Made by a program: the position numbers and the translations under genes. Below, piece by piece: positions 1-64,000 of a stretch of DNA of 64,000 bases. Source of the stretch: Bacteroidota bacterium (GTDB lineage Bacteria; Bacteroidota; Bacteroidia; Bacteroidales; UBA7960); NCBI GenBank assembly GCA_037441525.1, contig JBBISA010000002.1, positions 75,302-139,301 on the forward strand. Direction: 5' to 3'. The notes under the pieces were generated by a model. The model saw nothing but the letters and a program-made list of their open reading frames with translations. It was not told the DNA's origin and ran no database searches. Position 1 is the first letter of the stretch; every line of letters begins with the position of its first letter.

Positions 1-1120
1 CTTGTTGGTTTTTCATAACAGCATCAATGTCCTTATAAGCACCCGATGCCTCATCGAGGTCGTTTTGAGTTCTTATGCCATGAATAATGCCCTGCTTATC
101 CAATTTCTTTATTTCGTCTGTTAGGTTTAAGTGGCGTTGCGCCTGCTTTCTGCCCATTAACCTGCCAGCCCCGTGTGAACAACTATTGAAACTTTCGGGA
201 TTTCCTTTGCCAGCCACAATATAACTTTTGGTCCCCTGGCTTCCAGGGATAATGCCGGTGGTACCTTTTTCTGCAAGGGTTGCCCCTTTGCGGTGAATAA
301 CCAGTGTTTCTCCGAAATGAACCTCCTTTGAAGCGTAATTATGCGCAATATTTATGAGCTCCCCGGCTGAAAATCCTGAACCAAAAACACTCTCAAAAAC
401 ATGCTGAATTCTCCACATCATCAGCTTACGGTTGCTGAAGGCAAATTCAATACAATACCTCATTTCCTGCCAATACATTTTACCCTGGACCGAATCAGCT
501 GGAAGCCAGGCAAGCTGAGCTTTTGCCGCAATTTCACTTTTCCAGCTGGCATTTAAATCTATCGCAATTCGGTTGTAATAATCGGCAACCTGTTTTCCAA
601 TATTACGGCTGCCCGAATGAATCATAATCCAGATAAACCCATCACTTCCCTTTTGAATTTCAACAAAGTGGTTGCCTCCACCCAGAGTACCTACCTGGTA
701 GCGGGCATTTTCGTACTCTTTAGCTACCACAGGCATATTATCAGGTTCAATCTCCATTGCAGGCATCAGTGAAGGCTCCTGAATGTTGGTGTGGTGTTTG
801 AATCCAACAGGAATAATCTCTCTGATGCGACTCATAATGGTTTTTAGGGCAGGAGTATCGATATTTTCAAGGGATGTTTTCAACGCACACATCCCGCAGC
901 CTATATCAACACCAACAGCATTGGGTATCACCACGTTTTTTAGTCCTGCCACACCCCCAATTGGCATCCCAAATCCCTGATGACAATCAGGCATAAGTGC
1001 CACATGACTATGGATGAAAGGAAGATTTGCTAGATTAACAGCCTGCTCAAGCGCGCCAGGCTCCAAATCAGAAAGCCAGGCCTTTATGGGTACTCTGCCG
1101 GCATTTATTTCCCTGATCAT
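1..1120 (-). CDS. rtcB: RNA-splicing ligase RtcB (C-terminus cut off by window start)
   Basis: Absent from the ORF track because it runs off the window edge. My minus-strand translation from the ATG (cat at 1118-1120) gives MIREINAGRVPIKAWLSDLEPGALEQA...MPDCHQGFGMPIGGV...LGGGNHFVEIQ...NSCSHGAGRLMGRKQAQ. These are the RtcB metal-binding and active-site His motifs. Confidence 0.9.
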   Translation of the reverse strand, partial: MIREINAGRVPIKAWLSDLEPGALEQAVNLANLPFIHSHVALMPDCHQGFGMPIGGVAGLKNVVIPNAVGVDIGCGMCALKTSLENIDTPALKTIMSRIREIIPVGFKHHTNIQEPSLMPAMEIEPDNMPVVAKEYENARYQVGTLGGGNHFVEIQKGSDGFIWIMIHSGSRNIGKQVADYYNRIAIDLNASWKSEIAAKAQLAWLPADSVQGKMYWQEMRYCIEFAFSNRKLMMWRIQHVFESVFGSGFSAGELINIAHNYASKEVHFGETLVIHRKGATLAEKGTTGIIPGSQGTKSYIVAGKGNPESFNSCSHGAGRLMGRKQAQRHLNLTDEIKKLDKQGIIHGIRTQNDLDEASGAYKDIDAVMKNQQ

Positions 1121-1171
1121 AAAAATTCTGGTTTGATTATGAATACTTAACGGGAAAAAAAGCAGCGGGTT

Positions 1172-1837
1172 TTACAAACGGGCAAGAATTTTCTGGTAAT
1201 CGGAGTCTATATCGAGAGATGATTGAGTGTTTTGTATAATAACGCCTTCATAATCAGGTATAATAGTCGGTGTGAAATTCCAAACTACAGGCACGCCGGC
1301 GCTAATTACCTCCTGTACGGCCTGAAAAGCATTTTCCGGAGTAGTTGCGATCATTGCCATTTTAAGATGCATTTGTCTGACAAAAACAGCCAGCTTGTCC
1401 ATGTTTTGAACTTTTATACCCCATAGTATCTTTCCAACTTTCTCAGGGTCAATGTCAAAGGCTGCTACAATTTTTAACCCACTCCCGGCGATTACTTCAT
1501 TTTTTAGCAGTGAGGTACCCAATCTTCCCACTCCTACCAATAAAACTTCCTTAAACTCTTTTTCGCCAAGCAAAATGTCAATGCAATCTATAAGTGAATC
1601 GATTTCAATATTTGAATCGCGCGATTGATGCCACATAGGGCAGTGTGAAAAATCATCAAAAATTATCTGCTGATCAATGTCAAGGAATTCTGAAATTCTT
1701 GAAATGGTAAGTGTGTTTTTTTGTTTGTATTTCCATAGCCTGAGCACAGGCTGGTAAAGACGAAATCGGGCAATGGTTTCTTCGGGCAATATAACTTGAT
1801 GGGTAGAATTATCTTTCATCGGTTTATTATTGGTCAT
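1172..1837 (-). CDS. rex: Rex-like redox-sensing transcriptional repressor (divergent DNA-binding region)
   Basis: ORF 1172..1951, with the likely start at internal M39 (ATG at 1835-1837, MTNNKPMKD). It has the Rex layout: an N-terminal winged-helix-like part (TIARFRLYQPVLRL...ISRISEFLDID), a Rossmann motif VGVGRLGTSLL, and a C-terminal VPVVWNFTP. Confidence 0.65.
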   Translation of the reverse strand: MTNNKPMKDNSTHQVILPEETIARFRLYQPVLRLWKYKQKNTLTISRISEFLDIDQQIIFDDFSHCPMWHQSRDSNIEIDSLIDCIDILLGEKEFKEVLLVGVGRLGTSLLKNEVIAGSGLKIVAAFDIDPEKVGKILWGIKVQNMDKLAVFVRQMHLKMAMIATTPENAFQAVQEVISAGVPVVWNFTPTIIPDYEGVIIQNTQSSLDIDSDYQKILARL

Positions 1838-2199
1838 AGATCCAGTTTGCTCATATAAATGGTATCGGTTCCCCAAAAAAAGGTTTAAAAAAACCGGTAG
1901 TCGAGATTTTCCTGAAATCAAGACTACCGGAAACCAAAACCAAAAACACACATGAAGAGAAGGGGATATTTGAAGAGTGTTGTTTGTAACAACTTTGCCG
2001 GCAGGAGGAATGATGATTGAGTATCATCGTCTTCAAAAACCTTTTTCTTCTGTTAAAGAACATTACATCCGGCATTTGTAAGACAACCAAAGCGTATGCC
2101 ATAATTGTAAAGTGCCACAAATACAAGTTGTTATTTAATATTTTCAAGACAACAAACATTAAACAGACTTTTGTTTGTCATTAAAAAGTACACATTGTT

Positions 2200-2234
2200 T
2201 GTAATTAATAATTACACTGTAATAATTGATTACA
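2200..2234. promoter_or_regulatory. Candidate operator: two tandem TGTAAT-N5-ATTACA palindromes
   Basis: tgtaatTAATAattaca (2200-2216), then c, then tgtaatAATTGattaca (2218-2234). It lies in the intergenic region between the rex-like gene and ORF 2470. Confidence 0.3.
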
Positions 2235-2469
2235 GTTGGCTTAGGGTTTACTTTTTATGGCAGAGGTAAGGTTTTTCACAAAAATGTCTGAAAATCATCA
2301 TTTATCATATAACCTGGGGGCGAAAACCGACGTATACACCCCTGAATAATCCGGAATTTATTCGTATTGCATTACCAGGAAGGTATCGATTCCTCTCCTG
2401 AATAATTACTATTGCCCAAAACAAACAATTAAATCACTAAAAAAACGAACCTACAAACAAATAGCATTT

Positions 2470-2913
2470 ATGAGAAATTGGGATGTATTTTTTATCGTTA
2501 CCACTTTTATAATAGCTCTTGCGCTGTTTTCCAGTGGCAGAATAGGTTTTGAGAATATGCTCAACGACCTAAAACCGGCAGAAACAATAATTGTGCTCGC
2601 AAAAACCATTGCTGTGGTGGTTGTTGGCACTTTATCCATTGCTATTATGATATTGCTGGTGTTGTTCGACATTGCCATCACACTGTTTTCTGGTGTGGAA
2701 TTTCCTGTTTTAAGATTTTTCTACGATATTGTTTACAGACAGTATTTTCAAGGGTTTTATTGGGATGCACATAGTGGCAGTCATATTTTTCTGGCCTGTA
2801 TAATTCTTTTTGGAATTGGTATAATCAATACCTATATGGGTCCGGTACATAGGAAAAAGACATTTGTTTATCATAAAACAAAGGAAACCAACTACATAAA
2901 CCACCGGAATTAA
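2470..2913 (+). CDS. Hypothetical integral membrane protein
   Basis: 147-aa ORF with about four hydrophobic helices (FFIVTTFIIALALF, VVVVGTLSIAIMILLVLFDIAI, IFLACIILFGIGIINTY). I recognise no family. Confidence 0.45.
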   Translation: MRNWDVFFIVTTFIIALALFSSGRIGFENMLNDLKPAETIIVLAKTIAVVVVGTLSIAIMILLVLFDIAITLFSGVEFPVLRFFYDIVYRQYFQGFYWDAHSGSHIFLACIILFGIGIINTYMGPVHRKKTFVYHKTKETNYINHRN

Positions 2914-2985
2914 ACTTGCTGATAGTCCAGCTTTTCCTGGGTCAGGGTAAAATGTTGAGATTATTTCTTTTAGGTGAGGAAATGA

Positions 2986-4086
2986 TCAGGATTTTTCGTT
3001 GGTGTTTTCGCGATTTCTGAAATGCCTGGAATCACCCCATTCACCGTAACCGATAGTTCCTCCGGCCATGTGAATCCTTGCTTCCAGGCATCTTTTACAC
3101 TCGTCGGCATCTTCGTCGATGCATGGTTTATCTTCATACAACAGATAATCTTCACGATACTTAACAGGGGTTAAGTTGGGCATAATGATGTTTGCCCCCA
3201 CCTTTATGGCTTTTTCTCTTCCCATCGCATCAATTGCCTGCATGGCTGTTGTGGCTGCAATATTAATGTCTTTCATCATAATACGCAGAATGGCAACCAT
3301 TTTCAGGCTGAGGTAAAATCTTTCAATTTTGGGTAAAAGCATTTCCTTATATTGATACATTGGGGTATCTTCATGTTCAATATAAGGACCCATGCCAACC
3401 ATATCGATATCAAAATCGCGAAAAAAGATAAGATCGTCGGCCAAATCGGCAAGGGTTTGAAATGGCAGGCCAATCATTACCCCAGTACCTACCTGAAAAC
3501 CAACCTTGCGAAGCAAATGTAGGCTCTCAACACGGGTATTGTAATCGTGTTTTTTATCGTTGGGATGATACCGTGAGTAAAGCTCGGGATTAGAAACCTC
3601 AATTCTGAGCAGGTAGCGGTGAGCGCCGCTTTCGTACCACAGGCGAAAGGTATCTTCAGTTTGTTCGCCCAAAGAAAGAGTAATGCCCAGTTTCCCGCTG
3701 CTCATATCTTTTATTTTTGAAATGATGGTGGCCATGCGGGTTATAAAACTCTTGTCTGTTCGTTCACCGGCCTGAATTACTATGCTTCCAAACTGATTCT
3801 CCCAGGCATAACGGGCAGCTTCAAGAATTTCTTCTTCAGTTACTTCGTATCGGTTAGTATCCTTGTTTCCAGCCCTTATACCACAATAGAAGCAATTTTT
3901 TCCACACAGATTTGAAAACTCAATCAGGCCACGGTAGTACACCTTGTTGCCAACATATTGCTCCTTTATCTGGGATGATTTGGCAAATAGTTGCTGGCGC
4001 TCTTCACCCTCGGTTTGCAAAAGGTAAATAAGGTCTTCTTTGCTGAAATCAGCCTGTTCAAGTATATCTGAAATTGATTCCGACAT
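2986..4086 (-). CDS. hydE: [FeFe]-hydrogenase H-cluster radical SAM maturase HydE
   Basis: Radical SAM motif CGKNCFYCGIRAGN, BioB/HydE-like length (366 aa from MSESISDILEQ) and a position directly downstream of hydF. The track ORF start at 4185 overlaps the end of hydF, so I prefer the ATG at 4084-4086. Confidence 0.8.
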   Translation of the reverse strand: MSESISDILEQADFSKEDLIYLLQTEGEERQQLFAKSSQIKEQYVGNKVYYRGLIEFSNLCGKNCFYCGIRAGNKDTNRYEVTEEEILEAARYAWENQFGSIVIQAGERTDKSFITRMATIISKIKDMSSGKLGITLSLGEQTEDTFRLWYESGAHRYLLRIEVSNPELYSRYHPNDKKHDYNTRVESLHLLRKVGFQVGTGVMIGLPFQTLADLADDLIFFRDFDIDMVGMGPYIEHEDTPMYQYKEMLLPKIERFYLSLKMVAILRIMMKDINIAATTAMQAIDAMGREKAIKVGANIIMPNLTPVKYREDYLLYEDKPCIDEDADECKRCLEARIHMAGGTIGYGEWGDSRHFRNRENTNEKS

Positions 4087-4117
4087 TATTTCATTGAATT
4101 GATTTCTGCCGGCAAAG

Positions 4118-5344
4118 TTACAAATAATCGTTGGTATTAGCCCCAAACTGAACAAATGGAGCCACGGCCCGGTTGAAGATGCCATGCATCCAGGCTATGG
4201 CCATTCCGTAATTGGTAACGGGTACATGAGCATCCTTAGCTGGTTTGAGCCTGTTTTTTATTTGTTTCGGGGTAATCATGCACCCACCGCATTGTATCAC
4301 AAGCGAATACTCTTTAATGGGTTTAGGTAAATTATTAAAACCGGCCACCACATCATAGTTGAGCTTTTTGCCTGTATAGCTATTCATCCAGCGAGGTATT
4401 TTAACCCTTCCAATATCATCGCAGGCTATATGGTGTGTGCAGCTTTCAAGCAGCAAAATATTGTCGCCATCCTTAAGTTCTGATATTTTAGGAGCCCCCT
4501 TTATATAGCTTTCAAAATCCCCTTTATGGCGAGCCAGCATAATGCTGAAACTGGTAAGAGGAATGTCTTTGGGAATGGCAGCATCGGCTTTGAGAAAAAC
4601 CTGGCTATCGGTTATCACCAGGCTTGGTCGGGGTTGTAAAACATTGATAAGCCAGTCAATTTCACGCTCCTTGGCCACCACACATACACAATCATTGTCA
4701 AGTATGTCTCTTATGGCCTGAACCTGGGGTAGAATCAGCCTGCCTTCAGGGGCTTCAATATCGATGGGGGTAATAAGCAGAACCACATCCCCATACGAAA
4801 GCAAATCGCCAAGTAAGCTGTTTTTCTTCCAGGCACCGGGGGGTATGGTATCTCTTATAATCTGGATAATCTCTTCAAGATTAATCAGTTTTAGTGACGA
4901 AAATTCACAAATAGCGCCTGAAGGAAATTTTGCACCGATTTCGGCCTTTAAATCTTTACTCAGGGTTTGTTCATCAGCTTTATTATGGACAATGATAAAT
5001 GGAATGTCGTTTTCATTGAATTTTTCAATCAGTTCTTCTTCAGGTTTGCCAAAACTATTACCGGCAATTATTAGTATTGCCAAATCTACCTGACTGAGAA
5101 TGCCCAGTGTTTTGGAAACCCTTTTTTCGCCGAGTTCGCCGGTATCGTCAATACCAGCGGTATCAATGAGTATAACAGGACCGATTCCATTAATTTCCAT
5201 CGATTTTTTTACCGGGTCGGTGGTGGTGCCTGCAAAGTTTGACACAATGGCCGTTTCCTGCTGGGTTATGGCATTGATAAAGGAGCTTTTACCGTTGTTT
5301 CTGCGTCCGAATATTCCAATGTGGGGTTTTGCCTCTTTAGCCAT
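4118..5344 (-). CDS. hydF: [FeFe]-hydrogenase maturation GTPase HydF
   Basis: N-terminal GTPase P-loop GIFGRRNNGKSSFINAI, then TTDPV, DTAGID and NKAD G-motifs. C-terminal cysteines (ESCTHH, CGGC) match the HydF cluster-binding domain. Confidence 0.85.
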   Translation of the reverse strand: MAKEAKPHIGIFGRRNNGKSSFINAITQQETAIVSNFAGTTTDPVKKSMEINGIGPVILIDTAGIDDTGELGEKRVSKTLGILSQVDLAILIIAGNSFGKPEEELIEKFNENDIPFIIVHNKADEQTLSKDLKAEIGAKFPSGAICEFSSLKLINLEEIIQIIRDTIPPGAWKKNSLLGDLLSYGDVVLLITPIDIEAPEGRLILPQVQAIRDILDNDCVCVVAKEREIDWLINVLQPRPSLVITDSQVFLKADAAIPKDIPLTSFSIMLARHKGDFESYIKGAPKISELKDGDNILLLESCTHHIACDDIGRVKIPRWMNSYTGKKLNYDVVAGFNNLPKPIKEYSLVIQCGGCMITPKQIKNRLKPAKDAHVPVTNYGMAIAWMHGIFNRAVAPFVQFGANTNDYL

Positions 5345-5396
5345 TTTGGGTAAAAGTTATATTTATTTGATTAGAATGGATTAATACTGTTTGTAA

Positions 5397-6833
5397 CTAA
5401 ATGTCATTTAGCGAGTACCCCAGTTTAAGCAGGTTTTCGGGCGAAAGTATATTGTTAAGTTGACTTTCATCAAGTAATTTCAGTCTCTGGTTAGCCTGGA
5501 AAATATTAAGCTTTTCTTTTTTCATCAAGAATGACAATTCAGAAGCTTTGTTATAGCCGAGCAAAGGAATGAGGGCAGTGGTGATGGTGGGGCTCGAAAA
5601 CAACTTTTGCAGCGCGGCATGGGGGTGTACTGTCAGGCCGGTTATCATATAGTTGAGCATGGAATCATTGGCCTTAATGAGAAGGTGAAGACTTTCAAGC
5701 ATAGCATGGCCTATAACCGGAAGATAGGCATTCAGTTCAAGGCATCCCTGGCCGGCCAGATTACTCACCAATATATCATTGGCATATACCTTTTGAGCAC
5801 AACCAATCACAAATTCATTGATAACAGGGTTTACCTTTCCGGGTATAATACTGCTGCCTGTTTGCCTTTCGGGAAGACTGATATCCGGATTGCCCCACAT
5901 ATCAGATGCCAGCAGCCTAAGGTCGGATGCTATTTTCTCAAGATTAACGGCGTGTGCTTTCAAAATAGCATGGGCTTCTACAAGCGAATCAAGATTTTGC
6001 GTAGAATCGGTGTGGTTTTCACTTCGGGCAAGGGGCAATTGTGTTTGGTTGCGCAACTGGTTGGTAACCTCCATAATAAAATAACGCGGAATGGCCATAC
6101 CTGTTCCGGTTGCACCTCCTCCGAGATTTACGGTTTTTATACGTTCGAAGCACTTGGAAACCCTCCACCAGTCGCGCGAGAGTGCATCGGCCCATGAACT
6201 GAACATCAATCCAAACGACGATGGGATGGATTGTTGCATTTGCGTATAGGCCAGCCTTAACTGCCCGCGCGACTCTTTTTCGTGTGTTTCGAAGGCCGAC
6301 CGATGCTGATTTATGGTGGTTTCAAGAACCAGCAATTGTTTCATTATTGCAACCCTCAGGGCCGTTGGAATTACATCGTTGGTTGACTGAAATACATTGG
6401 CGTGAATAAATGGGTCGATAATATGATAATCACCTGGATGGTGACCCGATTTCTGAAGGGTGGCATTGGCTATAATCTCGTTGATATTCATATTGATAGC
6501 AGTACCAGCCCCTCCCTGTATGGCCGGAACAATAAACTGGTCGAAGTATTTGCCATCGGCAACTTCTGCTGCAGTTTCGGCCAGTTTTTCCATTAATCCC
6601 TGGTCGTCAGCCCCTGCCGGAAGTTTTTTGCCGGGGTATTTTTCTGTGGCTGCCACAATGAAATTGTATGCTGTTGTATAACAAGCCTGTTTCACCACAC
6701 CTACAGCTTTGAACCATTCGAGCGAAAAACGGGTTTGGTTGGTGAAATTCACTGATGCTCTCCATGAATTTATCCCATACAATACTTCGGATGGCAATTG
6801 TACTTCTCCCAAAAAATCTTTTTCAATGCGCAT
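5397..6833 (-). CDS. Aspartate ammonia-lyase / class II fumarase family lyase
   Basis: N-terminus MRIEKDFLGEVQLPSEVLYGINSWRA and SS-loop signature GSSIIPGKVNPV, which is the fumarate-lyase family signature with Ile in place of Met. First gene of the hydF-hydE transcription unit. Confidence 0.8.
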   Translation of the reverse strand: MRIEKDFLGEVQLPSEVLYGINSWRASVNFTNQTRFSLEWFKAVGVVKQACYTTAYNFIVAATEKYPGKKLPAGADDQGLMEKLAETAAEVADGKYFDQFIVPAIQGGAGTAINMNINEIIANATLQKSGHHPGDYHIIDPFIHANVFQSTNDVIPTALRVAIMKQLLVLETTINQHRSAFETHEKESRGQLRLAYTQMQQSIPSSFGLMFSSWADALSRDWWRVSKCFERIKTVNLGGGATGTGMAIPRYFIMEVTNQLRNQTQLPLARSENHTDSTQNLDSLVEAHAILKAHAVNLEKIASDLRLLASDMWGNPDISLPERQTGSSIIPGKVNPVINEFVIGCAQKVYANDILVSNLAGQGCLELNAYLPVIGHAMLESLHLLIKANDSMLNYMITGLTVHPHAALQKLFSSPTITTALIPLLGYNKASELSFLMKKEKLNIFQANQRLKLLDESQLNNILSPENLLKLGYSLNDI

Positions 6834-6889
6834 ATACCATAGGAAATTGGTTAAGAATGGTAAAATTATTCAATTATTGCAAACTATGC

Positions 6890-6916
6890 TTTGGTGCGCC
6901 TATAATTGTAAATTTG
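6890..6916 (+). promoter_or_regulatory. Candidate Bacteroidota promoter (-33 TTTG / -7 TAAATTTG) for the dus-family gene
   Basis: TAAATTTG at 6909-6916 lies 34 nt upstream of the ATG at 6950. TTTG is at 6890-6893. The 15-nt spacing is shorter than the usual 19-21. Confidence 0.3.
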
Positions 6917-6949
6917 CCGTTGATTTGCTTCAGGAAATCTTAAGATTAT

Positions 6950-7963
6950 ATGAGTTTTGAATTGTCACTGGCACCTGTTAAAGGAATTACCGAACGGCTC
7001 TACAGAGATGCCTTTATGGGAAATTTTCCGGGGTTCGATAAAGTGTATGCCCCGTTTATTTCGGGTGTTAACTACGCAAAGGTGAATCTTTCAAAATTTT
7101 CAGATGTGATACCAGCCGGTAATTTACCCTATGAAACAATACCTCAGGTGGTAAGCATCGATGCCGATGAAATTGTTGCTGTTTGTAATGTTCTGTCAAA
7201 TTACGGTTATACTCAGGTAAACTGGAACCTTGGTTGCCCCTTCGCTCAGCTTGCCGAAAAAATGAAGGGTTGCGGCATTTTACCTTATCCTGAAAAAATC
7301 AGAACCATACTCGATAGAGTAATACCCCGGCTCAAGGTGAAACTGTCAGTGAAAACCCGCCTGGGCTACTACGATTGCTATGAACTGGAGCCAGTGATTG
7401 AAATTTTCAATCATTACCCTTTAGCCGGAATAATTCTTCATGCACGCACCGGAAAGCAATTGTACAGCGGCCATGCCAACCCCGAAAGATTTTTGGAGTA
7501 TTACCGCCTGTCAAAGCATCCGATGACCTACAATGGCGATATTATTCATGATGATAAGTTTTTAGGTTTAAAACAGCAACTACCAGAAGTAACCAGCTGG
7601 ATGATTGGCCGGGGAGCCCTTATTGACCCTTTTCTGCCTGGCAGATTAAAAGGGAGATTAATTGCTGATGATGAAAAGAGATTCAGGTTGAAAAAGTTTC
7701 ACGACCAGTTGTTTGAGGGAATCAGAAGTAAAGGTTTTCCTGAACAAAAAACTTTGGGACAAATGAAAGCATTTTGGCATTATCAGGCTGGGATTTTTTC
7801 AGGGGGAAGAGAGTTTTTTAAACAACTGAAAAAAATTCAGGATAGTCAATCTTATCTTAATTTTGTGAATGAAATGATGGCCCATCCATTCGCTCTGCAA
7901 CCTGAAATTGAAGAATACTGGAGTACTGCATTTAATAAAGTTTATTCACCTCAATCGCCATAA
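6950..7963 (+). CDS. tRNA-dihydrouridine synthase family protein
   Basis: 337-aa TIM-barrel-like protein with a Dus-like N-terminus (LAPVKGITERLYRDAF), NLGCPF and IILHARTG motifs. Confidence 0.7.
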   Translation: MSFELSLAPVKGITERLYRDAFMGNFPGFDKVYAPFISGVNYAKVNLSKFSDVIPAGNLPYETIPQVVSIDADEIVAVCNVLSNYGYTQVNWNLGCPFAQLAEKMKGCGILPYPEKIRTILDRVIPRLKVKLSVKTRLGYYDCYELEPVIEIFNHYPLAGIILHARTGKQLYSGHANPERFLEYYRLSKHPMTYNGDIIHDDKFLGLKQQLPEVTSWMIGRGALIDPFLPGRLKGRLIADDEKRFRLKKFHDQLFEGIRSKGFPEQKTLGQMKAFWHYQAGIFSGGREFFKQLKKIQDSQSYLNFVNEMMAHPFALQPEIEEYWSTAFNKVYSPQSP

Positions 7964-8001
7964 TAATATATTGTTTAACAGCTAATTAATTTTAAAAAAA
8001 A

Positions 8002-8418
8002 ATGAAAACACGAATTCTTCTTACCATTACTGTTTTATTCCTGCTAAGCTTGGGAAAACTTTCAGCACAACGCGGATACACCGATTTAAAAACCGAAGAA
8101 AACATAAAGATTATGTACCGCTGGCATAATGTTACCCCAACCGATAAAAATAGTGATGCGGTGCTGAATCTCAGGGTCACCAATGAAAACAATTATGCCG
8201 TGAAATGGACATTTACAGTGGTATTCTTGTCTGATAAAATGGCCCGCCACGAAAGTGAAACATCTTCGGTATGCATGAAACCCGGACAAAGTCTCAGAGG
8301 TGGTATTGCAGGATTAAGGTTCACTGCCCCTGGATTGAAGCTTGAAGAAGTTCAGTCTGCTTCATTCACCTGGGAATTTGGCGATTTTGAGGTGGAGAGA
8401 GTGGAGGGCTGTCGATAA
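8002..8418 (+). CDS. Hypothetical secreted protein
   Basis: Signal peptide MKTRILLTITVLFLLSLGKLSAQ. No recognisable domain. Confidence 0.5.
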   Translation: MKTRILLTITVLFLLSLGKLSAQRGYTDLKTEENIKIMYRWHNVTPTDKNSDAVLNLRVTNENNYAVKWTFTVVFLSDKMARHESETSSVCMKPGQSLRGGIAGLRFTAPGLKLEEVQSASFTWEFGDFEVERVEGCR

Positions 8419-8471
8419 CCATCCAATTTCACCGGACAACACTTATCAATACACATCAAATTCTGTTTTTC

Positions 8472-10502
8472 ATGCACCCTGAAATCAGTTTAAGAGAGTT
8501 TCAGTCGAGGATACTTCAGGGTATCCCCGACGAATTGCCGCCGCCCAAACCTTTCGATGCATCGGTGAATCATGCGCCCAGGCGAAAGGATATCCTTTCT
8601 TCTGAAGAAAAGAAGCTTGCCCTTCGCAATGCACTTCGGTATTTTCACCCTAAGCATCATCAGGAATTAGCCCCTGAATTTGCCCGTGAGCTTTTAGAAT
8701 ACGGTCGGATTTATATGTATCGTATGCGTCCTGATTACTCCATTTATGCCCGCCGGTTCAACCATTTTCCACATAAATCAAAACAGGCAGCGGCTATAAT
8801 GTTGATGTTGAGCAATAATCTCGATTATGCAGTTGCCCAGCACCCTCATGAATTAATCACCTACGGAGGAAACGGGGCAGTATTTCAGAACTGGGCTCAG
8901 TATCTTTTGTGCATGAAATACCTTGCCGAAATGACCGACGAGCAAACTTTAGTGCTCTATTCAGGCCATCCTGTGGGTTTATTTCCGTCGCATAAGGATG
9001 CACCAAGGGTAGTGATTACCAACGGAATGATGATTCCCAACTACTCCAAACCCGACGACTGGGAGCGTTTTAATGCTCTGGGAGTAACCCAGTATGGTCA
9101 AATGACCGCAGGTTCATTTATGTATATTGGTCCGCAAGGCATTGTACATGGTACCACCATAACGGTTTTAAATGCCGGACGAAAACTCGACCCTGCCAGT
9201 GAAAACCTTGCAGGTAAACTTTTTGTAACCAGCGGGTTGGGTGGTATGTCGGGGGCACAACCCAAAGCTGCTGTTATTGCCGGAGCGGTTTGCTTGGTTG
9301 CAGAAATAAATCCTAAGGCAATAGAAGTTCGCCATTGGCAAGGCTGGGTGGATGAAGTTTACGATGACCTTCACCAGGTGTTGGAAAGGGCCAGGAAAGC
9401 TAAAAATGCCTGGGAAGCTGTTTCAATTGCCTATAAAGGTAATATTGTAGATTTGTGGGAAGCTCTTGCTGCAAGCAATCTGAATGTTGAACTTGGGTCT
9501 GACCAAACAAGCCTTCATAACCCATGGGCAGGTGGGTATTACCCGGCAGGGAGTAGTTTTGAAGAAGCAAATGAGATGATGGCATCCCAGCCTGCGAAAT
9601 TCAAGGAAATGGTGCAGCAATCGCTTAGAAGGCAGGTAAAGGCTATCAATACGCTGGCGCTTCGCGGAATGTATTTCTGGGATTATGGCAATGCCTTTCT
9701 CCTGGAATCGGGCAGGGCAGGGGCCGATATATTTAAGGAAGACGGGAAATTTATTTATCCATCCTATGTTCAGGATATAATGGGACCTATGTGTTTCGAT
9801 TATGGGTTTGGTCCTTTCAGGTGGGTTTGTGCAACTTCCGACCCTGAAGACCTGCGCAAAACTGATGAAATTGCCACCCGTGTTCTTGAGGAGATGTATC
9901 ATGCTGCCCCTGAAGAAATTAAAAGACAACTCACTGACAATATCCTTTGGATTAAGCAGGCACAAACCAATAAATTAGTGGTGGGTTCTCAGGCCAGGAT
10001 TCTTTATGCCGATGCCGAAGGTCGAATAAAGATAGCTGAAGCTTTTAATACAGCCATAAGGGAAGGATTAATTTCGGGCCCGGTTATCCTGGGGCGCGAT
10101 CATCATGATGTTTCTGGAACTGATTCGCCTTACCGTGAAACATCGAATATTTATGATGGTTCGCAATTTACGGCCGATATGGCAATACACAATGCTATTG
10201 GGGATAGCTTCAGGGGGGCCACCTGGGTTTCGGTTCATAATGGCGGTGGTGTTGGCTGGGGCGAAGTTATCAATGGTGGGTTCGGTTTGGTACTTGATGG
10301 CAGTGAAGATTCCTCGCGAAGACTGCACTCCATGCTTTTCTGGGATGTGAATAACGGAATAGCCCGGCGCAGTTGGGCTCGCAACAAAGAAGCAATTTTT
10401 ACAATAAAAAGGGCAATGGAAAATGAGCCCCGGTTAAAAATAACCATACCCAATATGGCCAGCGAAGAAATTATTGATAGTGCCTTTCAGCTGGCCCGGT
10501 AA
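8472..10502 (+). CDS. hutU: Urocanate hydratase
   Basis: 676 aa, the long Bacteroidota form. Urocanase motifs throughout (YGGNGAVFQNW, GLGGMSGAQP, DHHDVSGTDSPYRETS, VHNGGGVGWGE). Confidence 0.95.
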   Translation: MHPEISLREFQSRILQGIPDELPPPKPFDASVNHAPRRKDILSSEEKKLALRNALRYFHPKHHQELAPEFARELLEYGRIYMYRMRPDYSIYARRFNHFPHKSKQAAAIMLMLSNNLDYAVAQHPHELITYGGNGAVFQNWAQYLLCMKYLAEMTDEQTLVLYSGHPVGLFPSHKDAPRVVITNGMMIPNYSKPDDWERFNALGVTQYGQMTAGSFMYIGPQGIVHGTTITVLNAGRKLDPASENLAGKLFVTSGLGGMSGAQPKAAVIAGAVCLVAEINPKAIEVRHWQGWVDEVYDDLHQVLERARKAKNAWEAVSIAYKGNIVDLWEALAASNLNVELGSDQTSLHNPWAGGYYPAGSSFEEANEMMASQPAKFKEMVQQSLRRQVKAINTLALRGMYFWDYGNAFLLESGRAGADIFKEDGKFIYPSYVQDIMGPMCFDYGFGPFRWVCATSDPEDLRKTDEIATRVLEEMYHAAPEEIKRQLTDNILWIKQAQTNKLVVGSQARILYADAEGRIKIAEAFNTAIREGLISGPVILGRDHHDVSGTDSPYRETSNIYDGSQFTADMAIHNAIGDSFRGATWVSVHNGGGVGWGEVINGGFGLVLDGSEDSSRRLHSMLFWDVNNGIARRSWARNKEAIFTIKRAMENEPRLKITIPNMASEEIIDSAFQLAR

Positions 10503-10568
10503 TTGTTTAGGGATTTTGAAAACAAACATAAATTCCCTTCCATGGTTTAACTGCTAAATTATTCGGCC

Positions 10569-10994
10569 ATGAATAAAATTACCAGGTTTCTTACGTTTCT
10601 CTTAATAGCTTCGGCACTTTTTCTTCACTCTTGTATTCCCGACGATTTTGATGATAATACCGACGACCCCATTGAAAAATTTCTTGGAAACTGGAAATGT
10701 GAAGAAACTGGTGATATTAACGGCTATTTTGGCCCCTTCAACGTTGAAGTGGTTAAAAATCCCAATAATTCCGCTGAGGTTTTGATACGCAATTTTAACT
10801 ACCAGGGCATCAATATTGCAGCCAGGGCAATTATTGCCGGAAATTCCATAGGTATTCCAAAGCAGCTCATCTGCGACGATACCATTGAAATTATTGGTTC
10901 AGGAACTTTTCGAAACGGAGAATTCATCCTTAATTACAGCACCAACGATGGAGCTGATCTTGAAAACATTAAAGCCAGGTTCTTTAAAAGATGA
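10569..10994 (+). CDS. Hypothetical lipoprotein
   Basis: Lipoprotein signal with lipobox (ALFLHSC). 141 aa. Confidence 0.5.
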   Translation: MNKITRFLTFLLIASALFLHSCIPDDFDDNTDDPIEKFLGNWKCEETGDINGYFGPFNVEVVKNPNNSAEVLIRNFNYQGINIAARAIIAGNSIGIPKQLICDDTIEIIGSGTFRNGEFILNYSTNDGADLENIKARFFKR

Positions 10995-11039
10995 GTTTTC
11001 AAGTAAAAATCACAACGGGAAACACTTCTGGAAATAATT

Positions 11040-11420
11040 CTATTGAACCTGTAGGTCCTCTGATTTCTCATCCAGCTTGCTTTGCATGATGCTCAGGGTA
11101 CTCAATACTTCATCCATAAGCCAGGTCATATCTTCAGGGTTGAGCATATAGCATTCATAGGCTTTTTCAAACTGTTGCCGGGTTATTTCGTGCTTCTGAA
11201 ACAAACCGGCATAATATATGGGCAAGGAATCGGTAACGCCTTCTCTGTGGGCGAGGTTGGTAACCCGTGATTCAAGCAGAAAAACATCGGTGAGTACGTT
11301 GGCCATTTTTCGCCGGGGAATAAAGCTCGAACAGGATGGTTCTCCTTTGAAAAAATCGCAGGAACCCAGAATAAATACTGGTAAAAGGAGAATTGCCAAT
11401 GTTGGCTTAAATCGGCCCAT
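11040..11420 (-). CDS. DUF4296-like lipoprotein
   Basis: Start moved to MGRFKPTLAILLLPVFILGSC (cat at 11418-11420), just after the rpe stop. The motif ANVLTDVFLLES...YAGLFQKHEITRQQFEKAYECY resembles DUF4296. Confidence 0.55.
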   Translation of the reverse strand: MGRFKPTLAILLLPVFILGSCDFFKGEPSCSSFIPRRKMANVLTDVFLLESRVTNLAHREGVTDSLPIYYAGLFQKHEITRQQFEKAYECYMLNPEDMTWLMDEVLSTLSIMQSKLDEKSEDLQVQ

Positions 11421-11425
11421 AAGGA

Positions 11426-12106
11426 TTAGTGTTGCAGGAGTTTTAGTTTTTTGATAGTTTGGGCAGGGTTGGCCGATTTGAATACAAAACTGCCAGCTAC
11501 AAGAACATCGGCGCCACATGAAACAAGTTTCCCGGCATTGTCAGTATCCACGCCTCCGTCTATTTCTATTAAGGCTTTACTGTTTTTACGGATTATCAGT
11601 TCCTTTAACTCTTCAATTCGCCTGTAGGTTGACTCGATAAACTTCTGACCCCCAAACCCAGGATTAACAGACATCAATAATACCAGGTCAACTTCGGCTA
11701 CAATATCTGAAAGCAGGTTCACCGGGTTATGGGGATTAATGACCACTCCTGGCTGCATTCCTTCTTCTCTTATTTGTTCAATGGTGCGGTGCAGGTGCAT
11801 ACATACCTCGTAGTGTACAGTTAGTCTATCTGCCCCGGCTTCTTTACATAATTGTATATAATTATCCGGATTTGAAATCATTAGGTGTACATCGAGCGGC
11901 TTGCGGGCAATGGTTTTGATCTGCGAAATAATGGAATAACCAAACGAAATATTGGGGACAAAGTGACCATCCATTACATCAACATGAAACCAGTCGGCAA
12001 TGCTGTTGTTCACCATTTCGATGTCGTTTGTCAGATTCAGGAAATTGGCAGCCAAAAGAGACGGTGCAATTAGATGCGGCATAAAAGGTATTATTTGGTG
12101 GGCCAA
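11426..12106 (-). CDS. rpe: Ribulose-phosphate 3-epimerase
   Basis: IAPSLLAANF, HVDVMDGHFVPN, MSVNPGFGGQKF and IEIDGG motifs. An alternative start lies at M9 (12082). Confidence 0.92.
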   Translation of the reverse strand: MAHQIIPFMPHLIAPSLLAANFLNLTNDIEMVNNSIADWFHVDVMDGHFVPNISFGYSIISQIKTIARKPLDVHLMISNPDNYIQLCKEAGADRLTVHYEVCMHLHRTIEQIREEGMQPGVVINPHNPVNLLSDIVAEVDLVLLMSVNPGFGGQKFIESTYRRIEELKELIIRKNSKALIEIDGGVDTDNAGKLVSCGADVLVAGSFVFKSANPAQTIKKLKLLQH

Positions 12107-12144
12107 AAATAGTAAGAATTCCGGAGCTCTTGTTTTATATGAGG

Positions 12145-12184
12145 GTAAAAAAAGAAAAACCCGCTGAATTAGTCCAACGGGTTT
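12145..12184 (-). terminator. Rho-independent terminator downstream of pnp
   Basis: On the minus strand: AAACCCG, a 14-nt loop, CGGGTTT, then TTCTTTTTTT. Confidence 0.5.
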
Positions 12185-12205
12185 GTATAATCATACCTGC
12201 AATCA

Positions 12206-14383
12206 TTAATTGGGATTTTTTTCGCGTTTCTTACCATCATCAACAGGCTTGTCGCGTGGCAGTAATACCTTGCGCGAAAGTTTAAATTTTCCTGTTTTTT
12301 TGTCGATTTCAAGGAGTTTCACTTCAATTTTATCACCGGCTTTCAGGTTGCTTTCTTCAATGGTTTCCAAACGTTTCCATTCAATTTCAGAAATGTGCAA
12401 CAAACCTTCTTTCCCTGGTAAAATTTCAACAAAAACTCCAAAAGGCATTACACTCTTTACAGTACCCGGGTAAACTTCTCCCACTTCTGGAATTGCGGTA
12501 ATAGCTTTTATTCTCGCAATTACAAAGTCGATAGATTCTTTGTTTTCTGAGAAAATATCGATAACACCAAAATCGCCTACTTCTTCAATGATGATGGTGC
12601 TGCCACTTTCTTTCTGCATTTCCTGAATAACTTTACCACCGGGGCCAATAACTGCTCCTATAAATTCTTTCGGAATAGTCATTTTAACAATGCGTGGAAC
12701 GTGGGCCTTATACTCATCGCGTGGTTTGGAAATCACCTCTTCCATTTTCGAAAGGATATGGAGTCTTCCCACCCGCGCCTGTTCAAGAGCTTTGGCAAGC
12801 AATTCGTGGCTCAGGCCATCAATTTTGATATCCATCTGGCAGGCTGTAATACCGTCGCGTGTACCGGTAACCTTAAAGTCCATATCGCCAAGATGATCTT
12901 CGTCGCCAAGAATATCAGAGAGGACAGCATATTTTCCGGTCTGCTGGTTTGCTATAAGGCCCATTGCTATACCTGATACGGGTTTGGTGATTTTAACACC
13001 GGCATCCATAAGGGCAAGTGTGCCGGCACAAACAGTTGCCATTGACGAAGAACCATTGGATTCGAGAATATCACTTACAACCCTTATAGTATAAGGATTT
13101 TCGTCTCCGTTGGGGAGAACGCTTTTAAGTGCACGATGTGCAAGGTTTCCGTGTCCGATTTCGCGGCGGCCGGTGCCTCTGAGCATTTTAACCTCACCTG
13201 TTGAGAAAGGAGGAAAATTGTAATGCAGCAGGAACTTACTCTTGCCTTCAACAACAGCTCCATCAAGTATCTGCTCGTCGAGTTTGGTACCAAGTGTGGC
13301 TGTGGTAAGCGACTGGGTTTCGCCACGAGTAAAGATAGCTGAACCGTGTGCCATTGGCAGATAGTCTACTTCACACCAAATATCTCTGATCTGGTCGGGG
13401 CGGCGTCCATCAAGGCGTATTTGCTCATTCACAACCATCTCCCTAACTGCTTCCTTTTCAATATCATGGAAATATTTTTTGGCAAAGGGAGCTTTAAGGG
13501 CAAGAGTTTCTTCATCAAAACGGGCAAGATACTCATCCAAAATTGCGCTGAAGGTATCGTGGCGCTGATGTTTGTTTAAAATAATTGAGCGAGCCGTATC
13601 ATAAACCTTTTTGTAAAGTTCATGCTGCATCTCTTCTTTTAGTTCCAGGTCTTCTTTTTCGGCAGGTATCGCTCTTTTAACAGTAGCTTTTTCAACCATG
13701 GCCGCCAGTTCAAGCTGGGCTTTGCATTGCATCTTGATGGCATCATGGGCAACTTTAATAGCTTCGATCATTACTTGCTCCGAAACCTCTTTCATTTCGC
13801 CTTCCACCATCACTATGTTTTCCAGGGTGCCGGCCACAATCATCTCAAGGTCAGCGTTGGCAATTTCACTTATAGAAGGATTTATTGTGAATTGACCATT
13901 TATGCGGGCAACTCTAACTTCTGAAATCGGGCCGTTAAATGGAATATCGGAAACCATAAGTGCGGCAGATGCTGCCAAACCCGCATAAGCATCGGGGAGT
14001 GTATTTTTATCGGCAGAAATCAGGGTGATCAAAACCTGTGTTTCGCATTTGTAATTATCGGGAAACATGGGGCGGAGTGCCCTGTCCACCAGCCTCGATA
14101 TAAGTATCTCATATTCAGATGGTCTGGCTTCTCTCTTGAAAAAACCACCGGGGAAACGCCCTGCAGCGGCGTATTTTTCCTGATAATCAACAGATAATGG
14201 GAAGAAGTCCTGGTTTTCAGCTGCTTCCTTCTTCGAAACAACAGTTGCAAGTAACATTGTGTTTCCCATCCGCACAACCACCGACCCATCGGCCTGTTTG
14301 GCAAGTTTGCCGGTTTCAATGGTAATGGATTGTCCGTTACCCATCTCAAACGTCTTTTGAATTTCTCTTGTAATGTTCGTCAT
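12206..14383 (-). CDS. pnp: Polyribonucleotide nucleotidyltransferase (PNPase)
   Basis: 725 aa with two RNase PH domains plus KH and S1 domains ([10 protein letters not shown]; [32 protein letters not shown]). Confidence 0.97.
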
Positions 14384-14501
14384 AATTCTTTTTTTTAAAT
14401 CTTTTCTTGTTCGTCTTTCTGCTATTTATTCTGTATTAAAACAGGCCTTGAATAAATAAGTTTGAAACAGTTAGTCTTTTGAAATATTTTCGGGTAAATA
14501 T

Positions 14502-14536
14502 AAAAAAAGGCAATTAATTGTTTAATTGCCTTTTTA
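14502..14536 (-). terminator. Rho-independent terminator/attenuator between rpsO and pnp
   Basis: On the minus strand: AAGGCAATTAA-ACAA-TTAATTGCCTT followed by TTTTTTAT. Confidence 0.6.
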
Positions 14537-14552
14537 AGTTTTTTCGGGGCTT

Positions 14553-14822
14553 TTATTTTCTCAGGTTTAACTGTTTAATTATATCCCGGTACCTTGTAAT
14601 ATCATTTTCTTTAAGATAATCCAAAAGTCTCCTTCTTTTTCCAACCAAATTGATAAGAGATGTTTGGGTTCCTTTGTCTTTTTTGTTAGATTTCAGGTGT
14701 TCAGTAAGATGGTTGATGCGGGTAGTAAAAAGTGCAATCTGGCTTTCGGGAGAGCCGGTGTCGGTTTCTGATTTGCCAAAAGTTTTAAATATTTCTTTTT
14801 TTTTCTCCTGATCGATGTACAT
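14553..14822 (-). CDS. rpsO: 30S ribosomal protein S15
   Basis: 89 aa with S15 motifs (GSPESQIALFTTRINHLTEHLK, LVGKRRRLLDYL). Confidence 0.97.
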   Translation of the reverse strand: MYIDQEKKKEIFKTFGKSETDTGSPESQIALFTTRINHLTEHLKSNKKDKGTQTSLINLVGKRRRLLDYLKENDITRYRDIIKQLNLRK

Positions 14823-14880
14823 GATATTGAATAAGTTTGATTGTCAACGACTTTTTATATTCTCCTTTATTTTAGGCTCG

Positions 14881-14911
14881 CAAAGATACGATATACTTTT
14901 TTACCTGCAAA
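14881..14911 (-). promoter_or_regulatory. Candidate Bacteroidota promoter for rpsO (-33 TTTG, -7 TATCTTTG)
   Basis: The minus strand reads TTTG-caggtaaaaaagtatatcg-TATCTTTG. The 19-nt spacing matches the TTTG/TAnnTTTG consensus. It lies about 58 nt upstream of the rpsO ATG. Confidence 0.45.
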
Positions 14912-15054
14912 ATAATATTGGTTATTTTTTTATGGTGTTGAAGTGTGCTCAAAAGACTGACTTTTATGGCGTTTCTTTTATACAGGCAGAGTTGTAATGC
15001 GAATGAACCTTAAACCCCAATTTCTGTACACTTCATAATTTGATTATAAAATTT

Positions 15055-15091
15055 AAAACCCTGATGTTCAGTGAATCACCAGGGTTTTTTT
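15055..15091 (-). terminator. Hairpin plus T-tract downstream of the tRNA (A/T flanks on both sides)
   Basis: CCCTG..CAGGG stem with two further pairs, flanked by AAAA on one side and TTTTTTT on the other. The stem is weak. Confidence 0.4.
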
Positions 15092-15092
15092 G

Positions 15093-15166
15093 TAGCGGGG
15101 ACGAGAGTTGAACTCGTGACCTTCGGGTTATGAATCCGACGCTCTAACCACCTGAGCTACCCCGCC
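15093..15166 (-). tRNA. tRNA with CAT anticodon (Met, or Ile2 if lysidinylated)
   Basis: The reverse complement GGCGGGGTAGCTCAGGTGGTTAGAGCGTCGGATTCATAACCCGAAGGTCACGAGTTCAACTCTCGTCCCCGCTA folds as a cloverleaf. It has a GCTC/GAGC D-stem, a TTCATAA anticodon loop and an ACGAG/CTCGT T-stem with GTTCAACT. CCA is not encoded. Confidence 0.85.
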
Positions 15167-15278
15167 GGCTTTTCTTTTTGTTTTCCCAATTTCTGCGGCA
15201 AATATGCCTTCGTTTTGAGTGGTGCAAAAATAGTAAACAATTTTAATTGACACGAAATAAAAAAATCTTTTTTCAAGG

Positions 15279-16172
15279 CTAATTCCGGGTTCTTAAGCGG
15301 GCTGATTGACTTAGTAAAACGCCTGATATTACGATGATTATGCCAAGTATTTTATTAGAGTCTATTTGTTCTCTTAATATGAGCCAGGCAAAAACAGCAG
15401 TGAATACCGGAATAAGATTCGAGAAAACAGAGGTGCGAGCCACACCGATTGTTCGGACTGCAATGGTGTAAAACATAAAGGCCAGCGTTGAGGCAAATAT
15501 TGAAAGCATTACCAGCGAGAAAATGAGTTGAGGAGTGGGTTGTACTCTGATGAAATCCTGAAAGTCGAAAACCAGAAACAAGGGAAGAAAAAAGATGGCC
15601 CCCAGCAAATTTTGATACTTTATTATGGTTGTCGAAGAATACTTCAAGGCTAGTTTTTTGAGATAGACAATATTGACCAGTGCTGAAAATACCGCAAAAA
15701 ATAGCAAGGCAACACCTGAGGGTGATGCGCTGAATTTAAACTCAAAGTCTAGGACCATTATCACAACTCCTGAAAACGAAACAAAGAATCCGGCTATATT
15801 CAGAATGGTAAGTCTTTCTCTGAATGTAATATAACCGAGTATAGGGGTAAAAACCGGTATTGTGGCAATTATAACCGATGCAATAGTGGGCGAAACCTGA
15901 AGCAAACCATAACTTTCGCCAAGAAAATAACAGAAGGGTGAAAAAAATGCAAGGATAATAAATGGCCGGTAATCGGAAGGGTGTATTCTTTCCTTTTTTC
16001 CCATCAGGGCAGTAAGTAAAAACATGAATATACTGGCAATAGTTAGCCTGAGAAACATAGTAGTCAGAGGGCCATAGTATTCAAGTACAATCTTCATCCA
16101 AATGTACGAAAGGCCCCAGAATGTTATGGCAAGAAGGGCCAGAAGGTAAACAAGCAGTGGTTTTTTGGACAT
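15279..16172 (-). CDS. DMT (EamA-like) family transporter
   Basis: 297 aa with about ten transmembrane helices in a duplicated EamA-type pattern. Confidence 0.75.
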   Translation of the reverse strand: MSKKPLLVYLLALLAITFWGLSYIWMKIVLEYYGPLTTMFLRLTIASIFMFLLTALMGKKERIHPSDYRPFIILAFFSPFCYFLGESYGLLQVSPTIASVIIATIPVFTPILGYITFRERLTILNIAGFFVSFSGVVIMVLDFEFKFSASPSGVALLFFAVFSALVNIVYLKKLALKYSSTTIIKYQNLLGAIFFLPLFLVFDFQDFIRVQPTPQLIFSLVMLSIFASTLAFMFYTIAVRTIGVARTSVFSNLIPVFTAVFAWLILREQIDSNKILGIIIVISGVLLSQSARLRTRN

Positions 16173-16281
16173 GCGGAGCTAAAATTTTGCGCAAACGTAA
16201 TAAAAATATCTCACCCAAAAATTCAATCTTTTACCCGGCGTTTTTTAAATCGTTTACTCAGACATTCAACATAATTGAGAG

Positions 16282-16289
16282 TACCTTTG
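16282..16289 (+). promoter_or_regulatory. Candidate -7 box TACCTTTG upstream of the COG0523 GTPase gene
   Basis: Matches TAnnTTTG 73 nt upstream of the ATG at 16362. I found no good -33 TTTG. Confidence 0.25.
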
Positions 16290-16361
16290 CAACTTTATCT
16301 CAATCTTTATGTTTCCATCAGCATGCTGATGTATTATTTTCTGACCAAATTTTATAATAGT

Positions 16362-17318
16362 ATGATACCCTATGAAGAGCCTTATAAAGCAAACAATTGC
16401 GTAAATGTTTATATAATTACCGGATTTTTGGGATCCGGAAAGACCACCCTTCTCAATGGTTTGCTTCAGGGTTTAGATTCGAAAAACAATTTTGTTATTG
16501 AAAACGAATTCGGACAGGTAAACATCGATAAAAGCCTGATTAAGGGGAATATAAATAAGGTTTTTGAGATCACCAACGGCTGTTTGTGTTGCAATCTCGA
16601 TTCCGATCTTTATGAGGCACTCGATCAGATAGCCCAACTGGAATCAAAGCCTGATAACCTTTTTATTGAAACAACCGGTATTGCTGATGCGGGAAATCTA
16701 TCTGCAATTTTCAGGGAAGATTTTGTCAGGGAAGTTTTTGATCTGAAAAAGATAATATGTGTGGTGGATGTTGAAGTGATTGAAGATTTTCTCTCTAAAA
16801 CCCCTGAAGCTGCGCGCCAGATTGTGGCTTCTGATCTTTTGGTACTTAATAAGGTAAATGCTTTGAATCAGGACGAGCTATTAAGGATTTCGGGTGTTGT
16901 TTCCAGAATTAATCCCTTTGCCAACCAGGTTAATACCACCGATGGGATAATTCTTACAGACCTGCTCAATGTCGCGAATCCGGCTAAGCCCCTTTTTCGT
17001 ATTGATCATGGTGTGCTAAATTCAACCACCCACGATGTTTCAACAGTTTATTATGAAACTGATGGGGTTTTTGATATTGAGAAACTGGAGTTGTTGCTTC
17101 GTACAAGCCTAACTATATATTATCAGGATATTTTCAGAATCAAGGGGTTTATAAGGGGGCTTCATAATAAAATCCATCTTTTGCAATCGGCAGGGAAGAC
17201 CCTGTCCATCAAACAGTCAGATGAAATTATTGAAAAGAGCCACCTGGTTTTTATTGGTCGCAAACTTACCACCGAAATTGCAGAACGGTTGTTAAATTCT
17301 GCAATAATAAAATCCTGA
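16362..17318 (+). CDS. CobW/COG0523 family G3E metallochaperone GTPase
   Basis: P-loop ITGFLGSGKTTLLN and metal-binding GCLCCN motif. Start moved to MIPYEEPY (ATG 16362). Confidence 0.8.
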   Translation: MIPYEEPYKANNCVNVYIITGFLGSGKTTLLNGLLQGLDSKNNFVIENEFGQVNIDKSLIKGNINKVFEITNGCLCCNLDSDLYEALDQIAQLESKPDNLFIETTGIADAGNLSAIFREDFVREVFDLKKIICVVDVEVIEDFLSKTPEAARQIVASDLLVLNKVNALNQDELLRISGVVSRINPFANQVNTTDGIILTDLLNVANPAKPLFRIDHGVLNSTTHDVSTVYYETDGVFDIEKLELLLRTSLTIYYQDIFRIKGFIRGLHNKIHLLQSAGKTLSIKQSDEIIEKSHLVFIGRKLTTEIAERLLNSAIIKS

Positions 17319-17341
17319 TATGGTGTTGATTATTTTGTGGG

Positions 17342-18439
17342 TTAGGGTTTGAAACAAAAATAAGAGGGGATTATTCCCACCCTAAGGGTATCAACAGGTT
17401 GCCCGTTGGGCTTTAAGCGGTAAACCCTTCCGGGTTGCACCAGGTTTTGGGCGTCGGCAATATAAATTTCTGATGACCAGGGATCAATGCCGATGTTGTA
17501 AAACCCGCCATCCATAGTGGTTTGGTGAGCACTTTTAACAAATAGCTCCGGTTCTGCTGTTGAAAGAACTACATGTCGATACACATGCCTGTTAACAAAA
17601 TATAGTGTGTCTCTACCTCCGTTAATACCCATTGCACGTGGATTATCGTTGATGTGAAAACGCCAGGTCTTTTCAACCTTACCGGTAAGGGCATCTATTT
17701 TCATTAACCCGGGGGCTTCATGGCCAAAGGGGTTGCCTTGAAAACCGCCATCACAAAGTATCCACAATTTGTTGTATCTGTCCAGAACCATGGCTTTGGG
17801 TTGTTTCAATACTTCAAGACGGCTTATCCATTTGTCGGTTTCAGTATCTATAACCAGTATGGAATTATCAAAACTCCAGCAATTTACAAAAAGATACTTT
17901 CCGAATTGTACCATCTGCTCTGTAGAATGTTGGTAAAAGGTCGAACCCTGATTTCGGACCGCGATAGAGCCTGTTAATTCAAAGGTTTTGGGGTTTATAA
18001 TGGTAATGCTTTGGGCATAAAGATCAGTAACGTAAGCCTTGGTGTCGGTTATAAAGTGCATATATCGAGGAGAAGTAAGCCCCGTTATCTTTCCAACCAT
18101 TTCAAAAGTATTTACATTCATCACATAAATCCGACCGCTATTGTTCACCACAATATATCCCAGGCTATCTCTGATGGTCATCGATAATGCCACATCACCC
18201 AGAGGTAATCCGTTTTTTCTGAAAAAGACTTCATTGAATACCTCGCCACTTTCTCTGTCGTAAAAGGAAAGCGAAGCATTGCCATACCAAAAATTCCCCT
18301 CGTTTACGATAAAAACACCACTGGAGGCTGCAGGCAGAGTTTGGTCGTCAATGCGCCAGAGAGCATCATCATCCATGCATGATGATGCCAGGATCACAAA
18401 GAAAATCATTATCAAGATTAATCGGAACTTATTTTTCAT
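17342..18439 (-). CDS. Beta-propeller surface lipoprotein (YncE/DUF5074-like; candidate BtuG analogue)
   Basis: Lipobox LASSC followed by [19 protein letters not shown] and repeated blade-like segments. Last gene of the riboswitch-controlled operon. Confidence 0.6.
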
Positions 18440-18570
18440 TTAGTAGTCTACATTTGGTGGTCGATTATATTTTAAGAATACGGATGGCGCTGATTTTTTA
18501 TGATTAAGTTGTACCGCAATTTATATGTCTCGCAGTAATATGCTAATAAATTAGCTAAACTAACCTGAAT

Positions 18571-18598
18571 CCACAATCCACAATCCACAATCATCAAT
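18571..18598. repeat. Short heptamer tandem repeat (CCACAAT x3 plus a degenerate copy)
   Basis: ccacaat ccacaat ccacaat catcaat, abutting and slightly overlapping the receptor stop codon at 18594-18596. Confidence 0.6.
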
Positions 18599-20594
18599 CA
18601 ATAAATGAAACCCTCAGCAATAGCATATAATTGCGTCCCGGCATAGGACGGTGAAGTACCGAACGATATCGTTCATTGAATAAGTTATAAACCTTTATTT
18701 CTGCTGCCAGATTTATTTCCTTGAATGAAAAACCTTTGCCGACCGACAAATCATTCATGAAATAGGGATAGAGCCACATTCTGCGGCTGATATCGTTGGT
18801 AGAGGTTGTGAAACGCTCGCCGTAAGAGTTGTGTTGCAAGGCCAGTTCGAAGCCCTTGTACTCCAGGTGAAATAAAAAATTTCCGGAGTGTAAAGGAATG
18901 TAAACCAGTTGTTTTCCATAAGAATCAGTACCCCAAACAAGAGTATCGCCCAGGTTTCGTGCCCTTGTAAGGGCATAAGTTGCCGAAATACGGTAATTGA
19001 TACTTTGCAGGGTACTTCTGATATCCATATTTGCCTCGAGGCCCTGCGACAGGACCCTGCTTATGTTGCGTGGTTCCCAGTATCCTTTGAAGCTCGGTAT
19101 CCAAATGATCCAATTGTTGATGTCAGATCGAAAAATTGTAGCCTGCGACTGTAGAATTGTCCTGTGGTGATTAACCCGGTAACGCAGACCCCATTCAAAG
19201 CTGACCCCATCTTCGGGCATAAGTTCAGGATTTCCGCCAGGTTGCCAGTAAAGGTCGTTGAGTGAAGGGTGTTTATAGTTTCGGGCAATGTTGCCTTTTA
19301 TAAGCAACTCTTTGCCAGGTAGCAGCAAATAGTCAAACCCGACATAAGGAATCAGGGGCGAGCGACGGGCACCAGCCCAATCCTGGCGAAACATCGTTTT
19401 CACATTCAGCCTGTCAGCAAATCTTTGATTAATGGCAATATAAAATGAGTAATCGAGCCGCTCGGTTTCATATCCTGATTTAGAAACACTATCTTTCGAT
19501 GCTACTGAATGCCAGTTTACCTGCACATTTGACTCAAAGGACAGGTTATTGCTCATCGTGTAATTGTAACCAATCTGATTCAGGAAGCTCTGTTGTGTAC
19601 TTTCTGAAAAAACTGCAGGAACCAGTCCCAGCCCTGCCACCTGGTTTCGCAGGAAATAGTCAAGGTTTTTAAGCGAGTAACCTGACCTAACAAGCATAGC
19701 CGATGTATTGGTATGCCTGCTCCAATCGGCCACAAATTTATGATCTTTGTCAACCTGGTTGTTCAGATTGGCATTAAGTGGGCCTTCGTAACTGGTAACA
19801 TTGGGAATGTTCCTGTCAGCCACCTGGCTCCACCATTTGGCTGAAACCAGTTGGTTGCCCCGGGGTTGAAGAAAGAACTCGTGCAGCATGCCATATCTTT
19901 TCCACCCGGCATTGCGGTTGGTGTCAATAGGATTTACCAGTTTGCCGTTTTCAAGAGTGGCAATGGTTTTGTTGAGAAAGGTATAGTTGTTATCAGACTG
20001 GTTATGATACAGCCTGCTCCGCCATTGCATTTTCCTGTTTCCGATTGCAAGATTAACATATTCATCCCATGTGGCGAAACTCCCGATGCCTTGCAGGTAG
20101 CTTACATTAAGGGTATTATCCCAATCGGGCTGGTTGCTTATATTGATACTGCCCCCCAGCCCGCCGCTGTTGTCGGCAATGGAAGCAGTGCCATGTTTCA
20201 GTGAAACATTATCAAGAATATAAACAGGGATAAGTGAAAAATCGACCATCCCTGCCATGGGGGAGTTGATGTTGATGCCGTTCCAGGTAACCTGGGTATG
20301 CGATGGCGATGTGCCTCTGAATGATGCTGTTGCAAGTGCACCCCGGCCATGACTTTTGATAAATACAGGTGTGTTTTCGCTCAATAAATCTGATAGTGAG
20401 CTGGTTATTTTTCGTTGCAAAATCATGGAATCTACGGTGGTTTGCGCCATACCGGCAGTTTCCTTCTGAAACATCCTGTTAGCCTGCACATCAACTCCTG
20501 GCAAGACAATTATTGAATCGGTAATTGACTGAGCAATTGCTGATACCTGAAGCAGAGTTAAAGCAATGATGAATATATGGTAGAATTTCTTCAT
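18594..20594 (-). CDS. btuB: TonB-dependent receptor, BtuB-like (cobalamin-riboswitch operon)
   Basis: Signal peptide MKKFYHIFIIALTLLQVSAIAQ (start at 20594), TonB-box/plug region (IIVLPGVDVQANR; FRGTSPSHTQVTWNGININSP) and a beta-barrel C-terminus. The B12 role is inferred from the upstream riboswitch. Confidence 0.75.
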   Translation of the reverse strand: MKKFYHIFIIALTLLQVSAIAQSITDSIIVLPGVDVQANRMFQKETAGMAQTTVDSMILQRKITSSLSDLLSENTPVFIKSHGRGALATASFRGTSPSHTQVTWNGININSPMAGMVDFSLIPVYILDNVSLKHGTASIADNSGGLGGSINISNQPDWDNTLNVSYLQGIGSFATWDEYVNLAIGNRKMQWRSRLYHNQSDNNYTFLNKTIATLENGKLVNPIDTNRNAGWKRYGMLHEFFLQPRGNQLVSAKWWSQVADRNIPNVTSYEGPLNANLNNQVDKDHKFVADWSRHTNTSAMLVRSGYSLKNLDYFLRNQVAGLGLVPAVFSESTQQSFLNQIGYNYTMSNNLSFESNVQVNWHSVASKDSVSKSGYETERLDYSFYIAINQRFADRLNVKTMFRQDWAGARRSPLIPYVGFDYLLLPGKELLIKGNIARNYKHPSLNDLYWQPGGNPELMPEDGVSFEWGLRYRVNHHRTILQSQATIFRSDINNWIIWIPSFKGYWEPRNISRVLSQGLEANMDIRSTLQSINYRISATYALTRARNLGDTLVWGTDSYGKQLVYIPLHSGNFLFHLEYKGFELALQHNSYGERFTTSTNDISRRMWLYPYFMNDLSVGKGFSFKEINLAAEIKVYNLFNERYRSVLHRPMPGRNYMLLLRVSFID

Positions 20595-20728
20595 GAAATA
20601 TTTAAAACCAGGCATTTCTGACAATTTTGAGTCATGACTCAAAAATATTATAATAATTTTGAGTTATCACTCAAATTCTATTATTTCCTTCTGTGTTGGT
20701 TTATTAGCAGGGGTTTCAAAGCTGGTTT

Positions 20729-22144
20729 TTATTTCTTTACAAATCTAAGGGTATGCGTTTTCGTTCCGGAAATTACTTTCAAAAAGTAAACACCTTTCGG
20801 CAATTCTGAAACAGCAATCCTTTCCCCTTCGGAATAAATCTCCTGATGCACAATCAATCTACCTTCAGGATTATAGATAAAAATTGAACCATTTTCTACC
20901 CCGTCAATGTAAATAAATTCGCTGGCCGGATTGGGATAAACCGAGAGATGGCGATTTTTACCGTCATAGGAAGGGAGATTGTTGCTCAGGTCAATCTTGA
21001 CTGAAATCGTTGCTGAAATTTGTGGGTTATCGGCCAGTGTGGCCGTCAGGGTAATTTGTCCTGGTGTTGCGGCATGCAGTACCATTTTATCATCAACAAA
21101 AGCCCCTTCAGGATTACTGGCCCAGAGTATTTTTTTATCTCTCTGTATTCTTCCCATGTTAAAGGCGAAAGCTTCCAGCTGAAAGGGTAAAATAGAGATA
21201 ACGGCGGGAAGGTCTCTAATTACAATCATTTCTGACAATCCTTTTAGAGTACTGTTGGGTTCTGCCATAACGGCCCCTGTTATTTCTGTGGATATTTCGC
21301 CCAACCAGCCTGCATCTGCCTGCATTCCTGTGTGTACTTTAATAAAGTGTATCTCATTCAAATCAACATAATTACCCTCTTCGTCCACAGCCCAGCCTAT
21401 ATCGAACCCATCGCCACCGGCATTTTCAACACTTGCTATGTAGGGATTTCCGGGTTTAGTAAAGGGCGCAGTACCACGGGGGCGATTATCGGCATAACCG
21501 AAAGTGCGCCGGGCAGATACTATGATTGAAGGGTTAGAAGTGTCTATTTTACCTTTTATTCTTGTTCCGGTGTATTTGTGCGAAACACTGCCTACCGATG
21601 GAAAAAGCGTTATGTCGGGGTAATAAGGTTGTGTATGAAAAGACTTGGCAAGAACAACTCCCGAATGTGCAAAATTATCGGCCCAGGGTACATTTACAGC
21701 CTGGGGAGAACCCGGGTTAAAGTAGGTCATTTCATTCCTTTGAAGGGTACCCCGGAAAAAATAATCGCTGCCGGCCAGTTCATACCAGTTATCATCGGGA
21801 AGTCCGTTCCCATTTTCATCTTTCATAACCGAAACAATGCCAGGTTCGCAAAAGGCAGGCAATGGATTTCCAAAAATGATAAAATCGACCCCGTAGGGAT
21901 TATCTGGATTATTCTTAACAGGTGATTCAAAACTGAATACAACATAACCGCCAAATGCTCCAAGGCTTAAGGCTCCATTGATTGTGCCCACAATTGATTG
22001 GGCAGCCTGAGGTGTGCCAAAGGGCTCTTTGTTGATAAACTGACCAGGAGCGGGCTGATAATCATGAATTTTGTGAATATACTGGGCCATTCCCAAATTG
22101 GAAAAAAAAAGGGAAATGGTTAAAATGGAGAAAATGAACTTCAT
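20729..22144 (-). CDS. Secreted surface protein with T9SS C-terminal sorting domain, N-terminal domain unknown
   Basis: Signal peptide MKFIFSILTISLFFSNLGMAQ. C-terminus SVYPNPASEFIYIDG...LPKGVYFLKVISGTKTHTLRFVKK is a typical Por/T9SS CTD. Confidence 0.7.
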   Translation of the reverse strand: MKFIFSILTISLFFSNLGMAQYIHKIHDYQPAPGQFINKEPFGTPQAAQSIVGTINGALSLGAFGGYVVFSFESPVKNNPDNPYGVDFIIFGNPLPAFCEPGIVSVMKDENGNGLPDDNWYELAGSDYFFRGTLQRNEMTYFNPGSPQAVNVPWADNFAHSGVVLAKSFHTQPYYPDITLFPSVGSVSHKYTGTRIKGKIDTSNPSIIVSARRTFGYADNRPRGTAPFTKPGNPYIASVENAGGDGFDIGWAVDEEGNYVDLNEIHFIKVHTGMQADAGWLGEISTEITGAVMAEPNSTLKGLSEMIVIRDLPAVISILPFQLEAFAFNMGRIQRDKKILWASNPEGAFVDDKMVLHAATPGQITLTATLADNPQISATISVKIDLSNNLPSYDGKNRHLSVYPNPASEFIYIDGVENGSIFIYNPEGRLIVHQEIYSEGERIAVSELPKGVYFLKVISGTKTHTLRFVKK

Positions 22145-22165
22145 AAATAGATGGTTTCAAATATG

Positions 22166-22199
22166 AAAAATCTGGAGGCTCTTGTGCCTCCAGATTTTT
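22166..22199 (-). terminator. Strong terminator-like hairpin after the first operon gene
   Basis: AAAAATCTGGAGGC-tcttgt-GCCTCCAGATTTTT, a 9-bp GC-rich core extended by five A-T pairs. It lies 9 nt downstream of the 517-aa ORF stop, with T-tracts on both strands. Confidence 0.55.
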
Positions 22200-22207
22200 G
22201 GTTGTTT

Positions 22208-23761
22208 TTATCTTAAAACTATCATGCTGACATGAATATTATCAGCAGAGAAGATTCTCATCACATAGGTACCTCTGGGTAAATCATTCAGGGTAATGGT
22301 TTCATTAGGGAGAAAATTAGTTCTATTCACAACCAGCCTGCCATCCAGACTGAAAATTTCAATGCTTGCGAAACCATAATTTTCAAGTCCTTTTATCTGT
22401 ATAATGCCATGGCTGGGATTGGGATAAACTGATATGCTGTGAGACAAGGCTGATTGGGCAGCAACGGTAGATTGAACGGTGACATTAAAACTGGTAGTTA
22501 CGGTTTTTCCGTTTGACAAAGCCTGAAGTGTGATAGTTGTAATGCCACTTTGTTTTTCAATAGGAGTAAAGTACAGGGTTCCATCTGAAATATGAAGGTC
22601 CCCGATATAATGATTGGTATTTGAAAGAATAGTTACTTTAATTTGACCGTCATCATCATCAGGATCAGAAAAAATACCTGCAAGATTTATTGCAATTCCA
22701 CTGTCTGTGTCAAGCATTTTTATGTCAGCAATCTCCTTTGCAACCAAAGGGGCAAGGTCTGTTGCCACATAAATATTATCAACAGCAAAATAGGCAGGTG
22801 TATTCATTCCCCAGGCACCAATATCACTTGATGAAAGCATGAAGCCAAGGCTGTCAACTTTTCCGAGAGAAGAAAGTTCGAGCCATTGCCAGGTTTCAAT
22901 TATGTAGTCTTTGGTGTTATCTTCAAAGCGGAAATCGGCAAGGTAAAAGTGGGTGGTTTCGGTAGGGTTTCCATCCCTGAACCCCCAGACTGATAGCCTG
23001 AACCAATCGGGGTCATTGCCATCAATGCCGCCAAACTTTTTCGAGAAGGCATCGCCATATTTCATGGAAAGGGCAGTATAAGTGTTGTTGGTAACAAACA
23101 TGCCCTTTATATTATGCGATGATGGATTGTTGAATTTTAAAATAGTTGGATAATAAGCAATGCCATAATTGCTCCCGCTTTGCAATTCAGGCCTAATCCC
23201 CGAGCCTGTAATAGCACTGTGTTGGTTCAACCAGCCAGGCGTAGTATTATCAGAAACATTGGAATAAGCCCATTGGCTCCAGGAACCCCAATCGGCATTA
23301 TAATAATTGGGAAAGAAGATTTCACCAGAAGCAAATCCCCCTGAACCATCAGAACCATTCCAATAATTTTCAGGATTGAGAGCCAAATCATCGAAATCGG
23401 AAAGCAGATAATCGCCAATTATTTCAGGATAAACCCCGACCAGAAAAGAATTTTCTGTTTCTAAGGTTCCTGACTTTGCCATAATGGAAATGGTGGTTTG
23501 GCCAGGAGATAAGAAACTGATGCTTAGCACCCCCTGGTCAATTGATGCCACTGCCACTTCGGGAAAAGAGTTTAGTGAAACCGCAAAATCAAGCGGTTCG
23601 GAGCCATCGCCGGTAAAAATTGTATCCAATAAAAACCTGACCGGTTCTGATGACATACTTCCATAAATAGTTGGGATAGATTTCTCAACAACGGGGAAAT
23701 TTTCGGCTAAAGAAACATAAACCCACAATAGTAGGGTAATGAAGATGTAGAAATTTTTCAT
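22208..23761 (-). CDS. DUF4465-like surface protein with Ig-like segments and T9SS C-terminal sorting domain
   Basis: Signal peptide, then a central region NYWNGSDGSGGFASGEIFFPNYYNADWGSWSQWAYSN that resembles DUF4465. C-terminus SVYPNPSHGIIQIKG...LPRGTYVMRIF is a T9SS CTD. First gene after the riboswitch. Confidence 0.65.
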   Translation of the reverse strand: MKNFYIFITLLLWVYVSLAENFPVVEKSIPTIYGSMSSEPVRFLLDTIFTGDGSEPLDFAVSLNSFPEVAVASIDQGVLSISFLSPGQTTISIMAKSGTLETENSFLVGVYPEIIGDYLLSDFDDLALNPENYWNGSDGSGGFASGEIFFPNYYNADWGSWSQWAYSNVSDNTTPGWLNQHSAITGSGIRPELQSGSNYGIAYYPTILKFNNPSSHNIKGMFVTNNTYTALSMKYGDAFSKKFGGIDGNDPDWFRLSVWGFRDGNPTETTHFYLADFRFEDNTKDYIIETWQWLELSSLGKVDSLGFMLSSSDIGAWGMNTPAYFAVDNIYVATDLAPLVAKEIADIKMLDTDSGIAINLAGIFSDPDDDDGQIKVTILSNTNHYIGDLHISDGTLYFTPIEKQSGITTITLQALSNGKTVTTSFNVTVQSTVAAQSALSHSISVYPNPSHGIIQIKGLENYGFASIEIFSLDGRLVVNRTNFLPNETITLNDLPRGTYVMRIFSADNIHVSMIVLR

Positions 23762-23889
23762 TTTAGAATTTTTGCTGCATTAATCTGTTAGTAAATGGGT
23801 TTTCAGACTTTTGCAGCTAACGACAGGAGGGAAAAACACCCGGGATATCGTTTTGACCAGCTACCTGTTCTCCGCAGGCTGCAAAAATC

Positions 23890-24055
23890 ATTGTTTATCC
23901 CTGGCAGGTCTTCTGACTTGCTTCTGTTTCAGGCGCCTTCCCCAATGCATACGCACGAGTGACATGTAGCCCGAACCTTTGGTGAAGCTTACAGCAGCGG
24001 GAACTGTTGCCGATTTTCACGACATTCCCTTTTCATTCCATTAATGGAAACCAAA
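23890..24055 (-). promoter_or_regulatory. Cobalamin (B12) riboswitch
   Basis: The minus strand reads AAAAGGGAATGTCGTGAAAATCGGCAACAGTTCCCGCTGCTGTAAGC (24029-23987), then GGGGAAGGCGCC, then the B12 box GCAAGTCAGAAGACCTGCC (23921-23903). All are hallmark conserved cobalamin-aptamer elements, about 135 nt upstream of the ATG at 23761. Confidence 0.9.
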
Positions 24056-24062
24056 GACGCAA

Positions 24063-24092
24063 CAAATGTAGGTCAATTTTTTATCTTTGAAA
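24063..24092 (-). promoter_or_regulatory. Candidate promoter of the riboswitch operon (-7 TACATTTG)
   Basis: The minus strand has TACATTTG (24070-24063) just upstream of the aptamer. The -33 element is only TTTC, at 18-nt spacing. Confidence 0.35.
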
Positions 24093-24315
24093 TAAAGAAA
24101 TAAAAAAACTATTAACAATTGTTGCTAATAACCCAATTGTCTGTTGGTTTTATATCTAATAAAGGCTATGGTTGATAGAAATTGCAGCACATGCAATTGT
24201 TGTTGCAATGCTTATAAAGATTGAAAAATATGGTGTTTTACGTAGAAACATGCTTGAACAATTGATTACTTTTATCTGAATTATTTTGTGATTCACTCAT
24301 TTTCCGTTTATTATT

Positions 24316-25866
24316 ATGCCACGAAACATACAGCAATTTAGTGAAGAGAGATACAAATCGGTGGTGAGATTATCAAATACCGGAGTATGGGAATATCATT
24401 CTGATTCTCAATACCTTCTTTGTAGCCCCGAGTATTTTGAAATGCTCGGAATGGATGTCAGGGATTATCCTATGGATGGCCGGGCAAACCTGAAGGAGAC
24501 CTGGTTAGAACTTCTCCATCCAGAAGACTGTGAGCCTGCTGCCCAAAGGTTTCTTGATTACCTCAAAAGGGGGTCGCCAGGCATGTATGAAAATTATTTC
24601 AGGATGAAACACAGCAATGGCAAATGGCTGTGGATATGGTCGCGTGGGCAGACACTGAGAAATGTTGACGGCAGCTTTAGCGACCTTAAGGTGGGTATAC
24701 ATATCAACATTACTGAACGAAAACTTGCTGAAGACGCTCTTTATGAAAGTGAGGAGAAACTTATTGCCCTTTTCGATGCAATGACTGAAATTGTTGTTTT
24801 GTATGAAGTGGTTTTTGATGAGGCCGGAAAACCCGTCAACTACCGCATAACCGATTGCAATGCTGCCTTTACCAATAATGTCGGTATCACTCATGATTTT
24901 GCAGTTGGCAAACTTGCCACTGAGGTTTATTAAGTGCCTGAATCTCCCTATATTAAAGAATTTATGGATGTGGCCATTACCGGTATACCTTTTTACTTTG
25001 ACACCTATTTTCCATCCATGAAAAAGTACTTTTCTATTTCGGTGGTTTCACTCGGATTAAACAGGTTTGCAACTGTAACTACCGATATTACAAATATTAA
25101 ACAGGCCGAACAAATCATTGCAGCCAAAAATAAGGAGCTCGAACAGATAGTCTGTGTAGCATCGCACGATCTAAGATCGCCCCTTGTCAACGTTGAAGGT
25201 TATAGCCAGGAACTCGGATTCGTATTTGACGACCTGAGGTCTATCATGGAAGATTTAAAAGATGAACCTGATAAAATAATTCCTGCCTTAGAGGGTTTAC
25301 TGGCAGAAATTACCGATTCTTTAACCCATATCCGGTTAAGTGTAAGGCAGATGGATGCATTGCTCAAAGGATTATTAACCCTTTCGAGGGTTGGCAGAGC
25401 TGCACTTAAGCATGAAAAAGTGAATATGGGTTTATTACTTCAAAGATTAATTGCCTCCATGGATTATCAAATTCACAAGTTGGACGGACAACTTGAAGTA
25501 TCTGTTTTGCCATACTGTTGGAGCGATTCTGTGCAGATATCGCAGGTCTTTTCCAATTTAATAGGAAATGCTTTAAAATACTCCCATCCTGAGAGAAAAC
25601 CCCTTGTGAAAATATATGGGTTTTCTGATAATGGAAAATCAAAATACGTGGTGGAAGACAATGGAATTGGCATAGATAAAGAACATCAGGAAATAATTTT
25701 CGAATTGTTTCACAGGCTCGATCCAACGGCAAAAGAGGGAGATGGGCTGGGACTTACCATTGTAAAACAAATTCTTTTCAGACTCGACGGCAGTATTACC
25801 GTTGAATCGGAAGTCGGAGAAGGAAGCAGATTTATTGTTACACTGCAAGGCGCAGAAAATGATTGA
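24316..25866 (+). pseudogene. PAS-PAS sensor histidine kinase interrupted by in-frame TAA (24931-24933)
   Basis: Track ORFs 24316..24933 and 24934..25866 share one frame and are separated only by TAA. The second PAS domain spans the stop (...GKLATEVY*VPESPYIKEFMDVAITGIPFYFDTYFPSMKKYFSISV...). HisKA VASHDLRSPL and a HATPase domain follow. Confidence 0.6.
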
Positions 25867-25940
25867 AAAGGTTTATCAATTGCAGGGATTATTATGTTGA
25901 TAATTGTCCCTAAAATACTAACATAAAAAGAAAAACAAAA

Positions 25941-26384
25941 ATGAACAAGGAAGTAATAATTCTGGTGGCGGAAGATAACGAGGGTCATGCAGGTTTGATA
26001 CTAAAGAATCTTGCAAGGGCAGGAATTGTAAATCCCATTATCCATTTTATAAATGGACAAGAAGTGCTTGATTATCTTTACCGTTCGGGTCCGGGCCCCC
26101 ATAGAAAGGGCGGAGAATCATATATTTTGCTGCTCGATATAAGAATGCCTAAGGTAAATGGGGTAGAAGTTTTAAAACGTTTAAAATCCGATCCTGAATT
26201 AAAAAAAATACCTGTGGTAATGATCACTACCACCGACGACCCAAGAGAGGTGGAAAACTGCCACGAGTTGGGTTGCAGCAATTACATTACCAAGCATGTT
26301 GAATACGAATCTTTTGCAAACGCCATAAGGCAATTTGGCTTGTTCCTGTCAGTGGTTCAGATACCACAGATTAATATAGATTAA
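25941..26384 (+). CDS. Single-domain response regulator (receiver only)
   Basis: ILVAEDNEGH and LLLDIRMPKVNG motifs. 147 aa with no output domain. Confidence 0.85.
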   Translation: MNKEVIILVAEDNEGHAGLILKNLARAGIVNPIIHFINGQEVLDYLYRSGPGPHRKGGESYILLLDIRMPKVNGVEVLKRLKSDPELKKIPVVMITTTDDPREVENCHELGCSNYITKHVEYESFANAIRQFGLFLSVVQIPQINID

Positions 26385-26420
26385 TGTTGGAATAAACAAT
26401 GCATAATAACTGCAACAATA

Positions 26421-28013
26421 ATGGACCAGCCCCGCTCTAATAAACCATTTAATTTTCGCAAGATTTTGGTGGTGGAAGATGATCCCGGTCTTTTAGCTCT
26501 GATTGTAAAAACCTTAATTCGTTCTGGGTTTGATGCCCAAGGGGCATCCGATGGGAAGAAAGCCCTTGAAGCCATCAAAGAAGATCCCCAAAGGGTTATT
26601 CTCATCGACCATCAATTGCCCGATATGAATGGTATGGAGCTGGTTAGAAAGCTTAAGGTAGAAGGGAATGAAGTAAATTTTATCTCAATGACAGGACAAG
26701 GCGACGAAAAGCTTGCCGTTGAGATGATGAAACTTGGTGCATCAGACTATCTTGTAAAAGAAATAGGGTTTATAAGTCTCTTGCCCGGTATCCTGGAAAG
26801 AGTGTTTCGAAACATCGAAACCGAAGTTCTTTTAAGAAAGGAACAGGAATCAAGAGCCATTCTTGAAAAGGAAATTGAAATCGCCAGAAATACGCTGCTA
26901 TTCAAACAAAAATTCCTGGCAAGCATTAGCCACGAAATTCGCACACCATTAACCGGGGTTATCGGAACCATAGAACTGCTTGAAAAAACAGGACTTGATG
27001 ATCGCCAGTTCGATCTGATAAATACCCTTAGGCAATCGTCTGAGAACCTTAGCGAAATAATTGATCAGGTACTTGATTATTCGAGAATTGAAGCCGGAAG
27101 GGTTAATCTGAACAAAACAGGTTTTTGCATTGATGAATTTGTGCAAGAAATTGAAGGTGTTTTTAATAGTCTATGCCGTAAACCAGTTATATTCAATACA
27201 TTGGTTGAAAAAAACTTTCCTGTTTCCATTATAGCTGATGAAAAAAGAATATTGCAGATAGTTAACAATCTTTTGGTGAATGCAGTAAAGTTTACCGAGC
27301 AGGGAGAAATTACCTTAGAGATAAGGCTTGGCAAAAAAACTAATGAAAATGCCCATTTAATAGAATTTTCTGTTTCTGATACAGGCATTGGAATTTCGGA
27401 AGAAAACCTGAAAAATATCTTTACACCCTTTTCTCAGTTTCATCAGATTGAATCGCCAGATTATTCAGGTACCGGGCTGGGCTTGTCTATTTGCAAAGAG
27501 TTGGTTGAATTACATGGCGGACGTATTGAAGCTGAAAGTAAGGTGGGAAAAGGAAGCACATTCCGGTTTTACATTGAAGCCGAAATTTCGGATACCAAAT
27601 CCCTGATGAAAGGAAAACCCAATCAGATTAAGGTAAACAACAAGAAATCGCTGAGAGTGTTGTTAGTAGAGGATAAATTGATCAATCAGAAAGTAATAAA
27701 TCTTCTTCTCACAGCACTTGGGCATAAGGTAATTATTGCAGGTAATGGCTCGGAAGCGCTAAAAAAATTCAGACCGGGTATATTTGATCTTATCCTCATG
27801 GATATTCAGATGCCGGTGATGGATGGAATTACCGCTACTCGCATGCTCAGGGATAAATACAAAAATGAATTACCTCCCGTGGTAGGGCTCAGTGCCAATG
27901 CATTTGAAGGAGACCGCGAAAGATACCTGAACCAGGGCATGGATGACTACCTGACAAAACCGGTGCGCTCTGATGACTTTATCACTTTAATTGATAAAAT
28001 CTTTGCACATTAA
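26421..28013 (+). CDS. Hybrid histidine kinase (REC-HisKA-HATPase-REC)
   Basis: N-terminal receiver (ILVVEDD, LIDHQLPDMNG), HisKA SISHEIRTPL, HATPase GTGLGLSICKELVELHGG and a C-terminal receiver (LILMDIQMPVMDG). Confidence 0.9.
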   Translation: MDQPRSNKPFNFRKILVVEDDPGLLALIVKTLIRSGFDAQGASDGKKALEAIKEDPQRVILIDHQLPDMNGMELVRKLKVEGNEVNFISMTGQGDEKLAVEMMKLGASDYLVKEIGFISLLPGILERVFRNIETEVLLRKEQESRAILEKEIEIARNTLLFKQKFLASISHEIRTPLTGVIGTIELLEKTGLDDRQFDLINTLRQSSENLSEIIDQVLDYSRIEAGRVNLNKTGFCIDEFVQEIEGVFNSLCRKPVIFNTLVEKNFPVSIIADEKRILQIVNNLLVNAVKFTEQGEITLEIRLGKKTNENAHLIEFSVSDTGIGISEENLKNIFTPFSQFHQIESPDYSGTGLGLSICKELVELHGGRIEAESKVGKGSTFRFYIEAEISDTKSLMKGKPNQIKVNNKKSLRVLLVEDKLINQKVINLLLTALGHKVIIAGNGSEALKKFRPGIFDLILMDIQMPVMDGITATRMLRDKYKNELPPVVGLSANAFEGDRERYLNQGMDDYLTKPVRSDDFITLIDKIFAH

Positions 28014-28117
28014 TTATTCTTTCTCACAATTTTAATTAACAATGTGCTGTTTAGGCAATATATTATTTATTTTGACTGCAATTTCTTTATAGTTATTCAA
28101 TTGCTTTAATCCAATCC

Positions 28118-30748
28118 ATGCAGCCACGTATCAGGAGCGAAAAATTCATCCAGGCTAAGATATTTTTTAGCTATACCCTATTGGTTATCATGCTGGCAGC
28201 TATTGTTTTCTTTGCCTTCACCAGCCTAAAACAATTAACTCATTCCACCGACCGCCTTGCGCAACCCAACCCCAGGGTTGATTTGCTTCACAAAATTGTA
28301 TATTCTATCTATCGGGCCGAAAGTAATATCCGCTCATATTCTTTAAACCAAAGAGATGAATTTCTTAATGCATATTTTAACGAACTTAATCGAATCAATC
28401 AAATGGTTGATTCGCTTCAATTACTTGCCGAGGGAGATACCATTATCCGGCAAACCATTGATTCCATAAATATTGAACTATTGGGCAAAACCCGACTTCT
28501 CGACCAATTTATTGTTCTGAAAAAGCTTGATGTTAATTCTGTGTTTTACCATCAGGCAATGGAAAATATACTTCAGGCCACCAATGGAGAAAGCCGTATC
28601 AGGGAAACTACCCACCAGACAATTGTAGATACTTTGCCTTCAACCCATCAAAACATAACACAGGAAGAAGTTGTGCGCGAAAAAAGCAACTTTTTCGACA
28701 AGCTAAAGACTTTTTTTACCGGTAAACGCAACGAGCGACCTGAAAATGCTCATCTGACTGTGCAAATGCCCGAAAAATTTTATCCGCCTGTTTCTGCCCG
28801 AACCGATTCAATCGTTACTGTATATCAGGATGCAGACGCATTGAGGCGCGAGATTGAAAATACTATGTCAACCTTGTTTCAAAAACTCTACTCGCGCCAG
28901 GAAAATCTGCGTAGAGCTGAAACCCGTATTTTGCTGGAAGACAAAAGAATAATGGACCGTATTTGGTCGCTGGTTATTTTTCTTGAAGAACATGAAAGGG
29001 AAAAAGCACTGTCGGAAGCAGCCATGGCTCACACCAATGTGGGCAACACTACTATTAAAATCATGTTGGTTTTACTGATATCAATTTTAATCCTGATATT
29101 TTTTTCCTGGCTCCTTTTCAACGATATCAATAAATCGCGTTATTACAGGCAGCAACTTATGGCCGAAAAAGCCAGAGCTGAAGAGTTGGTAAAGGTAAAA
29201 CAACGCTTTATGGCCAATATAAGCCATGAAATCCGTACACCACTAAATAGTATTGTCGGGTTTTCTGAGCAATTATTAAAGGGGGAACAAACCAGCAAAA
29301 CCGGAATTTTTGTCGATGCTATACATCAGTCATCCAAGCATTTACTCGAAATTGTAAATGATATTCTTGATTTTTCTAAAATGGAGGCCGGTAAGGTTTC
29401 TCTTGAGCTGGAACCCGTGAATATTGAACAAATAGCCAATGATGTATATGTTGCATTGGAAGGTATGGCACAGGCAAAGCAACTCGAGTTTGTTCTGGAT
29501 ACTGCATCCCTGAAAAACAAATGGGTATATGCTGATTCGGTCAGAATAAGGCAAATACTGTTTAATCTGGCTGGTAATGCAGTAAAATTTACCAATCAGG
29601 GATGGGTAAAATTGTCAGTATTAACTGTCAACGTGAGCAATATTGAAAACAGTGAAAATATTGTTAGGATTTCAGTTGAAGACACAGGCATTGGCATTGA
29701 ACCCTCACAGCAGGAAAAGATATTTGAAGAATTTTCGCAGGCTGATAGCCAATCAACACGTCAGTTTGGGGGTACCGGTTTAGGGCTTACCATTACCAGA
29801 AAACTTGTGGAAATGATGAATGGGCAGTTTTTTCTTGAAAGTATACCAGGTGAAGGGTCAGAATTCAGGATAGAAATACCTTTGCTGGTTGTCCAAGAAC
29901 CACACAATCCTGATGCAATCAAAGAAACGATTCTTCCCACCCATTTTTCGGCCAACATTCTTCTTGTTGACGATGACCGGCTCAACAGGCTTCTGATCAA
30001 TTCCATCTTTGAACCCTGGAAAGGCTTGAAGATAACCGAAGCAGAAGATCCGCAAAAAGCCCTGGAAATACTTGCACAAAATTCCTTTGATTTGATTATT
30101 ACTGATGTACAAATGCCAGGAATGACGGGCATGGAAATGGCTGTAAACATCAGAAATGCTTCAACAGAGAATAAAAGTGTCCCCATTATAGCCTGTACCG
30201 CAGATATTACTCCCGAAACGATTACCGCCATTCATGAAGCTGGCATAAATGATTATCTTCTAAAACCTTTTTCTGACGCCGATTTAAAAAGAAAGCTAAT
30301 GCATTGGCTGGACGAAAAATATCAGGCTGCCAAAAAGTCCAAAACAGATAATGAACAACCTGACCGGAAAGATGCCATGGAGCCAAAGGAAAAATTTGTT
30401 TATTCAATTGACGGACTCAGGAAGTTTACAGGCGACAACCCTGTTACCTTATCAACCATCCTTAAATCGTTTAGGGAAGATACTCTGAACAATGTAAAGC
30501 TATTGGAAGAGCACTTATTATCAGGTAACAGGAATGAGATTCATTTCGTTGTGCACAAAATGAGCCACATGTTTGAATTGCTTGATGTTGATTCTGCACG
30601 CGACGCTTTATCCAGACTTGGCAATAAAGGAGTAGCAAATCTTACTAATGATCAGCTAACCAATGATGTAAAACAACTTATTGAAATTTCATTCCGGCTG
30701 CTAACAGTACTTGACGAAGACTGGAAAATCGAACTAATAAACCACTGA
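28118..30748 (+). CDS. Hybrid sensor histidine kinase with extracytoplasmic CHASE3-like sensor, REC and Hpt domains
   Basis: Two transmembrane segments flank a ~270-aa sensor region. HisKA NISHEIRTPL, HATPase GTGLGLTITRKLVEMMNG, REC LIITDVQMPGMTG, and a C-terminal Hpt-like segment (IHFVVHKMSHMFELL). Confidence 0.88.
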   Translation: MQPRIRSEKFIQAKIFFSYTLLVIMLAAIVFFAFTSLKQLTHSTDRLAQPNPRVDLLHKIVYSIYRAESNIRSYSLNQRDEFLNAYFNELNRINQMVDSLQLLAEGDTIIRQTIDSINIELLGKTRLLDQFIVLKKLDVNSVFYHQAMENILQATNGESRIRETTHQTIVDTLPSTHQNITQEEVVREKSNFFDKLKTFFTGKRNERPENAHLTVQMPEKFYPPVSARTDSIVTVYQDADALRREIENTMSTLFQKLYSRQENLRRAETRILLEDKRIMDRIWSLVIFLEEHEREKALSEAAMAHTNVGNTTIKIMLVLLISILILIFFSWLLFNDINKSRYYRQQLMAEKARAEELVKVKQRFMANISHEIRTPLNSIVGFSEQLLKGEQTSKTGIFVDAIHQSSKHLLEIVNDILDFSKMEAGKVSLELEPVNIEQIANDVYVALEGMAQAKQLEFVLDTASLKNKWVYADSVRIRQILFNLAGNAVKFTNQGWVKLSVLTVNVSNIENSENIVRISVEDTGIGIEPSQQEKIFEEFSQADSQSTRQFGGTGLGLTITRKLVEMMNGQFFLESIPGEGSEFRIEIPLLVVQEPHNPDAIKETILPTHFSANILLVDDDRLNRLLINSIFEPWKGLKITEAEDPQKALEILAQNSFDLIITDVQMPGMTGMEMAVNIRNASTENKSVPIIACTADITPETITAIHEAGINDYLLKPFSDADLKRKLMHWLDEKYQAAKKSKTDNEQPDRKDAMEPKEKFVYSIDGLRKFTGDNPVTLSTILKSFREDTLNNVKLLEEHLLSGNRNEIHFVVHKMSHMFELLDVDSARDALSRLGNKGVANLTNDQLTNDVKQLIEISFRLLTVLDEDWKIELINH

Positions 30749-30757
30749 AAGTCGTCT

Positions 30758-32128
30758 TTAATCAAGCGGAATCCCGTAGGCTTTAAGTTTATTGTATAGT
30801 GTGCGACGGTCAATATCGAGCAGCATGGCAGCCTTGGTTTTATTGTATTTTACTTTTTCTAAGGTAGCAACAATGATATCCCTTTCGGTTTTTTCGGCCT
30901 GACTTTTCAGAAATTTTTCACCAGCAGCCATTTCACTATTAGTATCAGGAACTGAGCTCTGGATTACTTCAGCAGGCAACGATTTCACCTCAAGTTCATT
31001 CTCCCGTGAGAGTAAAACAGCCCTTTTAATTACATTTCTTATTTCCCTTATATTGCCAGGCCAGGGGTAGTTTTGAAAAATATCCATCAGATGTGCCGGT
31101 ATGGAATTTACTTGCCGGTTCAGTTCGCGGTTCGATGAATCCAGGAAATGATTCACAAACAAAGGAATATCTTCCTTTCTTGCACGCAGGGGAGGAACCT
31201 TAATGGTAAACTCGTTGAGCCGGTGAAAAAGGTCTTCTCTGAAGCCACCCTGTTTTACTTGCTCCAGCAGGTCTTCATTGGTTGCGGCAAGTATGCGCAC
31301 ATCAACCGGAATATCTTTATTGCTGCCAATTTTTTTTATATGTCGCTCCTGTATAGCACGCAACAATTTTACCTGTATATCGTAGGACAGGTTGCCAATT
31401 TCATCGAGAAACAAGGTGCCCTGGTTTGCTGCCTCAAACTGGCCGGTTTTATCCTGAATAGCACCTGTAAATGAACCCTTTAGGTGCCCAAAGAATTCAC
31501 TTCCGGCCAATTCGCGCGATAATGCCCCGCAATCAACTGCTACAAAAGGTTTGTTGAACCGGCTGCTTTTTTCATGAATTTTACGGGCTATATATTCTTT
31601 TCCCGTGCCGCTTTCTCCCTGAATAATAACTGATAAATTAGTGCCGGCAACCAAACCTATGTGCTCATGAATAATACGTGCTGCCTCGCTAACTCCTTCC
31701 AGATAATCTTTTTGCTGGGTGCCATGTTTTGCCGTTGTTCCTGATATTGCCGCAGACTTGTGCGTTTCGAGCTTTTCAAGCCCACTTTTTATATGTGCCA
31801 GCAAGTCGTCGGGAATTACTGGTTTTGATACATATTCGTAGGCGCCAAACTTTATAGCGTTTACTGCCATTCGTATGTCGGCGTAGGCTGTCATAATTAT
31901 CGACACCGAATGGGGAGATTTTTCTCTGGTAATTTTTAGCAATTCTATACCATCGTTGTCCGGTAGCCTGAAATCTGTAAGAATAACATCATACTTTCCG
32001 GTTTCAATCATTTCTATACCTTTTTTTCCATTGTGAGCAAGATGGGCATCAAACCCATTTCTTTGCAGAAAGGCCTGAAGAGTCAGGCAAAAGGTTATGT
32101 CATCGTCAATTATCAGAACTTTTTTCAT
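30758..32128 (-). CDS. Sigma-54-dependent response regulator (NtrC family: REC-AAA+-HTH)
   Basis: REC (VILTDFRLPDNDG), Walker A GESGTGKE, GAFTGA-like loop GSFTGA, and a C-terminal Fis-type HTH (KTKAAMLLDIDRRTLYNKLK). Confidence 0.92.
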   Translation of the reverse strand: MKKVLIIDDDITFCLTLQAFLQRNGFDAHLAHNGKKGIEMIETGKYDVILTDFRLPDNDGIELLKITREKSPHSVSIIMTAYADIRMAVNAIKFGAYEYVSKPVIPDDLLAHIKSGLEKLETHKSAAISGTTAKHGTQQKDYLEGVSEAARIIHEHIGLVAGTNLSVIIQGESGTGKEYIARKIHEKSSRFNKPFVAVDCGALSRELAGSEFFGHLKGSFTGAIQDKTGQFEAANQGTLFLDEIGNLSYDIQVKLLRAIQERHIKKIGSNKDIPVDVRILAATNEDLLEQVKQGGFREDLFHRLNEFTIKVPPLRARKEDIPLFVNHFLDSSNRELNRQVNSIPAHLMDIFQNYPWPGNIREIRNVIKRAVLLSRENELEVKSLPAEVIQSSVPDTNSEMAAGEKFLKSQAEKTERDIIVATLEKVKYNKTKAAMLLDIDRRTLYNKLKAYGIPLD

Positions 32129-32218
32129 ACTAACCTAAATGGTGCGGACAGATAATTTACAGATTAATGTACCGGATGGGTTATATACTCTCCGGATGCA
32201 AATATAGGCTATTCTGAA

Positions 32219-32250
32219 TAAAAAAAGCTGCCCCCGAAAGAGGGCAGCTT
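32219..32250 (-). terminator. Rho-independent terminator after the coiled-coil lipoprotein gene
   Basis: On the minus strand: AGCTGCCC-tctttcgg-GGGCAGCT followed by TTTTTTT. Confidence 0.65.
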
Positions 32251-32290
32251 CTTCTTACTAAACACAAAAGTCAAAGCATTGAAACAAAAC

Positions 32291-33175
32291 CTATTCGACA
32301 CTTACAATAAGATATCGGGTATTGCTCCAAAATTTTTCAGGGTTTTCAATTATAATAGTTGAAGATTCTTCATCAGCAGCCATCTCGAGCTTGTAGCTAT
32401 CTTGTGGGTGCAAACTAAGAAGGCTTGCTTTTTTTCCTGGAACGGTAAATTTGTTTGTTCTGGTTATATCAACCCTTGTAAAATAATCTTTGCTCGCGTT
32501 TGAATTAACAACAGTGGTTTTTCCAATACCCAGCAAACCGCCGGTGCGGTCAATTATTTGCTGGTCTCTCAACTGACGCTGTGTTCCGAATACATACCAT
32601 GCAGTGTTGAGTTGCTCAGTTTTCTGTTCAACCAGCATTTGGATGTCTGCATTTTCCTGTTCGAGTTTTTCGATGGATGCTGTAAGTTGTTCGTTCGAAA
32701 TATTGAGGCGATTCATATTGTCACGCAAAAGTGATATCTCGCTATTTCGTTGAGAAACTTCAGCGGTGAGACTGGCAACCAACTTTTCAAATTCTCCAAT
32801 TTTTACATTAGATTGGCGCAACTGCCTGTTCAGGCTGGCAATCCGTGCACGGTTGTCGTCCATGAGTTTGCTGATCACCTTCAGGTCATTTTCTATCTGA
32901 CTTTTAACATCCTGGTTCAGGTTTTCGCGGTCGCGGGTTTCCTCGGTAATAAGGTTCTGTCTTACTTTGATTTCGTTGAGATTGCTCTTTATCTGGGCCA
33001 TTGTTGCAAAGAATTCGTTGAGGCTTGATTCTTTATCAATGGTTTCCAATCGAAGGGTTTCATTTTCCTGTTCAAGCTGGGAAATTCGTTGTTGTTGTTC
33101 TTCCAACTTTCCCTGATTGCAGGAAATCATTATTAGTCCTGAAATTACGAATACTGAAATTTTTAAATACTTCAT
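32291..33175 (-). CDS. Coiled-coil lipoprotein, function unknown
   Basis: Lipobox LIMISC. About 170 aa of heptad-rich sequence high in Q, E and L, then a globular C-terminal domain. Confidence 0.55.
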   Translation of the reverse strand: MKYLKISVFVISGLIMISCNQGKLEEQQQRISQLEQENETLRLETIDKESSLNEFFATMAQIKSNLNEIKVRQNLITEETRDRENLNQDVKSQIENDLKVISKLMDDNRARIASLNRQLRQSNVKIGEFEKLVASLTAEVSQRNSEISLLRDNMNRLNISNEQLTASIEKLEQENADIQMLVEQKTEQLNTAWYVFGTQRQLRDQQIIDRTGGLLGIGKTTVVNSNASKDYFTRVDITRTNKFTVPGKKASLLSLHPQDSYKLEMAADEESSTIIIENPEKFWSNTRYLIVSVE

Positions 33176-33323
33176 TTTTTGAGAGATTTAATGTTTACGC
33201 CAATGTATTGTTAAAATATAATGCCACATTCATTGTAAAATACCTGCATGATAATTAAAGCCATAAAAATCAAATTATTATGAATTATTTCACCTGAAAA
33301 TTCCCGCCCCCATACATCTTTTT

Positions 33324-33353
33324 TTGTGAAATAATTTTCACAATTTGTACAAA
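33324..33353. promoter_or_regulatory. Candidate operator: TTGTGAAA-TAAT-TTTCACAA followed by TTTGTACAAA
   Basis: A palindrome with perfect 8-bp arms (33324-33343) is immediately followed by a perfect 10-bp palindrome (33344-33353). Both lie in the divergent intergenic region. Confidence 0.3.
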
Positions 33354-33670
33354 TCTTCAGTATGGGATTAAGGGTTTTATGGTTAAACACTTCATATTTT
33401 AACCGGTTTCATGCAGATGGTTTTACCCCTATAAAATCGGAGGAAACTGCTATTGCAATTCCTATGTGTTGAAATTAATTTTGATTTGGATATTTTTTCA
33501 TAGATGGTATGCTTTGATAGCCAGAGAAATATTCAATTATTTTTTTAGGTTTTATAACCTTCAACCTTCTACACCACTGGAATACATTGTTATTATAATT
33601 AACAAAAGGGAAGTTTAATCAATTTTAAACAACAGATGAAATTAAAAAACAAAGTATCTTTTTAGGGACG

Positions 33671-34165
33671 ATGGTTGTGTTTTTGTTCATGACCACGAGA
33701 GTACATTGCCAATCTGATTTCAAATTGCAGGGGCTTTTTCTTTACAATTTTACCAGGCTGGTGAGCTGGCCAGATGATTACCGGCATGGCGATTTTGTGA
33801 TTGCCGTATTTGGAAACTCACCGATTTCGAGAGAAATTGAGCAGATTGCTGTATTGCGCCGTGCCGGTAATCAACCCATTGTAAGCCAGTTGTTCAACAA
33901 TCTGGAGGAGATTTCCAAATGTCACATTCTTTATATTCCTGCCTCATAGAGCAGAAGAATAGAAGAGATTGTGGGTTTTTTAAAAACCAGGCAAATAAAT
34001 GCGCTGGTAGTATGCGACTCGCGAAATGCCACAAAAAATGGTGCTGTTATAAACTTTACTGTGATAGATAATGGCCAGAAGTATGAATAAAGCCAGAAAA
34101 ACGCTCGTGAAATGGGGCTTATTCCCGGAAGTGAGATTGTTCGGTTATCAATTTCGGTTGATTAG
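33671..34165 (+). pseudogene. YfiR/DUF4154-like periplasmic protein with two in-frame stops (TAG 33947, TAA 34088)
   Basis: Reading through both stops in the same frame gives ...CHILYIPAS*SRRIEEIVGFLKTRQINALVVCDSRNATKNGAVINFTVIDNGQKYE*SQKNAREMGLIPGSEIVRLSISVD. This is continuous DUF4154-like sequence up to the stop at 34163-34165. Confidence 0.6.
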
Positions 34166-34213
34166 CGGGAATTTAATGTGTTAAAGAAACATGAATCAAA
34201 TAAACACTAAAAA

Positions 34214-36288
34214 ATGCAAAAAATGAAAAAAATATATTTCTCTCTGTTTTTTCTTATGGTTTTGTCAATGCTCAACCTTTCTGCACAGAACCCTTAAAAT
34301 GTAAGGGAAATGTATAGAAGGCAACTAAAAGCCCTGCAATATGACCAGTTAATTGAACTTCCGCTCGATGACCTTATATACGTGGCAGAAAGCCTCAGAG
34401 TAAGCATCGACGATTTGCTCGAAGCGCCAACTACCGTGTCATCAAAAACTTCACTTACCACACTCGAATCTCCGGGAATAATATCGGTTTTGAATGAAAC
34501 AGATATAACACCAAGCGGTGCGCAGGACCTTGCCGGTCTTTTAAGAACCATTCCGGGTATTTATTTTGGTAACGATGTGGATGGGGTGAAAGGTATTATT
34601 GTGCGGGGAAACTGGGGGCACGAAGGGAAGGTGCTCTTCCTTATCGACGATATGGAGCTTAACGAAAATATGTATTCTGTTACCCAGTTGCTAAATCATA
34701 TTCCGGCAGCCCAGATCAGCCGTGTTGAAGTTATCCGGGGTCCTGGCTCGGCCCTTTATGGGGGTTATGCTGAACTTGGTGTTGTTAAAATTACCACGCA
34801 CAATGGCAAAGGTTTACAAGGTGCACAAATAACGGCAACAGCCGGAACCTTTGGTTCGGGTATCAATAGTAATGGCGTTTCGTTGCTGGCAGGTACAGCA
34901 AATAGAAACTCAACCTGGTCGGTAATGGGTAGCTGGAGTATGGCAGATGCCGCCAAGGGCGAAATAACCGATTTTGATGATGAGCCTTATAATCTGCAGG
35001 ATGGTTGGTTAAACTCAAAAAATCTTTTCCTGAATATGAAATACGCATGGAAAGGGTTGGAAACCCAACTATTGTTTGATGATTACAGCATAGCACCAAT
35101 TGGCTACGAATCTGTTTCTCCCAACCGGTTTCGCAGTTATTTATCGCAAATGCGTAAGTCATTCAAAGCAAGCGATAAGTTTATCCTTACACCTTCTGTA
35201 ACCTACAAAAGTCAGGTACCCTATTGGTTCGAAAATCCATCGGATGTAGATTACTGGTTTTATAAGAGGATAGCGCAACAATTAAACACCGTTGTAGATC
35301 TGATTTGGATTCCGAAAGATAAAATCCAGGTTATTTCAGGTGCAGGTTATCGCATTGACAGGGCCCGAATAACAAAACAAGAGCAGGAACTTGTGGGTGA
35401 AACTTTTTACAACAACTCCTACTCTTTAAATCATTCTACATTATTTGCTTATTCGCAGGTCAATTTCTCAGGTAAACTAGGAAATCTTTTGGCGGAATAA
35501 GGGCTGAAAATAATTCGGTTACAGGTTTCAATGCAGCCCCGCGAATTGGTTATACCGGAGTATGGCAAAATGTTAATGTTAAATACCTGTATAGCCATGC
35601 ATTTCGTTCGCCATCTATCGAAAATGTCAATATAAACCCCGATATTACCATCGAAAAAACCCTGGTGAATGAAATTGCATTCGGATACAAGTTTACCAGC
35701 CATCTTTATGGCACTGTCAATCTTTACGATATCCGCATCAAAGATCCCATAGTTTACAGGTACGATTATGAAAACGATGAAGAGCATTACTTCAATGATT
35801 CTAAAACAGGGTCATCGGGCCTGGAACTTGAATTAAAAACACTTTACAGAAGATGGACCGCAGCAGTATCGTATTCGTATTATAATGCAGCCCGTCATAA
35901 CGAAGCATCCATTTACCATGTTGTACTGCCTACAGGTCAGATATCATCGGTAATGAAAGGTGCTTCGGCACATATCGTCCATTTTACAGGCAATTATTCC
36001 ATAAACAACCGTTACTCTGTGAATTCAGCAATTACCTGGTACAGCAAGCGATACGGGTTTATCACTTTATTAAATGAACAGGTTGCAGCAAAACCCAATT
36101 GTGTTGCCGATGTTACTCTCAATGTGCAGGAATTCCTATTAGAGAACCTACATGCATCCATTTCGGTTCTCAATTTATTGAATGCATCCTATGGCTATGT
36201 TCAACCATTAGGAACCAATGGCTTTGCCGAAGCACCTATTCCGGGAAAACTTCTGGAACTGCTCATTAAAATTGGCTACCGGTTTTAA
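34214..36288 (+). pseudogene. TonB-dependent receptor disrupted by in-frame TAA (34295-34297) and a frameshift at the T4 run (35487-35490)
   Basis: The signal peptide MQKMKKIYFSLFFLMVLSMLNLSAQNP is followed by TAA and then, in frame, a plug domain (VIRGPGSALYGG). Frame 2 ends ...GKLGNLLAE*, while the -1 frame continues FGGIRAENNSVTGFNAAPRIGY...SHAFRSPSIENV into ORF 35665..36288, which ends with the barrel terminus IGYRF. Confidence 0.65.
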
Positions 36289-36367
36289 TCAGGATTGTAA
36301 TTCGGGGTTTATTTAAACATACCGTCTGCGGGCTTGTTATTGAGTTGTTATATCCTTTAGACAAACC

Positions 36368-36769
36368 ATGGACGGTATACTTGTTTTATTTGATGGTGTA
36401 TGTAACCTGTGCAATAGTTCTGTGATTTTTATCATTGAGAACGACCGGAAGAACCAGTTTCGTTTTGCGCCCCTTCAATCGCAAAAAGCCCGAGAAATAC
36501 TGGGAGTTCAATCTCCACCGGATGGGACTTATGAAACCATTATTTATATTGAAAATGGAAAGGTTTTTACCAAATCAACAGCCGTATTAAAGATTGCAAG
36601 GCATCTCCGCTTTCCATGGCTATTGGCCTGGGTATTTATGATAATACCTTCATTTATTCGCGACGGTTTGTATAAAATAGTCAGCCGAAATCGATACCGA
36701 TGGTTCGGAAAAAAGGACCAGTGTATGATACCAACACCGGATTTAAAGGAAAAGTTCCTGATGGATTAA
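36368..36769 (+). CDS. Thiol-disulfide oxidoreductase DCC family protein (DUF393)
   Basis: N-terminal LFDGVCNLCNSSV motif and size of 133 aa. Confidence 0.8.
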   Translation: MDGILVLFDGVCNLCNSSVIFIIENDRKNQFRFAPLQSQKAREILGVQSPPDGTYETIIYIENGKVFTKSTAVLKIARHLRFPWLLAWVFMIIPSFIRDGLYKIVSRNRYRWFGKKDQCMIPTPDLKEKFLMD

Positions 36770-36905
36770 AAGGAAATTCTATTCCCAGCAAGCCGTTTCA
36801 ATAGATTTTCAGGTTTTTAAACAAGCCTGTTTTGGCTGTGCTAATCTTAACATTTTCAGAAAAATAAGGTAATGGTGTTTCCGCCATTAATCAAATCCTT
36901 TTTCC

Positions 36906-36913
36906 TATATTTG
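36906..36913 (+). promoter_or_regulatory. Candidate -7 box TATATTTG upstream of rocD
   Basis: Matches TAnnTTTG 63 nt upstream of the ATG at 36976. No clear -33 element. Confidence 0.25.
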
Positions 36914-36975
36914 CCCCGGTTTTTCCAGTACAACAATAATCAATACATTACCAAAATCTTAATTAATAAAGGAGA

Positions 36976-38217
36976 ATGAATATGAGTACAGTAATGACTG
37001 AAAAGTTGACATCGCAAGAGTTAATGGACCTTGAAGATAAATACGGCGCACACAATTATCATCCGCTACCCGTGGTTTTGGCACGTGGCGAGGGTGTTTT
37101 CGTTTGGGATGTTGAAGGGAAAAGGTATTACGATTTTCTTTCAGCCTATTCAGCCGTTAACCAGGGGCATTGCCATCCAAAAATTGTTGATGCCCTTATT
37201 GAGCAGTCAAAAACCCTTGCCCTTACTTCACGCGCTTTTCATAACAACATTCTTGGCAGGTACGAGAAATTTGTAACAGAATATTTTGGTTTCGACAAAA
37301 TACTTCCCATGAATACTGGTGCCGAAGGTGTTGAAACTGCCATTAAACTTACCCGTAAGTGGGCATACAAAAAGAAGGGTATTCCTGAAAATATGGCTAA
37401 AATTGTTGTTTGCGAAAACAACTTCCATGGCAGAACCACCACCATTGTTTCTTTCTCAAACGATCCTGACGGTTATGGTGATTATGGTCCGTTTACTCCC
37501 GGATTTATCCGTATACCTTACGATGATGCTGATGCTCTTGCTGAAGCGCTTAAAGATCCGCATGTTGCAGGTTTTCTGGTTGAGCCCATTCAGGGTGAAG
37601 CCGGGGTATATGTGCCCAGTGACAGCTACCTGCCCAAATGCAAGGAACTTTGCGAAAAACACAATGTTCTCTTTATTGCTGATGAAGTGCAAACAGGTAT
37701 TGCCCGTACCGGCAGATTGCTGGCCTGCGACCATGTAAATGTTAAGCCCGATATACTTATCCTGGGCAAAGCCATCAGCGGAGGAATGTATCCAGTTTCA
37801 GCGGTTCTGGCCAACAATGATATTATGCTTGTAATTAAACCCGGCCAGCACGGTTCTACTTTTGGTGGAAACCCAGTTGCTGCAAGGGTTGCAGTTGCTT
37901 CTCTTGAAGTGATCAGGGATGAAAAATTAGCTGAAAGGGCCGAAAAGCTCGGTCAAGTCCTTCGCCAGCAACTTCGAAATATCAAATCTGAAATGATCTC
38001 TGTTGTCAGAGGTAAAGGATTGCTCAATGCCATTGTAATTAAACCCAAAAATGGAAAAGAAGCCTGGGATGTTTGCCTCAAAATGGCAGAAAACGGACTT
38101 CTGGCAAAACCCACTCATGGTGATATTATCCGTTTTGCTCCTCCCTTGGTAATTACTGAAGAGCAAATAATGGAATGTGTTGAAATAATCAGAAAATCAA
38201 TTGCAACCTTCGAATAA
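36976..38217 (+). CDS. rocD: Ornithine--oxo-acid aminotransferase
   Basis: Class III aminotransferase with ornithine aminotransferase-like motifs ([47 protein letters not shown]). Confidence 0.9.
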
Positions 38218-38241
38218 AGCTTAAAGTTGTTTTACTTATGG

Positions 38242-38275
38242 TCTGTCTCACTATTTCAGTGGGACAGATTTTTTA
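38242..38275 (+). terminator. Rho-independent terminator after rocD
   Basis: TCTGTCTCAC-tatttca-GTGGGACAGA, a 10-bp stem with one G-U pair, followed by TTTTTT. Confidence 0.65.
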
Positions 38276-38337
38276 TTTGGGGAAGTCTGAATTATATAAT
38301 AATTTTATGTAGTAATACCCACATTAAATTAATTGCT

Positions 38338-39342
38338 TTGAAACATTATAATATTCCGGTTTTTATACCCGAACTGGCCTGCCCTTTCCGATGTATATAC
38401 TGCAATCAATACAATATAACGGGTTCATGCAACTCTCCCGAACTCAATCAGGTAAATAAAACCATCGAAACCCATCTCTCAACCATCAACCCATCCGGAA
38501 CAAGAGTAGAAGTTGCATTTTTTGGAGGTAGTTTCACTGGCTTAACCAGAGTAGAGCAGAATAGATATCTCAATACGGCAAAACCCTGGATTGAGAAAAA
38601 GCTTATTCAAGGTATCAGAATATCAACCAGACCTGATTACATTACTTCATCTATCCTCGAAAACCTCAAAGAAAACCATGTTACAGCCATTGAATTAGGT
38701 GCACAGTCGATGAATGAGAGCGTTTTGAATCAGGCCGGCAGGGGACACACTGCTGCACAGGTTGTAGAAGCATCAAGACTTATTAAAAGCTTTGGTTTTG
38801 AACTGGGGTTACAGATGATGACTGGTTTGCCAGGCGATTCACCTCAGTCGGCAATGGCAACTGCTACACTTTTTGTATCGCTTGGGGCCGATTCAACCAG
38901 AATTTATCCGGCACTTGTTTTGCGGGATACTGAGCTGGCGGTATTGTATAAAAGGGGTTTTTACATGCCACAAACCATTGACGAAGCAGTTGATCTTTGT
39001 GTTGCCCTGCATGAAATATTTCAAAAGGGCAACGTAAAAATTCTTCGCACAGGCTTGCATCCTTCCGAAGGCTTTTATTCCAGTGATGTATTGCTGGCCG
39101 GGCCCTTTCATCCGTCTTTTGGCGAACTGGTTTCTACCCAAATATGGAACAAAAGATTTCAACCACTCGCCACTCAAAAAAACGGGAAATCTGTCAATAT
39201 AACCGTTTACCCTAAAGAATTGAATTCCGCAATAGGTTATAAAGCTTCCAATCGAAAATGGCTCGAAAATTCTTACAAAAGGGTTTCTTTTACAGCTCAG
39301 CCAGAAATTGCCAAAGGCCGGTTTTATGCTGATATTTATTGA
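38338..39342 (+). CDS. Radical SAM protein (ELP3/HemN-like family)
   Basis: CPFRCIYCNQ cluster motif right after a probable TTG start (MKHYNIPVFIPELA). The track start at 38227 would place the rocD terminator inside the coding sequence. Confidence 0.7.
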   Translation: MKHYNIPVFIPELACPFRCIYCNQYNITGSCNSPELNQVNKTIETHLSTINPSGTRVEVAFFGGSFTGLTRVEQNRYLNTAKPWIEKKLIQGIRISTRPDYITSSILENLKENHVTAIELGAQSMNESVLNQAGRGHTAAQVVEASRLIKSFGFELGLQMMTGLPGDSPQSAMATATLFVSLGADSTRIYPALVLRDTELAVLYKRGFYMPQTIDEAVDLCVALHEIFQKGNVKILRTGLHPSEGFYSSDVLLAGPFHPSFGELVSTQIWNKRFQPLATQKNGKSVNITVYPKELNSAIGYKASNRKWLENSYKRVSFTAQPEIAKGRFYADIY

Positions 39343-40009
39343 CGCAAGGGCCCCTGAAATGGCAAAAAAAAATCTTGCCCAATGGGGAGATGTAATTCCA
39401 TTTATTACTCAGGGTATTTGTTATGATGCCATTTCGGGCCATCCCGATATTTTTATGTTTCAACATCCGGAAGGTTTAGTAGTGGCATCTAATCTGCCTA
39501 AACAATATTTCGAAATATTAAACAGGGCTAAAATTCAACATTCAATCGGAAAAAAATCTGTTGGTTATCTTTATCCGGAAACATCTTATTATAATGCCCT
39601 TTGGTCATCATACGGTATAATCCACAATACTCATTTTACAGCGCATGAAGTTCTTTCCAAAGCAAACCACACTATATCCTGCAAACAAGGTTATGTAAGG
39701 TGCAATACAGTTCAGATTGGCAAAACCCTTGCTACTTCCGATCCAGGTATAAAGAAGGTTTTTGAAAATAAGGGGATTCCCCATGTTTTTATTAATCCTT
39801 CAGTTATAACTCTTCCGGGGTTTAAGCATGGTTTTTTTGGAGGTTGCTGTGGGATTTGGAATAACAAACTATTTATTTGCGGAAATCCTGAATTATTGCC
39901 TGATTATGTCAGGCTTTCAGAATTAATTCAATGCAAAAATTTTGAGATGGTAGCATTGTATCAAGGCCCACTTATAGATATTGGTGGAATATTCTTCATC
40001 CCATTTTAA
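39326..40009 (+). CDS. Hypothetical protein (possibly guanidino-modifying-enzyme-like fold)
   Basis: The ATG at 39326 overlaps the end of the radical SAM gene by 17 nt. Motifs GHPDIFMF and FFGGCCGIW. The family assignment is uncertain. Confidence 0.45.
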   Translation: MLIFIDARAPEMAKKNLAQWGDVIPFITQGICYDAISGHPDIFMFQHPEGLVVASNLPKQYFEILNRAKIQHSIGKKSVGYLYPETSYYNALWSSYGIIHNTHFTAHEVLSKANHTISCKQGYVRCNTVQIGKTLATSDPGIKKVFENKGIPHVFINPSVITLPGFKHGFFGGCCGIWNNKLFICGNPELLPDYVRLSELIQCKNFEMVALYQGPLIDIGGIFFIPF

Positions 40010-40133
40010 TGACAGAAATTTTGGAATACTGACATTAATAAAGCATCCAGCACTTTGGTGTGCATAATGGGATTCAAAAAACATTCACCAACCTCATAGA
40101 CTAAGCACCTTGCACTTATTTGGGTCTTAACAA

Positions 40134-40919
40134 TTATCGAATTTGCAAATTCACCTTTACTTCCTTTGCGATTTCAAGAGCCGTTGTTAGAGTATTCAAA
40201 CCGTCATAAAGTTTTCCATCAGCGCCCGCCCAATGGCTATGTCCTACCGGCTTTAGGGTGTATTCTACCAGAGGATTCCTGATATCAATGGTTACTTTGT
40301 AAACCACCGCAGGCTGGCTCGAAGTTTTGTAATTAGGGTCATTGGGATATTTATTGTTGTGCCAGTGCTGATTCCAATCCCACGATTGGTTTATCTCCAT
40401 GGCAACTACAAAAACATCAGGTGTTTGGGGTCCGGTGCGGGTTGTCAGTATAAATCCGGCTTTGGGGGTTGGTCCAGTTACAGCATCGGGCATAGGATCA
40501 TCAGGGGTAGGTATGTAATATTCGTCGGGTGCTTTTACGCCTCTTTTATGCCCCCAATAGGGCAGTGCAGCGGGGCGTCTCAAAGGACCCGGCTCCCAAT
40601 GCCCACTACTGCCGTCCACATGCCTGAAGTAACCTTTGGCAATTGATTCTGCCACATATAGGCTGCGAATATAATTTCCATCAACATCCTCCATCCAGAA
40701 AGCCATAAGGGGATGATTATGCCTTCGGCCGGGTGTAAAACTTATTATGAGTTCATACCCGCCCTCATTATCATGTGTGCGTATCTGCTGGGGTATTGGA
40801 GCCTTTTTCCTGCGTGGCCACATTTCTTCGCCCCAGTTATTCCAATCGGCAAAGGCAGTTAGTAAAGGAAGTGATAAAGCAATGGTTAACAGAACTACTG
40901 TGCTTCTTTTTATTTTCAT
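40134..40919 (-). CDS. Exported protein, DUF2271-like
   Basis: Start at MKIKRSTVVLLTIALSLPLLTAFA (40919), 13 nt after the receptor stop. The segment PLMAFWMEDVDGNYIRSLYV resembles DUF2271. Confidence 0.45.
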   Translation of the reverse strand: MKIKRSTVVLLTIALSLPLLTAFADWNNWGEEMWPRRKKAPIPQQIRTHDNEGGYELIISFTPGRRHNHPLMAFWMEDVDGNYIRSLYVAESIAKGYFRHVDGSSGHWEPGPLRRPAALPYWGHKRGVKAPDEYYIPTPDDPMPDAVTGPTPKAGFILTTRTGPQTPDVFVVAMEINQSWDWNQHWHNNKYPNDPNYKTSSQPAVVYKVTIDIRNPLVEYTLKPVGHSHWAGADGKLYDGLNTLTTALEIAKEVKVNLQIR

Positions 40920-40932
40920 TTCTTTAAGGTAT

Positions 40933-43326
40933 TTAAAATTCAAACATAATTCCGATGCTTGGCAATACATTGCCGGTTTCATTAACAAGCTGCCTCAATC
41001 TGTATCTGGTTATACCATTTTCGTCAACAAAGGGAGGTTCGTTTTCATTGCGGAGCAGATTGGGAGGTAATTGCGATTTAAAATTATAAGCATTCTGAAT
41101 ATCAAGATAAAACATCAGCGAAAAAGTTGGAAAGAAAAACTGTTTGTCTATACGCAAATCGAGCTGATGAAAGGATGGCAGACGGATGGTGTTAAATCTT
41201 GAATAATCCAAATACCCCTGACGTTGCAAATCCCATGCGTCAACCCTGGTTGATGTTTCGAGGTCGAACGGGGTGTAAGGTGCACCACCCGAAAACCTCC
41301 ATTTGGCTCCAATATCCCAGTTGCGGGGCAGTTTTTTTGTGGCAGTTAAATTTATCAGATGGCGGTTGTCCCAGGTTGATGGTATATATTTTCCTGAAGG
41401 GTCTTTAAATTCGCTCCTGACATAAGTGTATGATAAGATAACATTTAGATTTTTAATTCTTTGTTCACGGAAAAGAAGTTCGGCGCCATAAGCCCGCCCT
41501 TGCGATGTTGAGGTAACTTCCTCATCGCCAAATACTCCAAAATCGATGGACTTGCTGCTTAACGGAACCCCGTCGGCTACTGAGAACGGATATTTATCGT
41601 AGTTTTTATAGAATCCTTCAAGGGTGATTATTGTTTGAGGAGTGGGCAGAAGTTCAAATCCGGTAACAAAATGGTCTACACTAATGAATGATAAATTGTT
41701 TTCCCTGTTCTTTAATATGCCATTGTTATCGCGGAAGCCAAGTGATGTATAGGAGGGAAGCTGGTAAAACCTTCCAATACTGCTGTTGAGGGTAAGGTTC
41801 TTTCGCAGTTTGTATGATGCGGAAATGCGTGGCGACAACTGATTTAATGGATTTGCCATGTTTGAAGAATAGTTGTTGGCATCGGTTCGCAATCCAAAAG
41901 AAACAGTAAGGTTATTTTGCAAAAAACCACGGGTTACCTGGCCAAAAAGACTCCATTTATACATATCAAGGAAAGAATCATAATCGATGATATTGAGTTG
42001 ATTGGCAAAAAATATTTTCTGAAAGGTGCTGTTCAGGTACTTTGCATATTCGGCTCCACCACCGTAAATAAACCTGTATGGACCGGCTTCGGTGGTTCTT
42101 TCGTAACGCAGTTTGTTTTCAATTTCATCCGATTCGTAATCAAGTACCCGGGGTTTGCTTTCATCGTTGTCGGGGTATTTAAAGGCAAAATTGCGCAGCA
42201 TATTGCGACTAAGCACAACCCGGTCAAAACCGTTGGTTCTGAATCTGCGATAAACTACACCGGTTGTGTAATTCCATTGTTCATTTACGGGTAGGTAATC
42301 AAGAATATATCGTTGTTCTTCAGTTTCGTTGGCATCGAGGTTCAGTCTGAACTGGTCTAAGGCGCCAATACCAATAAAGGTAAGCTCTTCCTTTTCGCTC
42401 AGCCTGGTATCGGTCTTAATCTGAAAATCATTGTAGGTGGGAAGAAAAGGCAATCCGATAACACTAAAGAGAAATTGAAGGTATGAACGACGGGCTGAAA
42501 AAATTATGGTAGTATTCTGACCTAAAGGCCCATCCATTGTTAGTGCTAAGTCACTTGCTCCAACAGTACCCCTGAAATTAAACTTTTCGCTATCGCCTCG
42601 CACCTGCCTGAATTCGAAAACCGAGCTCAATGCGTTGCCACGGTTGGCCGGAAAAGCTGATGAATACATCTCTACTTCCCTTACAAAGTCTACGTTGATG
42701 ATACCAACAGGACCACCGCTGGCACCCTGGGTAGCGAAGTGGTTGAGATTGGGAATTTCTACACCATCGAGAAAAAATCTGTTTTCATTGGGCCCGCCAC
42801 CCCTGATTATAACATCGTTGCGAAATGCCGGGGTAAAGGCCACACCTGGCAGCGATTGAATTACCTTTGAAATGTCGCGGTTGCTGCCCGGGCTTCTTTC
42901 AATTTCAGAGATGCCAAGCCGGCGCAACGAAACCGGGCTTTCTTCCCTTCGCTGAAATACTGGTGCTTCAATGATTACTTCGTCGAGCTGAAGGTCGATG
43001 GCGCGCATGGGGATGTCGACGGTGGCCGTGCGGGCGTTGGTTACCTGAAATTCTTCGGTTACTTTGCGCTCAAATCCAACGGCCGAAACCTGCAGACGCA
43101 CAAAGCCTGGTGTTATTCCTGTAAACAGGAAGTTTCCATCAAGGTCGGTGGTACTTCCGATATTGCTTCCGAAAATTACAATGTTGGTAAAAGGGAGAGG
43201 TTCATTGTTTTTTTCGTTGTATACCCTTCCTCTTATGCTTCCTGTCTGGGCAAGGCTCTCCGAAATAATAACAAGCAAGAATGCCAGTATGGTTAAAAAA
43301 ATTATTGAGTAGCGTTTAATTGTCAT
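40933..43326 (-). CDS. TonB-dependent receptor with N-terminal carboxypeptidase-regulatory-like domain
   Basis: GSIRGRVYNEKNNEPLPFTNIVIFGSNIGSTTDLDGNF (CarbopepD_reg-like), a plug domain, and a 22-strand-type barrel ending IGIMFEF. Confidence 0.85.
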   Translation of the reverse strand: MTIKRYSIIFLTILAFLLVIISESLAQTGSIRGRVYNEKNNEPLPFTNIVIFGSNIGSTTDLDGNFLFTGITPGFVRLQVSAVGFERKVTEEFQVTNARTATVDIPMRAIDLQLDEVIIEAPVFQRREESPVSLRRLGISEIERSPGSNRDISKVIQSLPGVAFTPAFRNDVIIRGGGPNENRFFLDGVEIPNLNHFATQGASGGPVGIINVDFVREVEMYSSAFPANRGNALSSVFEFRQVRGDSEKFNFRGTVGASDLALTMDGPLGQNTTIIFSARRSYLQFLFSVIGLPFLPTYNDFQIKTDTRLSEKEELTFIGIGALDQFRLNLDANETEEQRYILDYLPVNEQWNYTTGVVYRRFRTNGFDRVVLSRNMLRNFAFKYPDNDESKPRVLDYESDEIENKLRYERTTEAGPYRFIYGGGAEYAKYLNSTFQKIFFANQLNIIDYDSFLDMYKWSLFGQVTRGFLQNNLTVSFGLRTDANNYSSNMANPLNQLSPRISASYKLRKNLTLNSSIGRFYQLPSYTSLGFRDNNGILKNRENNLSFISVDHFVTGFELLPTPQTIITLEGFYKNYDKYPFSVADGVPLSSKSIDFGVFGDEEVTSTSQGRAYGAELLFREQRIKNLNVILSYTYVRSEFKDPSGKYIPSTWDNRHLINLTATKKLPRNWDIGAKWRFSGGAPYTPFDLETSTRVDAWDLQRQGYLDYSRFNTIRLPSFHQLDLRIDKQFFFPTFSLMFYLDIQNAYNFKSQLPPNLLRNENEPPFVDENGITRYRLRQLVNETGNVLPSIGIMFEF

Positions 43327-43503
43327 GGCTTTTTTTTATGTTAATCGTTTACGACACAACAAACGAAAAATAACATCAATTGTTTAACAATTCGTATTTT
43401 TTTATTCAACAAATATACTTCGATATTAATTTCATAAAACCAAAGTTGGTGCTGAAGAAGTATGCCTTTTTCAAATTCCATTAAATCATGAAAATGTTTT
43501 ATC

Positions 43504-43784
43504 TGAATATCTATAATCTTGCAATTAATTATAAGTATTAAGATATCAGGCTACTTATCTATTACCGTCAGTTAAAACTGACGGTAAGTAGCCATCCCCA
43601 ATCCACGGCGACTTTAGTCCCATTCTTAAGAACTTTTGCAATAGCGCTGTCAAATAATGCATTGGCCCTGATTTTATGTATTTCACAGCGCACTTTTATA
43701 TCCTTCAAATTCTCCACCGTTTACTAAAGTCAACGGCAATAGATTTAATATCTAAAATATTACTGGCAAGATTGCGGATATTCA
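43504..43784. repeat. Inverted-repeat-bounded 281-bp element (MITE-like or structured RNA)
   Basis: The left end TGAATATCtatAATCTTGC (43504-43522) is mirrored by GCAAGATTgcgGATATTCA (43767-43784). Internally there is an 18-bp interrupted hairpin (43549-43593) and nested 9-bp and 7-bp complementary pairs. Confidence 0.35.
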
Positions 43785-43875
43785 CCGAGTTTTAAAAGTA
43801 ATTTACATGTCAATTAATCTATTGTTGTAATAAATACTAATTTCGTTGATAGTTTTACGGGTTTAATAACTTGCT

Positions 43876-44280
43876 ATGGAATCATTAACCCTTACCACCC
43901 CAGCCTTGCTTTTTTCGGCAATTTCGCTGATTTTACTTGCATATACCAACCGGTTTCTTACTCTTGCCCAGCTGGTCAGAAATCTACATGCCATGTACAA
44001 AAACGATCCATCGCAACTACTCTACGGGCAAATCGACAACCTTCGCAGGCGTATTTATCTCATCAAAAATATGCAGGTATACGGCGTAGCCAGTTTGCTT
44101 TTATGTGTTGTAAGTATGTTTTTGATTTATATTAAAAGTAACCTTGCAGCGGAAATAATATTCGGCCTTGGGCTGGTTGCTCTTATGGTTTCGCTGGCTA
44201 TCAGTATCTGGGAAATTGTTATCAGCGTAAAGGCTCTAAACCTACACATCAGCGATCTGGAAGCGCATAAATCAGCTTAA
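43876..44280 (+). CDS. DUF2721-like membrane protein
   Basis: 134 aa with three transmembrane segments. The N-terminus TTPALLFSAISLILLAYTNRF resembles DUF2721. Confidence 0.6.
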   Translation: MESLTLTTPALLFSAISLILLAYTNRFLTLAQLVRNLHAMYKNDPSQLLYGQIDNLRRRIYLIKNMQVYGVASLLLCVVSMFLIYIKSNLAAEIIFGLGLVALMVSLAISIWEIVISVKALNLHISDLEAHKSA

Positions 44281-44362
44281 ATTCAATGGCTTTTGTTTTT
44301 GCTTATCAATTCCAAAATTGTCGAACATTATTTCTTTACTCTACCAACCAAATATTAAGAAT

Positions 44363-45070
44363 ATGAAATCAACAACTGACAAAAGGATTCTTTTAGGTGT
44401 AATACTCATTACTGCAGGAACAATTCTACTTTTGCGCTACCTGGATATTATACCATTTTTTTTCCCTGATTTCCTCATTTCCTGGAAATCCATATTAATT
44501 GTTCTGGGAATAATTCTGCTAATCACAGAAAGGAATAAATCAACAGGTTTTATTTTGCTGAGCATAGGAAGTATTTTCATGGCCATGGATGTTTTTGATA
44601 AGTCTTTCTGGGAGGTATTCCGGTTTGCTGTTCCTATTGCACTGATAATAGCCGGTATTTCGCTTTTGCTAAAAACCCAGTCATATACCAGCAGGGACAT
44701 CAATATTCCGGTTGATGATAATGCGGATGATTATATATCAGATGTAAGCATTTTCGGAGGTGGTGAAAAGAGAATCACATCGCAGCAATTTAAAGGGGGG
44801 AAAATCACCGCTATTTTTGGTGGTTCAGAAATCAATTTACGCTCTGCCAAACTTGCTCCGGGGATTAATGCCATTGAGTTATCATGCATATTTGGAGGAG
44901 TAACCATTTTTGTTCCTGAAGGTTGGCATGTAAAAAATGATGTGTCAGCTATATTTGGCGGATTCTCTGATAAACGAATGGTATTAGGACGTAAATTGGC
45001 CGACGAACAGCCTGATGCTATACTTTATATCAAAGGAACTGTAATTTTTGGTGGAGGCGAGCTTAAATAA
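44363..45070 (+). CDS. LiaF/DUF2154-like cell-envelope stress protein (TM region plus toast-rack domain)
   Basis: Start at MKSTTDKR (ATG 44363). Four transmembrane helices, then repeated FGG motifs (SIFGGGEKR, AIFGGSEINL, CIFGGVTIFVP, AIFGGFSD, VIFGGGELK). Confidence 0.7.
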   Translation: MKSTTDKRILLGVILITAGTILLLRYLDIIPFFFPDFLISWKSILIVLGIILLITERNKSTGFILLSIGSIFMAMDVFDKSFWEVFRFAVPIALIIAGISLLLKTQSYTSRDINIPVDDNADDYISDVSIFGGGEKRITSQQFKGGKITAIFGGSEINLRSAKLAPGINAIELSCIFGGVTIFVPEGWHVKNDVSAIFGGFSDKRMVLGRKLADEQPDAILYIKGTVIFGGGELK

Positions 45071-45113
45071 CTAATCCCACCCGAAACCAATGGTCTTTTT
45101 CATGGATTTACGA

Positions 45114-45150
45114 ACCTTCCAACGAAATTCAATCTTTGGAAGGTTTTTTG
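45114..45150 (+). terminator. Rho-independent terminator after the LiaF-like gene
   Basis: ACCTTCCA, a 15-nt loop, TGGAAGGT, followed by TTTTTG. Confidence 0.55.
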
Positions 45151-45221
45151 TATTAAGCCTTTTCAATTATGATCAGTTGCATTGAAAAGTATTAGTATTT
45201 TTACCAACCAAAAGTTAAGCT

Positions 45222-46847
45222 ATGCCAAAATTATATACTATTTACCTGATATTCTGCTTTTTATTTGTTTTGTCGGGGTGTGCTACCAAAAAACTGCTTA
45301 AACACGCATCTGAGCTTGAACTTTCTGGTCGTTTCAGGCAAGCAGCCGAACTTTATTTCCAGGCCGCACTTGCAAGGCCCGGAAAACCCGAACTTATCGC
45401 CGGTTTGCAGCGTTCAGGCTTTATGTATGCTGAAGATATGCAGCAGGGTATCATTCGCTCCTACAACCAGGGCGAATACCAGAAAGTAGTTTATGATTTT
45501 ATGGAGTTGGAATCATTTGCCCGAAAAGTAAAAAATGCCGGAGTTGACTTGCAAATCGACCCAGGTGTAAGAACTCTTTACCGTAATGCCCAGGATCAGT
45601 TTCTTGAAGAAAAGTACGACCAGGGGCTCCGACTGCTTAGCGAACAACGATTCAACGAAGCCCGAAATATCTTTACGGAAATTCATCGTTTGAATCCTGA
45701 TTACAAAGATACCCGTGCAAACCTTAATATTGCCACCAACGAACCTCTTTATCAAAGCGGTAACCAGCACTTTAACCAACGTAACTACATGGCCGCATGG
45801 CGCGACTGGGACAAGGTTGTGAAACAAGACCCCAATTACAAAGATACCCGTCAACGAATGTTACAAGCTCTCAATGAGCGATATAAAGAGGGAACATTGT
45901 TCCTTATGGACGAAGACTTCAATAATGCCGCATTGGCACTTGGCGATGTTTTCAAGGTAAATCCTTCTTATATGGATGTGGCCCGACTATTTATGGAAGC
46001 CCGCAATGAGCCCCTATACCGACAGGCGCTGGCATCGCTCGAGGCAAACCGCTGCCGGTCAGCCTTCTTTACTTTTAGCTCCATTCTTAATGATACCGGT
46101 GGGTCATACCGCGATAGCCATATTCTTCGCTCTCGTGCCCTGGAGTGTGCTACATTCCCTATAGCAGTTCAAACCGGACCAATGCCCGGACATCCTTCTG
46201 ACGGGGCTGAATTTGAGAACATCCTGATCCAAAGTATTCTAAATAGGGAAGACCCTTTCATAAAAATACACACACTTCCATCATTGAATCCAAGATGGGG
46301 ACGGACACTCACAGGAGCATCGGCAACCCTGAGTCGCGAACAATTGCGCGAACTATACGACCGACATGGCATAAAAGCAGTTTTAATAATCAATTATTTG
46401 CAATACAATCGTATTGAAGGAAGGCCAGAGAGTACTGAAAGAAACGGCTTTACAAGACAGTCATTTACAACGGAAGAAGGGCAGCTTACGTACCGCGATA
46501 ACCTCGTGAAATACACTGAAGTAAAAACATCCAACAACGTGAGCCTTAGTGTTGGTTTTCAGCTTATTGCCACACAAAATGGGCAAATTTTGCTCACAAA
46601 CCGGTTTAATCATGCCGAAGAATCAAACATTCACTATGCCTTGTTTGATGGAGAAATACGTAATCTTTATCCTGCATCGTATGTCAATAGCAATTGGGTA
46701 ATTGATGAACGAAACTATTCATCATTGCAGCGGTTGCTTGTATCAGAAAAGCAGATAGTCCCCACACAAAAACTCAAAGAGTTGGTCTTTGGTAAGATTA
46801 CCGATAGGCTAAGCGATGCAATTGTGAGATACAACCCTGAACGATAA
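45222..46847 (+). CDS. TPR-repeat lipoprotein with a C-terminal alpha/beta domain of unknown function
   Basis: Lipobox VLSGC. Repeated TPR-end motifs (RLNPDYKDTRANL, KQDPNYKDTRQRM, KVNPSYMDVARLF). The C-terminal ~240 aa are unassigned. Confidence 0.6.
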   Translation: MPKLYTIYLIFCFLFVLSGCATKKLLKHASELELSGRFRQAAELYFQAALARPGKPELIAGLQRSGFMYAEDMQQGIIRSYNQGEYQKVVYDFMELESFARKVKNAGVDLQIDPGVRTLYRNAQDQFLEEKYDQGLRLLSEQRFNEARNIFTEIHRLNPDYKDTRANLNIATNEPLYQSGNQHFNQRNYMAAWRDWDKVVKQDPNYKDTRQRMLQALNERYKEGTLFLMDEDFNNAALALGDVFKVNPSYMDVARLFMEARNEPLYRQALASLEANRCRSAFFTFSSILNDTGGSYRDSHILRSRALECATFPIAVQTGPMPGHPSDGAEFENILIQSILNREDPFIKIHTLPSLNPRWGRTLTGASATLSREQLRELYDRHGIKAVLIINYLQYNRIEGRPESTERNGFTRQSFTTEEGQLTYRDNLVKYTEVKTSNNVSLSVGFQLIATQNGQILLTNRFNHAEESNIHYALFDGEIRNLYPASYVNSNWVIDERNYSSLQRLLVSEKQIVPTQKLKELVFGKITDRLSDAIVRYNPER

Positions 46848-46912
46848 TTTATTTACTGAAAACTCCCGTTGACTTTTTCAACTGAATTAACATTATATAT
46901 ACAACAGAATTG

Positions 46913-48286
46913 ATGAGAACTGTTTACCTAATAATTCTGGCATTGTTGATAGTTGCAGGATGCAACACCAGTAAAAATGCCAGTCATAACAAAAAGATGC
47001 AACAAGCCCCTGCATGGGTTTCCCAAGTGCCCAACAACCCATCTTATTATCACGGGGTGGGCATGTCAGTTAAAGGAGCTAATATTGATCATCGCGAAAG
47101 GGCAAGGCAAAATGCCCTCTCGGAGTTAGCATCGGGCATTTCCGTCAATATAGATGCCACGTCTGTATTGAATCAATTCGAAATTGACAGGACCTACAGC
47201 GAATTCTTCCGTGACAATATCAGGGTATCCACCCAAAAATATCTTGAGGGATACGAACTTGTAGAAGCCTTTGAAACCGACCAGCAATACTGGGTTTATT
47301 ACAGGCTGTCGAAATTCAGGTATGAACAGGTTAAGCAGGAACGCATCAGTAGCGCTTTGGGGTTGTCCAGGTCAAAATTCGATCAGGCCAGATTGATGAT
47401 TCACCAGGGAAGAGCCTCTGATGCTATAGGATTTTTTGTTAAGTCGTTCGAAGATATTCGGGATTTTCTGGGCGAAGACCTTAAAGCAGAAATTGATGGA
47501 GAAACCGTGTCATTTCCTACGGCTATAATGGCAAATTTTCTGAGTCTCATCCACAAAATTCAATTTGATTTTCAACCTGACAAGGTTTCTGCAAAACCAG
47601 GTATCACCAACCAGTCGACTTCGCTTGAAGTAACTGTAAGGGATAAGCATGAAAGGCCGGTGGCAGGTGTACCTGTGTTTACAAGATTCTCATGGTTGCC
47701 CGGAACGCGCAATGATGCTGTAACTGATTCACGAGGTAATTTCAGGATAACAATTTCGAGACTAACCCCTGGTCGTCGCAGTGAAACAATTACCTGCCAG
47801 GTGGATTTGAAAAGGATTGCATCGGCTCATACCAGCGACATGATAATTCAAAGATTTATAAGCAACATAAACCCCGATACATGGGTATTGCCGGTCGAAA
47901 TTGTTTCTCCTCAGTTTTATCTCAGCGTTGACTCAAATCAGGGCAGAGCTTATGCCTCGCAGGTGTACAACGAAATAGCAAGACTATTGGCAATCGATGG
48001 GATTGATGTGTCAGCCAATGAGAACCTGGCCGATTTCAGACTTAGTGTGGTAATCAACTTCACCAACCCGGTGCAGGTAGGCACACGTTTTACCAACGCC
48101 TTGCAATCAAGTTTCATGGTAAGAGATAATAATGGAAGGGAACTTTTTAATCAGCGGCCTTCTGATATATCGGGGTTGGGCAATACTGCATCTGCTGCCC
48201 TGGAAGATGCGCAGCGTTCTTTGACGGGGAAAATCCGGATTTCTATTTACCCTGATATGGTAAACCAGTTATTCCCCCGAAACTAA
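46913..48286 (+). CDS. LPP20-like lipoprotein with additional Ig/CarboxypepD_reg-like and C-terminal domains
   Basis: Lipobox IVAGC and an LPP20-like N-domain (YYHGVGMSVKG...ARQNALSELASGISVNI). A middle segment VTVRDKHERPVAGVPVF...TDSRGNFRITI follows. Confidence 0.55.
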   Translation: MRTVYLIILALLIVAGCNTSKNASHNKKMQQAPAWVSQVPNNPSYYHGVGMSVKGANIDHRERARQNALSELASGISVNIDATSVLNQFEIDRTYSEFFRDNIRVSTQKYLEGYELVEAFETDQQYWVYYRLSKFRYEQVKQERISSALGLSRSKFDQARLMIHQGRASDAIGFFVKSFEDIRDFLGEDLKAEIDGETVSFPTAIMANFLSLIHKIQFDFQPDKVSAKPGITNQSTSLEVTVRDKHERPVAGVPVFTRFSWLPGTRNDAVTDSRGNFRITISRLTPGRRSETITCQVDLKRIASAHTSDMIIQRFISNINPDTWVLPVEIVSPQFYLSVDSNQGRAYASQVYNEIARLLAIDGIDVSANENLADFRLSVVINFTNPVQVGTRFTNALQSSFMVRDNNGRELFNQRPSDISGLGNTASAALEDAQRSLTGKIRISIYPDMVNQLFPRN

Positions 48287-48486
48287 TAGAATTTACTAAT
48301 CTGTAAGTTTGTTATTTTTTATTATTACCGGTAATTTTGGAGTTTTTCCTGCGTTTGTGCTTTGTTGAATTATTCTAAAAAGTACAAAACATAATGATTC
48401 TATTCATGTTGGGCAACCATAAAAAGATTACTTTTGCAAATTGTTTCAAAAACAACCGTAACAACACAAAAACCAAGTTGAAATTC

Positions 48487-49314
48487 ATGTTTAAGCCGAT
48501 CAGTATCAACCCTGTGGTTTGGATAGCATTGCTGGCCTTGGCAATTGCATCATGCAGCCCTTATCAAAAATTGCTTAAAAGCGATGACGTTTACCTTAAA
48601 AGGGAAAAGGCCCTTGCATACTATGAAAAGGGTGATTATAACAAAGCTTTAACCCTTATCACAGACATAATTCCTGCATTCAGGGGTACTGCCGATGCCG
48701 AAACCCTTAATTACTATTACGCCATGGTTCATTTCAAAATGAAAGATTATGTTATGGCGGCCCATTACTTTAAAACGTTTTCACAAGGATTTCCACGCAG
48801 CCAGCACGTAGAAGAATTTCTTTTCCTGAGTGCCTACTGTAAATACCTTTTGTCGCCTCGTCCGAGTCTCGATCAGAAAGATACCCGCGATGCCATTGCT
48901 GAATTTCAGTTTTTTATCAACCGTTTTCCTAACAGTTCAAGGGTTGAAGAAGCTAACAGCTTTATTGATGAGTTAAGGTTGAAACTCGAGACTAAGGCTT
49001 TTAACACGGCGATGATGTATTTTAACCTTGGTGATTATATTGCTTCAACCCGAACTTTTAATAATGTCATTCGCGACTATCCCGATACCAAATTTCGCGA
49101 AGAGGCAATGTTTTATATTCTGCGTTCCAACTTTCATTTTGCCGAAAACAGTATTCATTTCCGTCAACTCGAGCGTTATCGCGATGTGGTGCAGGCACAC
49201 AACCGGCTTATCAACCGGTTTCCTGAAACCCGGTTTTTAGGCCAGGCCAATCGTATGCTTTCAACTGCCCAGGAAATGATAGCCCGATTGGAAACAGTAG
49301 CCCAAACACCCTAA
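48487..49314 (+). CDS. bamD: Outer membrane protein assembly factor BamD
   Basis: Start at MFKPISINP with lipobox AIASC. TPR-like BamD pattern (ALAYYEKGDYNKAL...) and the conserved position before rpoZ-coaBC. Confidence 0.8.
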   Translation: MFKPISINPVVWIALLALAIASCSPYQKLLKSDDVYLKREKALAYYEKGDYNKALTLITDIIPAFRGTADAETLNYYYAMVHFKMKDYVMAAHYFKTFSQGFPRSQHVEEFLFLSAYCKYLLSPRPSLDQKDTRDAIAEFQFFINRFPNSSRVEEANSFIDELRLKLETKAFNTAMMYFNLGDYIASTRTFNNVIRDYPDTKFREEAMFYILRSNFHFAENSIHFRQLERYRDVVQAHNRLINRFPETRFLGQANRMLSTAQEMIARLETVAQTP

Positions 49315-49366
49315 CTATTTTTTAACCCTTGAAATCTAATCATTTTCAATAATTCTTGTTGATAAT

Positions 49367-49687
49367 ATGGAAATTAAAAAGTCAAAAACTCCTACCAATA
49401 CCGTTACCCGCGACATAAGGCAATTTGATGCTGAAACCGGAAATGTTTATCAATCTGTTGTTATCCTGTCAAAAAGGGCAAATCAGATTTCTTTGGATAT
49501 GAAGGAAGAATTAAGTACAAAGCTTTCAGAATTTGCTTCATCAACCGATAACCTTGAAGAAGTTTTCGAAAATCGTGAGCAGATTGAAATAGCACGCCAC
49601 TATGAGCAGTTGCCAAAACCAACGTTGGTTGCCATTTCTGAGTATCTCAATGATAAGGTGTACTACCGGATACCCGAAAAAGATTAA
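49367..49687 (+). CDS. rpoZ: DNA-directed RNA polymerase subunit omega-like protein
   Basis: 106 aa with the motif NVYQSVVILSKRANQI. It sits in the usual Bacteroidota bamD-rpoZ-coaBC arrangement. Confidence 0.65.
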   Translation: MEIKKSKTPTNTVTRDIRQFDAETGNVYQSVVILSKRANQISLDMKEELSTKLSEFASSTDNLEEVFENREQIEIARHYEQLPKPTLVAISEYLNDKVYYRIPEKD

Positions 49688-49722
49688 TTCAGGGTTGTTA
49701 AACCCTATTTTCAATCGACGAT

Positions 49723-50922
49723 ATGCTTAGCGGCAGAAGGATAATATTAGGTATCAGTGGCGGAATTGCAGCCTATAAAAGCCTTTCCTTGATCCGTTTA
49801 TTTAAAAAAGCAGGGGCAGAAGTAAAGGTTGTTACCACTGAAAATGCCCTTTGGTTTGTTACCCGCGTTAGTCTTGAATCCCTTTCACAAAACAAAGTTT
49901 ACGATCAGGTTTTCGGGCCCGAAAATGATTATACCACCGAACATATAAGTCTTACCGATTGGGGCGATTGTTTTGTGGTTGCCCCCGCAACCGCCAATAT
50001 TATTGGCAAACTGGCAGGTGGAATTGCCGACGATGCCCTCTCTACATCATTACTTGCGTTCAATAAAAAGATTTTTATTGCTCCTGCCATGAACGTTAAA
50101 ATGTTTGATCATTTTTCTGTTCGAAGAAATATGGAATGGCTGAAAGAGAACGATATTGAAATTATTGAACCCACCGAAGGGTTCCTTGCTTGTGGTTATG
50201 AAGGAAAAGGTAGAATGGAAGAACCGGAAGCAATCTTCGATAGAATTGATCAGTATTTTACCCGGAGCATTAGTCCGCTGGCCGGAAAAAAAATCCTGGT
50301 TACTGCCGGCCCGACACACGAAGCCCTTGATCCGGTAAGGTATATCGGGAACCATTCGACAGGGAAAATGGGATTTGCTTTGGCCCAATCCCTTGCCTGC
50401 AGGGGAGCAGAAGTTTACCTCGTGGCAGGACCGGTTGACCTCCCCAATCCAACCCAAATTAAAGAGAGGCTCGATGTGAAAAGTGCAGAAGAAATGTTCA
50501 GGGCATGCACCAAACTTTTCCCGCAAATGGACGCAGCCGTTATGACTGCTGCAGTTGCCGACTATCGCCCCGGAGTTTCACGTAAAGAAAAAATCAAAAA
50601 AGTAAGCGAAACAATAGAGATAACTCTGGTTAAAAATCCTGATATTCTTGAATCTTTGGGTAAAATGAAGAAAAAGGGGCAGATTCTTGCAGGTTTTGCA
50701 CTTGAAACAGATAATGAGACCAGTAATGCCCAGGAAAAACTATTGAAAAAAACCCTTGACTTTATTGTGCTAAATTCGCTGCGCGACCCAGGTGCCGGCT
50801 TTGGCCACAATACCAACAAAGTAACAATACTGGACAATAAAAACAATATTTTGGGGTTTGAAATAAAAAGTAAAACTTTGGTTGCTGAGGATATTGCCGA
50901 TAAACTTGAATCGTATTTTTAA
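49723..50922 (+). CDS. coaBC: Bifunctional phosphopantothenoylcysteine decarboxylase / phosphopantothenate-cysteine ligase
   Basis: GISGGIAAYK, VAPATANIIGKLAGGIADD, TAGPTHEALDPVRYIGNHSTGKMG. Confidence 0.95.
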   Translation: MLSGRRIILGISGGIAAYKSLSLIRLFKKAGAEVKVVTTENALWFVTRVSLESLSQNKVYDQVFGPENDYTTEHISLTDWGDCFVVAPATANIIGKLAGGIADDALSTSLLAFNKKIFIAPAMNVKMFDHFSVRRNMEWLKENDIEIIEPTEGFLACGYEGKGRMEEPEAIFDRIDQYFTRSISPLAGKKILVTAGPTHEALDPVRYIGNHSTGKMGFALAQSLACRGAEVYLVAGPVDLPNPTQIKERLDVKSAEEMFRACTKLFPQMDAAVMTAAVADYRPGVSRKEKIKKVSETIEITLVKNPDILESLGKMKKKGQILAGFALETDNETSNAQEKLLKKTLDFIVLNSLRDPGAGFGHNTNKVTILDNKNNILGFEIKSKTLVAEDIADKLESYF

Positions 50923-50977
50923 ACCCGGTTCAATTGCTTAAAACTACGTTTGATTCAAGGTAACTTCATTATTAGGT

Positions 50978-51925
50978 ATGCAAAAAAAAATCACAGTTCT
51001 GACATTCATATTATTATTGGCCCATTTTGGCCGTACCCAGGAACTGCAATGCATGATACAAATCTCTTCACCAGGCTTGTCGGAGACCGAACGGCAGATT
51101 TTGCAGACACTGCAATCGGCAGTTTATGAATTTATTAACCAGCGCAACTGGACCGAGTATCAGTACAAACCTGAGGAGAGGATTGAAGCAAGTATACTCA
51201 TTACGGTGAATGAAAAAATAGGAAACGATGAATACCGGGGCACTATTCAGGTGCAGAGCAGGCGTCCCATTTTCCGAACATCATATTCAAGTCCTGTTCT
51301 CAACCACAACGATCGCGATTTTAATTTCAGATATGTCGAAAATCAAACACTTGAGTTTGCCGACAATGCCTTTACCAGCAACCTCACCTCAGTACTTGCC
51401 TTTTATGCTTATCTAATCATAGGGTTCGATTTCGACACCTTCACCCCAATGGGTGGGACGCCATATTTTCAGAAAGCACAGAATATTGTAAATCTTGCCC
51501 AGAATGCCAATGAACGTGGATGGAAATCTTTCGAGGGCCAGCGAAACCGATACTGGTTAATGGAAAATATATTTAATTCGCAATACACCAACATCAGGCA
51601 GGCGCTATATTCCTACCACAGGCTTGGATTTGACCGAATGACAGATAATATGGATATGGGAAGAGCTGAAGTGACAAGTGCGCTGGAAATGTTGCAACGA
51701 ACTCATCGTCAAAGACCAGGCAGCTACCTGATGTCGATACTGATGACAACCAAAGGCGACGAACTTGTGAGTCTCTACAACGATGCTCCCGCCATTGAAA
51801 AAACACAGGTTGTAGCCATACTTTCAGAAATAGATCCAGCCAATAGTGCCAAATACCGTCGTATTTCCCAACAACAGCAACAACAACAATCGGCACCACA
51901 ACAACCAAGACCTCCAGGTCGTTGA
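50978..51925 (+). CDS. DUF4835 family protein with a poly-Gln C-terminal tail
   Basis: Signal peptide, then ELQCMIQISSPGL...ILQTLQSAVYEFINQRNWT, which is typical of DUF4835. The C-terminus is ISQQQQQQQSAPQQPRPPGR. Confidence 0.65.
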   Translation: MQKKITVLTFILLLAHFGRTQELQCMIQISSPGLSETERQILQTLQSAVYEFINQRNWTEYQYKPEERIEASILITVNEKIGNDEYRGTIQVQSRRPIFRTSYSSPVLNHNDRDFNFRYVENQTLEFADNAFTSNLTSVLAFYAYLIIGFDFDTFTPMGGTPYFQKAQNIVNLAQNANERGWKSFEGQRNRYWLMENIFNSQYTNIRQALYSYHRLGFDRMTDNMDMGRAEVTSALEMLQRTHRQRPGSYLMSILMTTKGDELVSLYNDAPAIEKTQVVAILSEIDPANSAKYRRISQQQQQQQSAPQQPRPPGR

Positions 51926-52026
51926 TTAGGTTGTTTTAAACATCTTTTTAGAAGTCCAATTTTAACCTGCGCGGTGTCGCAAAGTTTTTTAACTTTGTGC
52001 CCTTGCTAAAACAGCTTTGGTTCTAA

Positions 52027-53700
52027 ATGTTAAAAAGTCTTCTGATTGAAAATTACGCCCTTATTCAGAAACTGGAATTAGGTTTTGATGAAGGGCTCAC
52101 CATCATTACAGGTGAGACTGGTGCCGGTAAATCCATCCTTCTGGGGGCACTTGGGCTTATTCTTGGAAACAGAGCCGATACCCGGGTACTTTTTGACCAG
52201 GACACTAAATGCATTATAGAAGGCGTTTTCAGTCTCAATCAATTAAACCTTCAGGAATTTTTTACTCAGAATGAGCTTGATTACGAAGAAACCACTATAC
52301 TAAGGCGCGAAATAACACCCCAGGGAAAATCAAGAGCTTTCATTAATGATACCCCTGTCAACCTTCCCGTTTTAAAGGCGCTTGCCGAAAAACTCATTGA
52401 TATTCATTCCCAGCACCAGAACCTCCTCTTTTCCGAATCAGCTTTTCGCTATGATTTGATTGATGCCTTTGCCGGGATAACTGCGATAATTGTTAATTTC
52501 AGAAAGAGTTACACGGATTTGTTGCAGCTCAGAAAAAAACTAACGTCACTTCAGGATCAAGAAAGGCAGGCACGGGCAGAGCTCGATTATTTCCGGTTTC
52601 AGTACGATGAGTTGCACAAAGCCACCCTGATTCCCGGAGAAACGGAGGAATTGGGTGCTGAACTCGAAATACTTAATAATGCCGGAGAGATCAGGACGAA
52701 TCTTGAAAGGGCCGATTATCTTCTTTCGAGCGACAATGATAATGTACTGGCTGCTATAAATCAGGTAATTGGCCTTTGTCGTACTATAGAGAAATTTGAT
52801 CCGGCTTTTGGGGAGATTTTGGCACGACTTCAATCTGCATCTATAGAGTTAAAAGATATTGCACAGGAGATTGCAGCACGTAAGGAAGATGTGACTGATG
52901 ACCCTGTCCGAACCGCCCATCTTCAGCAACGATTCGATTTTCTGCAGAAATTACTATTCAAGCACAATTCCTTATCTATCGATGACCTTATAAAATTAAA
53001 GGATGACTTTAAAAACAGGATAGAAGGGGTGGAAACAATGGAAGAGGAGATTGAGAAACTATCAAAAGATAGTCAACTTAGGGAGGAGCAATTAATCAAA
53101 GTTGCCGCCGGTATCTCATCTAAACGAACGGAAGCGGTGCCATTGCTTGAAGATGAAATCAATGCAATACTTAAAGAATTGGGGATGCCCAATGGACGTT
53201 TTGTTGTGCAAATCCAACCCGAATCAGGATTAGGAGTCAACGGTTCAGACAACATAGATTTCCTTTTTTCGGCCAATAGCGGGCTTGCTCCACAGGAGTT
53301 ATCGCGGGTTGCATCAGGGGGCGAACTTTCGAGACTTATGCTTGCCATTAAATCGGTTATTTCATTCCGTAACCTGCTCCCCACCATAATATTTGATGAG
53401 ATTGATACAGGAGTATCGGGCGAAATAGGTTTTAAGATGAGTAATATGCTTCACAAAATATCGCGCAATATGCAGGTAATTGCCGTAACGCATTTACCGC
53501 AGGTAGCGGCCAGAGGTAAAAAGCATTTTGTAGTATTTAAAAATATTGAGAACCTTACAACCTCCACATCCGTAAGAGAACTATCGCAGAAGGAACGTGT
53601 AATAGAGATTGCACAGATGTTAGGAGGAGCTAATCCCGGCCCTGCCGTATTACAGGCAGCTGAAGAGTTATTTGAAAAACAGAATATTAACCAAAATTGA
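52027..53700 (+). CDS. recN: DNA repair protein RecN
   Basis: Walker A GETGAGKSIL, a long coiled coil, the SMC signature SGGELSRLMLA and Walker B IIFDEIDTG. Confidence 0.95.
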   Translation: MLKSLLIENYALIQKLELGFDEGLTIITGETGAGKSILLGALGLILGNRADTRVLFDQDTKCIIEGVFSLNQLNLQEFFTQNELDYEETTILRREITPQGKSRAFINDTPVNLPVLKALAEKLIDIHSQHQNLLFSESAFRYDLIDAFAGITAIIVNFRKSYTDLLQLRKKLTSLQDQERQARAELDYFRFQYDELHKATLIPGETEELGAELEILNNAGEIRTNLERADYLLSSDNDNVLAAINQVIGLCRTIEKFDPAFGEILARLQSASIELKDIAQEIAARKEDVTDDPVRTAHLQQRFDFLQKLLFKHNSLSIDDLIKLKDDFKNRIEGVETMEEEIEKLSKDSQLREEQLIKVAAGISSKRTEAVPLLEDEINAILKELGMPNGRFVVQIQPESGLGVNGSDNIDFLFSANSGLAPQELSRVASGGELSRLMLAIKSVISFRNLLPTIIFDEIDTGVSGEIGFKMSNMLHKISRNMQVIAVTHLPQVAARGKKHFVVFKNIENLTTSTSVRELSQKERVIEIAQMLGGANPGPAVLQAAEELFEKQNINQN

Positions 53701-53706
53701 TTTGAT

Positions 53707-54555
53707 ATGACACACGAATTGTTGAAAGGAAAGCGGGGGATAATTTTTGGTGCTTTGGATGAAAACTCCATTGCATGGAAAGTAGCAGAAAGAGCCAAAG
53801 AAGAGGGGGCATTATTCACCCTCACCAATGCACCTGTGGCTTTGCGAAAAGGTGATATTTTCAGATTGGGTGAAAAATTAGGGGCCGAAGTTATTTCAGC
53901 AGATGTTACCCAGGTCGACGACCTTGAAAATCTATTCCAGGAAAGCATGCGGATTCTGGGAGGAAAAATCGATTTTATCCTCCACTCGGTTGGGATGTCG
54001 CCCAATGTTAGAAAGGGATTACATTATACTGAACTCGACTATAATTACATGATGAAAACTCTGGATGTATCGGCAATTTCGCTGCATAAAGTGCTGCAAA
54101 CTGCATGGAATCTCGATGCATTGAACGAGTGGGCCAGTGTAGTTGCCCTTAGCTATATTGCCGCACAACGCACCTATTCATCATACAGCGATATGGCGCA
54201 GGCCAAAGCAATGCTCGAGTCAATTGCCCGCAGCTTTGGCTATCATTATGGAAAACGCCGCAAGGTGCGTGTAAATACCATCTCACAATCTCCAACCGTA
54301 ACCACTGCCGGCCAGGGAGTCAGGGGATTTAATGCATTTTATGCCTACGCTAACTGCATGTCGCCATTGGGTAATGCTACATCCGACGATTGTGCAACCT
54401 ATTGTATTTCTTTGTTCTCCGATTACACAAAAATGGTAACCATGCAAAATCTTTTCCACGATGGTGGTTACTCATCAATGGGGATCAGTGATACGCTCAT
54501 CAACGATTGCTTCGTGTGCACCGGCGATTGCAACGATAAAGACAAAGGAAAATAA
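53707..54555 (+). CDS. fabI: Enoyl-[acyl-carrier-protein] reductase (NADH) FabI
   Basis: LKGKRGIIFGALDENSIAWK, an SDR fold, and the active-site region YSDMAQAKAMLES. Confidence 0.88.
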   Translation: MTHELLKGKRGIIFGALDENSIAWKVAERAKEEGALFTLTNAPVALRKGDIFRLGEKLGAEVISADVTQVDDLENLFQESMRILGGKIDFILHSVGMSPNVRKGLHYTELDYNYMMKTLDVSAISLHKVLQTAWNLDALNEWASVVALSYIAAQRTYSSYSDMAQAKAMLESIARSFGYHYGKRRKVRVNTISQSPTVTTAGQGVRGFNAFYAYANCMSPLGNATSDDCATYCISLFSDYTKMVTMQNLFHDGGYSSMGISDTLINDCFVCTGDCNDKDKGK

Positions 54556-54656
54556 GTAACTTTTTTCATCCCCGATAAAGCATCAACCAAAAACCAAAAA
54601 AGAAGAACATTCTTCGAATTATTCACCAATTAATTCATAAAGAAAACCCTAGATTC

Positions 54657-55526
54657 ATGAGTTTCAGAATTGTTGTATTAGCCAAGCAAGTACCCGATAC
54701 CCGCAATGTGGGTAAGGATGCCATGAAGGCAGATGGTACTGTAAACCGCAGTGCGCTTCCGGCCATTTTCAACCCCGAGGATTTACATGCCCTTGAGCAG
54801 GCGCTTAGCGTGAAAGACCGGATTGCCGACGCCGAAATTACCATTATTACCATGGGACCTCCCCGCGCCGCCGAAGTTATCAGGGAAGCCTTATACAGAG
54901 GAGCCGATACCGGATACCTGGTTACCGACCGTAAGTTTGCCGGCTCCGATACCCTGGCTACTTCTTACGCATTGAGCCTTGCAGTGAAAAAACTGAATCC
55001 CCATCTGGTAATTGCCGGTCGCCAGGCTATTGATGGCGATACAGCACAGGTTGGCCCTCAGGTAGCCGAAAAACTTAATCTTCCACAAGTAACTTATTGC
55101 GAAGAAATTCTCGAAGTTAATGAAAATGAACTTATCATAAAAAGACGCCTTGAAAGGGGTGTAGAAGTGGTTAAAAGCAAGACCCCAATGGTGATCACCG
55201 TTCATAGTTCAGCACCCCACTGCCGTCCGCGCCATGCCAAACTTTTGATGAAGTTTAAACACTCACGTACTATTTCCGAGCTGGTGGAAGAAACCAAAGA
55301 CTACACCGAAATGATGACCAATAAGCCCTACCTGCGCATTGAAGAATGGAGCGTAGCCGATCTCGATGCTGATGCTCAATACCTTGGCCTGTCAGGTTCG
55401 CCTACAAAGGTAAAGAAGATCGAAAATGTTGTACTTGCCAAGAAAGATTCCATCCAGTTAACTCCTGATGATAAGGATATTGATTTTCTGATGAAGGATC
55501 TGATCGAAAGTCACGTAATTGGTTAA
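54657..55526 (+). CDS. etfB: Electron transfer flavoprotein beta subunit
   Basis: IVVLAKQVPDT, NPEDLHALEQAL, GRQAIDGDTAQVGPQVAEKLNLPQVT. Confidence 0.9.
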   Translation: MSFRIVVLAKQVPDTRNVGKDAMKADGTVNRSALPAIFNPEDLHALEQALSVKDRIADAEITIITMGPPRAAEVIREALYRGADTGYLVTDRKFAGSDTLATSYALSLAVKKLNPHLVIAGRQAIDGDTAQVGPQVAEKLNLPQVTYCEEILEVNENELIIKRRLERGVEVVKSKTPMVITVHSSAPHCRPRHAKLLMKFKHSRTISELVEETKDYTEMMTNKPYLRIEEWSVADLDADAQYLGLSGSPTKVKKIENVVLAKKDSIQLTPDDKDIDFLMKDLIESHVIG

Positions 55527-55671
55527 TTCTATCTTATTGTTCAATTAGCCTGTTTTGATTTTTTTAATGATCAAAGAAAACAAGGCCATTTAATAACCAG
55601 ATGCCGGTATTGTCCCTAAAAATCTAAAGCACTTTAGAATTAACCGGTACTAATAAAAACTAAAAGGAAAC

Positions 55672-56691
55672 ATGAATAACATATTCGTTTATTGCGAAAT
55701 AGAAGATGGTCATGTGGCCGAAGTAAGCCTTGAGTTGCTTACCAAGGGCCGCAAGCTTGCCAATGAAATAAACCGTAAACTTGAAGCCATTCTGATTGGT
55801 CATAATCTTGACGGGATTGAGAAACAGGTATTCCCTTATGGAGTTGATGTGGCGCATATTGCCGATAATTCGAGGCTTTATCCCTACCTATCACTTCCTC
55901 ATGCCGAAATCATTGTTAACCTGTTTAAACAGGAAGAACCTGAAATTGCCTTGTTTGGTGCAACTTCGGTTGGCCGCGATCTGGCACCCAGGGTAGCATC
56001 GGCTCTTAAGTGTGGACTCACCGCTGATTGCACCAGTCTTGTCTTTGGAGATCATACCGAGAATAAAACCGGCAAAGAATACAAGAACCTTCTTTATCAG
56101 ATAAGGCCGGCTTTCGGCGGAAATATTATTGCCACCATTATCAACCCCGATACACGGCCGCAAATGGCAACCGTAAGGGAAGGAGTCATGAAAAAGGAAG
56201 TCTACAACAGCAATCATAAAGGCGAGGCAAAGCACATAAGTGTTGACACTATACTCAATGAAAGCCACATGGTTGTGGAAATCATTGAGCGTCATATTGA
56301 AAAGCAGAAAATCAACATTAAAAATTCACCTATCATTATATCAGGTGGTTATGGCGTGGGTTCGAAAGAGAATTTCGACCTGTTGTTCGAACTTGCTGAG
56401 TTGCTGGGTGGTGAAGTAGGTGCATCACGTGCAGCTGTTGATGCCGGTTTTGTTGACCATGCCCGTCAGGTGGGTCAGACCGGGGTTACCGTACGGCCAA
56501 AATTGTACATTGCATGCGGTATTTCTGGTGCTGTGCAACATACCGCGGGTATGAATGAATCTGCCAAGATCATTTCCATCAACAACGACCCCAAGGCGCC
56601 CATTAATCAAATCGCCGATTATACAATTATTGGCAATGTTGAAGACATTATCCCCAAAATGATCAAGTATTATAAGAAAAATACCCGGTAA
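55672..56691 (+). CDS. etfA: Electron transfer flavoprotein alpha subunit
   Basis: C-terminal FAD-binding motifs GASRAAVDAGF, QVGQTGVTVRPKLYIACGISGAVQH and INNDPKAPI. Confidence 0.9.
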   Translation: MNNIFVYCEIEDGHVAEVSLELLTKGRKLANEINRKLEAILIGHNLDGIEKQVFPYGVDVAHIADNSRLYPYLSLPHAEIIVNLFKQEEPEIALFGATSVGRDLAPRVASALKCGLTADCTSLVFGDHTENKTGKEYKNLLYQIRPAFGGNIIATIINPDTRPQMATVREGVMKKEVYNSNHKGEAKHISVDTILNESHMVVEIIERHIEKQKINIKNSPIIISGGYGVGSKENFDLLFELAELLGGEVGASRAAVDAGFVDHARQVGQTGVTVRPKLYIACGISGAVQHTAGMNESAKIISINNDPKAPINQIADYTIIGNVEDIIPKMIKYYKKNTR

Positions 56692-56745
56692 TCAGCCTGG
56701 TTGCCAGTCAATTAAGGGATTCACTTATTAAAAAAAAACTAGAAA

Positions 56746-58458
56746 ATGGACAATTTTTATTTAGATAACCCCAGCTTAAAATTTCATCTCCACCACCCGA
56801 TGATGGAAAAGATCATCAGGCTTAAAGAAAACAACTTTTCCGAAAAGGATAAATATGACTATGCATTCCAGGATTTTGAAGATGCACTTGATTCGTATGA
56901 TAAGGTACTGGAGATTGTAGGTGAGATATGTGGAGAAACCATTGGCCCCAATGCCGAGTCGGTTGATCATGATGGGCCACAACTTATAAACAATGAAGTT
57001 GTTTATGCCCGTGGCACCCAGGAAAATCACGAAACCCTGACCAAAGCAGGGTTGATAGGTATGTCGCTGCCGCGCGAATATGGCGGGCTCAACTTTGCCA
57101 TGGTTCCCTATGTAATAGCTGCCGAACTTGTATCGCGCGCCGATGCCGGTTTTGCCAATATCTGGGGGCTACAGGACTGCGCCGAAACCCTTCACGAGTT
57201 TGCCAGCGAAGAGATCAAAAAAGAGTTTCTTCCACGATTTAACAAAGGTGCCACCGCTGCAATGGACCTTACTGAACCCGATGCAGGCTCTGACCTTCAG
57301 GCGGTGCAGTTAAAAGGTACCTACGACGAAGAAAAACAGCAATGGTACCTCAACGGTGTTAAACGCTTTATCACCAATGGCGATGCCGATGTAAGCCTTG
57401 TACTGGCACGCACGGAGCCAGGAACAATGGATGGCCGGGGTTTATCATTGTTTGTTTATGATCGTAAACACAAAGCGGTTACCATACGCCGCATCGAGAA
57501 TAAACTGGGTATAAAAGGTTCGCCTACCTGCGAACTTGTTTTCAAGGATGCCCCTGCTCAATTGGTTGGTGAGCGCAAAATGGGTCTTATCAAATATGTC
57601 ATGTCGCTGATGAACTCAGCCCGCCTTGGCGTTGGGGCACAATCGGTAGGTATTGCCGAAGCATCTTACCGCGAAGCCCTGAAATACGCTTACGAACGCG
57701 AACAGTTCGGCAAGCCAATTATTAAGTATCCGGCTGTATATGAAATGCTTTCGGTGATGAAAGCCAAGATCGATGCATCAAGATCGCTTCTTTATGAAAC
57801 TGCACGTTATGTGGACGTTTACAAAGCATACAACTTCATTGCAGAGGAGCGCAAACTTGAACCCGAAGAGCGTAACGATGCCAAAAATCACAACCGTATT
57901 GCCGATGGTCTTACCCCGCTGCTTAAACTTTTTGCCAGTGAATACTGCAACCAGATTGCTTCAGATGCCATTCAGATACACGGTGGTACAGGTTATATGA
58001 AGGATTTTCCGGTTGAAAGGCTCTTCCGCGATGCCCGTATCACCAATATTTATGAGGGAACCTCACAGCTTCAGGTGGTTGCAGCTATCAGAGCAGTAAG
58101 CAACGGTACCTATATTAAACTTATCAGGGATTATCAGGAAATGCACGTTAAACCTGAATATGAATATTTCAGGTCTATTCTGGTTGAATTAACTGACGAA
58201 TTCGAAGCTATCAGCAAAGAGATACTTGAGGTAAAGAATGGTGAATTGCTCGATTTTCATGCCCGCAGGCTTGTTGAAATGGCCGGTTACATTATCATGA
58301 GCTATCTGTTGCTTCAGGATACTCACCGCGATGAGCAATATCGCAAATCTTTTGAAATATTTGTGCGTATGGCCAAAACCGAATGTGTTGCCAAGGCAGA
58401 ATATATTAAATCGTTTGAAGAGAAGAACCTCGGAACCTACAAGATATCCTGGGAATAA
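56746..58458 (+). CDS. Acyl-CoA dehydrogenase (long 570-aa form adjacent to etfBA)
   Basis: ACAD motifs (TEPDAGSDL, KRFITNGD, QIHGGTGYMKDFPVERLFRDARITNIYEGTSQLQ). Confidence 0.9.
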   Translation: MDNFYLDNPSLKFHLHHPMMEKIIRLKENNFSEKDKYDYAFQDFEDALDSYDKVLEIVGEICGETIGPNAESVDHDGPQLINNEVVYARGTQENHETLTKAGLIGMSLPREYGGLNFAMVPYVIAAELVSRADAGFANIWGLQDCAETLHEFASEEIKKEFLPRFNKGATAAMDLTEPDAGSDLQAVQLKGTYDEEKQQWYLNGVKRFITNGDADVSLVLARTEPGTMDGRGLSLFVYDRKHKAVTIRRIENKLGIKGSPTCELVFKDAPAQLVGERKMGLIKYVMSLMNSARLGVGAQSVGIAEASYREALKYAYEREQFGKPIIKYPAVYEMLSVMKAKIDASRSLLYETARYVDVYKAYNFIAEERKLEPEERNDAKNHNRIADGLTPLLKLFASEYCNQIASDAIQIHGGTGYMKDFPVERLFRDARITNIYEGTSQLQVVAAIRAVSNGTYIKLIRDYQEMHVKPEYEYFRSILVELTDEFEAISKEILEVKNGELLDFHARRLVEMAGYIIMSYLLLQDTHRDEQYRKSFEIFVRMAKTECVAKAEYIKSFEEKNLGTYKISWE

Positions 58459-58480
58459 ATCTTATCGAAACATTCAGAAA

Positions 58481-58508
58481 AAGGAAGTCTTCGGGCTTCC
58501 TTTTTTGT
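58481..58508 (+). terminator. Rho-independent terminator after the acyl-CoA dehydrogenase gene
   Basis: AAGGAAGTC-TTCG-GGCTTCCTT followed by TTTTGTTTT, with a UUCG-type tetraloop. Confidence 0.75.
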
Positions 58509-58563
58509 TTTAAATTAGCACTTGGATATCAAATATTTCTGTTTAAACTAATGGATAGAGGTA

Positions 58564-59064
58564 ATGAGAAAGTTAATAAATAACTGGCCAGGGATATTGA
58601 ACTGGCTTTGGATATTTATATTGGTACTTCTAACTTTAGCAATATCAGGTTGTAGCAGCCTTTCAGGCCGTCGCGCTGAAAAACTTCCCGAACCTGACCG
58701 GATCATTTTCAGGTGCAATGGTGTGGAATATTCATCGGATGGACAGTTTATAAGGGCAATGGGGTCAGGTACCAGTCGCAACGAATCAACCGCAGCACGT
58801 ATGGCAGGGCTCGATGCATCGGTAAATCTGGCCAGGGCGATAAAGAATTATGAAGAAAAGATCACTGCCTTTCGGGATAAACGGCAGGTGAAAAGGGGAG
58901 AGGCTGCCGTTGAATGGGAAGAAGGCACACTTACCCGCGAGCAGATCAACATGACCTTATCCAACGTATCAACCATTTGCTCTGAAACCAAAACCGACGG
59001 CGAAATGTATATCACTATTCAAATTGTAGAAGTTCCCATACATCAGGTAATCCCATCCAGGTAA
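58564..59064 (+). CDS. Hypothetical lipoprotein (LPP20-like motif)
   Basis: Lipobox AISGC. The motif AMGSGTSRNESTAARMAGLDASVNLARAI resembles LPP20-type lipoproteins. Confidence 0.5.
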   Translation: MRKLINNWPGILNWLWIFILVLLTLAISGCSSLSGRRAEKLPEPDRIIFRCNGVEYSSDGQFIRAMGSGTSRNESTAARMAGLDASVNLARAIKNYEEKITAFRDKRQVKRGEAAVEWEEGTLTREQINMTLSNVSTICSETKTDGEMYITIQIVEVPIHQVIPSR

Positions 59065-59276
59065 TAGTACCTGTTTTCAGGACGACTTACCTTAACGGTA
59101 AGGTTTTTGTCTTCCATGCATCATTTTTAATAACTTTGAATTATTTCCCAAAGTATTCGCTTTAATATGATTTAATGCTTTATTGCTTTGAACCGAGCAT
59201 GATTCACTAAACACAATCACGGATGAAAATTCATCATGCGATTTCCATCCGACCTTAATCTAAAAATTATTTACAG

Positions 59277-59639
59277 ATGAAAAAGTTATGGTTTCCTCTG
59301 CTTGCCGTATGCACAATTTCGCTGATCTTTAGCTCCTGCGAGTTGCTCGAAGATCCCTATGATGAAACCTATCTGTATGGCAAATGGCGATCGGGTACTT
59401 TATATTATAAATACCTGAGCAATGGTACCGGTGGCACCTGGGATACATCTGATGATGTGCGCGAAGATGAAGCCCAGCCCTTCACCTGGACACTTACCGG
59501 GACAGTTCTTAACCATATTCATATTATGGAAATGGGCGCTACGGTACCTAAGGTTTATGTCGTTACCGAACTAACAGCCACAACCCTTAAATATCGCGAT
59601 GATTTCGGAAAGCAGTTTTCGTTTGTTAAAGCTGATTAG
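59277..59639 (+). CDS. Small lipoprotein (lipocalin-like)
   Basis: Lipobox IFSSC. 120 aa with LYGKWRS and TWTLTG motifs. Confidence 0.5.
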   Translation: MKKLWFPLLAVCTISLIFSSCELLEDPYDETYLYGKWRSGTLYYKYLSNGTGGTWDTSDDVREDEAQPFTWTLTGTVLNHIHIMEMGATVPKVYVVTELTATTLKYRDDFGKQFSFVKAD

Positions 59640-59673
59640 GATTTAACTCTTGTAGCTTTCACTTATAATTGTT

Positions 59674-62664
59674 ATGAAGAAGATCATTAAATATATTGTC
59701 ATTGTTTTCCTGTTTCTTCTGATTTTGTTAATCGGAGCAGCATCATATGTTGTTTGGTTTGTGTTTACTCCAGGAAAAATAACCCCGGTAGTTACACAGC
59801 AGGCGGCTAATTATCTTACCTGCCAGGTTGAAATGGGTGGCATTGAGCTAACCTTTTTCAGAACTTTCCCCCGTTTTGGGATCAAGGTTGATGATATAAA
59901 GCTCATCAACGAGTTTGAAGGAGCCAGCACCGATACTCTGGCCCGGATTGGATCAGTAGTTGGCACTATTGACCTTATGGCATTATGGCGCCGTAATGAA
60001 TTGCTGGTGTCAGGGGTTTCCATTTCCAACGGGTCATTTTATATGTTCACCGATTCACTGGGAACTACGAATTTCGATATTATGGTTTCCGACACTACTG
60101 AAACCATGGTTGAAAGCACCGACAAGGCAACATCGGGTTCTCTAGATCTCGAGAGCATCGACCTGAAGAATGTAAATGTTGCCTGGATTGACCATTCAGC
60201 AGGCTTACATGCAACCGTTGCAGGTCTCGATGGCCGTATCTCAGGAACCATGATTGGTGACAGTCTCAATTCCTTTTTCAATATTTCAGCATTAAAAACA
60301 AATGTTGAATTTGATAACGAGCCCTGGCTTACCGATGCGAAATTGAAATACTCAGGGCCTTTGTCAATGAATATGTTAGCCCAGCGGTTCTGGTTCTCAG
60401 CTTCGGCCATTGATTTTGGCAATCTGAGACTTACCCTTACCGGTATGGTTGCAATTGATACCCTGAATGGCGATATAAAAACCGATCTTTTATACAGTAC
60501 CGGCCGATGGAGAATAAATGAGATGATGGAAAATACACCACCATCCTATAAACCCTATTTTGATGGAATTACCGCCGATGGATGGCTTACTTCTAGCGGG
60601 TATGTTACAGGAAGGTATACCGGGAAAGAATTTCCCCTGATAGATGCAAAGCTGAATCTTGAAAACGGCGATCTGAAGTATGTTGATCTCGATCTTCCGC
60701 TCAGCAATCTTCAGGCAAGCCTTCATATTTTTACCGACCTGGGCACCGATTCCATCTCTTATGTTACCATCAACAATTTTTCGGGAAAAACATCAAATTC
60801 AACATTTTCTACTTCAGGAAAGCTTACCAGATTGTTCACTGACCCTTACAGTGATTTAATTACAGAAGCCGATCTTCTGCTTGATGAGTTCCATCCACTG
60901 ATACCTGACTCGCTGATCACACTCATGACGGGCCGGATTTCAGGCAAAGTAGAAAGTTCCTTCTCAATGTCTGAAGCCGAAAAAGTGCAGATTGAAAAAA
61001 TGAAACTTACCGGGTCGTTATACACACAGGCTATAGAGGTAAATTACGACAGCCTTTGGGTTGATGGCAACCGTGCCCGCATTGAATTTACACTTCCCAA
61101 TCCACGCCCAACCCTTGCCGGAGCCGGTTTTGGAAGGGTAAATCTTATTGCCGGTAATCTCTCTGTCGGCAAACTGGGCGATTATACCGCCCTTTTAAAG
61201 AGCAGCAATATTTCAGCTGAGTTTTCTGATGTACGCGATACCACTTCCATCCCGTTTGTGGCCTGTGTCTTCAAAGTTGATTCTTTGTCAGCATCTATGG
61301 ATACGATCCGTTTAAGAGTGCTTAAACCTGCAGGTAGATTTTTCCTTTCACCCAATCCGCAGGGTAGGCTTATGCCTGTTATTAAGCTCGATTATACAAG
61401 CCAGAATTTGAAATCGACAATGGGTAGCGACAGTTTAGTGATGAAAAATGTACACATCAACACCGAAATTGTAAATGATGATTCGCAGAAAGATATCTTT
61501 CTTAAATGGCTGGCAAATGGCTTTATCGATATCGAGGATGGGGTTATAGTTTCCCGGTCGCTCAGCTTTCCGTTAGTTATTCCGGTAATAAAAATGGATT
61601 TCAGCCCCGAACGCTTCCGGATTCATGAAAGCCGCATGATTATAGACCGTTCCGACTTTGAGCTTTCGGGTAAGGTGGTGAATATTCTATCGTATTTCAG
61701 GGGCGATTCCATTATGCGGGGCGATTTTGTGTTTGAGTCTGATAATACCGATGTAACGCAGCTGATGAATCTTACCAATGGCATAGGGAACGAGACTGCC
61801 GAAGCTCCCCGTCCGGCATCTTCAGGCAATGATACTGAAACAGCAACAGGGCCCTATATGGTGCCCAAAGGAATTGATATGTTGCTTACCACTAAGATTC
61901 GACAAGCCAGCTTCGGGATTGATACGGCCACAAATATTCTGGGAAATGTAAGAGTTTATGATGGCATACTTGTGCTCGAAGACCTTCTTTTTACCACCCC
62001 GGCTGCCAAAATGCAGCTTACTGCTATGTACCGTACTCCCCGTAAAAATCACCTTTTTATGGGGATCGACTACCACATGTTCGATATCGAAATTGAGCAG
62101 TTGCTGAAAATGATTCCCGATATTGATACTTTGATGCCTATGTTGCGCTCTTTCAGAGGAAAGGGAGAATTCCATCTTGCCGTGGAAGGATATTTTGATT
62201 CAACCTATGTGCTTAAAAAATCAACCTTAAGGGGTGCTTCGTCCATAAAGGGTGAAAACCTTGTGTTGATGGATGGAGAAACCTTCAGTGAAATAGCCCG
62301 TACTCTGCGTTTTAACAAGCGCACCGAAAACCGCATCGACAGTCTCTCGGCTGAGTTTACCATTTTCAGAGATGAAATTGATGTTTACCCCTTCCTTATT
62401 GTTATGGACAAATATAAGGCTGTGGTGGAAGGGAGGCATAATTTCGACCTGACTTTCAGGTATCATATCTCGGTGGTAGATTCTCCCTTACCTGTTAAAT
62501 TTGGAATTGATGTTACAGGCGATCTTGATAACATGAAATACCAGGCAACTTTACCTCGATACGCAGAATTATACCGGCCCACATCACGCCGTGCTGTTCA
62601 AAACCGGCAACTCGAACTCCGGCGTATGATCAGGGAAGCTGTTACTCAAAGAGTGGTGCAATAA
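59674..62664 (+). CDS. AsmA-family / TamB-like large envelope protein
   Basis: 996 aa with a single N-terminal transmembrane anchor (IVIVFLFLLILLIGAASYVVWF) and a long beta-rich body. The C-terminal region resembles the AsmA-like C-terminus. Confidence 0.7.
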   Translation: MKKIIKYIVIVFLFLLILLIGAASYVVWFVFTPGKITPVVTQQAANYLTCQVEMGGIELTFFRTFPRFGIKVDDIKLINEFEGASTDTLARIGSVVGTIDLMALWRRNELLVSGVSISNGSFYMFTDSLGTTNFDIMVSDTTETMVESTDKATSGSLDLESIDLKNVNVAWIDHSAGLHATVAGLDGRISGTMIGDSLNSFFNISALKTNVEFDNEPWLTDAKLKYSGPLSMNMLAQRFWFSASAIDFGNLRLTLTGMVAIDTLNGDIKTDLLYSTGRWRINEMMENTPPSYKPYFDGITADGWLTSSGYVTGRYTGKEFPLIDAKLNLENGDLKYVDLDLPLSNLQASLHIFTDLGTDSISYVTINNFSGKTSNSTFSTSGKLTRLFTDPYSDLITEADLLLDEFHPLIPDSLITLMTGRISGKVESSFSMSEAEKVQIEKMKLTGSLYTQAIEVNYDSLWVDGNRARIEFTLPNPRPTLAGAGFGRVNLIAGNLSVGKLGDYTALLKSSNISAEFSDVRDTTSIPFVACVFKVDSLSASMDTIRLRVLKPAGRFFLSPNPQGRLMPVIKLDYTSQNLKSTMGSDSLVMKNVHINTEIVNDDSQKDIFLKWLANGFIDIEDGVIVSRSLSFPLVIPVIKMDFSPERFRIHESRMIIDRSDFELSGKVVNILSYFRGDSIMRGDFVFESDNTDVTQLMNLTNGIGNETAEAPRPASSGNDTETATGPYMVPKGIDMLLTTKIRQASFGIDTATNILGNVRVYDGILVLEDLLFTTPAAKMQLTAMYRTPRKNHLFMGIDYHMFDIEIEQLLKMIPDIDTLMPMLRSFRGKGEFHLAVEGYFDSTYVLKKSTLRGASSIKGENLVLMDGETFSEIARTLRFNKRTENRIDSLSAEFTIFRDEIDVYPFLIVMDKYKAVVEGRHNFDLTFRYHISVVDSPLPVKFGIDVTGDLDNMKYQATLPRYAELYRPTSRRAVQNRQLELRRMIREAVTQRVVQ

Positions 62665-62693
62665 AAAAAACCGGGGTGAAATCCCGGTTTTTT
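62663..62693. terminator. Bidirectional terminator between convergent genes
   Basis: AAAAAAAACCGGG-gtgaaat-CCCGGTTTTTT, with A- and T-tracts on both sides. Confidence 0.7.
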
Positions 62694-62695
62694 AG

Positions 62696-63298
62696 TTAAT
62701 TATCAAGTGGTTTCGTTAAATCAAACTCAGCTTCAAAAACCATTTCGCCGGCATAATGTAACTGGTAACTCATCGTTGTAAGGTTTTCGCTGAGTGCAAT
62801 GGTCCATTTTCTTTCAATATTATCGGCCAGCAGGGTGTTGGTGTATTCGTCGGCCGGGAAGTTCTGAGCAAACCCATTACCTGTTCCGTCAGCAAACCCA
62901 CCGTAAAGAGTCTGGTTTTCGGGTGTGCCATCATCGTGCCGGTGGTCGTGCCTGAAACGAAGTTTGCCTTCTTCGGCAAGGAACATCCAGGTTCGCGACT
63001 TATCATCATTAATATGGAAAGGGATATGCACTTGTGTTGGCTCACATACGGTAACATGCATAACCAGGATTTTGCCTGCCCAGCTGTTACGGCCTGATTT
63101 TGAGTAAATTTCACGACCTGCAAATGATTTGCCGCACAACGAAGCCAGGTTTTGCAGAAATGCAGCTTCATCAGCATTGATTAATACAGTTTCGCCGGTT
63201 TGTTCCACGGCTTTTTCTTTTACTGGGCCGGTTGAGCACGAAACGCCAAGGAAAAGGGCTATAAAAATGAAAAAGGTTGTCGTTTGTTTAATCTTCAT
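62696..63298 (-). CDS. Hypothetical lipoprotein
   Basis: Lipobox LGVSC. 200 aa with an HDHRHDDG segment. No family recognised. Confidence 0.5.
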   Translation of the reverse strand: MKIKQTTTFFIFIALFLGVSCSTGPVKEKAVEQTGETVLINADEAAFLQNLASLCGKSFAGREIYSKSGRNSWAGKILVMHVTVCEPTQVHIPFHINDDKSRTWMFLAEEGKLRFRHDHRHDDGTPENQTLYGGFADGTGNGFAQNFPADEYTNTLLADNIERKWTIALSENLTTMSYQLHYAGEMVFEAEFDLTKPLDN

Positions 63299-63501
63299 AC
63301 ATTATTGGGTTTTGGGTAAGAATGATCTCTTTATGGGTTTGTTTCGGAAATAGAACCCGGATCTCGTCTTAATCCGCGTCACGGTGACCCAGTTACTGCG
63401 TAAGGCAGATTTATTATGGCCTGATTAACAATGTTTTAAAATATATTTAACCGGCAGTAAAAGGCTAATGTAAGATAAACAGCTTTGAAAAGTTTGGGTG
63501 A

Positions 63502-64000
63502 TTAAAGTCCTGCCTTCAAAGCGGCTTCCATATTTTGCCTGAAAACCCTCATGAAATTCGCGGACCATACTTTTTCAATATCCTCTTTTGAGTATCCTCG
63601 TTTGAGCATTTCAGCAGTAATATTGGGCATCTGGCTCACATCGTAGCAATCTTCAAGCTCGCCACCCCCATCGAAATCGCTGCCAATTCCAACATAATCA
63701 ATCCCTACAAGTTTAACAATATGATCGAGATGATCGATCAGATCAGCAACGGTAGCCATCTGTCCCGGAAAGTTTTCATCCATCAGGCTCCATTCTTCGC
63801 GCAGATTATGTATTTCCTCATCAGAAAGGTTCTGGAAGTTGTTAAATTTAGCTCTTAATCTGGCTCTTTCTGCATCGCGCAGAGGGTTGGCAGGGGTTGG
63901 TTTAACATACAGAAAACAAAGCTGTATTACCCCGCCATTGGCTGCCATGGCCTTTATCATATCATCAGTCATGTTGCGCGGATCATTGTTCACAACCCTT
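63502..64000 (-). CDS. Membrane dipeptidase (M19 family), N-terminus beyond window end
   Basis: DPRNMTDDMIKAMAANGGVIQLCF and GIDYVGIGSDFDGGG motifs. The reading frame stays open to position 64000. Confidence 0.85.
   Translation of the reverse strand, partial: RVVNNDPRNMTDDMIKAMAANGGVIQLCFLYVKPTPANPLRDAERARLRAKFNNFQNLSDEEIHNLREEWSLMDENFPGQMATVADLIDHLDHIVKLVGIDYVGIGSDFDGGGELEDCYDVSQMPNITAEMLKRGYSKEDIEKVWSANFMRVFRQNMEAALKAGL

Follow-up and report, generated by a model that had tools for sequence, protein, structure and literature searches.

A predicted cobalamin-riboswitch operon of an uncultured Bacteroidota bacterium pairs BtuBG with BtuJ- and BtuH-type proteins carrying type IX secretion sorting domains

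A predicted B12-repressed operon for corrinoid capture and uptake was identified in an uncultured anaerobic Bacteroidota bacterium most closely related to environmental MAGs of the Bacteroidales and Marinilabiliales. It would comprise a promoter, a cobalamin riboswitch and the genes btuJ, btuH, btuB and btuG, with both accessory binders, BtuJ and BtuH, sorted by the type IX secretion system (T9SS), a reading to which we give a probability of about 0.82. Four co-oriented minus-strand ORFs follow the riboswitch in the order btuJ-btuH-btuB-btuG, and all four products match characterised B12-uptake proteins of Bacteroides thetaiotaomicron. A preliminary description of the locus, which had recognised the riboswitch, a DUF4465 protein, a TonB-dependent receptor and a lipoprotein beta-propeller, agrees with the Rfam, Pfam, NCBIfam and PDB matches. 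The features are given below, numbered within the window, that is, the whole 64 kb stretch of DNA that was analysed.

24063..24070, minus strand: candidate Bacteroidota sigma-A -7 promoter box TACATTTG, read from the sequence
23886..24070, minus strand: cobalamin riboswitch aptamer, RF00174, 105.1 bits, E = 2.8e-25
23762..23885, minus strand: expression platform, 124 nt, between the aptamer and the btuJ-like start
22208..23761, minus strand: btuJ-like gene, 517 aa (PF14717, 178 bits; TIGR04183, 44.2 bits)
22763..23410, minus strand: predicted DUF4465 (BtuJ) B12-binding domain of the 517-aa protein (PF14717, PDB, AF2, Foldseek)
22211..22432, minus strand: T9SS type A C-terminal domain (CTD) of the BtuJ-like protein (TIGR04183, 1.4e-11; PF18962, 3.2e-10)
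22166..22199, no strand assigned: perfect 14-bp hairpin with a 6-nt loop and A5/T5 flanks, resembling a bidirectional intrinsic terminator
20729..22144, minus strand: btuH-like gene, 471 aa (7BIZ, 8BLW_B; TIGR04183, 53.6 bits)
21260..22087, minus strand: predicted BtuH-type B12-binding domain (PDB sequence match, Foldseek)
20732..20947, minus strand: T9SS type A CTD of the BtuH-like protein (TIGR04183, 1.7e-14)
18594..20642, minus strand: btuB, Bacteroides-type TonB-dependent B12 transporter, 682 aa (PDB, Plug domain)
17342..18439, minus strand: btuG, surface lipoprotein with a seven-bladed beta-propeller, BtuB lid, 365 aa (8BMX_D, PF16819)

Regulatory region

The minus-strand cobalamin riboswitch proposed earlier proved real: its score stands against an RF00174 gathering score of 31.5 bits, and all model positions (1-189, the full model) are matched by the aptamer. 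With nhmmer, 69 of the 80 best related loci showed a homologous riboswitch element upstream in the same orientation, and all seven of the relatives' elements sampled were confirmed with Rfam at 97-114 bits. The candidate promoter box follows TAnnTTTG, which we take, from Bacteroides and Flavobacterium promoters, to be the consensus of the sigma-A -7 box. This motif is not enriched across the window (60 matches, 71.6 expected), and the register of the box relative to the riboswitch is identical in 49 of 62 related loci. The expression platform folds into hairpins, none of them followed by a U-run, and the terminator scan listed no minus-strand site from the aptamer to the start codon.

Sorting domains and route to the cell surface

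The CTDs that had been noticed on the first two proteins both exceed the TIGR04183 cut-off of 23 bits. They lie at the extreme C-terminus, and no other ORF in the 64 kb window carries one. In the BtuJ-like protein the CTD is preceded by a low-pLDDT linker (residues 434-440), while the modelled CTD of the BtuH-like protein superposes on 8GLK_D, the NucA CTD bound to the T9SS (Foldseek, TMt 0.84, rmsd 2.1). Both signal peptides are of the plain signal-peptidase-I type and contain no lipobox cysteine, that of the BtuJ-like protein having no cysteine at all. At the sequence level, the proposal that the accessory binders are routed through T9SS instead of lipidation is thus sustained by the missing lipobox cysteine, by CTDs above threshold and by the structural match of one of them. 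Relative to the lipoproteins the domain order is reversed, with the binding domain first, then an Ig-like spacer and finally the CTD; since the anchor moves from an N-terminal lipid to a C-terminal CTD, this mirrored order would keep the binding domain distal to the membrane. No description of T9SS-sorted B12 capture was found in the BtuH, BtuJ1 and DUF4465 papers, a 2026 review or full-text literature searches, in keeping with the earlier statement that T9SS-anchored B12 capture is uncharacterised.

In the proposed mechanism, low intracellular cobalamin would lead the riboswitch to permit expression. BtuJ and BtuH would cross the inner membrane through Sec and the outer membrane through the T9SS, after which the CTD would be removed and the proteins would either become attached to the surface or leave the cell. 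Homology to the B. thetaiotaomicron relay suggests that both act as extracellular corrinoid binders feeding BtuG and BtuB, of which BtuB is predicted to be the TonB-dependent outer-membrane channel and BtuG its lipid-anchored surface propeller lid, the arrangement seen in the BtuBG structures of B. thetaiotaomicron.

Cargo with a type A CTD can be anchored to A-LPS, as in Porphyromonas gingivalis, or can leave the cell as soluble protein, as do many Flavobacterium johnsoniae enzymes, and the sequence fixes no fate after secretion. A possible, if somewhat doubtful, alternative is therefore that BtuJ and BtuH are released after CTD cleavage as soluble corrinoid scavengers (corrinophores, comparable to haemophores) that return to BtuG/BtuB, and BtuJ of B. 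thetaiotaomicron already serves as an extracellular reservoir on vesicles, at a distance from the cell (PMC13616437). However, the conserved Ig-like spacer and the mirrored domain order point to a tethered protein with a stalk, and in dense communities a high-affinity binder that diffuses freely would become a public good.

Predicted corrinoid-binding proteins

The 517-aa protein is predicted, from sequence and model, to be a BtuJ/DUF4465-type B12 binder. It consists of a signal peptide, an Ig-like domain (about residues 23-111), the DUF4465 jellyroll (about 118-333), an Ig/cadherin-like domain (about 340-430), a linker and the CTD (about 444-517). The expected DUF4465 profile match was obtained far above the PF14717 cut-off of 25 bits, and comparison with BtuJ1 in the PDB (9QPM/9FCT) gave E values of about 1e-25 (5e-26 for 9QPM). 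In Foldseek, its AF2 model (pLDDT 87.7) aligns with B12-bound DUF4465 structures, namely with chain B of 9HMU (2.6e-18, TMt 0.80) and with 9QPM (TMt 0.76). An HI-loop NTPAYF motif together with a DE-loop tyrosine forms the DUF4465 family signature (PMC13398666), and the signature residues are intact here: W158, Y228 (Y146 of BtuJ1) and N320-TPAYF-325, in which Y324 corresponds to Y245. The preliminary description had named this protein as a candidate corrinoid binder; the binder part holds, whereas "candidate" understates a family that is BtuJ and in which all eight diverse DUF4465 proteins tested bind B12 (PMC13398666).

The 471-aa protein is likewise predicted, by sequence alignment and modelling, to be a BtuH-type B12 binder. 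A signal peptide with predicted cleavage between A20 and Q21 is followed by the BtuH domain (about residues 20-295), a Big_2-like Ig domain (about 305-385), a linker and the CTD (about 400-471). The predicted mature N-terminal Gln fits the Bacteroidetes Q-rule. Residues 17-288 align to the B12-binding domains of BtuH2 (7BIZ, E = 2.8e-37) and BtuG1 (8BLW_B, 7.7e-37), and in Foldseek the AF2 model (pLDDT 88.1) matches 8BLW_B at 1.7e-20 and 7BIZ at 4e-20, with a probability of 1.0 over about 300 columns. No family in Pfam-A or NCBIfam covers residues 17-300, and the N-terminal domain looks unrecognised because neither collection has a model for the BtuH domain. That the protein might be a new binding module, as once suggested, does not survive these comparisons; a previously unknown corrinoid-binding module is virtually ruled out by the sequence and Foldseek matches to 7BIZ and 8BLW_B, and a 2022 study had already described the BtuH2 domain with its B12 ligand (PMC8941943). 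Taking the BtuH2 contact residues from that work, equivalents are present at Q35, N93, H170, W280 and L281, while two of the six polar contacts (Y510 and W511) are not conserved, being I207 and I208 here. These two positions vary family-wide, lipoproteins included.

A further reading, in which the two CTD proteins have no more than their folds in common with BtuJ and BtuH, serving as adhesins or structural components of the surface, and B12 function resides only in BtuBG, draws on the two absent polar contacts and on B. thetaiotaomicron B12-locus paralogues, BtuK2 and BtuL, that do not bind cobamides (PMC13616437). It is nevertheless improbable, given the uniform binding among tested DUF4465 proteins, a DUF4465 signature invariant or nearly so in the clade (Y324, T321 and P322 in 24/24 sequences, Y228 in 22/24), the conservation of BtuH Q35 and N93 in 35/35 and of H170 in 31/35 sequences, and the riboswitch, btuB and btuG that accompany the genes almost universally across the best 80 loci.

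Uptake genes and operon layout

BtuB matches 8BMX_C (4e-109) and the BtuB chain 8P98_A (2.4e-107) in the PDB. It contains a Plug domain and scores 99.5 bits with TIGR01779 (TonB-B12), under the equivalog cut-off of 599.7 of this E. coli-type model. The length of 682 aa assumes a TTG start, although translation probably begins at the ATG at 20615 or 20594, and the gene is called at 673 aa in L001. BtuG aligns with 8BMX_D over about 350 residues (2.6e-107), and the anticipated DUF5074 match was returned by PF16819 at 89 bits. Its lipobox (..ILASSC) is followed by the acidic export signal MDDD, and the lipid anchor is kept.

The terminator-like hairpin is located in the gap behind the btuJ stop codon, 21 nt upstream of the btuH ATG, so that expression of the four genes may be neither stoichiometric nor that of a single unit; a similar hairpin occurs in only 3 of 45 related loci. 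BtuFCD, already noted as missing from the locus, was not found across the window either, a Pfam scan of its 37 other larger ORFs yielding neither an ABC transporter nor a periplasmic binding protein of that type; inner-membrane transport, by BtuFCD or an equivalent, must be encoded elsewhere in the genome. Since the window also holds no T9SS machinery gene, we infer this genome's T9SS only from the cargo domains and the relatives' taxonomy.

Conservation among relatives

Relatives were found in at least 498 species-representative genomes, and the locus counts refer to the best 80 loci. In 63 of these, btuB and btuG lie immediately downstream on the same strand, and in 45 a DUF4465 gene lies upstream. 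This conservation argues that the operon layout is under selection. CTDs terminate 76 of 77 complete BtuH ORFs and 43 of 45 BtuJ ORFs, from different species, and none of 59 BtuG ORFs. A CTD is present in 106 of the best 150 representatives of 50%-identity clusters of the BtuH domain, the domain starting right after the signal peptide in 77 of the 106; the lipoprotein forms end with the BtuH domain. Single-ORF DUF4465-BtuH-CTD fusions occur in about nine loci and link the two binders functionally. The arrangement, which the preliminary description had inferred for this organism, is not peculiar to it: most of the closest relatives in the databases share the architecture, and T9SS-tagged B12 binders thus appear as a common arrangement without a description in the literature searched.

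The taxa involved (Marinilabiliales, Prolixibacteraceae, Paludibacteraceae and Cytophagales) fall within the part of the phylum in which the T9SS occurs, which speaks against an organism without the system. The CTDs keep their motif residues across sequences, with P404/P406, G428, G451 and Y453 invariant and N405 present in at least 90%, and this motif together with near-universal retention is not a pattern expected of a relic. It is therefore very unlikely that the CTDs are non-functional or the T9SS is lacking and both proteins stay periplasmic, although the window contains no T9SS gene and non-lipoprotein DUF4465 proteins have been described as bearing periplasmic targeting signals (PMC13398666).

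Comparison with known systems

The closest characterised systems are B12 loci 1-3 of B. thetaiotaomicron, which combine riboswitch-controlled btuB-btuG with btuH, btuJ, btuK, btuL and btuFCD. Shared with them are cobalamin riboswitch control, the BtuB/BtuG pair (about 1e-107 to the 8BMX complex), the presence of BtuH-type and BtuJ-type (DUF4465) domains in one operon, and a lipoprotein BtuG with an acidic export signal. In contrast, BtuJ and BtuH here bear signal-peptidase-I peptides and T9SS CTDs rather than an N-terminal lipid anchor, their domain order is mirrored, the gene order is J-H-B-G, and btuFCD, btuK and btuL are absent from the locus. To our knowledge, B. thetaiotaomicron has no T9SS.

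At the level of single proteins, BtuH2 (BT1956, 7BIZ) and the BtuH domain of BtuG1 (8BLW_B) share a homologous globular domain with the 471-aa protein, at 32-33% identity and about 1e-20 in Foldseek. Equivalents of BtuH2 Q333, N399, H476, W577 and L578 are conserved, whereas those of Y510/W511 are aliphatic. The BtuH2 domain is C-terminal, behind N-terminal Ig/PKD domains on a lipid anchor, whereas here it is N-terminal, before one Big_2-like domain and the CTD. BtuJ1/BtuJ2 (BT1491, BT1957; 9FCT, 9QPM, 9I2L) and the DUF4465 protein D5EK51 (9HMU) have the same augmented beta-jellyroll (TMt 0.76-0.80), yet BtuJ1/BtuJ2 are lipoproteins of about 250-300 aa, while in the 517-aa protein the jellyroll is flanked by two Ig-like domains, one on either side, and a T9SS CTD is present.

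With T9SS type A cargo, such as the P. gingivalis gingipains and F. johnsoniae NucA (8GLK), the two proteins share an N-terminal Sec signal and a TIGR04183/PF18962 domain of roughly 75 aa at the C-terminus, predicted to fold as a beta-sandwich (TM 0.84 between the CTD of the BtuH-like protein and that of NucA). Known cargo consists mainly of proteases, glycoside hydrolases, nucleases, adhesins and motility proteins, whereas corrinoid-capture proteins would be carried here; no report of vitamin- or corrinoid-capture cargo was found in the literature searched. Finally, HmuY/HmuR of P. gingivalis follows a shared logic, in which a TonB-dependent receptor of a Bacteroidota species with a T9SS receives a tetrapyrrole from an extracellular or surface binder, but HmuY has no homology to the binders described here, takes another ligand and is a haemophore-like lipoprotein rather than T9SS cargo.

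Organization of the operon

A single cobalamin riboswitch (Rfam RF00174) is present in the whole window, at 23886-24070 on the minus strand, where it spans the full model (positions 1-189) with 105.1 bits against a gathering threshold of 31.5 (E = 2.8e-25) and with the B12 box AGUCAGAAGACCUGCC aligned. It is followed by four co-oriented genes, as the preliminary description had reported from the sequence, with spacings of 124, 63, 86, and 154 nt along the series riboswitch-btuJ-btuH-btuB-btuG.

Open reading frames of the operon
22208-23761, minus strand: btuJ-like ORF, 517 aa
20729-22144, minus strand: btuH-like ORF, 471 aa
18594-20642, minus strand: btuB ORF, 682 aa counted from TTG
17342-18439, minus strand: btuG ORF, 365 aa

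The true start of btuB is probably an internal ATG, and the same gene was called as 673 aa on an independent Logan assembly contig carrying the same genes (L001, SRR11582157). The domains proposed earlier were all recovered by HMM searches, namely DUF4465 (PF14717) in the 517-aa protein at 178 bits against a gathering threshold of 25, the type IX secretion system (T9SS) type A C-terminal sorting domain (CTD, TIGR04183) in the 517-aa and 471-aa proteins at 44.2 and 53.6 bits against a cut-off of 23, and DUF5074 (PF16819) in the 365-aa protein at 89 bits. Likewise, the statement that the locus lacks BtuFCD was upheld, as a Pfam survey of the 37 other larger ORFs of the window returned neither an ABC transporter nor a binding protein of the BtuFCD kind.

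The four encoded proteins

The 517-aa protein matches the BtuJ1 structures 9QPM and 9FCT at E ~1e-25, and other DUF4465 structures match as well. Its AlphaFold model, built from a homologue alignment (pLDDT 87.7), runs from the signal peptide through an Ig-like domain, DUF4465, an Ig/cadherin-like domain, and a disordered linker to the CTD, and its augmented beta-jellyroll is recognized by Foldseek as similar to 9HMU (2.6e-18; TMt 0.80 to chain B) and 9QPM (TMt 0.76). The HI-loop motif of DUF4465, (G/N)TPAYF, contains a tyrosine (BtuJ1 Y245) kept in 97% of homologues, while a second B12-coordinating tyrosine (BtuJ1 Y146) lies in the DE loop (PMC13398666). B12 binding has already been demonstrated for a DUF4465 protein of Fluviicola taffensis (F2I9N3). 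The 517-aa protein possesses N320-TPAY324-F325, Y228, and W158, the last corresponding to BtuJ1 W78, and a clade comparison found Y324 in 24 of 24 members and Y228 in 22 of 24.

The first 300 residues of the 471-aa protein were assigned to no family by Pfam or NCBIfam, and the preliminary description had suggested that this protein could be a new binding module. This suggestion is ruled out by both sequence and modelled structure. Residues 17-288 match the B12-binding domain of BtuH2 (7BIZ_A, chain residues 215-485; phmmer E = 2.8e-37), corresponding to BtuH2 residues about 315-585, and it likewise aligns with the BtuG1-fused BtuH domain (8BLW_B) at E = 7.7e-37. Its AlphaFold model, also built from a homologue alignment (pLDDT 88.1), retrieves 8BLW_B at 1.7e-20 and 7BIZ at 4e-20 in Foldseek, establishing the N-terminal domain as a BtuH domain. 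The domain order in this model is signal peptide, BtuH domain, Big_2-like Ig domain, disordered linker, and CTD, which differs from that of BtuH2, where an N-terminal lipid anchor and an Ig/PKD stalk precede a C-terminal binding domain.

BtuH2 makes polar contacts with B12 through Q333, N399, H476, Y510, W511, and W577, and van der Waals contact through F401 and L578 (PMC8941943). The equivalents Q35, N93, H170, W280, and L281 are kept in the 471-aa protein, while I207/I208 replace Y510/W511, leaving four of the six polar contacts conserved. Across 143 BtuH family members, the glutamine and asparagine are nearly universal and the histidine occurs in about 90%, whereas the equivalents of Y510/W511 are variable in all classes, including the lipoproteins; these two residues are read as probably specific to BtuH2 rather than family-defining. 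We infer that both the 517-aa and the 471-aa proteins would bind B12.

The 682-aa protein is closest to Bacteroides BtuB (8BMX_C, 4e-109; 8P98_A, 2.4e-107). In Pfam and NCBIfam, it shows a Plug domain along with a TonB-B12 match below threshold, and it falls below the equivalog cut-offs for E. coli-type BtuB (TIGR01779, 99.5 versus 599.7; NF007926, 58.9 versus 836). The 365-aa protein is a seven-bladed propeller homologue of BtuG, matching 8BMX_D over residues 6-364 at 2.6e-107. Its N-terminus combines a lipobox with an acidic export signal, C-MDDD, resembling those of Bacteroides surface lipoproteins; the export signal of BtuJ1 is CSDDDE (BtuJ1 preprint).

Two predicted routes to the cell surface

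The CTDs of the 517-aa and 471-aa proteins are the only two in the 64 kb window, and their matches reach residues 515 of 517 and 471 of 471, the extreme C-termini. The last 75 residues of the 471-aa model superimpose on the T9SS-bound CTD of NucA (8GLK_D) with a TMt of 0.84 and an rmsd of 2.1 Å (Foldseek), and the 517-aa model has a beta-rich domain at residues 444-517. The signal peptides of both proteins are free of cysteine, the N-termini being MKNFYIFITLLLWVYVSLA followed by ENF in the 517-aa protein, which has no cysteine within its N-terminal 40 residues, and MKFIFSILTISLFFSNLGMA followed by QYI in the 471-aa protein. By inspection, both are Sec (SPI) signals, with hydrophobic helices at residues 2-15 and 2-19 and AXA-like cleavage sites between GMA and Q (471-aa) and between SLA and E (517-aa). 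The predicted mature N-terminal Gln of T9SS-type BtuH (residue 21, A/QYI) is shared by at least 90% of 35 sequences, in line with the Bacteroidetes Q-rule, the formation of pyroglutamate on SPI substrates.

The 517-aa protein thus differs from BtuJ1 and BtuJ2, surface lipoproteins with an SPII signal and a lipoprotein export signal, in carrying a CTD instead. The main proposal of the preliminary description, that accessory binders are sorted by T9SS and not by lipidation, is accordingly supported at the level of sequence. With a lipobox on BtuG and CTDs on BtuJ and BtuH, one operon combines two surface-exposure routes, in which lipidation would serve the BtuG lid, which has to rest on BtuB, and the peripheral binders would use T9SS. 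The source genome very likely encodes a T9SS; the Pfam survey of the 37 other larger ORFs of the 64 kb window found no T9SS machinery gene.

Distribution of the operon

When 1.84 billion cluster representatives were searched in full with the BtuH domain alone, 1832 matches were returned, 430 of them at E ≤ 1e-30. Among the best 150, 106 terminate in a CTD, and the BtuH domain directly follows the signal peptide in 77 of these 106; in the clear lipoproteins, the domain stops 3-8 residues short of the C-terminus. Identity-based clustering of the BtuH domain, a crude measure, did not cleanly split lipoprotein and CTD forms. A search with the full-length 471-aa protein found PF18962, a CTD family, in all of the top 120 clusters at 90% identity, most of them about 470 aa long. 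Additionally, homologues of 2500-3500 aa with the domain in mid-protein and Gram-positive-style signal peptides were observed (P0366, P0367, P0375, and P0383), indicating that giant surface proteins beyond Bacteroidota carry the BtuH domain as well.

Species-representative genomes contain at least 498 related loci. The best 80 belong to environmental Bacteroidales, Marinilabiliales, Lentimicrobiaceae, Prolixibacteraceae, Paludibacteraceae, and Salinivirgaceae; two metagenome-assembled genomes labelled Chlorobiota and one labelled Cytophagales are among them, as is one cultured strain, Marinilabiliaceae ANBcel2 (L019). The closest species-representative BtuH, at 56% identity, belongs to 'Sphingobacteriia bacterium S07.Bin180' (L002). 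In the window, btuH is followed after 86 nt by btuB on the same strand, an operon arrangement shared by at least 70 of these 80 loci; both btuB and btuG lie downstream on the same strand in 63, and a DUF4465 gene lies upstream in 45, most exceptions being contig ends. A riboswitch-like element precedes the B12 transport genes in 69 of the 80, and all seven sampled upstream elements were confirmed by Rfam at 97-114 bits.

Among complete ORFs of the related loci, a CTD is found in 76 of 77 BtuH and 43 of 45 BtuJ proteins, compared with none of 59 BtuG proteins, and nearly all of 66 BtuG N-termini bear the lipoprotein signature C-M-(D/K)-D-(D/E).

In about nine loci (L006, L013, L022, L023, L024, L026, L027, L034, and L041), the DUF4465 domain, the BtuH domain, and the CTD are joined in single polypeptides of 700-800 aa. 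Proteins of this length in which PF14717 is also present account for about 15 of the top 120 clusters from the 471-aa search; fusions among the clusters include P0012, P0015, P0025, P0047, and P0084. Such fusions, as a Rosetta-stone link, suggest that the two B12 binders act together, and joint action of the binders is regarded as an unresolved step in a 2026 review (PMC13616437).

A search with the DUF4465 domain revealed a wider range of anchors. Of its top 120 clusters, 70 have a CTD and at least 25 a PEP-CTERM-like tail; about eight are short lipoproteins (AC-QKDD). The window's own 517-aa protein was missing from this domain-only listing, which was treated as a quirk of the tool. DUF4465 proteins with a CTD also occur in Maribellus comscasis and M. 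maritimus. The PEP-CTERM-like tails consist of PEPxx, a hydrophobic stretch, and RRRR (P0169, P0177, P0202, P0221, P0223, P0239, P0241, and others), with PF07589 flagged on two of them. These tails join a third surface-sorting system to the same B12-binding domain, in proteins that presumably derive from phyla other than Bacteroidota.

As a separate observation, three Lentimicrobiaceae-type loci (L066, L068, and L070) contain, at about 6700-8500, two tandem cobalamin-riboswitch-like elements flanking a distant BtuG-like propeller gene (32-33% identity), which lies upstream of the T9SS-BtuH gene; no BtuB was found within 10 kb downstream in these loci.

Regulation of the operon

The first 8 nt of the riboswitch match, at 24063-24070 on the minus strand, are TACATTTG and match the Bacteroidota -7 promoter consensus, TAnnTTTG. 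This motif is not enriched across the window, but 49 of 62 related loci have it at identical register to the riboswitch. The only informative part of the -7 box evidence is this conserved position, which places the transcription start probably a few bases before P1. A scan for sigma-70-type promoters was uninformative, with 27 matches compared with 21.9 expected.

Between the aptamer and the btuJ start codon, there is no hairpin with a U-run, and neither a clear terminator nor a helix sequestering the start site was recognized in this leader. A perfect 14-bp hairpin with A5/T5 flanks does lie at 22166-22199, between the btuJ stop and the btuH ATG (21 nt before the ATG). It resembles a bidirectional terminator and might raise btuJ expression over that of btuH, btuB, and btuG; in the B. 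thetaiotaomicron B12 loci, BtuJ1 is the protein of highest abundance (BtuJ1 preprint). As a conserved regulatory feature, the hairpin is ruled out by its presence in only 3 of 45 related loci.

Genomic neighbourhood

A CobW/COG0523-type G3E GTPase (PF02492 and CobW_C) is encoded at 16275-17318 on the plus strand, convergent with btuG. Among the related loci, only L002 and L012 have such a gene within 10 kb, and we regard it as a probable neighbour and not a member of the system. Immediately upstream and divergent lies a block of signalling genes (24316-32128), encoding a PAS protein, histidine kinases, hybrid kinases, response regulators, and a sigma-54 activator; this block is also found on L001, and no B12 link was seen. 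Further away, a 396-aa ORF containing a TonB-receptor Plug domain alone (34310-35500, plus strand) precedes a 207-aa ORF (35665-36288, plus strand) that matches nothing in Pfam, and the two may represent a split or frameshifted TonB-dependent receptor. Two radical-SAM proteins and a HydF GTPase are also encoded in the window (2986-5344 and 38227-39342) and hint at [FeFe]-hydrogenase maturases of the HydE/F/G type; genes for ETF and acyl-CoA dehydrogenase lie at 54657-58458. The bacterium that the DNA comes from is probably anaerobic.

Comparison with known B12-capture systems

In B. thetaiotaomicron, BtuB/BtuG operate with BtuH, BtuJ, BtuK, and BtuL in an extracellular lipoprotein relay (PMC13616437, PMC10404256, PMC8941943, PMC12751083), and studies of accessory B12 capture have centred on gut Bacteroides lipoproteins. 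The terms 'T9SS' and 'type IX' are absent from the BtuH paper (PMC8941943), the BtuJ1 preprint, the DUF4465 paper (PMC13398666), and the 2026 review (PMC13616437), and full-text searches for literature joining T9SS with B12, cobalamin, or BtuB found nothing relevant. NCBI names such proteins only 'T9SS type A sorting domain-containing protein' or 'DUF4465 domain-containing protein'. All components of the operon belong to known families; it is the sorting route, the mirrored domain order, and the BtuJ-BtuH fusions for which no description was found in the B12-capture literature searched.

DUF4465 members have been classified as over 70% lipoproteins, with the remainder carrying periplasmic targeting signals (PMC13398666). 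Because T9SS CTD and PEP-CTERM signals were not considered, these localization statistics appear to need revision. Lipidation is a trait of the B. thetaiotaomicron BtuJ proteins, not of the Pfam family PF14717.

The locus and hundreds of its relatives indicate that the same two binding domains are sent through T9SS in environmental Bacteroidota. To our knowledge, gut Bacteroides have no T9SS. T9SS-sorted BtuH and BtuJ, sometimes fused, may be the usual means of extracellular corrinoid capture in much of the T9SS-bearing, non-gut Bacteroidota, in which case T9SS would be required for B12 acquisition there. The lipoproteins of gut Bacteroides would then be one anchoring solution among several, others including the PEP-CTERM-tailed DUF4465 proteins of other phyla, with the anchor swapped repeatedly, the domain order rearranged each time, and the binding domain kept distal to the anchor. 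We hold this reading tentatively, at a probability of roughly 0.45.

With this locus and its relatives, the cargo of T9SS would gain a nutritional, vitamin-scavenging class, and B12 uptake is predicted to be impaired in T9SS mutants of carriers. The locus reveals no new binding fold or transport principle; this form of the operon is widespread, coherent, and mechanistically close to the Bacteroides system.
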